A stretch of 61,631 nt of DNA, the filler included. It is 5 parts of 5 records of this genome, joined end to end, with 100 filler letters (N's around TTAATTAATTAA, not from the genome) between each part and the next. Parts side by side here need not be neighbours in the genome. Positions count along the whole stretch, not along the records: positions 1 to 23,309 come from SRR22947727_2647; 4 more parts are not named here. One strand, written 5' to 3'. Positions 1 to 61,631 of the stretch are shown one piece after another. Below the pieces are notes generated by a model. It saw only the letters and a list, made by a program, of their open reading frames with translations. It made no database searches and was not told the origin of the DNA. Position numbers and translations under genes: made by a program. Each line of letters begins with the position of its first letter. The first letter of the stretch is position 1.

Positions 1-29
1 AGTGCGCTACCAGGCTGCGCTACATCCCG
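1..29 (-). tRNA. tRNA-Pro, 5' part only (truncated by window edge)
   Basis: Reverse complement reads CGGGATGTAGCGCAGCCTGGTAGCGCACT, matching the acceptor 5' strand and D-arm typical of bacterial tRNA-Pro; the anticodon is outside the window. Confidence 0.85.
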
Positions 30-90
30 ATGATTTTATATATAGATTTAATATATAATATTTTTTTAACACTTCTGTAATCGACATATT

Positions 91-1863
91 ATGCCTAAAA
101 AAGAACTTTATATCTTAACTTTTTCCCTACTATTTAGCTTTGAAATAAGCGCTCAAAAAATTGATGACTTTGTATCTACATCATCAGGAAAAGTTCAAGG
201 ATATCTTGAGAATAAGGTTATAAATTATGATGATATTCCATATGCTAAGCCTCCAATTGGTGATTTAAGATGGAAAGCACCAAGGGAAATCTTAAATGTT
301 GATGGAGTAATTAAAAACCAAGACAATAATTTTTGTATTCAAGAACCATCATCCATGGGAGGAGCTCCAGGCGAGGGTATTCTCACAGGATCAGAAGATT
401 GTTTATATTTAGATATTAAAACTCCAAAAAAGAAATCTTCAGAGCTATTGCCTGTAATGTTTTGGATTCATGGAGGCGGGAATACTTCTGGTTTAAAAGA
501 TTTATATGATTACTCAACGATGGTAAATAGACATGATGTAATCGTTGTAACTATCAATTATAGGCTTGGGGCTTTTGGATGGTTTACTCATCCAAGCATT
601 CAGGGTAACCAGGAAGGACTTGATAAAGCTTCTAATTTTGGAACTCTAGACATCATCCAAGCATTAAAATGGGTAAATGAAAATATTGAATTATTTGGAG
701 GAGACTCAAATAACATAACCATTTTCGGAGAATCGGCAGGAGGGCATAATGTCTTATCTCTTATGGTGGCTCCTCAAGCAAAAGGTCTTTTCCAAAAGGC
801 TATCTCCCAATCTGGGTATACCACTTCAACATCAATACAGAGGGCTTTTGCAATAGAAGAATCACACCCAACATATGATCACACAAGCAATGAGGTTGTT
901 AAAAGGCTTATTGATAATCATGAAGATTTATCTTCAGGAGATATCTATAAAAAACTTTTAGAGCTTTCAGCGGAAGAGTTTTTTAGTGAATACTCCGACA
1001 AATCAAATCTTGAGGTACCTCTTTTAACAAATGATGGGATTGTTATTCCTTTAGAAGGTCTTGAAAAGGCTTTGAGTAACTCTAGGTATGTTAGTGACGT
1101 TCCCTTTATGGCTGGCTCTAACAGAGACGAAGTTAAGCTTTGGATTGGAACAGCTGAGTATTTCGTAAAACTCGATTATTCATTTTTTGGATCTATTTTG
1201 GGTATTCCTAGAGGCACTCTAAAAGATGAGGATGCATTTGAAGCATTTAATTATTATAGAAGCCAGGCCTGGAAGGTAAGAGGGGTAATTGAACCTATCT
1301 CATCGCTTAATAAAGTTGGAAGCAAGAATACTTATGCTTATAAGTTTGATTGGGATGATCACAGAAGATTTATTGTTGCTGACTTTAAGAAGCTTATAGG
1401 TGCATCACATGGCACTGAAATATCTCTAATAACTGGTAATAACAAACTTGTTGAGGGTTATGGTTTCTTAATATATCCAGCTGGTCCATCAAAAAGGTTT
1501 ATTTCAAAAAATATGATGCTTTTTTGGTCAAATTTTGCAAAAGATGGTAAGCCGGGGCCTTCTACTAACGGAATTAATTGGGACTCATACAATCATTCTG
1601 AAGGAGATAAAAATTTCATGATTCTTGATAACAAAAAAAATATGAAAATTGTAAATTTAGATACTTCATATAAGAGTCTTGTTGAAGAGCTAAATCTTGA
1701 TACAAGAGTAAGTGAGCTCGAAAGATGTGTAATCTTGTATCAAATGGGCACTTTTGTAGGCAATGATATCCTTGATGAAATAAGCAAACATGCTGATTTT
1801 TCATGCAAGAGGGAAGAGTCTAGAAAGTTTCTTGAAGAGAACGCTAGCTTTATAAGCTACTAA
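91..1863 (+). CDS. Type-B carboxylesterase/lipase with probable signal peptide
   Basis: IPYAKPPIGDLRWKAP, SEDCLYL, WIHGGG and FGGDSNNITIFGESAGG (catalytic Ser) motifs; hydrophobic N-terminus. Confidence 0.9.
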   Translation: MPKKELYILTFSLLFSFEISAQKIDDFVSTSSGKVQGYLENKVINYDDIPYAKPPIGDLRWKAPREILNVDGVIKNQDNNFCIQEPSSMGGAPGEGILTGSEDCLYLDIKTPKKKSSELLPVMFWIHGGGNTSGLKDLYDYSTMVNRHDVIVVTINYRLGAFGWFTHPSIQGNQEGLDKASNFGTLDIIQALKWVNENIELFGGDSNNITIFGESAGGHNVLSLMVAPQAKGLFQKAISQSGYTTSTSIQRAFAIEESHPTYDHTSNEVVKRLIDNHEDLSSGDIYKKLLELSAEEFFSEYSDKSNLEVPLLTNDGIVIPLEGLEKALSNSRYVSDVPFMAGSNRDEVKLWIGTAEYFVKLDYSFFGSILGIPRGTLKDEDAFEAFNYYRSQAWKVRGVIEPISSLNKVGSKNTYAYKFDWDDHRRFIVADFKKLIGASHGTEISLITGNNKLVEGYGFLIYPAGPSKRFISKNMMLFWSNFAKDGKPGPSTNGINWDSYNHSEGDKNFMILDNKKNMKIVNLDTSYKSLVEELNLDTRVSELERCVILYQMGTFVGNDILDEISKHADFSCKREESRKFLEENASFISY

Positions 1864-1866
1864 GCC

Positions 1867-2307
1867 TTATATATTTTTTACCTGATCTTTTAACTTTAAG
1901 ACTTTCATGTCTTTAATTCTTATCATGTCAGCAATTCTTCGAATCAATCTTTCTTCATCTACATCTAACACATTGTCAGCGTAAGCAGTCTGCCATAAAA
2001 ATTCTATCATTTGTATTTTTTGATCTTGTGAGAAGTTATCATTTATTTGATTTATAAAATCATTAAATGAAATAGATTCATTGCTTTGTTCTTCGATTGC
2101 ACGAAGCACCTCTTCCGAATTTAAACCAAGCTCATTAGATTTATTTTCAACCTCAGACTTAATTTTATTTAACTCATTTGCATCAATTGCTCCATCAGCC
2201 TTGGCAACCTCATAGGCAAGAGCACACCCCACCAATTCAAAATTAAACTCAACACTATCATTATTATCAAGATTATCTATAGATTTTTTTTTGAAGAAAT
2301 TAAACAT
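1867..2307 (-). CDS. TerB-family (tellurite-resistance-like) protein
   Basis: EVAKADG...E and LWQTAYADNVLDVDEERLIRRIADM metal-binding helices typical of TerB. Confidence 0.8.
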   Translation of the reverse strand: MFNFFKKKSIDNLDNNDSVEFNFELVGCALAYEVAKADGAIDANELNKIKSEVENKSNELGLNSEEVLRAIEEQSNESISFNDFINQINDNFSQDQKIQMIEFLWQTAYADNVLDVDEERLIRRIADMIRIKDMKVLKLKDQVKNI

Positions 2308-3367
2308 TTTTTACTCCATCTTTTATTCTTATATTTTCATAATAATATGCAAAGAAATAGTATATACCAGCAAACGTTACGAAGAGTATGAATGAAACCT
2401 GTGCTGAATAAAACTTCTCTATTAATAGGGCAAAAGAACCCAAGAAAAAACAAATTAAAAGTATTATTAATAAGGTTCCCTCTGGGCTGAACCTATTCAT
2501 TAATTTATGGTGAATGTGATCGCGGCCAGGAGTTGCCCAGCTTATACCTCTAGATCTTCTTGAAATAATTAATCCCAAACAATCAAGCAGAGGTATTGCA
2601 ACAAACCAAATCATAGTCATGGGCTGTATTTCATAAATAGTACTTTGAGATGCATAAACTGCCGACCATGCGACCCAAAATCCAATCATATTAGATCCAT
2701 GATCTCCTAAAAAAACAGCTCTTTTTTTACCTACAATTCTTAAATTAAAAAAAAGAAAACCTATCATCGAACCAATCAGCAAAACTAACATAGAGTCATA
2801 TATCAAGCCAGAAGAGAACCCAATAAATAATAAAGCAACCATTGCACATCCCGAGCAAAGACCATTAATACCATCTATCATATTAAACGCATTCATTATT
2901 CCAACAACACAGAACACTGTAAAAGGAATGCTAAAAAGGCCCAACTCAAGATCTCCAAAGCCAAGAATGTTTCCTAGATTAGAAATATAGGTATCTGTTG
3001 AAAAAATCATGAATAATGTAAGAGCACTTTGAATACCTAATCTTAAGTATGCTTTTAGCCCTTTAAAATCATCAAAAAGAAACAAGGCAACAAGAATGGT
3101 TGATGCAATCATTAAGTTGAAAGTGAAGAGTGGAACATATCCACTCAAGCCATTAAAATCGACATATAATTTTCCTGAAATAAGTGCAGCAATAATAATG
3201 CTTATACCCCCAGTAAGAGGAGTGGCTCTTTTATGAAATTTTCTACTTTTATCTGGAATATCTACTAAGATTTTATTTGATTTAGCAATATTTCTTAAGA
3301 TCATATTAATAGCGAATGAGGCTATAATACTTAATATCAAATAATCTATAATTATATTTAAATTCAT
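2300..3367 (-). CDS. WecA/MraY-family undecaprenyl-phosphate GlcNAc-1-P transferase
   Basis: DIPDKSRKFH...PLTGG, DD, NAFNMIDGINGL, FLGDHGS and HIHH motifs; multi-pass membrane protein. Confidence 0.88.
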   Translation of the reverse strand: MNLNIIIDYLILSIIASFAINMILRNIAKSNKILVDIPDKSRKFHKRATPLTGGISIIIAALISGKLYVDFNGLSGYVPLFTFNLMIASTILVALFLFDDFKGLKAYLRLGIQSALTLFMIFSTDTYISNLGNILGFGDLELGLFSIPFTVFCVVGIMNAFNMIDGINGLCSGCAMVALLFIGFSSGLIYDSMLVLLIGSMIGFLFFNLRIVGKKRAVFLGDHGSNMIGFWVAWSAVYASQSTIYEIQPMTMIWFVAIPLLDCLGLIISRRSRGISWATPGRDHIHHKLMNRFSPEGTLLIILLICFFLGSFALLIEKFYSAQVSFILFVTFAGIYYFFAYYYENIRIKDGVKNV

Positions 3368-3382
3368 ATTGAGCTATTACCT

Positions 3383-4510
3383 ATGAAAAAACTATCTTCT
3401 TTAATATTAAACAAAAAATGTTTATTAATTATACATTTTATTTTCTTCTCAACCAATACGGTTGGACAAGATCATTATAATGGTTTAAATGTACCAGAAG
3501 GTTTTCATGTTGAATTATTTGCTTCTGATGTTCTTGCTCCAAGACAAATGGCTGAAGGGGAAGACTTTATATTTGTTAGCGGAATAAAGGGACAAATATT
3601 TGCTTTGAATAAAGAAAATCCAAAACAGAAAATTTTACTGGCTTCTGATTTAAATAATTCTAGAGGCGTTGCATTGAAAGAGGGCGACCTTTATTTTGCA
3701 GAGGTTGATAAGATTTGGATAATAAGAGATGTTGAGAGGCTCTTAAATTCTGAGCTAGATCAACCATTAAGCAAAGAGTTGTTTAATGATGACTTGCCAA
3801 GTGATGCATGGCATGGCGGCAAATGGATTAAATTTGGCTCTGATGGAAACCTTTACACAAATGTTGGGGCGCCTTGTAATATTTGTGATGATGGATTCAC
3901 TAAAGATAAAAGGTACGCATCTATTATAAAACTTGAAGGTAATTCTTGGAAAACAGTAGCTAGAGGTGTGAGGAATAGTGTTGGCTTTGATTGGCACCCC
4001 AAAACAGACAAACTTTATTTTGGTGACAACGGAAGAGATTGGCTTGGTGATAATTCACCATCATGTGAATTAAATATCCTAGAAAAAGAAGATACATTTT
4101 TTGGTTTTCCTTTTTTGCATGCAACAAGCATTGTCGATCCTGAATTTGGAGATGATATTAAAAAGCTTGATGAAGAAATAGTCTTACCAGTTTTAGAGAT
4201 TGGAGCCCATGTTGCTCCAACAGGTGTTTCATTTTATGACGGTTCTGAATTTCCAGAAAAGTATCAAAATACGCTATTTATGGCATTGCATGGTTCTTGG
4301 AATAGGTCTGAGAAATCTGGCTATAAGGTATTAGCTGTTCATACTGACGAAAAGGGAAATATTATTGGAACAACTGATTTTTTATCAGGATTTCTTGAAG
4401 GTCAGAAATCTTGGGGTAGACCCTCTGCACCATTAGCATTAAGAGATGGTTCTTTGTTAGTATCTGATGATAAGCATAATGCTATATATAGAATTACATA
4501 CAAAAAATAA
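3383..4510 (+). CDS. PQQ-dependent sugar/sorbosone dehydrogenase family protein
   Basis: VPEGFHVELFA, HGGKWIKFGSDG, GAPCNIC, ARGVRNSVGFDWHP, HVAPTG, HGSWNRS and DGSLLVSDD. Confidence 0.85.
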   Translation: MKKLSSLILNKKCLLIIHFIFFSTNTVGQDHYNGLNVPEGFHVELFASDVLAPRQMAEGEDFIFVSGIKGQIFALNKENPKQKILLASDLNNSRGVALKEGDLYFAEVDKIWIIRDVERLLNSELDQPLSKELFNDDLPSDAWHGGKWIKFGSDGNLYTNVGAPCNICDDGFTKDKRYASIIKLEGNSWKTVARGVRNSVGFDWHPKTDKLYFGDNGRDWLGDNSPSCELNILEKEDTFFGFPFLHATSIVDPEFGDDIKKLDEEIVLPVLEIGAHVAPTGVSFYDGSEFPEKYQNTLFMALHGSWNRSEKSGYKVLAVHTDEKGNIIGTTDFLSGFLEGQKSWGRPSAPLALRDGSLLVSDDKHNAIYRITYKK

Positions 4511-5256
4511 TGATAGATATTTTAATTAACTTAAATTTAGCAAAATCAGCAGCCTTAGAAGCTGGAAAAATATTAATAAATTCCAAAACTAATTTAAATA
4601 TAGAAAATACCTCTGATGGAAAAGATATTAAGCTTAAAGCAGATATTGAAGCTGAAGAATTTATTAAGAGGCATATTTCCAGTAAATCTAATCTTCCAAT
4701 GTTGGGCGAGGAAACCGGAAAATCTGTTGAGGATCTAGGTAAAAGTTTTTGGGTTATTGACCCTTTAGATGGAACGGCTAACTATTCAAGAGGAATACCT
4801 ATTTGCTGTGTATCAATTGCTCTTATTCATGATATGCAACCAGTTATAGGTGTTATCTATGATTTTAATAATGAAGATCTGTATGAGGGCTCTCTTAACT
4901 CTTCTGCATGCTTGAATGGTGAGGCGATAGAAGTTAATAATAATACAGATGAAAAAGAATCCATTTTGCTAACTGGACTACCTCTACTAACAGACTATTC
5001 TGATAGTGCATTGGTTGCTATGACAAAGGATTTTCAAAAATGGAAGAAAATTAGAATGATTGGATCTGCTGCAATGGCATCTGCTTATGTTGCATCAGGA
5101 AAAGCAGATATGTATAAGGAATCTGGTGCATTTTTATGGGATGTTGCAGCTGGAGCAGCAATAATAAATGCTGCAAATGGAGAAGCTCTTATTACAAATC
5201 AAAAGGATAACTATCAAGTTGATGTTGCTTTTACTAACAAAAATCTAAATAAATGA
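4510..5256 (+). CDS. Inositol monophosphatase family protein
   Basis: LGEE, WVIDPLDGTANY, GSAA and WDVAAG motifs. Confidence 0.9.
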   Translation: MIDILINLNLAKSAALEAGKILINSKTNLNIENTSDGKDIKLKADIEAEEFIKRHISSKSNLPMLGEETGKSVEDLGKSFWVIDPLDGTANYSRGIPICCVSIALIHDMQPVIGVIYDFNNEDLYEGSLNSSACLNGEAIEVNNNTDEKESILLTGLPLLTDYSDSALVAMTKDFQKWKKIRMIGSAAMASAYVASGKADMYKESGAFLWDVAAGAAIINAANGEALITNQKDNYQVDVAFTNKNLNK

Positions 5257-6668
5257 AAGGTTTAGTCTGGCTTAGAACCGACCTTAGAATGGATGATAAC
5301 CCAGCTCTTAGAAATGCTTTTATTGAATGTGATGAGATAGTTTGCCTTTATTTTTATTCATCCAAGCAACTCGACCTTCATAGTCAAGCCAACGTAAAAG
5401 TAGACTTTTTAAAAAGAAACCTAGGCAATCTTCAAAGTAATTTAAAAAATGTTAATGTTAATTTGTGGATTGTTGATTCTATAGGTTTTGATGGCGAGGC
5501 AGATAAACTTAAAGAAATAGTAGAACTTAATAATATTGATAAAGTTTATACCAACTCTCAGTTTGGAATAGATGAAAATGTTCGAGATGAAGGCGTTAGG
5601 TCCTCTTTGAGCAAGATATCAGTAGATTATCAATCATTTAATGATCAAATTATTTATGAACCAGGTTTTTTAAAAACAGGTCAAGGTAATCCATTTTCTG
5701 TATTTACTCCTTTCAAAAGAAGATGGGTTGAAAATTTCGATATGAAGTTTTTAGATTTTGATTTTAATTATGTTACAAAAGAGAAAAATGCATTCTCAAA
5801 TAAACCTGAGTTATCTGATCTTAATTTTAATGTTACTCATGATGTAGATATGAGTATCTGGCCTGAAGGAGAGTCAGCAGCACTTGAAAGGCTAAAAGAT
5901 TTTCTTAACTCAAAAGCTGAAAGATACTCTGAAGATAGAAATGATCCAATTATAGATGGGACGAGCAGGATCTCTCCATATTTAGCTTTGGGTATTATTT
6001 CTTCTAAAAGATGTATTCTTGAAGCTTTAAAACTAAATAATTTTGAGTTTACATCTGGCAATAAGGGCTATACAAAGTGGATTGATGAGATTGTTTGGAG
6101 AGAATTTTATAGAAATATAATGCATTCGTTTCCAAAGGTTAGCAAGGGGATGCCTTTTCAAGATTATACAAAAAAAATAATTTGGAGATTTGATCAAAAT
6201 GAGTTTGATGCCTGGAAAAATGGTATGACAGGTTTCCCTATTATTGATGCTGCTATGAGGCAGCTTAAACATGAAGGCTGGATGCATAATCGCCTTAGAA
6301 TGATTACTGCAATGTTTTTCACTAAAAATATGCTTCATGATTGGAGGCTTGGAGAAAAGTTCTTTATGGAAAGTTTAATAGATGGAGATTTTGCCTCTAA
6401 CAATGGTGGGTGGCAATGGAGTAGCTCTACAGGAACAGATGCAGCTCCATATTTTAGGATTTTTAATCCAATAACTCAGTCTACAAATTTTGATAAAGCA
6501 GGAGATTTTATTAGGAAATATGTTCCTGAGTTAAAAGACCTAGACGAGAAGGTTATTCATGATCCATCAATTTCTCTAAGGAGTCATTTGGGTTATCCTG
6601 AGCCTATATTAGACTTGAAACAATCTCGACTCAGAGCTATTGAAGCTTTCAAAGAGTCTAGAGAATAG
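5253..6668 (+). CDS. phrB: Deoxyribodipyrimidine (CPD class I) photolyase
   Basis: WLRTDLRMDDNPAL, TSRISPYLALG, WREFY, GWMHNRLRM, DGDFASNNGGWQW and APYFRIFNP. Confidence 0.92.
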   Translation: MKGLVWLRTDLRMDDNPALRNAFIECDEIVCLYFYSSKQLDLHSQANVKVDFLKRNLGNLQSNLKNVNVNLWIVDSIGFDGEADKLKEIVELNNIDKVYTNSQFGIDENVRDEGVRSSLSKISVDYQSFNDQIIYEPGFLKTGQGNPFSVFTPFKRRWVENFDMKFLDFDFNYVTKEKNAFSNKPELSDLNFNVTHDVDMSIWPEGESAALERLKDFLNSKAERYSEDRNDPIIDGTSRISPYLALGIISSKRCILEALKLNNFEFTSGNKGYTKWIDEIVWREFYRNIMHSFPKVSKGMPFQDYTKKIIWRFDQNEFDAWKNGMTGFPIIDAAMRQLKHEGWMHNRLRMITAMFFTKNMLHDWRLGEKFFMESLIDGDFASNNGGWQWSSSTGTDAAPYFRIFNPITQSTNFDKAGDFIRKYVPELKDLDEKVIHDPSISLRSHLGYPEPILDLKQSRLRAIEAFKESRE

Positions 6669-6721
6669 CTTTATCAAAAATTATAAAATACATATAATTA
6701 AGAAAATAGGAAAAAAATATT

Positions 6722-8146
6722 ATGAAAGATAAATTAGATTTTTATATCAATGGTGAGTGGGTAAGTTCATCCTCAGCTGAAACAATCGAAGTTGTTAATC
6801 CAGCTAATGAAGAGGTTATAGGCTCAATTGGCGCAGGCACCAAAGAAGACATAAATACTGCTGTTTCTGCAGCAAAAGAAGCCTTCAAAACATTCAGTAA
6901 AACAACTGCAAAAGAAAGAGCTAAATATATCCAATCTATTATCGAAATATACGAAAGAAGGATGGATGAAATAGCATCAACAATTACTGAAGAGATGGGC
7001 TCACCTTTATGGTTATCTCAAGTTGCTCAAGCAACTACTGGGATGAGTCATTTTAAAAGTACGCTCAAAGAGCTCGAGAGCTATGAGTTTGAAAAAAATT
7101 CAAATAACTATATCGAAAGAAAAGAAGCTATAGGGGTTGTTGGAATGATTACTCCTTGGAACTGGCCCATGAATCAAATGTGCACCAAAGTTGCCTCAGC
7201 TATTGCAGCAGGTTGTACTATGGTTTTAAAACCAAGTGAAATATCACCTTATTGTGGCATTTTATTAGCTGAAATTATTCATGAAGCCGGATTGCCAAAA
7301 GGCGTATTTAACTTAGTGAATGGTTATGGTCCTATTGTAGGAGCTGCTTTATCGGAGAGCCAAGATGTGGACATGATATCGATCACAGGCTCAACTAGAG
7401 CAGGTATAGCAGTAGCGCAAGCATCTGCGCCTTCAGTAAAAAGAGTCTCGCAGGAGCTTGGTGGCAAGTCTGCTAATATTGTTTTAGATGATGCAAATAT
7501 TGAAAAAGCAGTCGCCTCAGGAGTGGCTCAATGTTTTTTAAATACAGGTCAAACCTGTACCGCACCTACTAGGATGTTGGTTTCTGCAGCAAATTATGAC
7601 AAAGCAATTGAGATTGCTAAATCTGTTGCTGAAAAAACTTCCGCCGGTGATCCGCTAGATGAAAACTCAAGAATGGGCCCAATATCAAACAAAGCTCAAT
7701 ATGAAAAAGTTATAAGAATGATTCAAATTGGTATTGATGAGGGTGCTACTCTTGTAGCAGGCGGGACAGAACTTCCGGAGGGTTTGGATAAAGGTTTCTA
7801 TGTAAAGCCAACAGTATTTGCTAATGTTACTAACGATATGACTATTGCAAGAGAAGAGGTTTTTGGACCTGTTCTTTGCATACTTAAATATGAAACTGAA
7901 GAGGAGGCTATAGAAATTGCTAATGATACAGATTACGGCTTAGCTGGATATGTCCAAGGTGAAGTCTCTCATGCACAAGAAGTTGCAAGACATATTAGAG
8001 CAGGGCAAATTACTATCAATGGTGGTAATAGAGAAAATGCTGCTCCATTTGGTGGCTACAAAGCATCAGGTAATGGAAGAGAGCACGGACTTCATGGGTT
8101 AGAAGACTACCTTGAAACAAAGGCTTTAATAAGCCCTTTAGGTTAG
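6722..8146 (+). CDS. Aldehyde dehydrogenase
   Basis: ITPWNWP, LKPSE, ITGST, ELGGKS, NTGQTC (catalytic Cys), EEVFGP and PFGGYKASG. Confidence 0.92.
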   Translation: MKDKLDFYINGEWVSSSSAETIEVVNPANEEVIGSIGAGTKEDINTAVSAAKEAFKTFSKTTAKERAKYIQSIIEIYERRMDEIASTITEEMGSPLWLSQVAQATTGMSHFKSTLKELESYEFEKNSNNYIERKEAIGVVGMITPWNWPMNQMCTKVASAIAAGCTMVLKPSEISPYCGILLAEIIHEAGLPKGVFNLVNGYGPIVGAALSESQDVDMISITGSTRAGIAVAQASAPSVKRVSQELGGKSANIVLDDANIEKAVASGVAQCFLNTGQTCTAPTRMLVSAANYDKAIEIAKSVAEKTSAGDPLDENSRMGPISNKAQYEKVIRMIQIGIDEGATLVAGGTELPEGLDKGFYVKPTVFANVTNDMTIAREEVFGPVLCILKYETEEEAIEIANDTDYGLAGYVQGEVSHAQEVARHIRAGQITINGGNRENAAPFGGYKASGNGREHGLHGLEDYLETKALISPLG

Positions 8147-8952
8147 TCTAATAAATCAGGTTCTTTCTTAACAATCATATCGAAGGCAGGCTGAAAGCTT
8201 GCCCAAGCAGCTAAATCGTTGGAAATATATTCCCTAGTCTTGATTGCAGTCTCATGAGGAATAATAATTGGATCTCCAGCAGCTTCAGCCATTAGTTGAG
8301 CTTGGCAGCACCTTTCCATAGAAGTATAAAACCACAAGGCTATATCAACTGATGGGCCGGTAGTTAGTATTCCATGGTTTTGAAGAATAATAACTTTTTT
8401 ATCTCCAAGAGCTTCGGCTATTAAATCCCCTTCTTCTACTTCCTCAACCACTCCTGAGAAATCACTATAGAGAGCTTGTTGTTCATAAAATGCACAGGCA
8501 TCTTGAGATATGGGATCTAAAAATTTACCTAATGTTGAAAAAGTTCTCCCTTGGATAGAATGCGAGTGAGCCGCAGCGTTAACATCCGGTCTTGCTTTAT
8601 GTAACCTAGAATGAATTGCAAAGGCAGCAACATTAACATCTCTATCACCTTGAACCACATCACCATCATGATTTACAAGAATTAAATCAGACACCGAAAT
8701 TTGTGAAAAATGAACACCCAATGGATTGACCCAGAAGTGATCAGGAAATTCGGGATCTCTTAAAGTAATATGTCCTGCTACACCTTCATTAAAGCCACAA
8801 TGAGCAAAAAATCTAAACCCTGCAGCTAATTTCTCCAATTGATCTCTTCTAACCTCAGCAACATTAGCAAATTCTTTCATTTCAAGACCTTTCTTTTTCA
8901 AAGGAAGTCTTCCATCAGTTAGGCTAATTTTTATAGGTGTAACATTTGACAT
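8143..8952 (-). CDS. Class II aldolase/adducin-family protein
   Basis: EGVAGHIT, AFAIHSRLH, AAHSHS and LQNHG zinc motifs. Start moved to ATG 8952 (MSNVTP), which has a GGAG RBS; the longer ORF overlaps fumC. Confidence 0.88.
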   Translation of the reverse strand: MSNVTPIKISLTDGRLPLKKKGLEMKEFANVAEVRRDQLEKLAAGFRFFAHCGFNEGVAGHITLRDPEFPDHFWVNPLGVHFSQISVSDLILVNHDGDVVQGDRDVNVAAFAIHSRLHKARPDVNAAAHSHSIQGRTFSTLGKFLDPISQDACAFYEQQALYSDFSGVVEEVEEGDLIAEALGDKKVIILQNHGILTTGPSVDIALWFYTSMERCCQAQLMAEAAGDPIIIPHETAIKTREYISNDLAAWASFQPAFDMIVKKEPDLLD

Positions 8953-9011
8953 TCTTTTCTCCACGAAATAACTTTGAGTGATAAAATAGCTTATCAAATA
9001 TTGGTTTAAAT

Positions 9012-10400
9012 ATGAAATATAGAATCGAAAAAGATAGTCTTGGTGATGTAAAGGTTCCAGCAGATGCTTTATGGGGTGCGCAAACCCAAAGAGCACTCGA
9101 GAACTTTAAAATTAGCGGGATTAAGTTCACTTTTCCATTTGGAAGGTCGTTTATTGAAGCTTTAGGCGTTATTAAATATTCCGCTGCTTCATCTAACCAA
9201 AAATTAAAATTACTAAGTGCAAAAAAAGCTAATGCTATTAAAGCTGCATCCAAAGCAGTTATTAAAGGAGACCATGACGATTCTTTCCCTTTGGATGTAT
9301 TCCAAACTGGTTCTGGCACAAGCACAAATATGAATGCGAATGAGGTTATTGCAAATGTAGCTTCTACAAAATCAAAAGCAGTTATTGGTGCAAATGATGA
9401 TGTGAATATGAGTCAAAGCTCTAATGATGTAATACCAACAGCAATATGCATAAGTTCTTTGTTAGATATGGAGAGGTTATTACTTCCTAATTTAGACATT
9501 CTGATTGATGCGATTGATTTGAAAATGAAAGAAGTTAAAGGTAGCGTTAAAACTGGAAGAACCCATTTAATGGATGCAATGCCAATTGATTTTTCTCAAG
9601 AGCTGTCTGGCTGGAAAGCTCAATTAACAAGCTCTAAAAAATCCTTAAAGGCAGCTACAGCAAGAATGCTTGAGCTTCCTCAGGGCGGGACTGCTATTGG
9701 TACAGGCATAAATACACATAAAGATTTTTCAAAATATTTTTGCAGTGAGGTAAATACTTTAACCGGTCTTAAAACTAGACAAGCTAAGAATTTTTTTCAA
9801 GGTTTAAGCTCTGTTGATAATGCGGTTGAGCTCTCCTCAGCAATTAAAAACCTTAGCGTCGTGCTAATGAAAATTTCTAACGATTTAAGATGGATGAACA
9901 GTGGACCATTAACTGGTTTGTCTGAAATTGAATTAGAAGCACTCCAGCCAGGAAGCAGCATAATGCCTGGAAAAGTAAATCCGGTCATACCAGAGGCAGT
10001 AGCCATGGCTTGTGCTGATGTTATTGGTAACGATACAACTATCACCATTGCAGGACAAAGTGGTAATTTTCAATTAAATGTAATGCTTCCAGTAGTTGCA
10101 TATAATTTACTTAAAAGTATTACTTTAATGGCAAACTCAATGCCGCTACTTGCAAACAAAGCAATCAAAACATTTAAAGTGAGTACTGCAAATATCGAGG
10201 AGTCTTTATCAAAAAATCCTATTCTAGTAACTGCATTAAATAGAAAGATCGGTTATATAAAAGCCGCAGCTGTTGCTAAAAAAGCCTATAAAGAAAAGAG
10301 ATCTATTATTGATGTGGCGCATGAGGAAACAGGCATTAGTTTGAATGAGCTTGCTAAATTACTAGATCCATCAAAATTAACTAAAGGCGGTATAAGCTAA
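9012..10400 (+). CDS. fumC: Class II fumarate hydratase
   Basis: WGAQTQRA, FQTGSGTSTNMNANEV, KTGRTHLMDA and GSSIMPGKVNP signature. Confidence 0.88.
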   Translation: MKYRIEKDSLGDVKVPADALWGAQTQRALENFKISGIKFTFPFGRSFIEALGVIKYSAASSNQKLKLLSAKKANAIKAASKAVIKGDHDDSFPLDVFQTGSGTSTNMNANEVIANVASTKSKAVIGANDDVNMSQSSNDVIPTAICISSLLDMERLLLPNLDILIDAIDLKMKEVKGSVKTGRTHLMDAMPIDFSQELSGWKAQLTSSKKSLKAATARMLELPQGGTAIGTGINTHKDFSKYFCSEVNTLTGLKTRQAKNFFQGLSSVDNAVELSSAIKNLSVVLMKISNDLRWMNSGPLTGLSEIELEALQPGSSIMPGKVNPVIPEAVAMACADVIGNDTTITIAGQSGNFQLNVMLPVVAYNLLKSITLMANSMPLLANKAIKTFKVSTANIEESLSKNPILVTALNRKIGYIKAAAVAKKAYKEKRSIIDVAHEETGISLNELAKLLDPSKLTKGGIS

Positions 10401-10739
10401 ATGGCAGACTTATGTGATTTATCCTGTGAAGCCTGCAGAGCTGATGCTCCAACAGTAAGCCCTGAGGATCAAGAGCTTTTATTAAATGATATTGAAGGGT
10501 GGTCAATTAATACAGACCCTTGCGATATGCTTGTAAAAAAGTTTAATTTTGATGATTATGAAAGCGCCTTATCATTCACCAACGCTGTAGCAGAAATGGC
10601 TGAAGATGAAGGCCATCATCCCAAGCTTATTCTTGAATGGGGATTGGTTTATGTTAGCTGGTGGTCTCATAAAATTAATGGGTTACATAAAAATGATTTC
10701 ATTTGCGCCTCAAAAACAGATCTTTTATACAAATCTTAA
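10401..10739 (+). CDS. phhB: Pterin-4-alpha-carbinolamine dehydratase
   Basis: CEAC N-terminus, AEDEGHHP and WWSHKINGLHKNDFICASK. Confidence 0.88.
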   Translation: MADLCDLSCEACRADAPTVSPEDQELLLNDIEGWSINTDPCDMLVKKFNFDDYESALSFTNAVAEMAEDEGHHPKLILEWGLVYVSWWSHKINGLHKNDFICASKTDLLYKS

Positions 10740-10778
10740 TTCTTATTCAATCATTCATACCCTAGGAGCATTTAAGCA

Positions 10779-11006
10779 ATGAATCAAAACGAAAAACCAT
10801 ATCAACCTCTTGCCTGGATTGCTACAGGCATACTAATCATCGCAGCATCACTTGCTAGCTTTGTTCCTGAGTTGGAATACCACCATTGGGCATTTATTTC
10901 TGCAAACACTATTTGGATAGTTGTTGGTCTTTTGTGGAAAGAGCAAACCGTTGTTGTTTTAAATACTGGTTTAACACTTATTTATATCTTAGGCCTAATT
11001 ATTTAA
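10779..11006 (+). CDS. Small hypothetical membrane protein (about 3 TM segments)
   Basis: 75-aa hydrophobic ORF with AGGAG RBS upstream; fills the gap between phhB and guaB. Confidence 0.7.
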   Translation: MNQNEKPYQPLAWIATGILIIAASLASFVPELEYHHWAFISANTIWIVVGLLWKEQTVVVLNTGLTLIYILGLII

Positions 11007-11045
11007 GTAATTAAATTGGTAAGGATTTTTTTTTCTCTTTAGTCT

Positions 11046-11054
11046 TGTTATAAT
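11046..11054 (+). promoter_or_regulatory. Extended -10 promoter of guaBA (probably leaderless transcript)
   Basis: TGTTATAAT (TGn-TATAAT) ends 5 nt before the guaB ATG at 11060; no SD between them. Confidence 0.6.
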
Positions 11055-11059
11055 CCGAC

Positions 11060-12526
11060 ATGGACAAAGTAAAATTAAAAGCTCTCACGTTCGATGATGT
11101 TCTTCTACTTCCAAGGTTTAGCGATTTTATTCCAAGCGAAGCATCAACCGAAACAAAACTCACAAATAAAATATCTCTAAAGATTCCTCTCATATCTGCA
11201 GCTATGGATACTGTTACAGAATCTAGGATGGCAATTGCATTAGCTGAGGCTGGTGGAATAGGCATCATTCATAAAAATAATGAAATAGCAGAACAGGCCA
11301 ACCAAGTAAGAGCTGTTAAGAAATACGAAAGCGGAGTCGTTAGAGATCCAATTACAATAGAATCAAGTAAATCAATTAGTGAATTACAACAACTTACTAC
11401 TGAGCTCAAAATATCGGGAATGCCAGTTGTTGATAATGGACAATTGAAAGGAATTGTAACCAGTAGAGATTTTAGATATGCAGATAATATGCAAGATCCA
11501 GTCTCTTCAATTATGACGCCTTTTGATAAATTGGTAACAGTTAAAGAGGGTACATCTCAGGATTCTGTAAAGAAGATGATGTATGAAAACAGAATTGAGA
11601 AAATACTAGTAATCGATGAAAAGGATACTTTAAGCGGTCTAGTTACAATGAAAGATATTGAAAAGTCAGCTGAGCATCCTGATGCTACAAAAGATTCTTC
11701 TGGAAGATTGATGGTAGGAGCTGCGCTTGGCACTGGCTCTGATACCCTTGATCGTGCAAGAGCATTGCATGAAGTTGGGGTTGATGTCTTTGTAATTGAT
11801 AGCGCCCATGGACATTCAAAAAACGTCTTAGATACCATTAAGCTTGTTAGAGAGCATTTTCCTGATGTTGAGATTGTTGGTGGCAATGTGGCAACACCAG
11901 AAGGTGCATTGGCTTTAGTTGAAGCTGGAGCAGATGCCATTAAGGTTGGAATGGGCCCAGGGTCTATTTGTACAACTAGAATTATTGCTGGAATTGGAGT
12001 TCCTCAAATCACAGCCATTATGACTATTCGCAAAGCTTTGGTAGGTAAAGGTGTTAGTCTTATAGCCGATGGTGGTATTAGATTCTCTGGTGACATAGCT
12101 AAAGCAATTGCAGCGGGTGCGGATTCTGTGATGATGGGTGGCTTGTTTGCTGGAACAGAAGAAGCTCCTGGAGAGGTAGAGCTATTTCAAGGAAGAAGTT
12201 TCAAAACATATAGAGGAATGGGCTCTATTGGGGCCATGACAGATAGGAAAGATGCATCAAATAGATACCTTCAAGATGATATTGATCCAGAAAAGTTAGT
12301 ACCAGAGGGAATAGAGGGAAGAGTTCCTTATAAAGGCTTAGTTATAAGTGTTATCAATCAGCTTATAGGCGGTGTTCGCCAAAGTATGGGTTATGTGGGA
12401 TGCAAAACGATTGATTCTATGAAAAAAGACAGTCAATTTATTGAAATTACAAATGCTGGCATGACAGAAAGTCATGTCCATGATGTAATGATCACTAAAG
12501 AAGCTCCAAACTACCAAAGAGGTTAA
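11060..12526 (+). CDS. guaB: IMP dehydrogenase
   Basis: [21 protein letters not shown] pair, [13 protein letters not shown] and YRGMGS. Confidence 0.97.
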
Positions 12527-12534
12527 AACTTTTC

Positions 12535-14100
12535 ATGTCAAACCTTTCAATTAGCAATAAGAGCATTGATACTGTACTTGTTCTTGATTTTGGCTCCCAA
12601 TATACCCAATTAATAGCTCGAAGAATCCGTGAGTCTAACGTTTACTCTGAAATTCTTCCTTGGGATATTGATGAAAACAAAATTAAAAAGATCAATCCTG
12701 TAGGAATCATTCTATCTGGTGGTCCTGAGTCAGTTACTGATAGCTTTACCCCAAGAATTCCACAAGTTGCTTTTGATTTAAATGTACCCTTGCTCGGTAT
12801 TTGTTATGGAATGCAAACACTTGCTGAGCAGATGGGCGGCCAAGTTATTTCTTCAAGCCATAAAGAGTTTGGCCATGCTGAACTTGCCCTTGAGAATGAA
12901 TCAGAATTATTTAAAGGTCTTAGCACCAATGAAAACGTATGGATGAGTCACGGAGACCAAGTACAAGATTTGCCTGATGAATTCAAATTAATTGCTTCAA
13001 CAAAAAATGCTCCTATTGCAGCAATGCAACATGATACAAAACCAATTTATGCACTTCAGTTTCATCCTGAGGTAACCCATACAGAACAGGGTCATATTGT
13101 TTTGAACAACTTCATGTTCAGTATCTGTAAGGCACAAAAAGATTGGAAAATGGACAACTTGATCAAAGAAAGAATCCAAGAGATAAAGGATCAAGTTAAA
13201 GATCAAAAAGTACTCCTAGGACTTTCAGGAGGTGTCGATTCGTCTGTAACCGCGGCCTTGCTTCATCAAGCAATTGGAAAAAAACTTACCTGTGTATTTG
13301 TAGACAACGGTCTTCTTAGAAAAGGCGAAGCCGATGAGGTTATGACTATCTTTAAAGAGAATATGAACTTAAATGTTATTAAATCTGATAGCGAAGAAGT
13401 CTTTCTTAGACACTTAAAAGGCGTCTCTGATCCTGAACAGAAGAGAAAGATAATAGGCAGAACTTTCATTGATGTCTTCGATACTGAGGCAACCAAACTT
13501 AAGAATATTAATTTCCTAGCTCAAGGAACAATATATCCAGACGTTATTGAATCTTCAGGCTCAGAGTCCAAAGAGGCTAGAGTAATTAAATCTCATCACA
13601 ATGTAGGAGGGCTTCCAGAAGAGATGAAGATGGATCTTGTAGAGCCGCTTCGTGACCTTTTTAAAGATGAGGTAAGAAAAATGGGAGTAGAGCTTGGACT
13701 ATCTGCAGAGATGTTAAATAGGCACCCTTTCCCTGGACCAGGCCTTGGGGTGAGAATTATAGGTGAAGTATCTAAAGCCAAAACAACTGTTTTAAAAGAA
13801 GCAGATCATATTTTTATACAAGAGCTTATAAAGGCAAATCTCTACAATAAAGTCAGCCAAGCATTTGCTGTATATCTTCCAATTAAATCAGTCGGGGTTG
13901 TTGGTGATGAAAGGCGATACGCCGAAGTCATTGGTCTTAGAGCAGTTGAAACTGTAGATTTTATGACTGCAAGGTGGGCTCACTTACCATATGAATTTTT
14001 AGAACATGTTTCTAATCGAATAGTTAATGAAATTGAAGAAGTAAGTAGGGTTGTTTATGACATTTCCAGTAAACCGCCTGCTACTATTGAGTGGGAATAA
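12535..14100 (+). CDS. guaA: GMP synthase (glutamine-hydrolyzing)
   Basis: [35 protein letters not shown] and C-terminal KPPATIEWE. Confidence 0.97.
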
Positions 14101-14112
14101 CTTGTAACAAAA

Positions 14113-14589
14113 ATGAGTTTATCTGAGAGACATTTCTTGTTGGTAATAATAAGCTCATTATTTTTGATGTCGTCTTGTGCTGTTAATACGGTGGGCTCTG
14201 CGCCAGAAGAAAATAAGTTTGTCCATATTGATGAAACCCCAGCATATGTATTAATTGAAACAGGTAAATCTTTAGAGTTAATTAATGATCATATATATAT
14301 TTGTTTAGCGGAAGTTGAAGGGAAAGCTAGAAGTATCAAAACCCCTATGAAAGTTGTTGGCGGCATTTATGGAGTTGCAGGATTAGTAGCCTTAATTGAC
14401 CTAGCTACCACCGGAGGAGTTATTTCTTCTCTTTTAATACCTGGTATGGCTGTATTTACTGCTGCAGCATGGGTGACTTATGCCTCTGCAGATGCAGTCT
14501 CTGAGTTGGGTGAATATAAAAATTTAGAAACTTGTCTTGAAGGAAAGGGTTATTCAGTCGTATTCTTTTTAGAGGAAAATAAAAGATAA
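14113..14589 (+). CDS. Hypothetical lipoprotein with hydrophobic Gly/Ala-rich hairpin
   Basis: Signal peptide ending in LMSS-C lipobox; central Gly/Ala-rich hydrophobic segments flanked by two Cys; C-terminal CLEGKGYSV. Confidence 0.65.
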   Translation: MSLSERHFLLVIISSLFLMSSCAVNTVGSAPEENKFVHIDETPAYVLIETGKSLELINDHIYICLAEVEGKARSIKTPMKVVGGIYGVAGLVALIDLATTGGVISSLLIPGMAVFTAAAWVTYASADAVSELGEYKNLETCLEGKGYSVVFFLEENKR

Positions 14590-14631
14590 TTATTTAGTTA
14601 GAACAATTGAGACTAAATGATATCTGTCTTG

Positions 14632-14655
14632 GTATGGTTTTGCATACTAGTATGA
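14632..14655. promoter_or_regulatory. Putative HxlR/DUF24 operator, copy 1
   Basis: GTATG-GTTTTG-CATAC-TA-GTATGA; palindromic, 21/24 identical to 23286-23309. Lies just upstream of a candidate promoter, TTGCTA(14669)-N16-TATATT(14691). Confidence 0.65.
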
Positions 14656-14783
14656 TTACTTTGCCTACTTGCTATTATCTTCTCTATGTCTATATTGTGT
14701 GGCATAAATAAAGTTAATACATAACTTTTTCAAGCCCTTAATTCTGATGATTGAGAGTTTATTAATCACTGATAGGAGGCAAA

Positions 14784-16082
14784 ATGATCAGAAATATAAT
14801 ATTAAATTTTTTAAAGACTGCCTCCAAGATTAAAGAGCGAGAAGTTAAGGCTGTTGTTTTTTCTTTTTTATTTGTGGTTGTCTTAATGTCAGCATATTAC
14901 ATCTTACGACCAGTTCGTGATGCTATGGCTAGTGATTGGACTGATGCAGAGGTCAGTTGGTTGTGGACCTTAAATTTCTTTATTAGTACGGTAATCGTAG
15001 CCCTATATGGCATTATGGTTTCAAAGTTTCGTTTTCGATTATTAGTACCAGCTATGTATGGTATTTTTGCAGGCTCTTTCATTATTTTTTATGTCTTAGG
15101 GTCCATATATGAAGATAGAATATTAATTGATAAAGCATTCTATGTTTGGGTAAGTGTATTTAGTCTTTTTCATATCTCTGTTTTCTGGAGCTTTATGTCA
15201 GAGCTTTTCAGCAAAGAACAATCAAGCAGATTATTCGGAGTTATTGCAGCTGGTGCTAGTGTTGGAGGCCTCATTGGACCCTCTATAACAGCTATCTTTT
15301 CAGTATCTTTAGGCACTGACAAACTAATGTTAATAGCAAGCACTATGCTATTAATACCAATACCAATTATTTTCTTCCTACAATCATTAAAAACAAAAGA
15401 ATTAAATAATGAGGTATTGAATACGCCCATTTCCAATCAATCAATTGGTGGTAACCCACTTGCAGGTTTTAAAATGTTCTTCTCAAACCCTTATCTCTTA
15501 TCGATTGGCGTGTTTATTCTTCTATATACCGGCATTAGCTCATTTGTTTATTTTGAGCTAAAAAATTTACTAAGTGACTTCAGCCGTCCCGAGAGATCTG
15601 TTATCTGGGCTCAAATGGATCTTGCAGTAAATATCTTAGCGATCTCCACTGGATTATTTGCAACTGGCCGAATTGTTACTAGATTTGGCATGCCTGCAAC
15701 TATTGCAATGGTACCAATAATAATCTGTATTGGTTTGCTGATATTGGCTATTTCACCTTTGTTAGGGGTGGTTATGATATTGCAGATTGTTCGCCGTGCA
15801 GGCAACTATGCAGTGACTCGACCTGCCCGTGAGATGTTATTTACACTTGTTAATCAAGAAACTCGGTTCAAGGCAAAACCTGTTATAGATATTGTTGCTT
15901 ATCGTGGCGGCGATATGATTACTGCATGGTTATTTACTGGGCTTACACAAGGCTTGGGGTTAGGTTTGGCAGCAGTAGCTGCTATTGGGGCAGGAATAGC
16001 TGGATTGTGGACACTGGTAGGAATTTATCTTGGAAGATGGTTTGAGCGCGATAATGACAATTTTAAGAATTCCAAAACATAG
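14784..16082 (+). CDS. MFS-fold transporter of the ATP/ADP (NTT/AAA) nucleotide-carrier-like family
   Basis: AYYILRPVRD, FYVWVSVF...SVFWSFMSELF...RLFG, RPAREMLF...RFKAKPVIDIVAYRGGD motifs; about 12 TM segments; AGGAGG RBS. Confidence 0.8.
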   Translation: MIRNIILNFLKTASKIKEREVKAVVFSFLFVVVLMSAYYILRPVRDAMASDWTDAEVSWLWTLNFFISTVIVALYGIMVSKFRFRLLVPAMYGIFAGSFIIFYVLGSIYEDRILIDKAFYVWVSVFSLFHISVFWSFMSELFSKEQSSRLFGVIAAGASVGGLIGPSITAIFSVSLGTDKLMLIASTMLLIPIPIIFFLQSLKTKELNNEVLNTPISNQSIGGNPLAGFKMFFSNPYLLSIGVFILLYTGISSFVYFELKNLLSDFSRPERSVIWAQMDLAVNILAISTGLFATGRIVTRFGMPATIAMVPIIICIGLLILAISPLLGVVMILQIVRRAGNYAVTRPAREMLFTLVNQETRFKAKPVIDIVAYRGGDMITAWLFTGLTQGLGLGLAAVAAIGAGIAGLWTLVGIYLGRWFERDNDNFKNSKT

Positions 16083-16172
16083 ATAATTTGTTTGCATACA
16101 AGATCTAATTGAGGCATCGTAATAAAGATTGAAATACCTTATATATTAAAAAATAACTAACGGATTAACACC

Positions 16173-17273
16173 ATGAAACATTTATCAATTATTAAAACTT
16201 TTGTATTTATTCTGGCTTATAGCTCTTTTGCAATAGCAGACCACCATTCTAGTTCTGAGCATGGCTCTAAAATAAAATATGTTAGTTACAACCAAATTGG
16301 TAATCCTGCAGAAGTGCTTGAGGTAAAAACAGAGGCCTTGCGTGAACTAAAGAGTGGTGAAGTTAGAGTCAAAGTATTGGCCGCACCAATCAATCCTTCC
16401 GATGTATTACAAATAGCCGGTATGTATGGTGTTGATGCTGTTTTGCCTGCAAGACCAGGTAGTGAAGGCGTTGGCCGCGTAACAGAGATAACACCAGAAG
16501 TTAATAGTTTAAAAGTTGGTCAGTTAGTCCTTCTTGCTAGTGGTAGTACTTGGGCAGAAGAATTAGTAGGCCCATCTGCAGGTTTTTTACCTTTGCCTAA
16601 CTTAGGTCCTATCGGTGCTGATGTAATCGAACAGCTTGCAATGTCAGCTGTTAATCCATTAACCGCATTACTTATGCTTACTTCCTTTACAGATATTGAA
16701 GAAGGTCAATGGATTGCACAAAGCGCGGCTAATTCAGCAGTTGGGGGTTATGTAATTCAGCTAGCAAAACAGAGAGGCATAAAAACAGTCAATATCGTTC
16801 GTCGTGAAGGTTTGGCTGATGATCTAATGGCCAAAGGAGCGGATGTTGTTTTAATTGATGGACCAGATCTTGCCCAACAAATTGCAGAGGCAACAGGTAA
16901 TGCACCAATCATGTTAGCACTAGACCCAGTTGGCGGTGATACATATGGTCGTTTAGCAGACAGTTTAGGATATGGCGGTACCTTGATTACTTATGGAGCG
17001 CTATCAGGAAAACCGGCAACACTTAATACAGGAAAAGTTATTTTCAATGATACTCATTTGCGAGGTTTTTGGCTTTATAAGTGGTATCAGACAGCTACTA
17101 TGCAGGACAAGCAAGAAGCTTTTGGACAGATAATCCCACTTATTGCAAATGGCACTTTAAAGGCCAATATTGACTCGCGTTTCACAGTTGATCAGATTGA
17201 AGAAGCAGTGACTCGTGCTTGGTCAGGCGGTAGAAATGGAAAGGTGCTTATTGTTCCAAGTCCTATAGAATAA
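16173..17273 (+). CDS. Zinc-independent MDR oxidoreductase (2-enoyl thioester reductase/MECR-like) with N-terminal signal peptide
   Basis: AAPINPSD...GMYG, PGSEGVG, VNPLTA, AANSAVG, GFWL and GKVL motifs. N-terminus MKHLSIIKTFVFILAYSSFAIA|DHH looks like a Sec signal. Confidence 0.85.
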   Translation: MKHLSIIKTFVFILAYSSFAIADHHSSSEHGSKIKYVSYNQIGNPAEVLEVKTEALRELKSGEVRVKVLAAPINPSDVLQIAGMYGVDAVLPARPGSEGVGRVTEITPEVNSLKVGQLVLLASGSTWAEELVGPSAGFLPLPNLGPIGADVIEQLAMSAVNPLTALLMLTSFTDIEEGQWIAQSAANSAVGGYVIQLAKQRGIKTVNIVRREGLADDLMAKGADVVLIDGPDLAQQIAEATGNAPIMLALDPVGGDTYGRLADSLGYGGTLITYGALSGKPATLNTGKVIFNDTHLRGFWLYKWYQTATMQDKQEAFGQIIPLIANGTLKANIDSRFTVDQIEEAVTRAWSGGRNGKVLIVPSPIE

Positions 17274-17282
17274 TTTAGACTG

Positions 17283-18140
17283 ATGTCGATTTGGAATGAT
17301 TTGACCTGGGTTGAGGATATTAGGTCTCATTTCTTATCTATTTTCTTTGATACCATTTCATTGGCTGGATACCCAACATTTTTAATACTATTTATCTCAT
17401 TTGGTTATTTTTATTGGTCTCCATCCAGATTCTCTAGAGTAGCAATGATGTTGTTTATATCAGGCTTAATAAATGCTTTTCTTAAAGATTTCTTCCAAGA
17501 TGCAAGGCCTGCAATTGAACTAATGCTAGATCCAAAAGTTGGAACCTCCTATGGATGGCCTAGTGGACATTCTCAGATTGCAGTTACTCTTTGGGGCCTG
17601 CTTGCGTATGAATTAAAAAATAAATGGGCAACCGTTGGAGCAATTACAATAATAATATTAATTGCTTTTAGCAGGATGTATTTAGGAGTCCATGATCTCG
17701 GTGATGTTTTTGCCGGATTAATTATTGGAGGAATAATTCTTTTAATTTGGCACTATGCTGTGATTAATAATTGGTATGAGAGCTTATCTAAAAAATCTTG
17801 GCTAATGTTAATACTTATTTTTCAATTAATACTCTATATTTTATATCCATCGCATGAAGATCATGAACTCAGTATATGGTTTTTAGGAGTAATGACTGGA
17901 TGGTTTATTGGAGCTTCAAATATTAATGTAATTTCCAATCCTGTAAAAAAGCTTCTAACATCAATTTTTGCTATTCTTATAGTCTTCTTTCTTTTAATAG
18001 TTATCACGAAGATAGAAAGTGGGATAGGTACCGCAGGACTGTTTGGGTTTATAACTAGCTACTGTCTTGGCATGACTTTTTCAATTTTAGTAACTTGGGT
18101 AATTCCACGTTTTTTGAGATTAGCGAGACTAGCTTCATAA
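17283..18140 (+). CDS. PAP2-family membrane phosphatase
   Basis: KDFFQDARP, WPSGHS and SRMYLGVHDLGDV motifs. Confidence 0.9.
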   Translation: MSIWNDLTWVEDIRSHFLSIFFDTISLAGYPTFLILFISFGYFYWSPSRFSRVAMMLFISGLINAFLKDFFQDARPAIELMLDPKVGTSYGWPSGHSQIAVTLWGLLAYELKNKWATVGAITIIILIAFSRMYLGVHDLGDVFAGLIIGGIILLIWHYAVINNWYESLSKKSWLMLILIFQLILYILYPSHEDHELSIWFLGVMTGWFIGASNINVISNPVKKLLTSIFAILIVFFLLIVITKIESGIGTAGLFGFITSYCLGMTFSILVTWVIPRFLRLARLAS

Positions 18141-18173
18141 AATATAATAATTTTTTTAAGATATGCAAGGAGA

Positions 18174-19187
18174 ATGAAAATGAGACAAATTCAATTAAAG
18201 AAACCTGGTGGTTTGGTAAATATTTCAGTTTGCGATGCTGAAATTCCTAAACCAAATAACAACGAAGTTATTATTAAGATTGCTGCAAGCAGTCTTAATT
18301 ATCACGACCTTTTGGTAGCCTTGGGCTTTATTCCTACTGATGATAATAGAGTCCCTCTTTCAGATGCTGCAGGAGAGATAGTAGAAATTGGATCTGATGT
18401 TGTTAATTGGAAGAAGGGAGATAAGGTTATGAGTGTCTGTTTTCCTAATTGGCAGAGTGGACCACCAAAATACGAGCTTTTAAGTTTTATAGGCGATCAT
18501 GAGGATGGGTATGCAACAGAATATATTGCTATTCAAGACACAGCTATAACAAGAATTCCAACCAATATGAGCTTAGAAGAATCGGCAACACTTCCCTGTG
18601 CAGGTCTAACTGCTTGGCGAGCTTTAGTTGACGATGGAAAGCTTCAAGCTGGAGAAACCGTTTTAGTTCAAGGCACAGGAGGTGTTTCAATTTTTGCTCT
18701 TCAACTAGCTAAATCAATGGGGGCGAAAGTTATTGCCACATCATCTTCAGAAGAAAAATTAGAAAAGCTTAGATTGCTTGGAGCCGATGAGGTAATAAAT
18801 TACAAGGAAACTCCAGAATGGGGTAAAGAAGTTTTAGCTAAAACAAATAATGAGGGTGTTGACCATGTTATTGAAGTTGGCGGAGGTGGAACTTTTGGTG
18901 AATCTGTTAGGGCTGCAAAGCTTGGTGGACATATTGCGCTAATTGGTGTTCTTAGTGGGCCTAATGCAAGTGAAATAGTTTTACCAAGGATTTTCCTTAA
19001 ACAAATTAGAATGAGTGGAATATCAATGGCTAATAAAGAATCTCAAATAGCTATGATCGAATACTTAGAAAAGACAGATATTAAGCCAGTAATAAGTGAT
19101 ACTTTTGATTTAGCTGATTTAGCTAAAGCTTTTCAACATCAAATAGATAATAAACATTTTGGAAAAATATCCATTACGATGGAATAA
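18174..19187 (+). CDS. NAD(P)-dependent alcohol dehydrogenase/quinone reductase-like (MDR family)
   Basis: SSLNYHD, PLSDAAGE, ATLPCAGLTAW, QGTGGVS and HFGKI. Confidence 0.88.
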   Translation: MKMRQIQLKKPGGLVNISVCDAEIPKPNNNEVIIKIAASSLNYHDLLVALGFIPTDDNRVPLSDAAGEIVEIGSDVVNWKKGDKVMSVCFPNWQSGPPKYELLSFIGDHEDGYATEYIAIQDTAITRIPTNMSLEESATLPCAGLTAWRALVDDGKLQAGETVLVQGTGGVSIFALQLAKSMGAKVIATSSSEEKLEKLRLLGADEVINYKETPEWGKEVLAKTNNEGVDHVIEVGGGGTFGESVRAAKLGGHIALIGVLSGPNASEIVLPRIFLKQIRMSGISMANKESQIAMIEYLEKTDIKPVISDTFDLADLAKAFQHQIDNKHFGKISITME

Positions 19188-19206
19188 ATCTTAACTATAA
19201 ATTTAT

Positions 19207-19824
19207 ATGCAAAAAGCTACTGATGTTTTTGATGAATGGGCTAAAAATGGCAAAGATATTGGCATGGAGGAAGGGCATGCCTTATCTGTAGATGAGATGC
19301 TTAATTTTGCTCTTAATGAGAGAGCTTCTATTAATAAAAATTTTAGTTTTCTAGATATCGGATGTGGGAATGGCTGGGTAACTAGAAAAGTTTCAAATAA
19401 TTCTCTTTGTTTAAATGCTATTGGCATAGATGGAGCAAAGCAGATGATTGAAAATGCTAAATCTAGAGGCGGCTCAGAAGACTATTTCTGCTCTAATATT
19501 GATGAATATAATCCAGAGATAAAATTTGATCTTATTCATTCAATGGAGGTTATGTACTACTTAAGCAACCCTGGGGATATTATTCAAAAAATATCAGATC
19601 TATGGTTAAAAGATAATGGAAGGCTAATCATTGGAATTGATCTTTATTATGAAAACATTGATTCACATAGTTGGCAGGAAAAAGTTGGAACACCAATGTT
19701 AATGTTAAAAGAATTAGAGTGGGTTGAGTTATTAAACAAAGCTGGATTAAAAGAAGTTCAATCCTGGCGAGCTAATCAAAGCGATGAATGGGCTGGGACT
19801 TTGGTGTTGACTGGGAAAAAATAA
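19207..19824 (+). CDS. Class I SAM-dependent methyltransferase
   Basis: FLDIGCGNGW, GIDGA and FDLIHSMEVMYYL. Confidence 0.85.
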   Translation: MQKATDVFDEWAKNGKDIGMEEGHALSVDEMLNFALNERASINKNFSFLDIGCGNGWVTRKVSNNSLCLNAIGIDGAKQMIENAKSRGGSEDYFCSNIDEYNPEIKFDLIHSMEVMYYLSNPGDIIQKISDLWLKDNGRLIIGIDLYYENIDSHSWQEKVGTPMLMLKELEWVELLNKAGLKEVQSWRANQSDEWAGTLVLTGKK

Positions 19825-19844
19825 AAAAATTAGGAAAATAAAAC

Positions 19845-20705
19845 ATGTCTAAATTTAAGGGTAAGACTGCAATTATTAGTGGCGGAGCTGAAGGAATAGG
19901 TTTATCAGTTGCAAAAGCTCTTGGTGAACAAGGCATGAATATAGTACTTACAGACATTGATCAGAAAAATCTTGAGATTGCTTCTAAAGAATTAGAAGAA
20001 TCAGGCGTTCCAGTTCTAGCTGAAAGACTTGATGTGGCTGATGAGAAGCAATGGCAGCATGTAGCCAAGAAAGCAAGTGAACGATTTGGAAAAGTGCATA
20101 TGGTGGTTAATAATGCCGGAGTTGGTGGCGACTCAGTATCAGTTGATAACCAAGAAAAAAAAGGATGGCAATGGACGCTTGATGTAAATCTTATGGGTGT
20201 TGTCTATGGAGCAAAAACAATAGTCCCACTTATAAAAGGCCATGGCGAAGGGGGGTGGATTGTTAATGTTGCCTCAATGGCTGGTATGGGAGGCTTTCTT
20301 CATGGAGGTGCCTATAATGCAACTAAGGCAGCAGTAATTGCTTTATCAGAAAGCTGGGCCGAGGAACTGACATCTCAAAATATTAATGTTTCTGTTTTAT
20401 GTCCTGCTTTTGTGAAGACGCGCATATATGATTCAGAAAGAAATAGGCCAAAAGAGTACAAATCTGAGATATCTGGATCAGAGAGCAGCAACAGCTTCCG
20501 CAGGAAAACTAAAAAAATGATAGATAATGGAATAGAAGTTTCAATTGTTGGTAAGCGAGTAGTTGAAGCCCTTAATAATGGAGAGTTATATATTTTCACT
20601 CATCCAAACTATCGATCAGAAATACAAAAGAGATTTAAGGCGATTGATGATGCATTTAAAGACTCTGAAAAAAGTATTGCTCTTAAAGAATCACCAGATA
20701 AATAA
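19845..20705 (+). CDS. Short-chain dehydrogenase/reductase (SDR)
   Basis: SGGAEGIG, NNAG, NVASMAG and YNATK. Confidence 0.9.
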   Translation: MSKFKGKTAIISGGAEGIGLSVAKALGEQGMNIVLTDIDQKNLEIASKELEESGVPVLAERLDVADEKQWQHVAKKASERFGKVHMVVNNAGVGGDSVSVDNQEKKGWQWTLDVNLMGVVYGAKTIVPLIKGHGEGGWIVNVASMAGMGGFLHGGAYNATKAAVIALSESWAEELTSQNINVSVLCPAFVKTRIYDSERNRPKEYKSEISGSESSNSFRRKTKKMIDNGIEVSIVGKRVVEALNNGELYIFTHPNYRSEIQKRFKAIDDAFKDSEKSIALKESPDK

Positions 20706-20740
20706 AATGGTTTTATCTATGGCACAAAGGAGTATTAGTT

Positions 20741-21487
20741 ATTAATAAAGTTGCTTTAATTACCGGAGGGTCGTCAGGAATAGGCTTTGCCTATGCAGAG
20801 CATCTAATTAAAAAAGGTTGGCACGTTCAAATTGTCTCTAATGACAAAGGAAGATCCTTTGATGCTATTAAAAAACTTAACAGTCCAAATGTTAAAAACT
20901 TTATCTATGACCTAACAAAAAAAGATTCAATCTCTAAGCTTTATGATGAGGTGGATACTCCTAATTTATTAATTGCTTGCTCTGGCGTAGCTACTAACGG
21001 AAAAGCTGAGACATACTCTGATCAAGAGAAGAGCGATGCTTATTATTTAATGTGTGGTGGCGTAATTGATCTAATTCAAAAGTTCATACCAAAATTATCT
21101 GCACAAAATAATAGCCGCGTAGTAATAATTTCAAGCATAGGTGCAGTAACCCCAATGCCAAAATCATCAATTTATTCCAGTGCTAAAGCAGCTATTTATG
21201 CATATGGCAGATCTCTTAATGCTGAGTTAAAAAACATAACAGTCACTGTATCCTTACCCGGGTATGTCAGAACAGATATTCATAAAAAAGCTGGCCTTAA
21301 TCATCTTGAAAGAAAAATACCTTCATGGATGTGGATAGATGTTAATAAAGTCGTAATGGAAACTGAAAGAGCATCGCTTAAAGGAGATAGCTATGTAATA
21401 CCTGGCATTATTTATAAGTTAGCAAGGCCATTTCTAGGATCCAATGTAGCAAATAAAATATGGAGATTTCTAAGTAAAAGAAATTAG
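20741..21487 (+). CDS. SDR oxidoreductase; true start is upstream of the called ORF, probably ATT at 20741
   Basis: The open frame upstream of GTG 20951 encodes INKVALITGGSSGIG (Rossmann motif). There is no in-frame ATG/GTG/TTG back to the TAA at 20699. AGGAG lies 8 nt before ATT 20741. Catalytic YSSAK is present. Confidence 0.75.
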   Translation: MNKVALITGGSSGIGFAYAEHLIKKGWHVQIVSNDKGRSFDAIKKLNSPNVKNFIYDLTKKDSISKLYDEVDTPNLLIACSGVATNGKAETYSDQEKSDAYYLMCGGVIDLIQKFIPKLSAQNNSRVVIISSIGAVTPMPKSSIYSSAKAAIYAYGRSLNAELKNITVTVSLPGYVRTDIHKKAGLNHLERKIPSWMWIDVNKVVMETERASLKGDSYVIPGIIYKLARPFLGSNVANKIWRFLSKRN

Positions 21488-21933
21488 TTGCTAATGGGTG
21501 ATGAATGATGAGCTTTAATTTTTATATTTCCATTAAAAGTATCTAAAACAAATGTGAAAGCTATCTTTGTGTCTAAACCCTTATGATAAGGTTTCAGGTT
21601 CAAAACACCCATCACAACTGAAACTTTTTCTTCAAGCATGAAATTAATATCTAGGGCATCAATACTCTTCCAAGGCTTAATAGCAAATCCATTATCCTCA
21701 GCAATATCACCATTTATAAAATAAGAAAGGGCGCTTTCTTTGTCGTTTCTAAAAATAACCTCTTTAGTAAAAGTTGGTTTAAATAATACTTTCGCATTAT
21801 CAAATGCATAATGACGATCCAAAAATAATTTTGCTTCATCAATATAATTAGCATCTTCTATGAATTTATTACCAATACCAATAACTCCATCTTTCCAGGA
21901 GTTTAAAAATTTTATGACATCATTATTATTCAT
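21484..21933 (-). CDS. Putative iota-class carbonic anhydrase (COG4337-like, NTF2 fold)
   Basis: VLFKPT, FR...ALSYF, EDNGFAIKPW and C-terminal HHSS motif; no signal peptide. Confidence 0.72.
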   Translation of the reverse strand: MNNNDVIKFLNSWKDGVIGIGNKFIEDANYIDEAKLFLDRHYAFDNAKVLFKPTFTKEVIFRNDKESALSYFINGDIAEDNGFAIKPWKSIDALDINFMLEEKVSVVMGVLNLKPYHKGLDTKIAFTFVLDTFNGNIKIKAHHSSPISN

Positions 21934-22006
21934 CCATAGCCCTAAAAATTAGTTTTATTTATCTATCAAGCTTATAATTTTTGGAAATTATACAACAAAC
22001 AATTCA

Positions 22007-22948
22007 ATGAATTATCTTCGCCCATTACTTCCATATCTATTAGGTTTAATACTTGTTTTAAGTACGCAGAAATTTTTAAATATTGGGTTAATTAATGCCT
22101 TGGGGCAATTAACTTTATTTACCTTTGTTGTATGTATTCCAATTTGGAAGACAGGTCGGATGAGTTATGTAGATATAGGCTGGCCATGGGGTCTTGTTTT
22201 ATTGGGAACTATAAGCTTTCTCTATAGCGATGGATATTGGCTAAGATCAGCATTAATTTCTTCTATGGTAATTTTAGTTGGACTTCGTATGGGCTTTGGC
22301 GCGCTTAAATTGTGGCAAGCAGGCTATCTTGAAAGAGAATTTCCGAGATATCAATATCAAAGGATTGTTTGGAAGGAAGAAGGCAAAAGCAATACACAAT
22401 TTGCACTTCAAGTTGATGCAATCTCACAAGGTATGGCAAATGCATCATTTTTAGCCCTCCCAATATTAATAACGGCTTCTAACACCAACGAGTCTTTTGT
22501 TTTACTTGAATTTATTGGAATGGGCATTTGGTTATTAGCTCTTATTTTTGAGTCTGTTGCTGATTTTCAAAAATTACTTTTTTTACGGAGTATGAAAAAA
22601 GCAAAAAAGTATAATCAAGTTTGTAATATTGGTTTATGGAAGTACTGTCGTCATCCAAATTACTTTGCAGAGTGGATGGTTTGGAATGGCATTATAGTAT
22701 TAGCAATACCATCTTTTTTAGGACTTGGAGCAATGGAAATATCTTTTCTTAATGGTGAATTAAGCAATATTCTTTGGGTTCTTGTGGGTATTGGAATGAT
22801 ATATGCGTCTAGAATGATGTATATAACTTTAGTTTATACCACTGGTGCTATTCCATCAGAACACTTTTCTGCAATCAAAAGAGAAGGGTACGCAGAGTAT
22901 CAGCAAAGTACTAATAGATTTTTTCCCGGCCCTAAAAGGAATATCTAG
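22007..22948 (+). CDS. DUF1295 / steroid 5-alpha-reductase-like membrane protein
   Basis: SYVDIGW, ESVADFQK, GLWKYCRHPNYFAEWMVW and YQQSTNRFFP. Confidence 0.85.
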   Translation: MNYLRPLLPYLLGLILVLSTQKFLNIGLINALGQLTLFTFVVCIPIWKTGRMSYVDIGWPWGLVLLGTISFLYSDGYWLRSALISSMVILVGLRMGFGALKLWQAGYLEREFPRYQYQRIVWKEEGKSNTQFALQVDAISQGMANASFLALPILITASNTNESFVLLEFIGMGIWLLALIFESVADFQKLLFLRSMKKAKKYNQVCNIGLWKYCRHPNYFAEWMVWNGIIVLAIPSFLGLGAMEISFLNGELSNILWVLVGIGMIYASRMMYITLVYTTGAIPSEHFSAIKREGYAEYQQSTNRFFPGPKRNI

Positions 22949-22951
22949 AAA

Positions 22952-23284
22952 TTATCGATTATCAAAGATATTCTGCATCACATCTTTATTGTCTGTTCCC
23001 CATTTACACCAAGAATCCAATATTGGCCCTAAAGATAAACCAAATTCAGTTAGAGAATATTCAACTTTAGGAGGAACAACCTCGTAGACTTTTCTTATTA
23101 CCAATTGATCTCTTTCCATTTCACGTAACTGCTTTGTAAGCATTTGCTGAGTAATTGGTGCGAGGACTTTTTTAAGCTCACCGAATCTTATTGGGCCTTT
23201 TCTCAAATTATATGTAATAGCAATTTTCCATTTACCGCCAATAAGCTTAAGTGAATTGGTAATGGGACAATCAATTTTATTCAT
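22952..23284 (-). CDS. HxlR/DUF24 (MarR-type) transcriptional regulator with N-terminal Cys
   Basis: CPITNSLKLIGGKWK, RFGELK, ITQQMLTKQLREME and VPPKVEYSLTEFG. Confidence 0.92.
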   Translation of the reverse strand: MNKIDCPITNSLKLIGGKWKIAITYNLRKGPIRFGELKKVLAPITQQMLTKQLREMERDQLVIRKVYEVVPPKVEYSLTEFGLSLGPILDSWCKWGTDNKDVMQNIFDNR

Positions 23285-23285
23285 A

Positions 23286-23309
23286 GTATGATTTTATATA
23301 CTAGTATGA
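23286..23309. promoter_or_regulatory. Putative HxlR/DUF24 operator, copy 2, overlapping the hxlR -10 box
   Basis: GTATG-ATTTTA-TATAC-TA-GTATGA. The minus strand reads GTATA-TAAAAT-CATACT-ATG, placing a -10-like TAAAAT inside the palindrome 6 nt before the hxlR ATG. Confidence 0.65.
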
Positions 23310-23409
23310 NNNNNNNNNNNNNNNNNNNNNNNNNNNNNNNNNNNNNNNNNNNNTTAATTAATTAANNNNNNNNNNNNNNNNNNNNNNNNNNNNNNNNNNN
23401 NNNNNNNNN
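23310..23409. other. Artificial contig spacer
   Basis: 44 N + TTAATTAATTAA (stops in all frames) + 44 N; composition changes across it. Confidence 0.98.
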
Positions 23410-24464
23410 GTCAAAGTGAGTAAACTTAAGCTTACGAACGCACAAACAAATACAACTGCAAGCTCACTCATAGAGGCTGTCTCAAAAACAAACCCGCCTA
23501 CAAACCACCAAACGTATACGGCAAAAGCTTCTGTTGCCAACAAAGGCGTCAAAAATCTTGCTAGACTGATCCATCGACTCTTCTTCGAGATAATTTCGTC
23601 AATTTTCTCGGCATTATCATGTAAGTGCTGTATCTGTGAACCGGACACTAAAGCTAGCTGGCCGGGTACGACACCTACCGGCGAAGCAACTTGCCTTGCC
23701 AATGCAAAAAGCCCCAGCCTCTCGGCTGGAGGCGAACACGATGCCACGATTGTATCTATTTTTTGACCCATTGCCTTGATCACTGTACTGGCCCAGCCCA
23801 TAAAAACAAAGAAAATAACCGGCGCATGAATTGTGAAATACGACTTGAGCACCCCTTTCGGCTTTACTATCGAAAAGTCACCATACCCCGTCTGAAGAAA
23901 TACAAACAATGAGACAAAGAGCAACAATACGGTCGCCCAATAAATTCCCGATACGTCCCAACCATTGAGATATATCGCCATAAAAGCACAACACTTAAGA
24001 ACCACCCCAATCGTCAGAAGCTGGAAATACAAACGCATTCTTTTCGTAATTTGGCATACGCCGAGAGAAAAGCTTCGCGCCACCTCAGCCATTGAATACG
24101 TGAATACGAACGTCTAAAGTTCTGTGATTGGTCCGTTATACTCCAATTTTTCAGCGACCAAAGCCACCAAGATTAAGGCTCCAATTACCAATAGCATGTC
24201 GCAACACGCCAGCGCAGTAGACGATACAGCTCGAAACTGCCCGCTCAGAGTGACAAATTTATATTGATATTTGACCAGCATCTCATTCGGGCGAATAGAT
24301 GCTACGGCCATTATCACAGACGTGGTCGATATAATTAGTGAGTAAGAGGCAACCGCGTCAAGACCCTGCATTAGGTTCAGCAGGTGCACTGCCAGAAAGC
24401 CAACCCCGATATTTGCAATTGTGAATGAGCGGTGATGGCTAATTAGTGTTAAAGCGCGCTGCAA
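23410..24464 (-). pseudogene. Wzx-like polysaccharide flippase with in-frame TAG, 3'-truncated by contig end
   Basis: ORFs 24114-24464 and <23410-24092 share one frame; TAG at 24116-24114 is followed by TFVFTYSMAEV. Multi-TM protein with a LGLFALARQVASP flippase-like segment, in a polysaccharide operon. Confidence 0.6.
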
Positions 24465-24466
24465 TC

Positions 24467-25318
24467 CTATGCTGGCCTTATCAACAATATCCGATGACCC
24501 AGGAAGCCCTTTCCGAAAAGTGTGAGCAATTTTGACAGTCCGAGGGATGAGAGGAGGTTTCTAAGTTTCTTGTATGTGCCCTCCTTAATAATATATTTGC
24601 GCGGGTTCTCCACCTGCAGCTCCCTGACGTCAACCGTTTTGAAGCCAATTGACTCAGCGAGCTTGACGAAGCCCCTGTATGTAAAGTAGTGCATGGTGCC
24701 TAGTTGCTGACGCCCATTTGCGCCATCGGGCTTCAGTTTACCAGCCGCTTTCAGCAGAAAATCGGCTAGAGACAAGGGTAAAAAACAGATAAATGGCATC
24801 TTATAGTGCGGATCAACTAAGTGAAATCGATTTGGCACGGTGAGGTAACACCTCCCACCCGGCCTCAAAGCATCGAAAATGTTATTTAAGGCTGCGCTAG
24901 GATCTTCAACATGCTCTATCACATCAATCATTACCACCGCATCGTAACGCCCGACCAAGCCCGGCAGCATCTCCACCGGAATCATTTTTGGCGCTCCCTT
25001 TATAGAGTCTCTTTCGTAAAAGTATTCGACAATGCGAAAATAAGGCTCGAACGGCTCAACGGCATCAATCGTACAGTTGCGCAAGTATTTATGTAGCCTT
25101 GCAATCAGGCCACCGCGCCCAGCGCCAATAACTAATAGAGAATTTACAGGCTCGGCGTCCAACTTCAAAAGAGCACTTATCAGCGCTGCCACGTGTGACT
25201 GCGTGTTTTCCTCGTTGACATAGCTGAGAACGCGCTGCTTGTCACCCGAGAAAAACTGGTTGCTGATATCTAATAATTTGTCATTCAAAGATTGCCTCCC
25301 ATGGAGTGAATACAGCAA
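24467..25318 (-). CDS. Class I SAM-dependent methyltransferase (polysaccharide cluster)
   Basis: LVIGAGRG, DVIEHVEDP, LRPGG and VPNR. Confidence 0.85.
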   Translation of the reverse strand: MLYSLHGRQSLNDKLLDISNQFFSGDKQRVLSYVNEENTQSHVAALISALLKLDAEPVNSLLVIGAGRGGLIARLHKYLRNCTIDAVEPFEPYFRIVEYFYERDSIKGAPKMIPVEMLPGLVGRYDAVVMIDVIEHVEDPSAALNNIFDALRPGGRCYLTVPNRFHLVDPHYKMPFICFLPLSLADFLLKAAGKLKPDGANGRQQLGTMHYFTYRGFVKLAESIGFKTVDVRELQVENPRKYIIKEGTYKKLRNLLSSLGLSKLLTLFGKGFLGHRILLIRPA

Positions 25319-25332
25319 TTATTGGATCGTCA

Positions 25333-26430
25333 TCAAGCCACGCAACGCTGTCTACTCTCACAAAACTCTATAATTTTTTTTGCGCGTCCAACCCATGTAT
25401 ATTGCTGCCGAACTTCTCGAAACGCGTTATTCGCTTTTTCTTCGGCAGTCTTTTTCTGCGACTTTATCTGGCTCAGCGTCGCAGCAATGCTACCCTCAAC
25501 AGATTCGTCATATAAAAACGCCACCCGATCGCTCACCACTTCGGCCAAGGAGCCCCGCGTGGTCGCAGCAATTGGCACACCACTTGCCATATATTCAAAC
25601 AACTTAAGTGGGCTCGTGCACCAGTTCATAGGCGACTCGTCACTATTCATGAGTAATAAACAATCTGCGGCTTTTTGGTACCGTATCGCAGTCTCGTGGG
25701 GAACTCGGGGTTTAACCACCATCCTTTGTGGGTCAGCCGGCTCAAGAAACTTTTTGAGTTGGAGAACCTCATGCTCTGACCCGCCAATATGAACAAGAGT
25801 GACTCCATTATCCTCACTAATAACATCCCTCAGCACGCCCCAGCCTCCTTTGTAAAGGCTGCCGGTGTGAACGACAACCCAGGCATCCGCTTCAATGCCG
25901 AGATCCCTCCGGAGCCCTGCTTTATCACGCGTCAAACCATCGATGAAATTTAAATCTACACCATCATGAGCGACTAAAATCCTCGTCAATGGCATGGGGA
26001 AATTATCATTTACATAGCTTCTTAGCGCGCCACTGATCGTCACAATGATGAACCTCGGTTGACAGCACAATATCGTCAAAATAGCACGCACCAATCGCGA
26101 TGAAACGCCTTGGTGCAGTTCGTAAACGACGCGCGCTCCGACTACTGCAGCTGCGGCCGCCGCAACTATATCCCTGGTATAAAAGGTGGCTTTTCGGTTA
26201 CGAGCAGAGTAGGACAAGCTTAAGCAAAAAGATCTCAGCCCAAACATCCATAACCCCAAGAGCGCAGGCATTCTCGCCCACTTTGCTGAATTAAACTTAC
26301 CGGGCAGAAGGTGAAATACAAAGTCGTCACCCAAGACGTCGGCGAAAGCGCGCCTCATTGCTCCAACCTGTATTGACTGAGCACTTTGATGCGCTGGGTT
26401 GACTCTAGTCAGATAAACTAATTTATGCAT
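25333..26430 (-). CDS. Glycosyltransferase family 4
   Basis: YELH, HDGVD, HTGSL and SPLKLFEYMASGVPI. Confidence 0.88.
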   Translation of the reverse strand: MHKLVYLTRVNPAHQSAQSIQVGAMRRAFADVLGDDFVFHLLPGKFNSAKWARMPALLGLWMFGLRSFCLSLSYSARNRKATFYTRDIVAAAAAAVVGARVVYELHQGVSSRLVRAILTILCCQPRFIIVTISGALRSYVNDNFPMPLTRILVAHDGVDLNFIDGLTRDKAGLRRDLGIEADAWVVVHTGSLYKGGWGVLRDVISEDNGVTLVHIGGSEHEVLQLKKFLEPADPQRMVVKPRVPHETAIRYQKAADCLLLMNSDESPMNWCTSPLKLFEYMASGVPIAATTRGSLAEVVSDRVAFLYDESVEGSIAATLSQIKSQKKTAEEKANNAFREVRQQYTWVGRAKKIIEFCESRQRCVA

Positions 26431-26525
26431 CTATTATGCTCAAAATTAATACTACAGCTGCGTTAATTCGATTAATGCATTCAAATCATCAGCTTTAGAG
26501 ACTCGCCGGATCTAAAATTAGAGCA

Positions 26526-27695
26526 TTAAGCATCCTTTCTGAATAGATCCCTTGTATATAACTTGCCTTGAACGTCATCGAGCTCCAAATCATTCCTATT
26601 CGCGACTATTAGAGAGGACCTATTTTTGAACTCCTCCAAATCTCTAATGACAGGGGACCCAAAGAAAGAGCTATCGACTATGGCAGGCTCATACACAATA
26701 ACGTGAACGCCCTTGGCTTTAATTCTCTTCATCACACCCTGAATACTAGAGTCACGAAAATTGTCGGACCCGGCCTTCATGACAAGCCTGTATATGCCCA
26801 CACAGGTTGGTTGTTTTGCCAAAATCTGCTCCGCAACAAAGTCTTTTCTTGTTGTATTCGACGAGACGATGGCGTGGATCAAATTCTGGGGCACATTGGA
26901 GTAATTCGCCAACAGTTGCTTAGTATCCTTTGGCAGGCAGTAACCTCCGTAACCGAAGCTTGGGTTGTTGTAGTGGTCACCGATTCGTTCGTCTAGCGAA
27001 ATTCCGGATATAAGCGCCTCAGAGTCCATCCTTTTCGCTTCAGCAAATGTGTCTACTTCGTTAAAGTACGCCACCCTCATAGCCAAATAAGTATTTGCGA
27101 ACAGCTTGACGGCCTCAGCTTCGGAACTTGACATTGTCATTATGGGGGCGTTGTTTTTGTGGCATGAAGAATGGAACAGGTCAGCGATCAGTTTAGTGCC
27201 AGGCTCCTCTCCACCAACAATTATTCTGCTAGGGTTCAGACAGTCCCAGAGAGCAGTGCCCTCTCTTAGAAATTCGGGACTAAAGAAAATTCTCAAGTCC
27301 TCAAATTTCTGAGCTAAAGCATCAGTGTAGCCGACGGGTATCGTTGACTTGATTACGATATCCGGAGTTCGGTTAATAGATGAGACTTCAGAAACAATAT
27401 CCTCAATCGACTGCGTATCAAACTGGGCGGTGTCCGCATTGTAATTCGTGGGTGTTGCAATCAGAAGTATGTCACAGTCTTGGACCGCGATATCTAGGTT
27501 TGAAGTAAAGGTCATCGAACCTTTAACCGTTTCGTAAAAAGACGGCATCATACTGTCGTCAATGGGCAATCCCCCTTGACTCAACAACGCAACTTTTGAC
27601 TCATTAATATCGCAGACCACAACCTCATTCTTTTGGGCCAACATCATAGCGTTAGCCAGCCCTACGTAGCCTGCACCAGCGACAGTAACTTTCAT
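26526..27695 (-). CDS. ugd: UDP-glucose 6-dehydrogenase
   Basis: [40 protein letters not shown] and YTRDLF. Confidence 0.93.
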
Positions 27696-27936
27696 TTTAA
27701 ATTTCCTAATTTACGACCTACCATGAGCTACGCTGCAATTTCGACGTCAAAATAGCGAGACCTTCACTCGCCACCGCGGCACAGATGTTCATTTCTGGTC
27801 GCCGCCCACTGGAGGGCTCTGATCAGGTTATGTTCTCGTGGGGCTATATATGCGGTGACTACACAATTGGAGCCTGCAAGAATTGCAGGGCGATGCAGCA
27901 TTCTGCAACAGCTGACGACCGATACGCTTATCTTTA

Positions 27937-28911
27937 TTAATGACGGGGGTACTGGTTGCGGTATTCTCTAAGCCAGGCTACAAATTTGGGTACGCCGTTT
28001 TCAACGGGCACTTTGGCAGCATAACCGATGCTTTCGGCCAGGCGTGTGGTATCACAGAACGTGGCTGGGACATCTCCTGGTTGCATCCCTTGGTAATGCT
28101 TTACCGCCTCCGCTCCAACCGCTCGCTCAACCTCACTGACGAAATCCATCAAATTTACGGGCGCGCCACAGCCGATATTAAATACCTGATGGCCACCGGC
28201 GAAGGAGCCGATTTTGGACGCCAACCCAATCACACCATCGACAATGTCGTCTATGTAAGTAAAATCTCTGGACATGGCGCCATTATTAAATACTTTGATT
28301 GGCTTACCTTCGAGGATGGCCTCAGCGAATAACCAGGGAGCCATATCAGGTCGACCCGCCGGTCCGTATACAGTGAAGAATCTGAGCCCACACGCATTGA
28401 GAGAATATAGCTTTGAGTATGACTCAGCCATGAGCTCGTTAGCTCGCTTAGTCGCGGCATATAAAGAAGCGGGATTATCAACCCTGTCTGCCTCTGAAAA
28501 AGGGACTTTTTTGTTAGTGCCGTATACCGAACTTGAAGAAGCATAAATAAGGTTGACTTTTTTGTGCCGACAGCCCTCTAAAATAGTCATAAAGCCCGTT
28601 AAGTTGCTATCGGTATACTCGAATGGTTTAGTTATCGAGTGTCTCACTCCGGCTTGCGCTGCAAGGTGTATAACAAGGTCGAAATCAGTGCCGCCGAAAA
28701 TTTCTTCCATGCCGCGCCTGTCGGAAACGTCGAGTCTTTGAAATAAAAAATTATCCATGGTCTCGAGTTGCTCCAAACGAAACTGCTTGAGCTTGACGTC
28801 GTAGTAGGAATTCAGGCTATCAACACCAACAACAGAGTGGCCACACTCCAGCAATCGCATGGATACATGCATCCCGATAAATCCTGCGGCACCTGTCACT
28901 AGCATTTTCAA
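27937..28911 (-). CDS. UDP-glucuronate 4-epimerase-like NAD-dependent epimerase
   Basis: TGAAGFIG, HLAAQAGVR, YASSSSVYG, YAATK, RFFTVYGPAGRPDMA and RDFTYIDDIV. Confidence 0.9.
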   Translation of the reverse strand: MKMLVTGAAGFIGMHVSMRLLECGHSVVGVDSLNSYYDVKLKQFRLEQLETMDNFLFQRLDVSDRRGMEEIFGGTDFDLVIHLAAQAGVRHSITKPFEYTDSNLTGFMTILEGCRHKKVNLIYASSSSVYGTNKKVPFSEADRVDNPASLYAATKRANELMAESYSKLYSLNACGLRFFTVYGPAGRPDMAPWLFAEAILEGKPIKVFNNGAMSRDFTYIDDIVDGVIGLASKIGSFAGGHQVFNIGCGAPVNLMDFVSEVERAVGAEAVKHYQGMQPGDVPATFCDTTRLAESIGYAAKVPVENGVPKFVAWLREYRNQYPRH

Positions 28912-29350
28912 CGCTCTTCTCCTACCTTAGCGGACTGCCAGCCCCCGGTTTCGTTCTTGAGCAAGTTCATTCGTGCCTTTTAGAAAAGTAGTCAGCACGC
29001 TATGTGGTTGCAATGGTTAATTTTTGCCAAATTATAAATTTTGTCCATCTCATTTTTGAGCAACTTATAATTTACTTTGTTTCGATAAGAGCCAGCATCA
29101 CTCCTCGTTTTGGAGGCCAATGATAGTAACTATGGAGGTCAACATATATTGCTTTTTTTGCTCGATGCTTGATTGGCTCGGAACAGCGTCTATATAAAAG
29201 CACCCGCAGGACCTGTTACGCCTAACTGAAATTTTCGATAACGCCCGTTATCGCCAGTAAACCGCCCCGCAAACCCCAATTTTCTTGACACACGGCCTTC
29301 ACCATTGAGTGGATAGTCATTTTGACCGAGAGGGTCCGATTGATTCTTCG

Positions 29351-29686
29351 CTAACCAGATGGCCGGGCCGATTCTTCCACATCTGCTTGCAGCGCCGCTA
29401 TTTCAGCTTTTAAAGTTTCGTACTCAATCAGCTTTCGCCCCAAAAAACGCGTCGTCAGTCGGGTTTTAGCCGCTACGCCCATAGGTGTCAGCAAATATAA
29501 ATAGCCCAGCTTATTTGGATTGCGCTGAAAGTTCTCTAACTTCAGCCACCCCTTTTCGACCAAGGCTTTTAGGCAGTAATTGGTCGCCCCCAAGCTGACC
29601 CCGAGCGCTTCTGCGAGCTCGCGCTGGGTCATCTTAGGATTGGCTTCGAGGCGGCGCAGGGCCTCAAACTGGCGTTCTTCAGACAA
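29351..29686 (-). CDS. MarR-family EPS-associated transcriptional regulator
   Basis: TQRELAEALGVSLGATNYCLKALVEKG...NKLGYLYLLTPMG signature; located at the head of an EPS operon. Confidence 0.9.
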   Translation of the reverse strand: MSEERQFEALRRLEANPKMTQRELAEALGVSLGATNYCLKALVEKGWLKLENFQRNPNKLGYLYLLTPMGVAAKTRLTTRFLGRKLIEYETLKAEIAALQADVEESARPSG

Positions 29687-29805
29687 TTGATTTTTTCTTT
29701 TCAGCGATTCCAGAGATTTCGGACCGTCACGATGTACACTAGCCTCCGAATAAAATACTCAAGCCCGGCTTTTGCTCTGCCCTACCGATAATTAAAAGGA
29801 ACAGG

Positions 29806-29817
29806 CACGCTACCGCA
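29806..29817 (-). promoter_or_regulatory. ops element (RfaH loading site), JUMPstart-like
   Basis: Minus strand TGCGGTAGCGTG versus ops consensus GGCGGTAGnnTG; preceded by hairpin GGGCA-CTCTA-TGCCC; rfaH is the adjacent gene. Confidence 0.82.
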
Positions 29818-29832
29818 GGGCATAGAGTGCCC

Positions 29833-29874
29833 GTTCAAGTCATGAACACTACTCTGTTCAGCAAATGAACGCAA
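29833..29874 (-). promoter_or_regulatory. Sigma70 promoter overlapped by two GTTCA-N5-TGAAC operators
   Basis: -35 TTGCGT (29874-29869), 17-nt spacer, -10 TAGTGT (29851-29846); palindromes at 29833-29847 and 29856-29870. Confidence 0.7.
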
Positions 29875-30048
29875 TGGAAAAACCCTGCATAATTCTGCAT
29901 CCTGAGGCTATTCACTTACGCTGCCATTGGTCAGAGCGCATTCAACCAAGGCTAAGTTCAAAGTCGCACGCGCAGGACTCAAGAGAAGTGAAGGGCTGAA
30001 AGCACTCCAGCAATATCTGCTATCAATCGCTCCATTGTTAGTGAGCAC

Positions 30049-30579
30049 CTACTTGATCATTTCGTCAATGCTCACAGTAATACGCTGGTCCTTACCCAGC
30101 AGTTGCAAGAGCACCTGTACGCGATCCCCGCCGCGGGCCATGTCGAACACCGCCTCAATGCCGGCAAAAGGGCCCGATACAAAACGGACTTTGTCGCCAG
30201 GCTTAAAGGGTGCTTCGACATCATTGGTCTCAGATTCAATAGTCTGCAAACTTTCAATGAACTCTACGGGAACTGGCGTATAAGCATGAGCGAAGCGCAC
30301 CAGCCCTATGCAGCCAACCGTAGATCGAATGGGCGCAGGGTCATCTTCACCAAGCTCGAGCGCGACAAATAAATAGCCGGGAAACAAAGATTCAGTGACC
30401 ACCTGCCAATGACCTTTGCGTCTTTTTTTTAAACTGAGTTTTGGCAAAAAAATACTATAGCCCTGGCGCTCAAGGTTGACCCTAGCCTTCTCCTCTTCAC
30501 GGGTCTTCGTAGCAACCACATACCAGTTGGCCCGGGCATAGTCGCGATCTTCAAATACTTTTTGTGAGACGAGGGTCAT
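30049..30579 (-). CDS. rfaH: Transcription antiterminator RfaH (NusG paralogue)
   Basis: WYVVATK...EEKARVNLERQG, ESLFPGYLF, IRSTVG, and KOW domain PGDKVRFVSGPFAGIEAVF...RVQVLLQLLG. Confidence 0.88.
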   Translation of the reverse strand: MTLVSQKVFEDRDYARANWYVVATKTREEEKARVNLERQGYSIFLPKLSLKKRRKGHWQVVTESLFPGYLFVALELGEDDPAPIRSTVGCIGLVRFAHAYTPVPVEFIESLQTIESETNDVEAPFKPGDKVRFVSGPFAGIEAVFDMARGGDRVQVLLQLLGKDQRITVSIDEMIK

Positions 30580-30816
30580 AGGTTGTGCGTCTTAAGTCGC
30601 GTTTATTCGAGGCGTCAGCCGATGTACGCAGCTTACAACAACGGGCTGATTACCTAGCAAGGTTATCAATTAAATGTCAGATTGAGGCCAAAAAAAGTAA
30701 GTTTGTCCTTTATTGATGGGAAATAAAAATATACCTGCATAAATGGTAATAGTACTGCAGAAGTAGAGGCTAGCTCATCATAAGATTTGCATTCAGATTA
30801 AGGGCCTTACCAGCTG

Positions 30817-32004
30817 ATGTCGCCATTATTACTACAATCGTTGACTGCTTTTTTCGCCACGTTACTTGCGGTGGTGCTGTTAGCGCGGGCAGCTCCAGTG
30901 TTAGGCCTCACCGACAAACCCTCAAGCCGTAAACGGCATCAGGGTGAAGTGCCAATGGTAGGTGGCATCGCTATATTTATCGCTTTAAGCATTGCGGGCA
31001 CGCTGTGGGGTAACGCGAACCAAACCCTCATCACAGTCAATGGCAATGACGCTCTGTGGGTTTTCATGGTGTGTGGCGCCTTTTTGGTTCTGACGGGCAT
31101 GTTGGATGATCGGTTCCAGCTTGGCGTGTTTATGCGGGTACTGTCAGAGGTGATGGTAGCCATTGCGGTGATTGAACTGCTTGACTTAAGGGTTGCCCAG
31201 CTCGGCGATATCTTTGGTGTAGGTTTGATCAAAATAAACCCCATACTGGCCTACCCTTTCACCGTAATCGCCATATTTGGCATTATTAATGCCTTTAACA
31301 TGCTTGATGGCATGGATGGCCTTCTCGGTTCGATGGTCATTACGACCCTGATCATGTTCCACCTATTCACCGGCACCGTGCCGGGCTTTGTCAGCCTCGC
31401 GATTGGCGCTGCACTGGTGGCTTTTTTGGTGTCCAACCTCAATTTATCGCCGATTATCCCCAAAACATTCTTGGGCGATGCCGGCAGCAAGCTGCTGGGT
31501 TTTATTGTGGTGTGTTTATTACTCGCGGCGGCCTCGGCTCAAGTAGGGCAAAGCAAGCTCATCCAGCCGGTCACCGCGTTGTTTATTGTTGCACTCCCGC
31601 TTTACGACATGGTGTTTACCAGCCTCCGCCGCATTATTCGCAAAGGGTCACCCTTTGCAGCAGATCGATCGCACATTCACCACCTCATGCAAGACTTGGG
31701 GTTTTCTGATCGGCGCGCTTTGGTGCTCATTTTGGGCATTCACCTTTTTGTGACTTTTCTGGGGCTCATGCTTCATAGAGCTAGCACACCTGAATATTTT
31801 CAACTGGCTATATTCATGGGCTGCTTTGGGCTTTATAGCCTCATGGCAAGCCAGATGTGGCTAGTCGCAGAGCGTCTTCAAACCTCGGAGCAGGCAATAC
31901 CTGTGCGAGGTGAGAACACTGACACAGACGGCGAGTCAAATACTGCGGCCATTGACAGCAGCGGTCGTCACAACATCAGGCAAATCGACAAGCGTCCCTG
32001 GTAG
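30817..32004 (+). CDS. wecA: WecA-family undecaprenyl-phosphate GlcNAc-1-P transferase
   Basis: DKPSSRKRHQGEVPMVGG, LDDR, NAFNMLDGMDGL, FLGDAGS and PFAADRSHIHH. Confidence 0.88.
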   Translation: MSPLLLQSLTAFFATLLAVVLLARAAPVLGLTDKPSSRKRHQGEVPMVGGIAIFIALSIAGTLWGNANQTLITVNGNDALWVFMVCGAFLVLTGMLDDRFQLGVFMRVLSEVMVAIAVIELLDLRVAQLGDIFGVGLIKINPILAYPFTVIAIFGIINAFNMLDGMDGLLGSMVITTLIMFHLFTGTVPGFVSLAIGAALVAFLVSNLNLSPIIPKTFLGDAGSKLLGFIVVCLLLAAASAQVGQSKLIQPVTALFIVALPLYDMVFTSLRRIIRKGSPFAADRSHIHHLMQDLGFSDRRALVLILGIHLFVTFLGLMLHRASTPEYFQLAIFMGCFGLYSLMASQMWLVAERLQTSEQAIPVRGENTDTDGESNTAAIDSSGRHNIRQIDKRPW

Positions 32005-32372
32005 CAGCTTGTGGATCAGTGAATCTAATGACTGGATGACACACCCGACCTAGCATTGCCTCGCGTATTTAGTAAGACATCACACTACCGTTCACTGCCC
32101 TCACATTGCGCTGCGCCTTGCAATCTAAATCTGAATCATTAATCTGAAAGCAAAGGTGAAGTTATTAATGTGTTGCCCAGCCCAGAAAGGCCATTTAATT
32201 TAAATATAAGATCAAATATTGTGGTGATTTTTTAGCATATTCATACTCTACAAAAAATCAAAAATAGACATTTTTAAAAATTAAGCAGCAACGTTTCAAA
32301 AGCGCTATATTAATGGCTATATTAATCGACCATCAAAAACAAAAGGCTAAAAATCTCCGAGAGGTGCTTATA

Positions 32373-32819
32373 ATGAATGAATCAGACGCGCTCGCGAAAA
32401 TTGCGCACTCCAAGGCCAGCGCTAATCGTGTTGCCAAATCGCTTAGTTCTGCTCAACTTAAAAGCGCCATCAGCAACTTGCAATCCGCCTTGAAAGCCAC
32501 TGAAGCCCGAGAAACAGCAAGAGACAGTAAACGCCGGGCCGCCAATATCAAGAAACTGGAGGCGATGATGGCTAAGATGGGTTTGTCAGCCAGCGACATT
32601 GCTGGCAAATCATCACAAAAGCCCGGCAAAAAACCAACGAAGCAATCTAAAGCTGGTGCCAAATCCAAAGTGAAACCGAGGAAGGGCAGTAAGGTAGCCC
32701 CTAAATATAAAATCACCAGCGACGGGAAAACGCATCACTGGACGGGCCGTGGTCGCATGCCGCTGGTCTTTAAACACTTTGTTGAGCAAGGTGGTTCGTT
32801 AGATCAATGCCTCATTTAA
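32373..32819 (+). CDS. H-NS family nucleoid-associated protein
   Basis: Coiled-coil N-terminus, basic linker, C-terminal PKYK...WTGRGRMP DNA-binding motif; start set at ATG 32373 with GAGG RBS. Confidence 0.85.
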   Translation: MNESDALAKIAHSKASANRVAKSLSSAQLKSAISNLQSALKATEARETARDSKRRAANIKKLEAMMAKMGLSASDIAGKSSQKPGKKPTKQSKAGAKSKVKPRKGSKVAPKYKITSDGKTHHWTGRGRMPLVFKHFVEQGGSLDQCLI

Positions 32820-33158
32820 GCGGCTATATTCAAGTTCCCCGTGATTTTTGGAGCGTATGTCGATAACCGCCTCTGATGAATAAAGGCAAGCACTAAAAAC
32901 CCATAACCCCTGAAAAATAACTGCGCCATTTATCTAATTGTCGACAACAGTCATGCTCGGACTCAGACTAACCTCAGAGGGCAAACTGTTCCTAGCAAGC
33001 TTGAGCGTGGCGTGCGTTAAAAACAGAAAGGTTTCTTTATTAAAGTGCGCCGAACTTCACCCGAAACACCGTCACGCTTTTTTTGTGTCATTTATGGAGA
33101 TGGCACCTCTGAAAGAGCGGCATACGCACTCAACGAATGAAAAAGACCATCTTCGTAA

Positions 33159-34199
33159 TCAAAAATAAGGCAATAGGTGCGCCGCACAATCCTCAGGAAA
33201 TCTCGCGCACCGAATCTCATTATTTCGGATCCGCTCCTCGAGCGGCAATCCCGCATAGCGCTCGTGAGTGTCGATGAGCTGCTCTATGCGCCAGTGCCAG
33301 CGCAGGACGTCGTTAAAGACCCAACCATAAAGACACAAACATAACGCCGTTGCGAGCAGACGATGCTCTGACGTTGTGGCCGAGCGCAGCTTTCTGACAA
33401 GCCGAAACAATGCCGCCATCAGAAGCCCCGTCACGACCAATAAATTTGCGACGGCATTGGGAAACAACATCCCATTGGCATGAATACCCCGCACAATATT
33501 GTTGGAGTATCCCTGCCAAAGCGGCGGGTTCGTCCAGTCTTCTACTATCTGCTCGATCACATTTTTTGCGGAAAACGGCCTGAACTCGATGCTGCTAATA
33601 GTGATGTCCACATCATCGTTATTCTCGAAACCCAGCGCAGGCCCGTCATAAAAAAGCAACGCTATGGACTGAATCGACCCCGAGTAGTGCTCGCCCCCAT
33701 AAACCATCGCAATTTGGGTGACTTGATCACCGCTGCGATTAAATTCCAATGCATGTGTGGTCGGGTCGCCCACCTGTTGCCACAGAATCTTGGCTTTGGA
33801 GTAACGCGTAAAACCCGACAGGTTTACTTTGATAAAGGGATAGTCCTCAGCCCGAAACGCTCTGGGCAACGCAAGAATCGCCTCGTCTCCGTTAAAGTCT
33901 TCAATGACATAACGACCGCTTTCTTTACGGCCTTTGCCCACCGACACGGGAATAAGATCAGTGCCACTGGCAGTCAGTGGGTTAGCATCTTGCCCAATGA
34001 AGGGCACAAATTCTGGGTGAATGCGATTGAAAGCAAAGGCGTAGATGATCACCAGTAGCGTCGCTGCGGCAAGAAATGCCCAAGCGGCTTCTTTCAAAGC
34101 GGGTTTCCAGATTGAGGGGCGTTTTATGGCTGCAGTGGCACCCCCTGAATCTTCAGCAGCGGCTGTTTTAAGTTGCCCTGGTTGGGGTTCACCAGCCAA
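33159..34199 (-). CDS. Hypothetical membrane protein (N-terminal TM, soluble beta-rich domain, two C-terminal TMs)
   Basis: Long ORF co-oriented with and 59 bp downstream of the Wzz-like gene; start uncertain. Confidence 0.65.
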   Translation of the reverse strand: MAGEPQPGQLKTAAAEDSGGATAAIKRPSIWKPALKEAAWAFLAAATLLVIIYAFAFNRIHPEFVPFIGQDANPLTASGTDLIPVSVGKGRKESGRYVIEDFNGDEAILALPRAFRAEDYPFIKVNLSGFTRYSKAKILWQQVGDPTTHALEFNRSGDQVTQIAMVYGGEHYSGSIQSIALLFYDGPALGFENNDDVDITISSIEFRPFSAKNVIEQIVEDWTNPPLWQGYSNNIVRGIHANGMLFPNAVANLLVVTGLLMAALFRLVRKLRSATTSEHRLLATALCLCLYGWVFNDVLRWHWRIEQLIDTHERYAGLPLEERIRNNEIRCARFPEDCAAHLLPYF

Positions 34200-34258
34200 A
34201 AAAAAGCGCTACCTAGCTTTGCAACTGACAATCAAAGGGCGACACCGTGACCACACTT

Positions 34259-35707
34259 TCATGCTTCACGTTGCGGCCAGACCAAGGCGGCGATGATCGC
34301 CAACATGCCACCCAGCGCGAGTGCCAATGCAATAAAGAGAAAATCGCGGCGCTCTAGCCACTTGCCTGAGCTAGCGGGTTGGGTGATCGGAGAAAAGTAC
34401 ATCGGCGTCTGTTTAATCAGCATATCCCTCGCTAACTCAACTAGCGCGCTATAAGCGACAATCACGCTTTGATAGCGACCCACTGCCACAGCAACAAACT
34501 CCTCGGAGATGGCCGCACTAGCTCCCTCATTTGCACTACTAATGCGCCGGAGCCTTTTCTGTAAGACGGAGCGCTGGCTGGACAAGTCCGAGCGCAGATC
34601 GAGGGTTGTCTCCAAATAGCTGGATAAAGCGGCCTTTTCGGCTAACGACACCACTGCGGAGAGCCCAGAGCTATCGAACTGGGCCGAGGAGGCTTGACTG
34701 CCTCCAGTTGCGTCGTTGGGTGAGGTAGCACCTCGCTGAAACTGTTTAATGTCGTTTAATCGTGTATTGAGTTCCTCGATTTCTTCCGACAGCTCATCTA
34801 TTCCTAATTGTGTATCGCGTAAATAGAGTTCCGACAAGGCTGACCTTTGCGCAAAGGCATTGAGGTACAAGGGATCAAAGTAAATGGCTCTAAAATCCTC
34901 GAGGTATCCGAGCAAATCCCCAGCCGTTGCACCCGTTTCATCAGTCAGCCCAGCCAGCCGGCCATCTTGGGCCAACATCTCCGTCCCTTTTTGGATCAGC
35001 TTGAGCTGATTTTCAGCAGCCAGAAAACCTACCGTTGAAGTGATATCTAGCTCATAACGCGGCATTTTTTGACTAATGACGTCAGGACTGAGGCGGGTCT
35101 TGAACTGCGTTGTAAAGATCCGGTTCCAGGTTTTAGCCAGATCGACCGCGAGCTGCTCGCCGGCCTCTCGGCTCAGTTCGAGTGCGACGAAGTTGACGGA
35201 GATCTTGAGCCCTCTTTTGGCAGTGGCTGCAATCTTTTGCTGATACCGCTCATTAATCCCCGCTATCGTTGAGGCATCGGCTTTACTGTTGGCCGCGAGT
35301 GCCGCCTGATATTCCAGTTGCACTCCCTGACTCAGGGGCGTCCCGAACTGAGCGTCAAGATTTTCTGCCAACGCCGATACGGACTTTTTGTATTGTGAGG
35401 CTAACTCAGCGAGCACGGCCGGATTGACTAGATCTTGGGGCGAGAACACGACACCATTGGGGTAACGGACTGTGCTGTCGCTGTCGCTGTCGCTAACAGT
35501 ATTGCTGATCGCAATGCCATTGAGCTCCACATAATAGCTCAGCACCCCCTGCTGGCCTGTTTTACCGACCAGCAGCCCCACAATGGTCAACCCGGCGAGC
35601 ACCAAGGGCAGAAACACAATTAACCCTCGCTTAGCCCACAGCTTCATGAGTAGCTCTGAGATCGAAATCTCATCCTGATCGTAAGGCATCGCGTTGGGCT
35701 CTGTCAT
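34259..35707 (-). CDS. Wzz/polysaccharide co-polymerase-like protein
   Basis: QDEISISELLMKLWAKRGLI N-terminus, TM at each end, long periplasmic coiled-coil region, Pro-containing segment before the C-terminal TM. Confidence 0.7.
   Translation of the reverse strand: MTEPNAMPYDQDEISISELLMKLWAKRGLIVFLPLVLAGLTIVGLLVGKTGQQGVLSYYVELNGIAISNTVSDSDSDSTVRYPNGVVFSPQDLVNPAVLAELASQYKKSVSALAENLDAQFGTPLSQGVQLEYQAALAANSKADASTIAGINERYQQKIAATAKRGLKISVNFVALELSREAGEQLAVDLAKTWNRIFTTQFKTRLSPDVISQKMPRYELDITSTVGFLAAENQLKLIQKGTEMLAQDGRLAGLTDETGATAGDLLGYLEDFRAIYFDPLYLNAFAQRSALSELYLRDTQLGIDELSEEIEELNTRLNDIKQFQRGATSPNDATGGSQASSAQFDSSGLSAVVSLAEKAALSSYLETTLDLRSDLSSQRSVLQKRLRRISSANEGASAAISEEFVAVAVGRYQSVIVAYSALVELARDMLIKQTPMYFSPITQPASSGKWLERRDFLFIALALALGGMLAIIAALVWPQREA
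35474..35494. repeat. In-frame hexamer microsatellite (GCTGTC)3-GCT
   Basis: Encodes SDSDSDS in the Wzz-like protein. Confidence 0.8.
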
Positions 35708-35860
35708 GACTGCTGTCCACTGTTAAGAGGGGTAAAGTTTGCCACAGATCATTCCCCTTTCCACTCGGATTATTAACGCGTTCGCCGATGGTCATGCGGC
35801 GTTAAGCGTCAAAATTTTATATTGTGGTATTGGGCGCCATTAGCAACTTGAGCATAGGCG

Positions 35861-35899
35861 CAGCGACAGTCATAGTCATAGCCATAGCCGTGCCATAGG
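35861..35899. repeat. Degenerate intergenic hexamer repeat
   Basis: gacagt catagt catagc catagc cgtgc catagg between divergent genes. Confidence 0.55.
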
Positions 35900-36018
35900 T
35901 TTTGGAGCCACCGCTGACGACTAATACAGAAAGTAAAACGACTATTTTTCGGCTTAAACAGCGCTAAATTGCGTCTCACTGATGCACTATGAGGCCTCGT
36001 GCAGCAAGGGCACTGATC

Positions 36019-36699
36019 ATGACCACTCAAAAAATCGGGTTTTTCGGGCTGATGAAGTCGTTCGACTCAGCCGAATCGTCAATCGAAAAAATGGCCGGCG
36101 GCGGCATTCGAGCGGCCATTAAGCATGAGCTCATGCACGGCGTCACGATCGACCACCTGATCTGGTGGTTCCACAATATTGATCAGACCACCACCTTCAA
36201 CGGGCGTGGTTTTGACGGCGCGGAAATCGACGCCTACAAGCTTTGGCATCCCCACGACCACCTCAAAGTCAGATGGAAGAAGAAAATCACGGACGATAAG
36301 GGGCACATTCAACCGGGATCTGTTATCAGCATTCATGAGACCTTCGGTGGGTTTGTGGTCAATGAAAGCAGTCTCATTACGCAGTTTGATCGACAAGGCT
36401 TCCATTTTCAGATGGGGATACTTGGGTTAAAGGTTGGCCACCTGCTCCATTTTTATCAAGAAATAGACGGCGGCGTGCTCTATGAGACAGAAATGGAAAT
36501 CAAGTGCCGCGCGCCGTTTATCGGAACATTGCTGACCTGGCTTGCGTGTCGATTCTTTGCCACGGAGCCGAAGATTCGCGCTTGGATGCAGCACAACATA
36601 GAGGAATGCGGCGAAAGCGAAAAGTTCATTCCGCAGCTCTACGAGCAGAGCCGCACTGTGGATAGTGAATCACGCAGGAGCGTTTCGGCACCTGAGTGA
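36019..36699 (+). CDS. DAPG hydrolase (PhlG)-like family protein
   Basis: GVTIDHLIWWF, YKLWHPHDH, IHETFG and HNIEE...FIPQLY pattern; probable start ATG 36019. Confidence 0.7.
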   Translation: MTTQKIGFFGLMKSFDSAESSIEKMAGGGIRAAIKHELMHGVTIDHLIWWFHNIDQTTTFNGRGFDGAEIDAYKLWHPHDHLKVRWKKKITDDKGHIQPGSVISIHETFGGFVVNESSLITQFDRQGFHFQMGILGLKVGHLLHFYQEIDGGVLYETEMEIKCRAPFIGTLLTWLACRFFATEPKIRAWMQHNIEECGESEKFIPQLYEQSRTVDSESRRSVSAPE

Positions 36700-36715
36700 T
36701 CTCTCTACAGCCCGC

Positions 36716-36740
36716 AATGAGCGCTGGCAAAGTGCTCATT
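36716..36740. terminator. Hairpin between convergent genes (possible terminator)
   Basis: AATGAGCGCT-GGCAA-AGTGCTCATT; no clear U-tract. Confidence 0.4.
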
Positions 36741-36758
36741 AGGTAGCGGCAGCCAGCC

Positions 36759-37586
36759 TCAGAGAAAGCTCTGCGCCAGCATGCGCAAGCCCGTCACCAG
36801 CAACACGACATCAAAGATTTTTTTCAGCTTTACCGCAGGCAGTTTGCCAGCCAGCGCCGCCCCAATCGGAGCACAGAACACAGTCATTGGGACAATACAC
36901 GCAAACCCGATTAAGTTGACTAACCCCAGATTACCCACCGGTGCGTCGGCAGGTGTGCCACCCAGTGCCAGCATCGTTAAAACGCCCGGCAGTGCAATGA
37001 TTAATCCGATGGCAGCAGCGGTACCCACCGCCTTGTGGACTGGGTAGTGGTGCGCTGTCAGCAAAGGCACCGAGAGGGTGCCACCACCAATGCCGACTAG
37101 GACGCTGAAGAGCCCCACAGCGCTTGCCATCACTGCCTGCCCTACCCTGTTGGGCAGATCTTCGAATAATGGCGAGTCAGATCGACATAAGCCGCTGAGC
37201 GCAGACAGCGTTGCGATGATGCCGAATAGGGCAATGACCCAAGTGCCGTTAATCCAAGTGACCAGCCAACTGCCCAGCAGCACACCCAACAGAATGAAAG
37301 GGCCCCAACGGACTAAAAGTGGGCAATCGACATTGCCTTTTTTGTAGTGCGCGCGGATTGAACTGATCGACGTCGGCACGATAGTGGCGAGCGAGGTTGC
37401 AGTGGCAATAACCATGGCTGATGCAGGAGACACGTCGTCGCTTTGAAACAAAAAGAACAACACCGGGACGATGATGATGCCGCCGCCGACGCCCAACAGG
37501 CCCGCCAACAGGCCGGAACAAGCGCCGGTCGTTAACAACGCGAAGAGTACACCGCTGTGATTGGCCACAAAGTCCAAGATACTCAT
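36759..37586 (-). CDS. Sulfite exporter TauE/SafE family permease
   Basis: AGLLGVGGGIIIVP, ATSLA, VGIGGGTLSVP and HKAVGTAAA. Confidence 0.88.
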   Translation of the reverse strand: MSILDFVANHSGVLFALLTTGACSGLLAGLLGVGGGIIIVPVLFFLFQSDDVSPASAMVIATATSLATIVPTSISSIRAHYKKGNVDCPLLVRWGPFILLGVLLGSWLVTWINGTWVIALFGIIATLSALSGLCRSDSPLFEDLPNRVGQAVMASAVGLFSVLVGIGGGTLSVPLLTAHHYPVHKAVGTAAAIGLIIALPGVLTMLALGGTPADAPVGNLGLVNLIGFACIVPMTVFCAPIGAALAGKLPAVKLKKIFDVVLLVTGLRMLAQSFL

Positions 37587-37683
37587 GAATAATAATGCCG
37601 CTTTTATGAACGTTGCCGAACGACTCAGTACCGTGTGTCTCCGTGTTCGGCGCTAACGGTGTGACGATAGCGCCGATCTGGCA

Positions 37684-38718
37684 CTACGCTGCGAGTTCCT
37701 CTCTCACGATCTCGGCACCGGCTCGCAACGCGCTCATTTTGCCGCGCGCCACCTGCCGGGACAGCGGCGCCATGCCACAGTTGGTACTGGGGTACAGCTT
37801 GTCTGCATCAACATACTGTAATGCCTCTCGCAAGGTGGCTGCCACTTCGTCGGGCGTTTCAATCGACTCGTTCGCCACGTCAATGGCACCGACCATCACC
37901 TTCTTACCACGCACCAGTTCGAGTAACGCCATCGGCACCCGTGAGTTGTGACATTCGAGCGAAATGATGTCGATATTTGACTGCTGTAGCTTCGGGAATA
38001 CCGCCTCGTACTGCCGCCATTCAGAGCCAAGGGTTTTCTTCCAATCCGTATTGGCCTTGATACCGTACCCGTAACAAACATGTACCACTGTCTCGCACGC
38101 GAGGCCTTCAATGGCCCTGTTCATGCAATCAATGCCCCACTCATTGACCTCATCAAAAAACACATTAAAAGCGGGCTCATCGAGCTGGATGATGTCCACG
38201 CCTGCGGCCTCAAGCTCCCGTGCCTCTTGGTTGATGATGCCAGCAAATTCAAAGGCCAATGCTTCACGGTTTCGATAGTGATCATCGTAAAGGGTGTCGA
38301 CCATTGTCATGGGACCGGGCAGCGCCCATTTAATTTGGTGGTTAGTTTGCGCCCGCAAAAACCGCGCATCCTCCACAAACACCGAAAGGGGTCGTTTAAC
38401 AGGGCCCACCACTCTGGGAACGCTTGCGTCGTATCGATCACGGATCTTGACCGTTCGCCGCTCTTCCAAATCAATGCCCTCAAGATGCTCGATAAAGGTG
38501 GTCACAAAGTGCTGACGGGTTTGCTCACCATCAGAAACGATATCAATTCCAGCCAATTGCTGTTCCTGTAGCGCAACACGCAGTGCATCCTGCTTGCCCA
38601 TAACCAACTCCTCACCACTTAACTTCCAGGGTGACCAGAGCATCTCCGGCTCTGCCAACCATGAGGGCTTTGGCAGGCTTCCAGCGGTAGAGGTGGGCAG
38701 TAATGTATTCGTCGTCAT
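37684..38718 (-). CDS. mesD: Core (B12- and folate-independent) methionine synthase, MesD-type
   Basis: TSTAGSLPKPSWL, SDGEQTRQHF, LPGPMT, QLDEP, HVCYGY, SLEC and PSTNCG zinc ligands; single catalytic barrel; follows a DUF1852 gene; start ATG 38718. Confidence 0.88.
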   Translation of the reverse strand: MTTNTLLPTSTAGSLPKPSWLAEPEMLWSPWKLSGEELVMGKQDALRVALQEQQLAGIDIVSDGEQTRQHFVTTFIEHLEGIDLEERRTVKIRDRYDASVPRVVGPVKRPLSVFVEDARFLRAQTNHQIKWALPGPMTMVDTLYDDHYRNREALAFEFAGIINQEARELEAAGVDIIQLDEPAFNVFFDEVNEWGIDCMNRAIEGLACETVVHVCYGYGIKANTDWKKTLGSEWRQYEAVFPKLQQSNIDIISLECHNSRVPMALLELVRGKKVMVGAIDVANESIETPDEVAATLREALQYVDADKLYPSTNCGMAPLSRQVARGKMSALRAGAEIVREELAA

Positions 38719-38740
38719 AGAGGCTTCACCAAGGTAGTGA

Positions 38741-39721
38741 CTAGAAAGAACAGTTAGCGGACCAAGCGTCCAGGATCGATTGATACGGCTTAATAAAGTG
38801 CTCTTCGGCAAACTTACCTTGCTTGATCGCTAGCTGATTTCGCTCATCGCGGTCGTAGACAATTTGTGTCAGCGAGTGATTGGCACTGCTTAAGCTGGGT
38901 CGATAGACCCCACCGGCAACCGCATTGGCGTTGTAAATCTCTGGCCGGTAGATTTTCTGAAAGGTCTCCATCGTGGCGATGGTGCTGATCAGCTCTAGGT
39001 TGGAGTAATCGGCAAGCAGATCGGCTAGGCAGTAAAAGGCCAGCGGCGCAACGCTGTTAGGCGGCATAAAGTACCGAACACTAAACCCCATTTTCTGGAA
39101 GTACTGCTCAGTCAGTGAGGAATCACTCGGCAAGTACTCGACGCCCAGCACCGGATGCTGGTTTTCAATGCGGCGATAGGTTTTATTATCAGACACACTC
39201 AGGCAAATCACTGGCGGCTTACTGAAGTTCTCTTGATAAGCACTCGAGTTCAAAAAATCCTTAAAAAGCTTGCCGTGCAGATCGCCAAAGTTCTCCGGGA
39301 TACTAAAGTCGCTCTGACCCTTATTGTGGTCGAGTAGACGAACACTGAAATCATAATCACGCACGTATGAGGAAAAATTATTCCCTGCGATACCTTCGAT
39401 GCGCTGACCGGTCTTGTGATCTATGATGTAAGTCTTGAGTATTTCAATAGACGGGAAGTGCTCACCGGTGCCTTTGACGTCGATATCCACTGAGATAATC
39501 TCAAGCTCAACTGAGTAGCGATTCCCCTCGGGATTATCCCAGCAAGCGAGCGCATTAAAGCGGCTGTCGACCATTTCCAGAGCGTTCCGCAGGTTCTCCT
39601 GCCGATTATTCCCTCTGGCCAGATTGGCAAAATTGGTCGTGATGCGGGTGCCGCGCGAGGGTCTGTAGTGCTCGTCGAACCGAACGCTATTCGTCGTATA
39701 AGTAAAGCCGTCGTCCATCAT
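38741..39721 (-). CDS. mesX: DUF1852 protein (MesX, MesD partner)
   Basis: TRITTNFANLARG, GNNFSSYVRDYDFS, PPVICLSVS and FQKIYRPEIYNAN; directly upstream of mesD. Confidence 0.88.
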   Translation of the reverse strand: MMDDGFTYTTNSVRFDEHYRPSRGTRITTNFANLARGNNRQENLRNALEMVDSRFNALACWDNPEGNRYSVELEIISVDIDVKGTGEHFPSIEILKTYIIDHKTGQRIEGIAGNNFSSYVRDYDFSVRLLDHNKGQSDFSIPENFGDLHGKLFKDFLNSSAYQENFSKPPVICLSVSDNKTYRRIENQHPVLGVEYLPSDSSLTEQYFQKMGFSVRYFMPPNSVAPLAFYCLADLLADYSNLELISTIATMETFQKIYRPEIYNANAVAGGVYRPSLSSANHSLTQIVYDRDERNQLAIKQGKFAEEHFIKPYQSILDAWSANCSF

Positions 39722-39860
39722 GTCAAAGTCCCGTTGCTGACGCTAAGCAGTTCACCGCACCGACACCGCTGCGTGCTACCGCATGTCGGGCAGTGGATGA
39801 GACCGGATAGGCCTCTGTTAAACCACCATGGTGTTGCTCGCTAGCGAACAACTGGCGTGC

Positions 39861-39925
39861 TTTATACCAACGCCCATTAATGAAAAAAATTGATTATTAA
39901 TAATCAAAGCATTAGCTATGTTCAT
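39861..39925 (-). promoter_or_regulatory. mesXD promoter with tandem MetR-like (LysR) boxes
   Basis: -10 TATAAA (39866-39861). ATGAA-N5-TTGAT (39880-39894) and ATTAG-N5-TTCAT (39911-39925) versus consensus ATGAA-N5-TTCAT, 31 bp apart. Confidence 0.6.
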
Positions 39926-39989
39926 GGCTTGGCTGAAAGGAGCCATGCCAATGGGCAGGTAAGGTGGGCAAGTGCGAGGGGTATGTACG

Positions 39990-40028
39990 GTGAGTGTTTA
40001 CGGTGGGTGTGTACGGTGGGTGTGTACG
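39990..40028. repeat. 13-bp tandem repeat running into the contig end
   Basis: gtgagtgtttacg gtgggtgtgtacg gtgggtgtgtacg, with a degenerate unit just before. Confidence 0.8.
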
Positions 40029-40128
40029 NNNNNNNNNNNNNNNNNNNNNNNNNNNNNNNNNNNNNNNNNNNNTTAATTAATTAANNNNNNNNNNNNNNNN
40101 NNNNNNNNNNNNNNNNNNNNNNNNNNNN
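40029..40128. other. Artificial contig spacer
   Basis: N44-TTAATTAATTAA-N44. Confidence 0.98.
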
Positions 40129-40351
<223 letters not shown>

Positions 40352-40365
40352 GGAGAAGATTGTAA

Positions 40366-43300
40366 ATGAAAGCTTTATTAGACTTGTTCAGAAACAACAC
40401 CCAACAAGAAGAATTTGATGCTATCAGGATTGCTCTTGCTTCCCCTGAAAAAATTAGATCATGGTCATATGGGGAAGTTAAAAAACCAGAAACCATAAAC
40501 TATCGTACTTTTAAACCTGAAAGAGACGGACTTTTTTGTGCAAAAATATTTGGTCCAGTTAAAGATTATGAATGCCTTTGTGGAAAGTACAAACGACTTA
40601 AACATAGAGGTGTGATTTGCGAAAAATGTGGTGTAGAGGTGACTTTATCAAAGGTTAGAAGAGAGCGAATGGGCGTTATTGAACTGGCAAGTCCCGTTGC
40701 TCACATTTGGTTCTTAAAGAGTTTACCAAGCAGATTGGGTATGGTCCTTGATATTCCTCTAAGAGATATTGAGCGTGTCCTTTATTTCGAAGCGTACATT
40801 GTGACTGAAAATCATATGATTACAGATCCTGAGCTTCAGGTTGGTAAAATTTTATCAGAAGATGATTATTTAAAATTTTCAGAACAACACGGTGATGAGT
40901 TCAAAGCTGTTATGGGCGCTGAAGGAATAGAAGAGCTTCTTAGATCAATAAGATTAACTGAAGAAATTGAAAAGCTTAAAGAAGAGCTTGAAAAAACTAC
41001 CTCTGATGCAAAAGTAAAAAAAATAGCCAAAAGACTTAAGGTTTTAGAAGCTTTCCAGACTTCGGGTATTAAACCTGAATGGATGATCCTTAAAGTTTTA
41101 CCTGTACTTCCACCAGAGTTAAGACCGCTTGTACCTCTTGATGGGGGTAGATTTGCTACTTCAGATCTTAATGATTTATATCGAAGAGTTATAAATAGGA
41201 ATAATAGATTAAGAAGGCTTATAGATTTAAGAGCACCAGAAATTATTGTCAAAAATGAAAAAAGAATGCTTCAAGAAGCGGTTGATTCTCTCTTAGATAA
41301 CGGCAGACGTGGCAAAATAATGACCGGAGCTAACAAAAGACCACTAAAATCTTTAGCAGATATGATTAAAGGAAAGGGCGGTCGTTTTAGACAAAACTTG
41401 CTTGGAAAAAGAGTTGATTATTCTGGAAGATCAGTCATTGTAGTCGGGCCTCAATTAAAGCTTCACCAATGTGGTCTCCCAAAAAAGATGGCTCTAGAAT
41501 TATTCAAACCATTTATCTTTAACAAACTTGAATTACAAGGCCTAGCAACAACAATTAAAAATGCAAAGAAAGTTGTTGAGGCAGAAGGACCTGAAGTATG
41601 GGATATTCTTGAAAATGTAATTCGTGAACATCCTGTACTTCTTAACAGAGCTCCTACTTTACATAGACTTGGAATTCAAGCTTTTGAACCAGTGCTTATT
41701 GAAGGAAAGGCAATTCAGCTTCACCCTTTAGTTTGTGCAGCTTTTAATGCTGACTTTGATGGCGATCAAATGGCGGTTCATGTTCCATTATCACTTGAAG
41801 CGCAAATGGAAGCGAGAACACTCATGTTGGCCTCAAATAACGTTCTTTCACCAGCGAATGGTGAGCCAATTATTGTGCCATCACAAGATATTGTTTTAGG
41901 CCTTTATTATATGACCAGAGAGAAAATTGCAGCCAAAGGTGAAGGTATGAAATTTTCAGATATTGATGAATGTAGGAAGGCATATGATCAAGGATTTTTG
42001 GATCTTCATGCAAAAATAACAGTACGTATCAATGAAAGTGAAATAAATTTTGATAACAGTAAAACGGCAAAAGTAAAAAGATATGAAACAACTTGTGGAC
42101 GAGCACTATTATCTGAAATATTGCCAGAGGGACTCTCTTTTGATTTATTAAATAAAACTCTTAATAAGAAAGAGATTTCAAGATTAATTAACGAAGGTTT
42201 TAGAAAAATTGGTATCAGAGACACAGTTATCCTTTCTGATAATCTTAAAAACAAAGGTTTTGAATTTGCTACAAAAGCTGGGATGTCAATCAGTGTTCAC
42301 GATATGTTAGTTCCTGATGAAAAGGTAAAACTTATTGCGCAAGCTGATGATGAAGTTCAGGAGATTCAGGAACAATATTCATCAGGCCTGCTTACTCAGG
42401 GTGAAAGATATAATAAAGTTGTGGATATTTGGTCTCGAACTGGAGACACAATTGCAGATGCAATGATGAGAAAAATTAAGGAAGAACCTGTTAAGGACGT
42501 TTCAGGAAAAATATTAAAAGATGAAAAAGGTAATCAAATTAACCAAGAATCCTTCAATGCAATTTATATGATGGCTGACTCAGGCGCAAGGGGCTCAGCA
42601 GCTCAAGTAAGACAGCTTGCCGGGATGAGAGGGTTAATGGCAAGACCAGACGGCTCAATCATTGAAACACCTATTAAAACAAACTTTAGAGATGGGCTGA
42701 ATGTTCTTCAATACTTTATTTCTACGCATGGTGCAAGAAAGGGCTTAGCTGATACTGCTCTAAAAACAGCTAATTCAGGATATTTGACAAGACGACTAGT
42801 TGATGTAACACAAGATTTAGTTGTTACAGAGCATGATTGTGGAACTGAAGACGGGCTCCTTACAAAAGCGCTTGTCAAGGGTGGAGAAATTGTTGAGCCA
42901 CTTAAAGATAGAATTCTAGGAAGGGCTGCAGCAGTGGATATTTTAAACCCAGAAACACAAGAAGTATTATTTGCAGCAGGGACTTTATTATCTGAAAGTG
43001 AGGTTGAGCAAATAGAAAACTTAGGTGTAGATGAGGTAAAAGTTCGAACTGCATTAACTTGTAACACTCGTTACGGAATTTGCGCACGTTGCTATGGCCG
43101 TGATTTGGGAAGGGGTTCACTGATAAACCAAGGTGAGGCTGTTGGAGTTATAGCAGCTCAGTCAATTGGCGAACCTGGAACGCAACTTACAATGAGGACC
43201 TTTCATATCGGAGGAGCAGCCTCAAGAGCTGCATCGGCAAACCAAATTGAAATAAAATCTTCAGGAACATTGAGGTTTGCTTCAACGATGCGTTATGTAA

Positions 43301-44679
43301 CCAATGCAAAATCAGAGAAGGTTATTATTTCAAGGAACAGTGAATTTATTATTGAGGATGATAATGGAAGAGAAAAAGAGAGCCATAAAGTGCCTTACGG
43401 TGCGACTCTTTTAGGATCTGATGGAGATAAAGTTGAAGCTGGAAGTGTAATGGCTCAATGGGACCCTCACACAAGGCCAATCATATCTGAATATGCTGGT
43501 AAGGTTAAATTTGAGAATGTCGAGGAAGGCGTTACAGTTCAGAAGAAAATAGATGATGTTACGGGACTCTCAACCTTAGAAGTTATAGACGCTAAACAAA
43601 AAGTTGGTTCATCAAAAGGCACGAGACCTCAAATAAGATTAGTGAATGAAAAAAATGAAGAAGTTAAACTTATTAACTCAGATAGCCCAGTAAATGTTAC
43701 CTTCCAAAAAGGTTACATTATTACTGTTAATGATAATCAAGACGTAGCAGTGGGTGATGTTTTAGCGAGAATACCTCAAGAGGCTTCTAAAACAAGAGAT
43801 ATCACAGGTGGTCTCCCAAGGGTAGCTGAATTATTTGAAGCTCGATCACCCAAAGATGCAGGTCTTCTAGCTGAAATGACGGGCACAGTTTCCTTTGGTA
43901 AGGACACAAAAGGAAAACAAAGATTAATTATTACATCAGAAGATGGGACGACTAATGAAAGTTTAATTCCTAAGGATAAGCTTATCACTGCACATGATGG
44001 ACAAATTGTGAATAAAGGTGAAATAATTGTCGACGGTCCAGCTGATCCTGTAGACATTTTAAAGCTTAGAGGCCCTGAAGCTCTTGCCAGATATATCATT
44101 GATGAAGTCCAAGAGGTTTATAAACTTCAAGGGGTTTTAATTAATGATAAACATATTGAAGTCATCGTAAGACAAATGTTAAGAAGGGTAAAAATTACTA
44201 AAAAAGGTGATACGCATTTTATACCTGGAGAAGAAGTTGAAAGAGCAGAACTACTAAATGCAAACGAACAGGTAGTTGCTGAGAAGAAAAAACCAGCAGA
44301 GTTTGAGTATGTGTTAAAAGGGATTACAAAAGCTTCTTTGGCAACAGATTCATTTATATCAGCAGCTTCATTCCAAGAAACTACGAGAGTTATAACCGAA
44401 GCGGCTATCCTTGGTAAGCGCGATGAACTGAGAGGTTTAAAAGAAAATGTCATTGTTGGTAGGTTAATTCCAGCTGGTTCAGGTATGGCCCATCATTTAA
44501 ATAGAAAAGCAAAACTTGAAGCAAGTAAGAATGTTTCAAATGAAACAGATGAAAAATCAGCAGCTCTTGTAGAGGCTGAGGCTGCTTTCGAAACAGATGA
44601 TGTTGAGAAAGTTGATGAAACCAAAGCAAAAATGAAAGAGGAAGAGAATGTCGAAGAAAAGTTAGATGATGTTAAGTAA
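40366..44679 (+). CDS. rpoC: RNA polymerase beta' subunit
   Basis: Zinc finger CLCGKYK...[18 protein letters not shown] and [13 protein letters not shown]. Confidence 0.99.
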
Positions 44680-44693
44680 TTTATTAATTTAAA

Positions 44694-44722
44694 TTGACAT
44701 TATGACCGAAGCAAAATACAAT
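44694..44722 (+). promoter_or_regulatory. Sigma70 promoter of the str operon
   Basis: TTGACA (44694-44699), 17 nt, TACAAT (44717-44722), upstream of rpsL. Confidence 0.8.
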
Positions 44723-44780
44723 TCTCGTCTTTTTGAAGATTATTAAAAATAATAAGATATTAAAATATTAAGGAAACTAG

Positions 44781-45158
44781 ATGCCCACAATTAATCAGTT
44801 AATTCGTAAACCTCGAAAGAGAGTTATTGAAAAAAGTAAAGTACCTGCATTAAATGCTTCTCCTCAAAAAAGAGGCGTTTGTACTAGGGTTTACACAACA
44901 ACTCCAAAAAAGCCAAACTCTGCCTTGAGAAAGGTTGCAAAAGTAAAACTTACAACTGGATATGAGGTAATTAGCTATATTGGTGGTGAAGGACATAATT
45001 TACAAGAGCATTCAGTTGTATTGCTCAGAGGTGGAAGGGTTAAAGATTTACCTGGTGTTCGTTATCACATGGTCCGAGGAAGTTTAGATACTGCAGGTGT
45101 TAACGATAGAAAACAAGCTCGATCTAAGTATGGAGCTAAGCGTCCTAAAGCAACTTAA
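44781..45158 (+). CDS. rpsL: 30S ribosomal protein S12
   Basis: [23 protein letters not shown] and [12 protein letters not shown]. Confidence 0.99.
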
Positions 45159-45178
45159 ATAAAAGAGATTAAAAAACT

Positions 45179-45649
45179 ATGCCTAGAAGAAGAGAAGTCC
45201 CTAAAAGAATAATACTTGATGACCCGAAGTTTTCGAGTCAAGAAGTTTCTAAGTTTGTAAACGTTATTATGAGCAGCGGAAAGAAATCTGTTGCAGAAAG
45301 AATAATATATGGTGCTTTTGATCAAATAAAATCTAAGAGCGGCAAAGATCCACTAGAAACTTTTTCGTTGGCATTAGAAAATATTCGACCTGTTGTAGAA
45401 GTCAAAAGCAGGAGAGTGGGTGGAGCTAACTATCAAGTTCCAGTAGAGGTAAGACCATCTAGAAGATCAGCTTTAGCGATGAGATGGCTTCGTGATGCAG
45501 CTCGAAATAGAGGTGAGAAATCAATGGGATTACGTCTCGCTGCTGAAATTTTAGAAGCTTCAGAAAACAAAGGTGCTGCAATGAAAAAAAGAGATGAAGT
45601 TCATCGAATGGCTGAAGCGAATAAAGCATTCTCACATTTCAGATTTTAG
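45179..45649 (+). CDS. rpsG: 30S ribosomal protein S7
   Basis: [19 protein letters not shown] and [15 protein letters not shown]. Confidence 0.99.
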
Positions 45650-45684
45650 ATTTTTAAATTAATTAGATAAGGCAATAGATAAAA

Positions 45685-46960
45685 GTGGCTCGTAAAACTC
45701 AAATAAATCGTTACAGAAATATAGGCATTAGTGCACACATTGATGCGGGGAAAACAACGACAACCGAAAGAATTTTGCTATATACAGGTGTGAACCATAA
45801 GATTGGTGAGGTTCATGATGGCGCAGCTACCATGGATTGGATGGAGCAAGAACAAGAAAGAGGTATAACAATTACTTCAGCTGCAACAACCTGCTTCTGG
45901 AGCGGAATGGCTAATCAGTTCGATGAGCATAGAATAAATATTATTGATACACCCGGGCACGTTGATTTCACTATTGAGGTTGAAAGATCAATGCGAGTTT
46001 TAGATGGCGCATGCATGGTTTACTGCGCAGTAGGCGGAGTTCAACCTCAGTCCGAAACTGTTTGGAGACAAGCAAATAAGTATCAAGTCCCAAGAATGGC
46101 TTTTGTAAATAAAATGGATAGAGCAGGCGCAGACTTCTTTAAATGCTACGATCAAATGAAATCTCGACTTAAAGCCAATCCAATTCCTATTCAAGTCCCA
46201 ATTGGAGCAGCAGAAACCTTTAAAGGTGTAGTCGATTTAGTAAAATTGAAGGCTGTTCTTTGGGAAGAAGAAAACTTTGGCATAAAGTTCGAGTATGGAG
46301 ATATTCCAGATGACCTCAAAGATGTATGCCAAAAGTGGCATGACAATATGGTCGAAACTGCAGCAGAAGCAAATGAAGAATTAATGAACAAGTATTTAGA
46401 GACTGGTGAATTATCAGAAGAAGAAATTAAACAGGGTCTCAGAATTAGAACGATTTCTAATGAGATAGTACCAATGCTGTGTGGGTCAGCATTCAAAAAC
46501 AAAGGCGTCCAAGCTATGTTAGATGCAGTCATTGAATTAATGCCTGCTCCTTTAGATGTCCCGCCGATACCAGGTGTTGATGAGTCTGATAAACCAGTTG
46601 TAAGGCGCGCTAAAGATGACGAACCTTTTTCAGCGCTAGCGTTTAAAATTATGACGGATCCATTTGTTGGCCAACTAATATTCTTCAGGGCTTACTCGGG
46701 TGTAGTTAGGGCTGGTGATACGATTTACAATCCGGTTAAAGGAAAGAAAGAGAGAATTGGGCGTATTTTGCAGATGCATGCAAACAATCGTGAAGAAATT
46801 AAAGAAATATATGCTGGCGATATTGCAGCAGCAGTTGGATTAAAAGACGTGACAACTGGGGATACATTGTGTGAAGAAAAAAATGCAGTGATTTTAGAGC
46901 GTATGGTTTTTCCAGAACCTGTAATTCATGTTGCTGTTGAACCAAAAACAAAAGCTGACC
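45685..46960 (+). CDS. fusA: Elongation factor G, 5' part (truncated by contig end)
   Basis: [22 protein letters not shown] and NKMD. Confidence 0.98.
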
Positions 46961-47060
46961 NNNNNNNNNNNNNNNNNNNNNNNNNNNNNNNNNNNNNNNN
47001 NNNNTTAATTAATTAANNNNNNNNNNNNNNNNNNNNNNNNNNNNNNNNNNNNNNNNNNNN
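46961..47060. other. Artificial contig spacer
   Basis: N44-TTAATTAATTAA-N44. Confidence 0.98.
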
Positions 47061-48387
47061 CTTGAATTAAATCTAAAAACTGAAGACCTCTATTGGTATA
47101 TTTTTTTGCTATTGAAATAACTAATCTCAAGTTTGCTTCAATCATCTCTCGCTTTGCAACTTTCGCCTTAAACTCACCTTTCGTCATCTGTTTATTTATT
47201 TCTTTAAAGTTCTTTATTGGCAAGCCAGTTTCTTCTTCAATATCTATTAATTTATTTTGCTGATCAATAATTGAATGTCTTAGCTCTTTCATCCTCTTGA
47301 CATATGGCTTGTCTGCTTTTAACTCCGACTTTAGCCATTTGAGGTTAGTTGAATTTCCAACAAAGCTTTTAATAAAATGTCCTTTTGGCATTTTTGATTC
47401 AAAAACACATAACTCCATAATTTCTTTTTCATATGCTCTTATGTTGTTGATAAAGATTCTTATTTTGTCACAAAGAACTTCAACAAATTTAGATGAAAAT
47501 CTAAAATTTACCAGTACTTTAACTATAGAATCTTGATGCTTTTTATATTCAGGATCATCCATCCATTTTTTTTGTTTTCTTAATGCTTCTAGTTTGTTGT
47601 GAGACCTTTTAATGGAGCTGAAACGTTTTAAAACTTCCTTAGTGAAAATTTTAAGATCTTCTTCTGACATTCCACTTGCTTTACCTGTATCGTCTTGATC
47701 TTCCTCTTCTTCAGACTCCTCATCAGCTGCAGTTTCTAGTGCAGCTTCTACTTTTGCTAATTCTTTCTCTGCTTCAACATCAATCAATCCATCAACAAAC
47801 TCGTCAACACCAAGTTCGTTTTTTCGAACCTTGTCAGCCATTTTCATTAAATCAATAATAATGCCTGGAGATGCAGAAATTGCTTGAACCATCAGTCGAA
47901 GGCCCTCTTCAATTCTTTTTGCAATTTCAATCTCGCCATCACGTGTCAACAAATCAACTGTTCCCATCTCTCTCATATACATTCGGACAGGATCTGTTGT
48001 TCTTCCAAAATCAGAATCTACAGTAGTAAGTGCTTGCTCAGCTTCTTCAGCAGCCTCCTCATCTGTTACTGGTGCTGGAGCATCTGACATTAATAAAGCT
48101 TCAGCATCCGGAGCTTCGTCATAAACCATGATTCCCATATCATTGATGATGCCAATAATTCCTTCAATCTGTTCACTTTCAGATACTTCATCCGGTAGGT
48201 GGTCATTAATTTCAGAATGTGTGAGATAGCCTCTCTCTTTTCCTAATATGATTAATGCTTTTAGCTGCTGTCTTCGATTCTCTGCTTCTTGCGGGGTGGT
48301 TTGTCCTGTTAGGATATCTTTTAGTTTTTTAACTCGGGTAACACTTTTTGTTTTTTTATCAGCGGGGTTCTTTCTAGGTCTTGCCAT
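47061..48387 (-). CDS. rpoD: Primary sigma factor RpoD, 5' part (truncated)
   Basis: [32 protein letters not shown] and [26 protein letters not shown]. Confidence 0.98.
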
Positions 48388-48514
48388 GGCTACCTCTAAG
48401 TTTTTTAGGAATGATTATACAAATAAATTTGAGTGATGGATTTTATCAAAATATGTCATTTAAATCAATTAATGATTCCATTAAATATTTTAAAAATATA
48501 TAAAAATTAGACAC

Positions 48515-50236
48515 TTATCGCTTAGTTATAGTTTTTAAAAATTCTTTTTCCTCAGAGCTTAAAGTATCAAAACTTTTGTTTTTGATAGCATCTAATTTTG
48601 ACTTATTTAAAACCTTAGACTTATTTTTTTTAATTCTATTTCTTAAGATATTTACTTCTTCATTGACATTAATTTTTTCATCAAAGTTCAAAACTTGTGA
48701 TTTAATTTCATCAACAAAATCACTATCAAACTGGTTATTTAAGAAATGAAAAATCGATGCAGTATTGTGGTTTTGATCCGTTAAAACTTTAGTAATGCAA
48801 GCTCGGGCAAGTTGTTCATCCAGTGAGTCCCCCCAAGCAATATCTTTATCATTTTCTTCAACTAATGAAGGGTCTGAAATCAATAACGAAATAAACCGTC
48901 TAACCACTGAAGTTGCCTCTCTTGGAATATTATTAGATGAAGGCTTTGTGTTTTCTTTACTTTTTACATTTATAACTTTATCAAGCTCATCTATTGTCAA
49001 ATTTAGCAATTCCGATATTCTTTTTTTTAATAAAAAAGTTAACTTTAATGAGGCGATATTATTAAGTATTGGCTCAACTGAATTTAAAAATTTCACGCGA
49101 TCCTCTTGGCTAGTTAAATCATTTTTTTTTGTCAAATAATGAACAACATATTCTGAAAGAGGTGTTGCGTCTTTTGCTAATTTTTCAAATTTTTCCTTTG
49201 AGTTTTCCCTTACATAAGAGTCTGGGTCATGTTGTTCACTCAGAAATAAAAATTTTAATTGCACTTCATCAGTTACGGATGCTAATGAATTTTGCATTGC
49301 TCGCCAAGCTGCAGACTTACCCGCTTCATCTCCATCAAAACAAAAAATTATTTCTGAGGTATATCTGATTAATTTTTGGATATGAAAACTGGTAGTTGCA
49401 GTTCCCAATGTTGCTACAGCATTACTGATTCCATGTTGCGCTAAACTTACTACATCCATATAGCCTTCAACAACAAGAACGTATCCCTTATCTCTTATGG
49501 ATTTTCTTGCAGCTAGTAGGCCATAAAGCTCATAACTTTTTTGAAACAAAGAGGTTTCAGGTGAATTGTAATATTTTGGAGAATCTTTTTCATCAATTAT
49601 CCGACCACCAAATCCAACTAGTTGGCCTTTGGCATTATATATTGGAAACATAATTCTGTTTCTAAAGCGATCGTACCTCTTTCCCTTTTCATTCTTATTA
49701 ATTAATCCTGATTTAATTAATACATCATTGTCATAATCCTTGAAAACTTCATTTAAATTATTCCAGCCTCCAGGGGCGAATCCAATAGAAAATTGTTTTG
49801 CTATTTCTCCTGTTAATCCTCTGGATTTAAGATATTTGATTGCTTCAGGCGAAGCTTTAAGTCTTGCTTGATAATATTTTTTGGCTAATATCAATGAGTC
49901 CTCTAAAACAATATTTTCTTTCTTTTTTTCTGGTTTTTCATCTACTTGGTTAGGGACTTTTAAGCCAACAACTTTTGCTAGTTCATGAATTGCATCAATA
50001 AAATTAAGGCCATCATGATCAATCAAAAAACTTATAGCTGAGCCGTGGGCGCCACAACCAAAACAATGATAAAACTGTTTTGATGGACTAACAGAAAAGG
50101 ATGGAGTTTTTTCTTGGTGGAAGGGACAACAAGCAACAAAATTTGCTCCTGTTTTTTTTAATGGAACTCTCTTATCAATAATATCGACTACATCGATTCT
50201 GTTTAATAATTCATTGATAAAGGATTCTGGAATCAT
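48515..50236 (-). CDS. dnaG: DNA primase
   Basis: CPFHQEKTPSF...CFGC zinc finger, KYYNSPET, VEGYMDV and FDGDEAG. Confidence 0.97.
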   Translation of the reverse strand: MIPESFINELLNRIDVVDIIDKRVPLKKTGANFVACCPFHQEKTPSFSVSPSKQFYHCFGCGAHGSAISFLIDHDGLNFIDAIHELAKVVGLKVPNQVDEKPEKKKENIVLEDSLILAKKYYQARLKASPEAIKYLKSRGLTGEIAKQFSIGFAPGGWNNLNEVFKDYDNDVLIKSGLINKNEKGKRYDRFRNRIMFPIYNAKGQLVGFGGRIIDEKDSPKYYNSPETSLFQKSYELYGLLAARKSIRDKGYVLVVEGYMDVVSLAQHGISNAVATLGTATTSFHIQKLIRYTSEIIFCFDGDEAGKSAAWRAMQNSLASVTDEVQLKFLFLSEQHDPDSYVRENSKEKFEKLAKDATPLSEYVVHYLTKKNDLTSQEDRVKFLNSVEPILNNIASLKLTFLLKKRISELLNLTIDELDKVINVKSKENTKPSSNNIPREATSVVRRFISLLISDPSLVEENDKDIAWGDSLDEQLARACITKVLTDQNHNTASIFHFLNNQFDSDFVDEIKSQVLNFDEKINVNEEVNILRNRIKKNKSKVLNKSKLDAIKNKSFDTLSSEEKEFLKTITKR

Positions 50237-50274
50237 TATAGAATATTATCGTAATAATGATGAAATGCAGATAG

Positions 50275-50724
50275 TTAAGTACTAGATAATTTCTCTTTAA
50301 TTTTTTGAGATACTTCTGCCATATTAGCCCTACCTGACAGTTTTGTTTTTACTAGATTCATAACTGAACCCATATCTTTCATACTTTTTGCATCTGAACC
50401 TTTGATTGCCTCATCAATTTCCTTTTCAACTTCCTCAAAAGATAGCGGCTCTGGCATGTAAGTTTTTAAGATTTTTACTTCAAATTCTTCTTTTAAAACT
50501 AGATCATTTCTATTTGCTTTTTTAAAAGCCTCAATTGAATCTCCTCTTTGTTTAAGCATTTTTTCAATGATGTTCAGTATGGATTTATCATCAATCTCAA
50601 TACGATCATCAACTTCTTTTTGCTTAATCGAAGACTGGAGTAGTCTTATTGCATTTAATTTTTCAGAATCCTTATTACGCATAGCATTTTGCATATCCGC
50701 AGTAATTTTTTCTTTTAAAGACAT
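50275..50724 (-). CDS. GatB/YqeY domain protein
   Basis: MSLKEKITADMQNAMR, KQRGDSIEAF and KDMGSVM; located between rpsU and dnaG. Confidence 0.92.
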   Translation of the reverse strand: MSLKEKITADMQNAMRNKDSEKLNAIRLLQSSIKQKEVDDRIEIDDKSILNIIEKMLKQRGDSIEAFKKANRNDLVLKEEFEVKILKTYMPEPLSFEEVEKEIDEAIKGSDAKSMKDMGSVMNLVKTKLSGRANMAEVSQKIKEKLSST

Positions 50725-50736
50725 GAAGTAACTAAA

Positions 50737-50949
50737 TTAGAATAATTTAGGGGGTAGCATTTGATTTCTAAGTCTACGATACTGTCTTTTAACAGCTGCA
50801 GCAGATTTACGCTTTCTCACCCATGTAGGCTTCTCGTAAAATTCTCGTGCTCTCAAATCGTTCAATAGACCTGTTTTTTCAATTAGTCTTTTGAATCTTC
50901 TTAAAGCAACATCAAATGGCTCATTTTCTTTTACTTTTATTATTGACAT
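50737..50949 (-). CDS. rpsU: 30S ribosomal protein S21
   Basis: [22 protein letters not shown] and betaproteobacterial-type LPPKLF end. Confidence 0.96.
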
Positions 50950-51083
50950 TAATTATCTCTTAAATATAAAGTTGTAATTGATCAGAATTGAAGGTTTTAA
51001 ACCTTTATAAATCTGAAAGGCGTTAGTTTAATGGTAATATGCATTTTTTTCAACAACTATAACCAAAAAGTGATAACACAATC

Positions 51084-52088
51084 ATGCTGATCTTAGGTAT
51101 TGAAACATCATGTGATGAAACGGGCGTAGCAATTTATAACTCTGAAAAAGGGTTATTAGGTCACAAGCTTTATTCACAAGTTAAACTTCATGCTGCCTAT
51201 GGTGGTGTGGTTCCTGAATTAGCCTCAAGAGATCACATAAATTATATTATGCCTTTAATTGATAGTTTACTGAAAGACTGCAATTTAGATATTAAAGATA
51301 TAGAGGCAATAGCATATACTTCTGGCCCAGGTTTATCGGGTGCTTTATTAGTTGGCAGCAGTGTAGCAGAATCTCTTGCTTGTGCCCTAGGAATAAAATC
51401 CATTCCTATCCATCACCTTGAAGGACATTTATTAGCACCTATGTTAGAAAGTAAAAAACCTCAATTTCCTTTCATAGCCTTACTTGTCTCAGGGGGTCAC
51501 TCACAAATAATCCATGTTAAAGAAATTGGTCAATATATGATTATAGGAGATACCCTTGACGATGCTGCTGGTGAAGCATTTGATAAAACAGCCCAGCTTT
51601 TAGGTTTAGGATATCCTGGAGGTTCAGCGCTATCAAAATTAGCTGAACAAGGAGTAAAACATTTCGATCTACCTAAGCCCCTCCTGCATTCTAATGGATT
51701 GGATTTTAGTTTTAGTGGGCTAAAGACAGCTGTACTTTATTTAGTAAAAAAACAAAGTAACCTTACAAAAAAAATTAAAGCTGATATCGCTTATGCATTT
51801 GAAGAATCAATCACAGATGTTTTAGTAAAAAAAACGATTCAAGCTCTTAAGCAAGAGGGATTAAACAGAATAATAATTTCAGGTGGGGTTGGGGCAAATA
51901 AAACTCTTAGAAAAAAAATTATTTCCGAATGTAAAAAGAATAATTTTGAATATTTTTTTCCTGATTTAAAGTTTTGTACAGATAATGGAGCAATGATTGC
52001 TCTAGCAGGAGCGCTTAGGGTAAATCTACCAAATAAAAATAATTATTCTTTTTCAGTTAAGCCAAGATGGAAGCTTAGTGAGATTTAA
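51084..52088 (+). CDS. tsaD: tRNA N6-threonylcarbamoyltransferase
   Basis: GIETSCDETG, GGVVPELASRDH, HHLEGH, SGGH and CTDNGAMIA. Confidence 0.97.
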   Translation: MLILGIETSCDETGVAIYNSEKGLLGHKLYSQVKLHAAYGGVVPELASRDHINYIMPLIDSLLKDCNLDIKDIEAIAYTSGPGLSGALLVGSSVAESLACALGIKSIPIHHLEGHLLAPMLESKKPQFPFIALLVSGGHSQIIHVKEIGQYMIIGDTLDDAAGEAFDKTAQLLGLGYPGGSALSKLAEQGVKHFDLPKPLLHSNGLDFSFSGLKTAVLYLVKKQSNLTKKIKADIAYAFEESITDVLVKKTIQALKQEGLNRIIISGGVGANKTLRKKIISECKKNNFEYFFPDLKFCTDNGAMIALAGALRVNLPNKNNYSFSVKPRWKLSEI

Positions 52089-52089
52089 C

Positions 52090-52683
52090 TTACTTTTTTT
52101 CAAATTTTAATTCTTTTCCAGACAATAAATTTTTAATATTCTTTTGGTGAGTAATTAAAATAATCATTGTGACTATTATATAAGTAATACAATTAAGTGA
52201 AGTATCTTTCAGAATAAAGAATCCAATTAATGGTGCTGAAATAGATGCAAAAATCGCTGCTAATGATGAATAGCGCCAGATTAAAAAAACAAATATCCAA
52301 ATACAAATCACAACTAACGCCAGTTTAAAATTTAATGCAAATAAAATACCAACAGCTGTAGCAACGCCCTTCCCACCACGGAATTTATAAAAAACTGGAA
52401 AAATATGCCCAATCAAAACTGCTAACGAAACGCAAATAATTATAAAACCTTCAAATCCCAAATAATTTGCAATAAACAATACAAAAATTGCTTTTAATAA
52501 ATCCCCTAATAATGTCAAAACTGCGGCTTTTTTATTTCCTGTCCTCATTACATTAGTTGCGCCTGGATTTTTAGAGCCCATTGTTCTAGGGTCAGGTAAA
52601 CTAAAAATTCGACTTACAATAATTCCAGAGGAAATAGAACCCACTAAATAAGCAAACAAGACAATTAATAACTGATTTATCAT
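52090..52683 (-). CDS. plsY: Glycerol-3-phosphate acyltransferase
   Basis: GSKNPGATNVMR, GHIFP...GGKGVAT and HQKNIKNLLSGKE. Confidence 0.95.
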   Translation of the reverse strand: MINQLLIVLFAYLVGSISSGIIVSRIFSLPDPRTMGSKNPGATNVMRTGNKKAAVLTLLGDLLKAIFVLFIANYLGFEGFIIICVSLAVLIGHIFPVFYKFRGGKGVATAVGILFALNFKLALVVICIWIFVFLIWRYSSLAAIFASISAPLIGFFILKDTSLNCITYIIVTMIILITHQKNIKNLLSGKELKFEKK

Positions 52684-52717
52684 ATAGACTATTATATTTG
52701 AAAAATTATAAACCTTA

Positions 52718-53065
52718 ATGACTAACCATATTTTTCTTCATAAACTTAGAGTAAATACTAAAATCGGCTTCTTTGAATGGGAAAGATCGATTGAACAAGA
52801 ATTAATTATTGATATTGATATTGAATTAAGTGGAAATGAGATTTTTGAATCTGACGATATTTCCAAGACAATTGACTATGCCCAAGTTAGGGAATCAGTT
52901 CTTTCTGTGTCAAATGATCATAAATTTCATCTTCTTGAGCCATTTGGTGAGGAAGTAATAAAATCAATAAGAAAGAAATTTGCATTCAAAAAAATAAAAC
53001 TAAAAATTGCGAAACAAAAAATACTTCCCGATACAGATCAGGTTGGTATTGTCCTTGAGCGTTAA
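52718..53065 (+). CDS. folB: Dihydroneopterin aldolase
   Basis: IGFFEWER...Q, DDISKTIDY and HLLE; divergent from plsY as commonly seen. Confidence 0.9.
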   Translation: MTNHIFLHKLRVNTKIGFFEWERSIEQELIIDIDIELSGNEIFESDDISKTIDYAQVRESVLSVSNDHKFHLLEPFGEEVIKSIRKKFAFKKIKLKIAKQKILPDTDQVGIVLER

Positions 53066-53974
53066 TCATCCGCGTGGATGGTGTGTTTTATGAATTGTCT
53101 TTAATCTCTCCCTAGCCACATGTGTATAAATTTGTGTAGTAGAAATATCACTGTGCCCCAATAACATTTGCACCACCCTTAAATCTGCACCATGATTAAT
53201 GAGGTGAGTGGCAAATGCATGTCTTAATATATGAGGGGAAATTGATTGTTTGATATTTGCAATCAGCGCATATTTTTTAAGAGAATGCCAAAAAGTTTGT
53301 CTGGTCATTGATTTTCCATGATGAGTTACAAACAGATATTTTGATTTTTTATTTTTTAAAATAGCCCCTCTTGCTGATAAGAGGTATTTTTGAATATAAT
53401 CCATTGCATCCTCTCCCATCGGAACCAGTCTTGTTTTATCTCCCTTACCAGTAACCCTTATAACGCCATCATCTAGGTTTAATTCTGTCAATTGAATATT
53501 AACAAGCTCTGAAACTCTTAAACCGCAAGCATATAAAAGCTCAATCATTGCTTTATCTCTAATACCAATATCAATATTTAAATCAGGTGCCTCTAATAAA
53601 TTTTCAACTTCATCTTCACTTAAACTTTTGGGTAATGATTTGGGAATTTTAGGTTTTTGTATTTGCAAAGTTGGATCGGTAGTTATTTTTTTCTCTCTAT
53701 ATAAAAATCTATAAAACCTTCTAAGGGTTGAAAGTGACCTTGAAATACTTCGCGCTTTAGAAGAGGGAAATTTAAATGAAAGGTACTGCTGAATATCTGA
53801 TTTTGTAACATTTTCTAAAAAAATTGAATTTGTTTTATTAAGCCAATTTGAAAAATTATATAAATCAAATCTATAGCTACTAAGTGTGTTTCTTGATAGC
53901 CCATCTTCGAGCCATAAGTGATCTAGAAATTTATCGATTAATGCATTTTCTTTTTTGTCTGGTTTAAAGCTCAA
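53066..53974 (-). CDS. xerD: Site-specific tyrosine recombinase XerD
   Basis: LWLEDGLSRNT, LYACGLRVSEL, GKGDKTR, HILRHAFATHL, LLGHSDISTTQIYTHV and HHPRG end. Confidence 0.94.
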   Translation of the reverse strand: MSFKPDKKENALIDKFLDHLWLEDGLSRNTLSSYRFDLYNFSNWLNKTNSIFLENVTKSDIQQYLSFKFPSSKARSISRSLSTLRRFYRFLYREKKITTDPTLQIQKPKIPKSLPKSLSEDEVENLLEAPDLNIDIGIRDKAMIELLYACGLRVSELVNIQLTELNLDDGVIRVTGKGDKTRLVPMGEDAMDYIQKYLLSARGAILKNKKSKYLFVTHHGKSMTRQTFWHSLKKYALIANIKQSISPHILRHAFATHLINHGADLRVVQMLLGHSDISTTQIYTHVARERLKTIHKTHHPRG

Positions 53975-54049
53975 TCAATTTATTCCTCTAATTTTGAGTT
54001 TGGTAATAACTTATAAATTTATAATCAGAATACTTTTTTTACACAATAA

Positions 54050-54074
54050 AAAAAAGCCCCGTTGGGGCTTTTTT
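54050..54074. terminator. Rho-independent terminator downstream of rplS (bidirectional form)
   Basis: AAAAAAGCCCC-GTT-GGGGCTTTTTT. Confidence 0.9.
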
Positions 54075-54091
54075 ATTTAACAACTCGATGA

Positions 54092-54559
54092 TTAAGATTT
54101 CTCTTCTGTTGGAGCATTCTCTTCAGATTTTGCTTCAGGCTCTGCTTCAAGCTCCGGTAAGTCTACCTTTGGAATAGCTTCAAATTCACTATCACTATCG
54201 CGAGTATTTAAACGTTCACTAATTCTTGCTGATTTACCTGAAAGATTTCTAAGGTAAAATAATTTTGCTCTTCTTACATCCCCTCTTCTTACAACATTTA
54301 TGTTGTCAATTAAAGGTGAGTGCAATTGGAATGTTCTTTCAACGCCCTCGCCAGAAGAAATTTTTCTTACAATAAAAGAAGAATTTAAACCTCTATTTCT
54401 TCTTGCTATTACAATGCCTTCAAAAACCTGGATACGCTTTCTGTTTCCTTCTACAACTTTTACCCCGACGGCTACTGTATCTCCGACATCAAATTTAGGT
54501 ATTGATTTACCAAGTTTTGCAATTTCTTCATTTTCTAGTGTTTTAATTATATCTACCAT
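54092..54559 (-). CDS. rplS: 50S ribosomal protein L19 with acidic C-terminal extension
   Basis: [21 protein letters not shown] and [12 protein letters not shown]. Confidence 0.97.
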
Positions 54560-54582
54560 AATTCATTTTCCTTTTTATTTGT

Positions 54583-55356
54583 TCAGTCTTGTACCTGCTC
54601 TTCTTCAATCTCTTTAAGCAGCCGAGACTCTTCTTTTGTAAGTGATTTATTTATTAATAAATCTGGTCTATTTAATTTCGTAATTCTAAGTGACTCTTTA
54701 AGCCTCCAAACCCTAATTTTTTCATGATCCCCTGATAACAAAACATCTGGTACATTTAAATCCCTAACAGACTCAGGTCTTGTAAAACTTGGATGATCTA
54801 GCAATCCATTTACAAAAGAGTCCTGATTTGCAGATTCTATATCATTTAATACTCCAGGGATTTGCCTAATTAATGCATCCATCAAAAGCATAGCAGGCAA
54901 TTCACCTCCACTTGTTACGAAGTCTCCAATTGAAACTTCCTCATCAATCCAATTGCTTAGTCTCTCATCAACGCCTTCATACCTGCTGGCAAGTAAAATC
55001 AAACCTTTCTCATTTGATAATTCTTTTACTTTTTTATGACTTAATTTCAAGCCTTTGGGTGTCAAATGGACAACCCTTCGCTTTTTTATTCCAAAAGTCT
55101 TTTCTTTTGCTCTTGCTGACTCTATTGATTTTATCAAAGGGTCAAACATCATCACCATTCCAGGGCCACCGCCATAAGCACGGTCATCAACAGTTTTATG
55201 CGTGTCAGCTGTAAAATCTCTTGGATTTAAAAAATTTAGGCTGACAATTTTTTTTTTAAATCCCCTTCCTACAACACCAAAGTTGGTGAATGCCTCAAAC
55301 ATTTCAGGCATAAGTGTTATTACATCAATTAAAAATATTTTTTTAGAAACTTTCAT
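54583..55356 (-). CDS. trmD: tRNA (guanine-N1)-methyltransferase
   Basis: VDDRAYGGGPGM, RYEGVDER, SIGDFVTSGGE and VPDVLLSGDH; start set at ATG 55356. Confidence 0.95.
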   Translation of the reverse strand: MKVSKKIFLIDVITLMPEMFEAFTNFGVVGRGFKKKIVSLNFLNPRDFTADTHKTVDDRAYGGGPGMVMMFDPLIKSIESARAKEKTFGIKKRRVVHLTPKGLKLSHKKVKELSNEKGLILLASRYEGVDERLSNWIDEEVSIGDFVTSGGELPAMLLMDALIRQIPGVLNDIESANQDSFVNGLLDHPSFTRPESVRDLNVPDVLLSGDHEKIRVWRLKESLRITKLNRPDLLINKSLTKEESRLLKEIEEEQVQD

Positions 55357-55846
55357 CCCAATCAACAATTATTTGTTGTTGCTTCAATTCAATATTTTTA
55401 ACAATTTTTTTTGTATAAGGGATTAATCTTTGTTTTTTTCCCTCTACAACAAACACATCGTTTGCCCCTGTTTCAATAAACCCTGTTACTTTTCCAAGTA
55501 AAAACCCATTTATATTTTGAATTTCACAACCAATTAAATCATTCCAGTAAAATTCATTTTTGTTTAATTTAGGAAGAGAATTTTTTGAAACTCCTACCCA
55601 ATAATTTCTAAACAAGTCAGCTTTTGTTCTGTCATCAATGTCTTTTAGTTTAACCATCATTTTTTCTTGATTAATCTTAACTTCTTCCACAAAGAGCTCA
55701 GACCAATTCTTTTCATCAGACGATACAAACCAATTTTTATAGTTTTTCAAAGTTTCAACTTTCTCAGTAAAAACTCTTACTTTGAGCCAACCTTTTACTC
55801 CAAAGGATCCGACTAACTGGCCCATCACTAAATAATCTTCTTTCAT
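55343..55846 (-). CDS. rimM: Ribosome maturation factor RimM
   Basis: GSFGVKGWLKV, EFYWNDLIG, ETGANDV, LIPY and VDWD. Confidence 0.95.
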   Translation of the reverse strand: MKEDYLVMGQLVGSFGVKGWLKVRVFTEKVETLKNYKNWFVSSDEKNWSELFVEEVKINQEKMMVKLKDIDDRTKADLFRNYWVGVSKNSLPKLNKNEFYWNDLIGCEIQNINGFLLGKVTGFIETGANDVFVVEGKKQRLIPYTKKIVKNIELKQQQIIVDWDESF

Positions 55847-55868
55847 TAAAAGATTACATCAATCTATT

Positions 55869-55923
55869 TTATTTTTTATCAGCCTCTTTACCGGCTTCTT
55901 CTTTTGGAGCTTCTTCCGCAGGG
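55869..55923 (-). CDS. rpsP: Probable 3' tail of 30S ribosomal protein S16
   Basis: Reads PAEEAPKEEAGKEADKK*. Assigned only from the conserved rpsP-rimM-trmD-rplS order. Confidence 0.55.
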
Positions 55924-56023
55924 NNNNNNNNNNNNNNNNNNNNNNNNNNNNNNNNNNNNNNNNNNNNTTAATTAATTAANNNNNNNNNNNNNNNNNNNNN
56001 NNNNNNNNNNNNNNNNNNNNNNN
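55924..56023. other. Artificial contig spacer
   Basis: N44-TTAATTAATTAA-N44. Confidence 0.98.
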
Positions 56024-56203
56024 ATTTTTAAAAAAAAAAAAATTTTTTTTTTTCATACAATAAATCAAAAATAATAAACTAATTAATGATAAGGACATGT
56101 CACTTAAAAATGGTCCTGTAATTAAAAAAAGAGGTAATAATGAAAATAAAAAAACTGGAAAATTGTAAAAAATAAACTTTTCTTTAATTGAATTAAATAT
56201 CAC
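56024..56203 (-). CDS. 5' fragment of a membrane protein, probably O-antigen ligase-like
   Basis: FSLLPLFLITGPFLSDMSLSLISLLFL hydrophobic start; polysaccharide context; truncated. Confidence 0.5.
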
Positions 56204-56353
56204 TATTCTAAATTTTAAATATTATAAATTTATTGTACATAATTACTATTTTTTAAAATGTAAAATCTTAATTATTAAAATAACAAACTATATTTTAAAC
56301 TTTAAAATCTATGATATAAATCATATATATTTATTTGATTTTATAAATATTTT

Positions 56354-57355
56354 ATGAACAATACTATATTGATCTATTCTCTAATATGTTTCTTATTATT
56401 GTTTTCTATTGCCAAGATATCTTTAAAATTGAATCTTATGGACTTGCCAAGTCAAAGAAAAATACACTCTATACCTGTAGCTTATACTGGTGGTTTAGCA
56501 ATAAGTATTACTTACTTATTTGCAATTAAATTATTTGATATTTCAATCAATAATTTAAACTTAATTTCATCGATAGCTTTTTTAATGGCCCTGATAGGTT
56601 TCATAGATGATAAATATACTTTGAATACTGGAGGTAAATTAAGTTTACAGATTATTCCAATTTTTTATTTGGTTGTTGTTGGAAGTTTAAATTTAGAAAG
56701 TCTCGGTAATTATAATTATTTTAAACTAGATTTAAACACATTTTCAATACCTTTTACAATCATAAGTGTTCTTTTTTTAACAAATGCATTCAATTATTTT
56801 GATGGTGTAGATGGTGTTCTTAGTTTTACATCAATTTCGACTTTATCAATTTTATATTTTCTTTCACCTGATGTAAATATGAGACTATATTTGATTATAA
56901 TTACATTACCTATTTTTATTTTTTTATTTTTTAATTTTTCAATACTAAATGTCCCAAAATTATTTTTAGGAGACAGTGGTAGTCTATTATTGGGATTTAC
57001 AATTTCTTTTGTCTTAATATATTTTGCAAATCAAAAAATAGTTCACCCAATTTTACTTGCTTGGTCAGTTTCAATATTTGTTTACGAATTTATATCAATA
57101 AACTTAAAAAGAACGATGGATAAAAAAGATCCATTTTTAGCTGGATTAGACCATTTGCATCATTTGCTGTTAAAAAAAATGAATTCAGTTTTTTTAGTAA
57201 ATTTTTTAATATCTTTTATGAATGTAATCTTTTTTATTATAGGTTACATCTCTTTTGAATTTATCAATCCATTAACATCTTTTATAATGTTCATTTTTTT
57301 GTTTATAATTTTTTTCATCACAAGAAATAATTACTTCTCTTTAAAAAATATATAG
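56354..57355 (+). CDS. WecA/MraY-family glycosyl-1-phosphate transferase
   Basis: DLPSQRKIH...TGG, IDDK, NAFNYFDGVDG, LFLGDSGS and DHLHH. Confidence 0.88.
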   Translation: MNNTILIYSLICFLLLFSIAKISLKLNLMDLPSQRKIHSIPVAYTGGLAISITYLFAIKLFDISINNLNLISSIAFLMALIGFIDDKYTLNTGGKLSLQIIPIFYLVVVGSLNLESLGNYNYFKLDLNTFSIPFTIISVLFLTNAFNYFDGVDGVLSFTSISTLSILYFLSPDVNMRLYLIIITLPIFIFLFFNFSILNVPKLFLGDSGSLLLGFTISFVLIYFANQKIVHPILLAWSVSIFVYEFISINLKRTMDKKDPFLAGLDHLHHLLLKKMNSVFLVNFLISFMNVIFFIIGYISFEFINPLTSFIMFIFLFIIFFITRNNYFSLKNI

Positions 57356-57373
57356 TTGATCAACTAAATTGAT

Positions 57374-58504
57374 TTATCTTTTGTTCAATAACAATTGGTA
57401 AATGTTAAGATGTTCTAAGACAATTTTTTCAATATTAAACTCTCTTTCAGCTAAATTTCTTCCTATTTTACCCATATTAATTCTTTCTTCTTGATTCTCA
57501 ATTAACCATTGAAGTGCATCAGCTAATTTTTTTGAATTTTTAACTGGTACAAGTAATCCAGATTTGTTTGGTATAATAGTGTCTCGACATCCAGGAACGT
57601 CTGTTGTCACAATAGCTCTACTTGCTGCAGCAGCTTCAGCAAGAGATTTTGGTAAGCCTTCACGATATGAAGGCAGACAAACAATATGAGACTCAGCGTA
57701 AAGGGAGGGTATATCTTTCTGGTAGTCTAAAACTTCCACCACTCCCTCTTCTCTAAGATTTTTTAGTTCTTCAAAATTTAATCCTGAAGGATTCTTGAGA
57801 TCTACTTCACCAGCTAATAAAAATCGAACTTCAAATCCCTTATTTTTTATTTGACGTGCTGCAGAAACAAGTTCGTATACTCCTTTGTCACGCAATAAAC
57901 GTGATGCAAAACATACTGTAGGCATACTTTTGGGCTCATCTAGTTTTGTAAAATGTTTTAAATTTACTCCAGAGCCCTTAATTAAACATACTTTTTTTAA
58001 GTTAAGAACTCCCCAGTTTATCAAAGATTTAGCATCTTCTTGATTTTGAACAATCACACGTTGATTTGGATGACCAAAAGAAAATTTATAAATAGGAAAG
58101 AGTAAAAATCGAAGAAATTTTGCCCAAAATTTTTCTTGAATAAATAAACTTCCAAGTCCTGCTACAGCTGAAACCACGCAGGGTACATGCATTAAACGAG
58201 CGAGAATTCCCCCATATAAATATGGTTTAATTGTAACTAAATGCAATATATCAGGACGCACTTTTTTTATTAGAGCCCCTAGAAAATATAATGTTTTAAG
58301 CTCTTCAAACAAATTAGTTCCTCCACGATGCATTGGAACAAAATAAGTTTTAAAACCTTTTTCTTTTAAATGACTAGGATTAGCACCTCCTAATTCTCCA
58401 TACCCAATAATAACATCGAATCCGGTTTCAAGTGAAGCTTCAGCAATTGACATTCGATGAGAAACAAAATATTTTAAATTGTTAACAATAAATAAAAGTT
58501 TAAT
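57374..58504 (-). CDS. Glycosyltransferase family 4; true start probably ATT at 58504
   Basis: TIKP, GLG, QNQED, GSGV, SRLLRDKG and PSYREGLPKSLAEA. The frame upstream of ATG 58453 encodes the conserved IKLLFIVNN..YFVSHR N-terminus, bounded by TAA, with GAGGT just upstream. Confidence 0.85.
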   Translation of the reverse strand: MKLLFIVNNLKYFVSHRMSIAEASLETGFDVIIGYGELGGANPSHLKEKGFKTYFVPMHRGGTNLFEELKTLYFLGALIKKVRPDILHLVTIKPYLYGGILARLMHVPCVVSAVAGLGSLFIQEKFWAKFLRFLLFPIYKFSFGHPNQRVIVQNQEDAKSLINWGVLNLKKVCLIKGSGVNLKHFTKLDEPKSMPTVCFASRLLRDKGVYELVSAARQIKNKGFEVRFLLAGEVDLKNPSGLNFEELKNLREEGVVEVLDYQKDIPSLYAESHIVCLPSYREGLPKSLAEAAAASRAIVTTDVPGCRDTIIPNKSGLLVPVKNSKKLADALQWLIENQEERINMGKIGRNLAEREFNIEKIVLEHLNIYQLLLNKR

Positions 58505-58525
58505 AACTTACCTCACTTTTTAATT

Positions 58526-60475
58526 TCATTTTGTATTATACCAAGATTGAAACATTAAAACATTCCACAAATGATGTTGCCAATTTTTTTTTCCTGAAAG
58601 ATGTTCGTCCCACTTGTTGCGAATTATATCTGAATTGAAATAACCTTCTTGTCTTAATCTTGTTTCATTTAGTAGACTTTCCGCCCAATCTTTAAGTGGT
58701 CCACGCAACCAAGTATCAATTGGAGCTGCAAATCCCATTTTAGGTCGTTCAATCAATTTTTTTGGCACATATTTATATAAAATTTCTCTTAAAATCCATT
58801 TGCTTTGACCATTTCTTAATTTATATTTTTGGGGTATCTTCCAAACGTATTCTACAATTCTATGATCAAGAAAAGGACTTCTGGTCTCAAGTGATGTAGA
58901 CATCGCTGCTCTATCAACTTTTACAAGAATATCATCAGATAAATAAGATATACAATCTAGCACCATCATTTTTTGTTGGTTATTAAGTTCTTTAAGTTTA
59001 GGTTTAAAGCCTGTTAAAAAAGTATTTGGCTCTTTACTATTTAAAACAACTTCACTTGGATTTTGCCAGTGTGAAACTAATTTATAATAAAAATCAGATA
59101 AATCACCAGAGTCCAATACATTTGCACCTTTATGCATTTTATCACCAAAATTAGGATAACGATTTAGAATTGGTAGAAATTTTGATAATTTGTCCCAACT
59201 TAAAGGGGATATTGATTCAATTATTGATCCTAATCCTTTTCTAACAGGCAATGGTAATAGACTTAAATTTTTCCACAAAGTATTACTTTTAATATATCTA
59301 TTGTAACCACAAAATAATTCATCTCCTCCATCGCCAGAAAGAGAGACTGTTACATTTTTTTTTGCAAGTTCTGAAATTAAAATAGTTGGAATTTGAGAGG
59401 AATCCGAAAATGGCTCGTCATAAAGTAATGGTAATTTTGGTATTACATCTAAAGCTTGTTGTGATGAAACATTTAGTTCAGTATGATCTGTACCTAGATG
59501 TTTAGATACTTCTTTTGCATAATTAGCCTCATTATAATTCTGCTCATTAAAACCAATGGTGAAAGTTTTAATTGGCCTTGAAGATAAATTTTGCATCAAT
59601 CCAACTATTGTTGACGAGTCAACTCCACCTGACAGAAATGCTCCTAAGGGCACATCGGAAATCATTTGTTGTTTTATAGAAGCTTTGAAGAGTTGCTCTA
59701 ATTCATCTTTTATATCTTCTAAATTTGAAGTTAATGGACGCTTAACACCATTAATTGCAATGTCTACCAAAGACCAATAAGGTTTAGATCTCGGTAACAA
59801 ACCATTTTTTAAATCTTTTTCATTTAATTGTAAGAAATTTCCAGGGAGAAGTTTATAAATATCTTTATATATTGAGTATGGTGCTGGAATACAATTATGA
59901 CGTAGCTGAAGTGCAACGGCATTACGATTAATTACTCCTTCAAACACAGGGTGTATTTTTAATGCTTTAAGTTCTGAACCAAAAAGGAAAACTTTATTAA
60001 CTCCTTTACCTTGCCATCCAAAATAAAGTGGCTTTTCTCCCAATCTATCCTTTACTAGAGTTAAAGTACGAATTTTTTTATCCCATAGTCCAAAAGCGAA
60101 CATTCCAACTATTTTTTTTAATGTCACTTCAACTCCCCAAAATTCTATTGCTTCTAATAAAGTTTCAGTATCTGAATTTCCTTTCCATTTTACATTAAAA
60201 CTTTCTTCAATTTCTTTTCTAATTTCCAAATGATTATATATTTCTCCATTATAAGTTAAAATAAACCTTCCTGAATTTGATTTCATCGGCTGATGTCCTG
60301 CTGGTGATAAATCTATGACTGATAATCTTTGATGACCCATGACAATTCCTGAATTATTATCATTCCATGTTCCATGGTTATTAGGACCTCTATGAGAGAT
60401 AGCTAAATTCATTTTTGAAATTATATTATCAAATTCTAATGAAGACTTAGAATAAAAGCCACAAATCCCACACAT
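58526..60475 (-). CDS. asnB: AsnB-like glutamine amidotransferase (polysaccharide amidation type)
   Basis: [33 protein letters not shown] and KVDRAAM; located in a polysaccharide cluster. Confidence 0.9.
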   Translation of the reverse strand: MCGICGFYSKSSLEFDNIISKMNLAISHRGPNNHGTWNDNNSGIVMGHQRLSVIDLSPAGHQPMKSNSGRFILTYNGEIYNHLEIRKEIEESFNVKWKGNSDTETLLEAIEFWGVEVTLKKIVGMFAFGLWDKKIRTLTLVKDRLGEKPLYFGWQGKGVNKVFLFGSELKALKIHPVFEGVINRNAVALQLRHNCIPAPYSIYKDIYKLLPGNFLQLNEKDLKNGLLPRSKPYWSLVDIAINGVKRPLTSNLEDIKDELEQLFKASIKQQMISDVPLGAFLSGGVDSSTIVGLMQNLSSRPIKTFTIGFNEQNYNEANYAKEVSKHLGTDHTELNVSSQQALDVIPKLPLLYDEPFSDSSQIPTILISELAKKNVTVSLSGDGGDELFCGYNRYIKSNTLWKNLSLLPLPVRKGLGSIIESISPLSWDKLSKFLPILNRYPNFGDKMHKGANVLDSGDLSDFYYKLVSHWQNPSEVVLNSKEPNTFLTGFKPKLKELNNQQKMMVLDCISYLSDDILVKVDRAAMSTSLETRSPFLDHRIVEYVWKIPQKYKLRNGQSKWILREILYKYVPKKLIERPKMGFAAPIDTWLRGPLKDWAESLLNETRLRQEGYFNSDIIRNKWDEHLSGKKNWQHHLWNVLMFQSWYNTK

Positions 60476-60478
60476 ATC

Positions 60479-61306
60479 CTATTTTTTTTTTAACCCAACT
60501 GCAGTCCAAAAAGGAACTGTGTTGCTAAATTTAATTTTATATAGTCCAGCTTGCTTCATCATCTTATATATCTCGTCTTTTGTAAAACGTTTCTCCAAAG
60601 GTGTACCAAATCTGTCTCTTGAGTCTGTTCGCATTACATAAAAACTTCTATATCGATATGCATGAAGTGGAAAGTTATTAAAATCAAATCCAAGTTTTTC
60701 AATTATTAACGAAATTTTTGCAAATGGATAATAGATAAAGATTGCAATAATATCACAAATTAGAAATTTTAAAAATTTAGGTAATCTGTAGATGATTAAT
60801 CTTAACAAATTTGAAAAGCTCCAAAAATATTTAAACCAAAAAGGGCGATTATCAAATTTATAATAAATATAAATAAGAAAAGGTGCTCCAGGTTTAAGTA
60901 GCTTTGAACAGGATTTAATTGCCTCCACTGTGTCTGGAACATGATGTAAGACACCTAATGAATATCCAAAATCTTGACTTTCTTTTTTTATACCACTGTT
61001 ATCTAGTGATTTTTTATAATAAGTAATATTTTTTAATTTTTTTAGTTTTTTTTTTGCAACCTTTATTGCATCAGATGGTTCAACACAATTTAAATGTTTA
61101 ACTCTAGGTGCAACTAATTCAGCCCATCTTCCACTTCCGCACCCCATGTCAAAACCTTTTGCAAACTTTGACAAACTACTCCATGGAAAAATTGAAAAAT
61201 AACTTTTAAACATTTCAATTATTTCCTCTTTTTTCATGCCTGACTGGTCATAACGAAGCCATTCATCCCCAAAACTCTTAACAGTTTTTAAATCAATATT
61301 TTTCAT
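60479..61306 (-). CDS. Class I SAM-dependent methyltransferase (polysaccharide cluster)
   Basis: DMGCGSGRW, GVLHHVPD and LKPGAP. Confidence 0.88.
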   Translation of the reverse strand: MKNIDLKTVKSFGDEWLRYDQSGMKKEEIIEMFKSYFSIFPWSSLSKFAKGFDMGCGSGRWAELVAPRVKHLNCVEPSDAIKVAKKKLKKLKNITYYKKSLDNSGIKKESQDFGYSLGVLHHVPDTVEAIKSCSKLLKPGAPFLIYIYYKFDNRPFWFKYFWSFSNLLRLIIYRLPKFLKFLICDIIAIFIYYPFAKISLIIEKLGFDFNNFPLHAYRYRSFYVMRTDSRDRFGTPLEKRFTKDEIYKMMKQAGLYKIKFSNTVPFWTAVGLKKK

Positions 61307-61317
61307 TACTAATAAAA

Positions 61318-61631
61318 TTATAATCTTAAATCAACTTGATCCTCTGAAAATAAATATTTTAAATCATAAATTATGTGTTTTTTTTTGCATAACTTTAAAA
61401 TACTTTTAATGCCCATATTTCTAAATTTGTCATGAGCTACTGCAATCAAAATTCCATCGTAGGTATTTAAATCAAGTATTGATTTCGGTCGTATTCCGTA
61501 AATTTTTTTTATTTCTTCAATATCAACCCAAGGATCATAAAGATCTACCTTGCATTTATTTTTAAATAATTCTTTTACTACTCTAACAACACCAGAATTT
61601 CTTATATCGGCACAATTTTCTTTAAAAGTTA
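61318..61631 (-). CDS. Nucleotide-sugar dehydrogenase (TviB/WbpO-like), 3' fragment
   Basis: Hand translation: TFKENCADIRNS...YDPWV...IAVAHDKF...IYDLKYLF...DLRL*. Confidence 0.85.
   Translation of the reverse strand, partial: TFKENCADIRNSGVVRVVKELFKNKCKVDLYDPWVDIEEIKKIYGIRPKSILDLNTYDGILIAVAHDKFRNMGIKSILKLCKKKHIIYDLKYLFSEDQVDLRL

Follow-up and report, generated by a model that had tools for sequence, protein, structure and literature searches.

Gene arrangement

The window (the whole stretch of DNA that was analysed, 61,631 nucleotides) carries, from a marine bacterium, a gene for a putative membrane carrier followed by a gene for an MECR/ETR-type reductase. Both open reading frames of the original prediction are present as called, on the same strand and 90 nt apart. 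The features of the locus are as follows.

14590..14783, plus strand: intergenic region 5' of the carrier gene, presumed location of the promoter
14784..16082, plus strand: carrier gene, 432 aa; MFS protein, distant NTT/TLC relative and proposed NADP(H) carrier of the inner membrane
16083..16172, plus strand: spacer of 90 nt between the carrier and reductase genes
16173..17273, plus strand: reductase gene, 366 aa; MECR/ETR-type MDR reductase
16173..16238, plus strand: predicted Sec-type signal peptide, reductase residues 1-22, with A-I-A at its end
16239..16274, plus strand: linker at the predicted mature N-terminus of the reductase, residues 23-34; variable, often His-rich
16275..17273, plus strand: MECR/ETR-type MDR reductase domain, residues 35-366, and stop codon
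17283..18140, plus strand: PAP2 membrane phosphatase gene, 9 nt 3' of the reductase gene (Pfam PAP2, 4.6e-23)

The gene pair had been placed under an HxlR operator, and this proposal finds no footing in the window. Its sole HxlR gene lies 5.7 kb downstream, at 22952-23284 on the minus strand, and no regulator site was identified in 14590..14783. The regulator that is conserved beside the Porticoccaceae and Halieaceae loci belongs to the LysR type (21 of 67 loci). Two sigma-70-like matches lie 5' of the carrier gene (14629-14656 and 14669-14696, 9 of 12 each); they carry no weight, since the scan as a whole yields 12 promoter-like sites against 15.5 expected in shuffles.

The spacer contains no terminator-like site and is bridged by two metatranscriptome contigs (X1 record 4, 15606-16369; X7 record 20, 16035-16543). 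Both genes are covered by RNA-library contigs from three studies, and the reductase and PAP2 genes are bridged as well; such contigs may include DNA, and a bridging contig is no proof of a single transcript. The PAP2 gene was considered as a further part of the module and rejected as lineage-specific, because it is kept downstream only in close SAR86 relatives (6 of 67 orthologue loci: L006, L007, L013, L014, L062 and L068). An upstream lipoprotein gene, also kept only in close SAR86 relatives, was set aside in the same way.

For genome comparisons, a near-identical SAR86 record (L068/G062) stands in for the locus. The reductase has no match in any of 37 genomes, comprising G001 and 36 genomes of its genus, and the carrier has none in the five genomes of this set that were checked. 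Loss of the two genes in these close kin was considered and discarded, the blank being explained by the composite nature of the window.

The carrier is a distant relative of nucleotide transporters

The carrier matches the Pfam model MFS_1 (2e-14, 53.7 bits against a cut-off of 33.4), and a crude Kyte-Doolittle scan yields 10 strong segments and a basic N-terminus. In hmmscan the TLC model (PF03219) produces no match to this protein even at an E-value of 10. On the near-identical gene of G062, the same model aligns in three collinear pieces of 16.8, 14.4 and 4.9 bits, for which the tool-summed score is 27 bits against a cut-off of 21. A profile built from 12 orthologues of three families, which are 71-88% identical, identifies 'ADP,ATP carrier protein 1' (9j3n, 4.9e-7) as the only significant solved relative in the PDB; the next match is at 0.69. 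In addition, NTT-HEAT proteins (PF03219 with PF13646) match the carrier at 1e-13 to 1e-16, with 22-24% identity over 66-92% of the query.

The earlier label 'NTT/AAA-like' is thus borne out as a distant homology. We regard the protein as a probable divergent member of the NTT/TLC lineage, a kinship that is weak but real. As its similarity to NTT proteins is marginal, homology offers weak grounds for naming its substrate.

The reductase belongs to the MECR/ETR subfamily

Pfam recognizes the domains ADH_N, ADH_zinc_N and ADH_zinc_N_2 in the reductase. Its closest solved relatives by sequence are human MECR (2vcy and 7ayb, 2.9e-49), followed by Candida Etr1p (about 1e-30). An AlphaFold model generated from a 136-sequence alignment has a mean pLDDT of 92.8, and Foldseek again identifies MECR structures as the best matches to it (1zsy, 7ayb and 2vcy, TM 0.82-0.90). 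With GroES-like and Rossmann domains present and MECR/Etr1p nearest, the enzyme falls within the MECR/ETR subfamily.

Across 136 family members, conservation reaches at least 90% at Tyr85, at Arg210 and at Ser188/Gly191 of the nucleotide motif. Tyr85 aligns with the MECR tyrosine of the G-x-Y-G motif, which we take to be the catalytic residue. The catalytic and nucleotide-binding residues therefore look intact, and the enzyme looks active. The mature protein lacks cysteine in all 119 orthologue clusters; only 13 of 127 full-length wider relatives are Cys-free, and their median Cys count is 2. At least two histidines occur within the first 14 mature residues in 41 of 66 orthologues.

The reductase carries a conserved export signal

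The N-terminus of the reductase, MKHLSIIKTFVFILAYSSFAIADHHSSSEHGSKIKYVSYN, consists of a basic n-region, an uncharged hydrophobic core and A-I-A, after which the His-rich linker begins. These are the features of the 22-residue Sec-like signal originally proposed for this enzyme, and they recur in its orthologues. Residues 1-22 contain no twin arginine (RR). In the AlphaFold model, residues 1-18 have pLDDT values below 50, the block 11-20 averages 44 and residues 21-30 average 56; the ordered fold begins at residue 33. The remark that no in-frame Met separates the signal from the catalytic domain also proves correct, the first internal Met being residue 84. The in-frame GTG/TTG codons (48, 57 and 69) fall within the folded domain, so that a later start cannot bypass the signal.

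Signals were called with a heuristic of our own, requiring a basic n-region, an uncharged hydrophobic core and small residues at -3/-1. Orthologues without a signal, which the original prediction had named as evidence against it, were not encountered: all 66 readable orthologue N-termini pass despite their sequence divergence. At the level of clusters, 112 of 120 pass, and the eight that fail are mis-called starts with the same signal present internally. The wider family behaves differently, with three passes among 150 representatives, one of them a fragment of the exported clade and two that look false. The nearest relatives outside the exported clade have no signal, and wider-family members, at about 325-335 aa, begin near query residue 35. 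The exported clade forms a single split in the tree with SH-like support of 100. Judged from these alignments, selection is maintaining the export signal, and the reductase is probably exported to the periplasm.

The carrier is linked to exported NAD(P) enzymes

Among the 65 reductase orthologue loci with upstream DNA, 60 have the carrier gene at most 400 nt upstream on the same strand. The linked loci are found in SAR86, Porticoccaceae and Halieaceae, and four of the five genomes in which the reductase is unlinked have a close carrier orthologue elsewhere. The sole candidate for a natural fusion of the two proteins, an 866-aa EukProt model (P0391), combines autotransporter repeats with part of an SDR and a carrier that lacks its first helix; it was read as a merged gene model and rejected.

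Remoter carriers were sampled in 400 Gammaproteobacteria and 401 Pseudomonadota genomes, and are present in 49 and 24 of these, respectively. The commonest neighbor is an aldo/keto reductase (AKR), which adjoins 30 of the 49 loci in the Gammaproteobacteria sample; one Sec-signal SDR and one NmrA-like lipoprotein are also found as partners. All 31 carrier-adjacent AKRs inspected (these 30 and one from locus L175) have a twin arginine (KR in L114) and then a hydrophobic stretch. In the Pseudomonadota sample, the carrier locus includes an AKR in 12 of 17 newly sampled carrier genomes, and at four of these loci the AKR and the carrier are separated by a PF03807 NADP oxidoreductase that itself bears a signal. 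The partners thus represent five enzyme families (MDR, AKR, SDR, NmrA-like and PF03807). They have NAD(P) dependence and export in common, which suggests that the carrier most likely moves NADP(H). Three DJ-1/PfpI neighbors (L018, L063 and L064) were examined as further exported clients and dropped, as they have no signal peptide.

Taken as a control, four carrier genomes contain 18 AKR genes, five of which encode a twin-arginine signal, and four of these five adjoin the carrier; 12 of the 18 begin at the domain without a signal. In the SAR86 genome G062, all 16 SDR genes lack a signal. Across the 400 Gammaproteobacteria, 37 genomes have both the carrier and a Tat-AKR, 12 the carrier only, 26 the AKR only, and 325 neither. 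These counts overstate the number of independent associations because related genomes are not independent, and on the carrier tree there are perhaps about five partner-family events. The co-occurrence of this carrier clade with signal-bearing NAD(P)H enzymes, on which the original prediction had staked its interpretation, is therefore found; of that interpretation, the pairing with exported NAD(P) enzymes stands and the HxlR operator falls.

Several observations count against an NADP(H) carrier. An exported NAD(P) enzyme is absent beside 16 of the 49 remoter carrier loci, and one carrier clade adjoins GMC (FAD) oxidoreductases. Moreover, a Tat-AKR of this clade is present in 63 of the sampled genomes, and 26 of these have no carrier. 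At 20 Tat-AKR loci from such carrier-less genomes, no carrier lies within 3.5 kb. These Tat-AKRs are a distinct sequence type, none of 24 being near a carrier, and no alternative transporter was found beside them at the 19 of 20 loci scanned, where the neighbors are varied. DUF6064 occurs three times and MsrAB twice among the neighbors at these 19 loci.

Proposed function and alternative explanations

We estimate a probability of about 55% that the carrier and the Sec-exported reductase form a conserved module in which the carrier moves NADP(H) across the inner membrane. The reductase would be made with a Sec signal and cross unfolded into the periplasm. It would need NADPH there, which Sec export could not bring along, and the carrier, in the inner membrane, would shuttle NADP(H) from one side to the other. 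Most plausibly, NADPH would leave in exchange for incoming NADP+, a direction favored by the inside-negative potential because NADPH has one more negative charge. The periplasmic enzyme might then serve to reduce compounds with an activated C=C or carbonyl group before they enter the cytoplasm, for example enals, dienals or quinones from light-oxidized lipids or algae; a role in enal or quinone detoxification is speculation. That the carrier supplies pyridine nucleotide to the exported NAD(P)H-dependent reductase is supported, not proven, by the linkage described above; export itself, the carrier substrate, the direction of transport and the reductase substrate are inferred.

The remoter carriers, found beside other exported NADPH-type enzymes, suggest that some bacteria send the cofactor beyond the inner membrane. 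We tentatively extend the proposal, at slightly less than even odds, to a sizeable minority of Pseudomonadota, which would have a working periplasmic NADP(H) pool and an NTT-like exchanger serving interchangeable exported reductases. Exchange of NADPH for NADP+ would be powered by the membrane potential. The clients would be the Sec-exported MECR-like enzyme in SAR86, SAR92 and OM60 and Tat-exported AKRs elsewhere, with SDR, NmrA-like and PF03807 proteins in addition. The periplasm would then have a pyridine-nucleotide redox metabolism of its own, like an organelle. Against the NADP(H) module itself it counts that NADP(H), at about 744 Da, could leak through porins.

The alternative that fares best, although we consider it unlikely, is that the MFS protein carries a small molecule made or used by the periplasmic enzyme, for example by importing the reduced product, and that the enzymes get or keep their cofactor by another route. 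An MFS gene beside an enzyme often carries the substrate of that enzyme and not its cofactor, and transporter-enzyme gene pairs usually have the substrate in common. The remote NTT homology of the carrier and the 16 remoter loci without an NAD(P) enzyme fit this explanation as well. It is harder to reconcile with five unrelated partner families of different chemistries, which have only cofactor and export in common, with a carrier that is so uniform (71-88% identity) across the reductase-linked clade, and with a nucleotide carrier as its only solved relative. The source of NADPH for Sec-exported apo-enzymes would also be left unexplained.

A less probable explanation is that the carrier exports only a little NADP(H), which the exported enzymes bind tightly and use in redox-neutral or ping-pong reactions without continuous exchange, in the manner of the glucose-fructose oxidoreductase of Zymomonas. 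A Tat-exported periplasmic enzyme with tightly bound NADP is thus known, and the Tat signals of most partners are consistent with export of bound cofactor. Tat-exported enzymes can, however, bring bound cofactor with them and need no supply, which counts against the NADP(H) reading too; the Tat-AKRs could be loaded without a carrier but are nonetheless its commonest neighbors. MECR-type enoyl reductases and AKRs also normally release their cofactor at each turnover.

We consider it improbable that the flow is reversed, such that NADP+ serves the periplasmic enzymes as oxidant for external alcohols, aldehydes or sugars and the resulting NADPH enters through the carrier, by which the cell would gain reducing power without importing the substrate. 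The same linkage data fit, AKRs and SDRs are reversible in principle, and the scheme would be attractive for small-genome oligotrophs such as SAR86. C=C reduction of the MECR/ETR type is effectively one-way, however, and extra coupling would be required to bring NADPH, the more negative form, in against an inside-negative potential. Least credible is that there is no export or no functional link, with an N-terminus that tethers the protein to the membrane or stems from a wrongly annotated start, and with a gene order that is only inherited synteny: most loci do come from related marine Gammaproteobacteria, in which shared ancestry can preserve gene order, but the signal features persist through sequence divergence, no alternative start yields the whole reductase domain, the exported clade is Cys-free, independent pairings link the carrier family to other enzyme families with Tat signals, and the two genes co-occur in most genomes where they are unlinked.

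Relation to known systems

The textbook view is that the periplasm is free of ATP and NAD(P)H. To our knowledge, every known periplasmic reduction is fed by membrane electron relays or by cofactors exported in enzyme-bound form. In DsbD/CcdA thiol relays, MsrQ-MsrP and quinol-linked enzymes, electrons pass via membrane-protein cofactors or cysteines. These routes answer the same need, electrons for periplasmic reductions, whereas the proposed system would move the diffusible dinucleotide itself across the membrane.

The glucose-fructose oxidoreductase of Zymomonas mobilis is a periplasmic, Tat-exported enzyme with non-dissociable NADP and needs no carrier. It resembles what we propose for the present enzymes in using a nicotinamide cofactor in the periplasm, and the carrier-linked AKRs also have twin-arginine signals. 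Unlike it, the reductase described here cannot bring its cofactor along, since its signal is of the Sec type without twin arginine.

The NTT/TLC carriers (PF03219, TC 2.A.12) include the ATP/ADP carriers of Chlamydia, Rickettsia and plastids and the NAD+ carrier PamNTT4 of Protochlamydia. The present carrier belongs with them to the MFS-type folds, and its near-identical G062 counterpart aligns collinearly with the TLC model. The carrier differs in being shorter, in its marginal similarity and in its free-living host, and its proposed substrate is NADP(H), which would serve the cell's own periplasm as opposed to import from a host. The available portion of one article on NTTs counts NAD+ carriers among the characterized members and describes homologues of free-living bacteria as known but uncharacterized (PMC5381601); the words 'export' and 'periplasm' do not appear in that portion.

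MECR and Etr1p, the best sequence and structure matches of the reductase, have the catalytic Tyr and the NADPH-binding residues in common with it. The reductase has a bacterial Sec signal where they have a mitochondrial presequence, together with a His-rich linker and no Cys. Because CoA and ACP thioesters are not expected in the periplasm, its substrate is probably different from theirs.

Our search of the literature outside subscription journals found no description of a carrier paired with an exported NAD(P) enzyme, and an earlier description is possible. In that literature, PMC5381601 alone has a bearing on the carrier. The phrase 'periplasmic NADPH' does not occur in the literature searched, nor the word 'aldo' in the main text of a paper on Tat substrates of P. 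aeruginosa.

If the proposal is true, it would describe a new way of powering extracytoplasmic chemistry and provide a first function for many uncharacterized NTT homologues of free-living bacteria. It would also explain how signal-bearing MDR, AKR and SDR enzymes work outside the cytoplasm, and the carrier could be useful in periplasmic biocatalysis. For the very abundant ocean bacteria SAR86, SAR92 and OM60/NOR5, it would point to defense or pre-processing in the periplasm.

The gene pair and its genomic setting

The two ORFs of the original prediction are real and their coordinates correct. Both lie on the plus strand with a spacing of 90 nt, downstream of guaB, guaA, and a small lipoprotein gene:

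14113-14589, between guaA and the carrier gene: small protein with a lipoprotein-like N-terminus (Cys after a hydrophobic stretch)
14784-16082, plus strand: carrier gene, ORF for a 432-aa membrane protein
16173-17273, plus strand: reductase gene, ORF for a 366-aa oxidoreductase

The 14113-14589 protein matches no Pfam or NCBIfam family, and its gene, like the PAP2 gene 3' of the reductase, is conserved in close SAR86 relatives only. The part of the window holding the pair is 98-99% identical to a 1.26-Mb SAR86 MAG contig (L068, genome G062), and we therefore regard the host as a SAR86-type marine gammaproteobacterium. A 178-aa ORF with a GTG start (20951-21487) aligns with the SDR profile only over its second half (from position 73-80) and may be a truncated gene or have a mis-called start.

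The window (1-61631) looks composite, with breaks near 23.3 and 40.1 kb. The 8.4-23.3 kb stretch is 98-99% identical to G062, while most of 41.7-55.9 kb shows 98-99% identity to G001, a genome of another genus, and G062 reaches only 66-84% there. The 24-40 kb stretch has a GC content near 0.5, versus 0.35 elsewhere, and matches neither genome. This GC-rich block (24000-40000) codes for glycosyltransferases, UDP-glucose dehydrogenase, an epimerase, an H-NS-like protein, a TauE exporter, a MetE-like protein, and MesX. The window is most likely a chimeric contig or scaffold; the carrier-reductase pair lies wholly inside the first segment.

The reductase

Pfam detects both MDR domains, and NCBIfam gives only sub-threshold matches, PIG3-type quinone reductases first. 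Among solved structures, the human mitochondrial enoyl-thioester reductase MECR is the best match by sequence (2.9e-49), followed by Candida Etr1p. The AlphaFold model is confident (pLDDT 92.8, 136-sequence alignment), with the MDR fold spanning residues 33-363 and residues 1-30 unstructured; its top Foldseek matches are again MECR (1zsy, 7ayb, and 2vcy, TM 0.82-0.90). Over the 136 sequences, conservation is at least 90% for the G-x-Y-G Tyr, the nucleotide-binding motif, and the Arg that follows the second Rossmann strand, and all align with MECR; their roles in the reductase are presumed. Nothing in the sequence suggests a dead enzyme. As substrates, one may reasonably guess at reactive enals, dienals, or quinones of sunlit surface water.

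The N-terminus consists, in order, of a basic start, an uncharged hydrophobic core, A-I-A, and a His-rich linker. After the start, the next Met comes at residue 84, GTG and TTG codons in frame fall inside the fold, and none of the later start codons gives the whole domain. Orthologs from 67 loci (reductase identity 60-96%) represent SAR86, Porticoccaceae (SAR92, HTCC2207), Halieaceae (Luminiphilus, HTCC2080, Seongchinamella), and one Spongiibacteraceae MAG. All 66 readable N-termini pass a simple n/h/c-region test, the residues themselves being divergent, which bears out the Sec-like signal claimed originally. Metagenome ortholog clusters pass in 112 of 120 cases, and the remaining eight are mis-called starts with the signal present internally. 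Only 3 of 150 representatives of the wider family (full-length members at ≤49% identity) pass, one being an exported-clade fragment and two looking like false positives; these relatives, ~325-335 aa long, start around query residue 35. With the N-terminal columns left out, a tree groups the signal-bearing sequences in one split (SH-like support 100). The mature part is free of Cys in 119/119 full-length ortholog clusters, against only 13/127 full-length wider relatives (median 2 Cys), an independent trait that fits an oxidizing compartment. Because the signal is kept, the start fixed, the exported clade single, and Cys absent, export of the reductase is strongly indicated at the sequence level. 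None of the 16 SDR genes of G062 has a signal-like extension.

The predicted mature N-terminus (window 16239-16274) is often His-rich, with at least two His in the first 14 residues in 41/66 orthologs. The predicted mature protein of the window begins D-H-H, and the His at its third residue presumably resembles amino-terminal Cu/Ni-binding motifs.

The carrier

Hmmscan reports MFS_1 only for the carrier. The Pfam TLC model matches in three collinear pieces with a summed score of 27 bits (cut-off 21), and for a 12-ortholog profile the single significant solved structure is 9j3n, "ADP,ATP carrier protein 1" (4.9e-7; next 0.69). NTT-HEAT fusion proteins (PF03219+PF13646) match at 1e-13 to 1e-16, and 44-68% of the members of its ESM-Atlas neighbors carry PF03219. 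Conservation is very high, with 71-88% identity across three families, and a crude hydropathy scan finds at least 10 membrane segments. We place the carrier in the NTT lineage as a divergent member, or beside it as a sister, and do not regard it as a proven NTT. According to Major et al. 2017 (PMC5381601), NTT homologs are many and uncharacterized in free-living bacteria, and PamNTT4 and Chlamydia Npt1 carry NAD; neither "export" nor "periplasm" occurs in that paper.

Expression and regulation

Parts of the stretch are present in seven runs registered as RNA. Both genes are covered, at high identity, by contigs of four metatranscriptomic runs (three studies). Two of these runs each contain a contig that bridges the spacer (15606-16369 and 16035-16543), which falls short of proving a single transcript; DNA carry-over is possible. 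Further metatranscriptome contigs span the reductase and PAP2. The HxlR operator proposed originally does not hold up: the only HxlR gene lies 5.7 kb downstream on the other strand, and promoter-like matches are not enriched. Where a regulator is conserved beside the pair (21/67 loci), it is of LysR type and encoded directly downstream of the pair on the opposite strand, in Porticoccaceae and Halieaceae, with 81-100% identity among loci (L041, L047, L052, L057, and 17 further loci). No such gene adjoins the pair in the window or in L068.

Linkage of the carrier to signal-bearing oxidoreductases

Where upstream DNA is available, the carrier gene lies at most 400 nt upstream of the reductase on the same strand in 60 of 65 ortholog loci. 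The five exceptions still have the reductase signal, and four of their genomes encode a close carrier ortholog elsewhere (E 1e-139 to 5e-188); at one of these, L175, the carrier adjoins an aldo/keto reductase (AKR) with a twin-arginine-like signal. The fifth, a 1.4-Mb MAG labeled Dehalococcoidia, is probably mis-binned. Copies of SAR86-like or related pairs, or of the reductase alone, also occur in public MAGs labeled Rhodobacteraceae, Flavobacteriales, Dehalococcoidia, and Woeseia (L009, L011, L059, L071), the Flavobacteriales-labeled copy within the first 12 kb of a 2.97-Mb "chromosome"; these placements probably reflect mistakes in binning or assembly.

Of 400 evenly sampled Gammaproteobacteria genomes, 49 contain a carrier homolog (E ≤ 1e-30, 25-57% identity; G303 unscored). 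Among the loci examined, the best 49 of 56 non-self matches, an AKR gene lies within ~420 nt of the carrier in 30 (29/48 without the unpublished genome G349, locus L105). One locus has a Sec-signal SDR directly upstream and another an NmrA-like/NAD_binding_10 lipoprotein beside the carrier, while 16 have none of the AKR, SDR, or NmrA-like partners. At one AKR-carrier locus, an exported redoxin and a further NmrA-like protein, the second, are encoded as well. A twin-arginine motif (KR in L114) with a hydrophobic stretch behind it is present in each of the 31 carrier-adjacent AKRs inspected (those of the 30 loci and of L175), as called by strict script for 16 and by eye for 15; the abstract of PMC3383694 gives the consensus as S/T-R-R-x-F-L-K. 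The co-occurrence of carriers with signal-bearing NAD(P)H enzymes, named originally as a test, was thus observed.

A second even sample, of 401 Pseudomonadota genomes, contains the carrier in 24. Seventeen of these carrier genomes are absent from the first sample, and 12 of the 17 have an AKR inside the 4.2-kb locus. Four of the 12 encode, between the Tat-AKR and carrier genes, a signal-bearing PF03807 (F420_oxidored / NADP oxidoreductase) Rossmann-domain protein of ~230-265 aa:

L208:653-1450
L210:2808-3593
L211:543-1346
L212:701-1471

The AKR, SDR, NmrA-like, PF03807, and MDR neighbors thus link the carrier family to exported representatives of five NAD(P)-dependent families. One carrier clade adjoins FAD-type GMC oxidoreductases, or nothing telling. 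The 866-aa EukProt model P0391 combines autotransporter repeats, a partial SDR, and a carrier homolog (43% identity); by its looks, bacterial genes were merged by a eukaryotic gene caller.

A FastTree phylogeny of 71 carriers nests the reductase-linked marine clade among AKR-, SDR-, and redoxin-linked carriers, and AKR-linked carriers fall on both sides of the midpoint root (no outgroup, some long branches). Given this nesting, it looks as though an AKR partner was later replaced by the MECR-like one.

Four carrier genomes contain 18 AKR genes: 12 begin at the domain without a signal, one clade member lacks RR, and five have RR signals, four of these being the carrier's neighbor. At the genome level, 37 genomes have both the carrier and the Tat-AKR clade (36 without G349), 12 the carrier only, 26 the AKR only, and 325 neither, an odds ratio of 38 among related, non-independent genomes. 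No carrier lies within 3.5 kb of the AKR in 20 loci examined from the 26 AKR-only genomes, and 16 of 18 readable AKRs keep RR signals, indicating that these AKRs work without the carrier. In sequence they form a type of their own: the first G-x-G-S/T motif is followed by Trp, whereas in carrier-linked AKRs Arg is the usual residue at this position. W-type AKRs occur 0 times near a carrier and 24 times without one, against 23 and 4 for the R-type, and 15 carrier-linked AKRs do not match the motif pattern. Neighbors vary at the W-type loci of carrier-less genomes (L153-L172) and include DUF6064 membrane proteins in three and N-terminally extended MsrAB in two.

Proposed mechanism and implications

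A Sec substrate passes the membrane unfolded and is unable to bring NADPH. The reductase retains its NADPH site and is constantly accompanied by a nucleotide-carrier relative. In other lineages, the exported enzymes found with this carrier family have nothing but the cofactor in common. The simplest account, to which we assign a probability of about 0.55, is that NADP(H) crosses the inner membrane through the carrier; by analogy with ATP/ADP exchange, the membrane potential would favor NADPH-for-NADP+ exchange. Transport of a substrate or product instead seems unlikely. Still less probable is a carrier serving cofactor loading alone, with NADP tightly bound as in Zymomonas mobilis glucose-fructose oxidoreductase. 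Reverse flow, with reducing power being harvested, is improbable. That the two proteins have no functional link, or that the reductase is not exported, we consider very improbable.

Carrier and reductase both belong to known superfamilies; literature outside subscription journals (about 8.4 million texts for the phrase) yielded neither a description of a system of the two nor the phrase "periplasmic NADPH". If the carrier does move NADP(H), the pair would constitute a route of a new kind by which reducing power reaches the periplasm, and would provide the first function for free-living NTT homologs.
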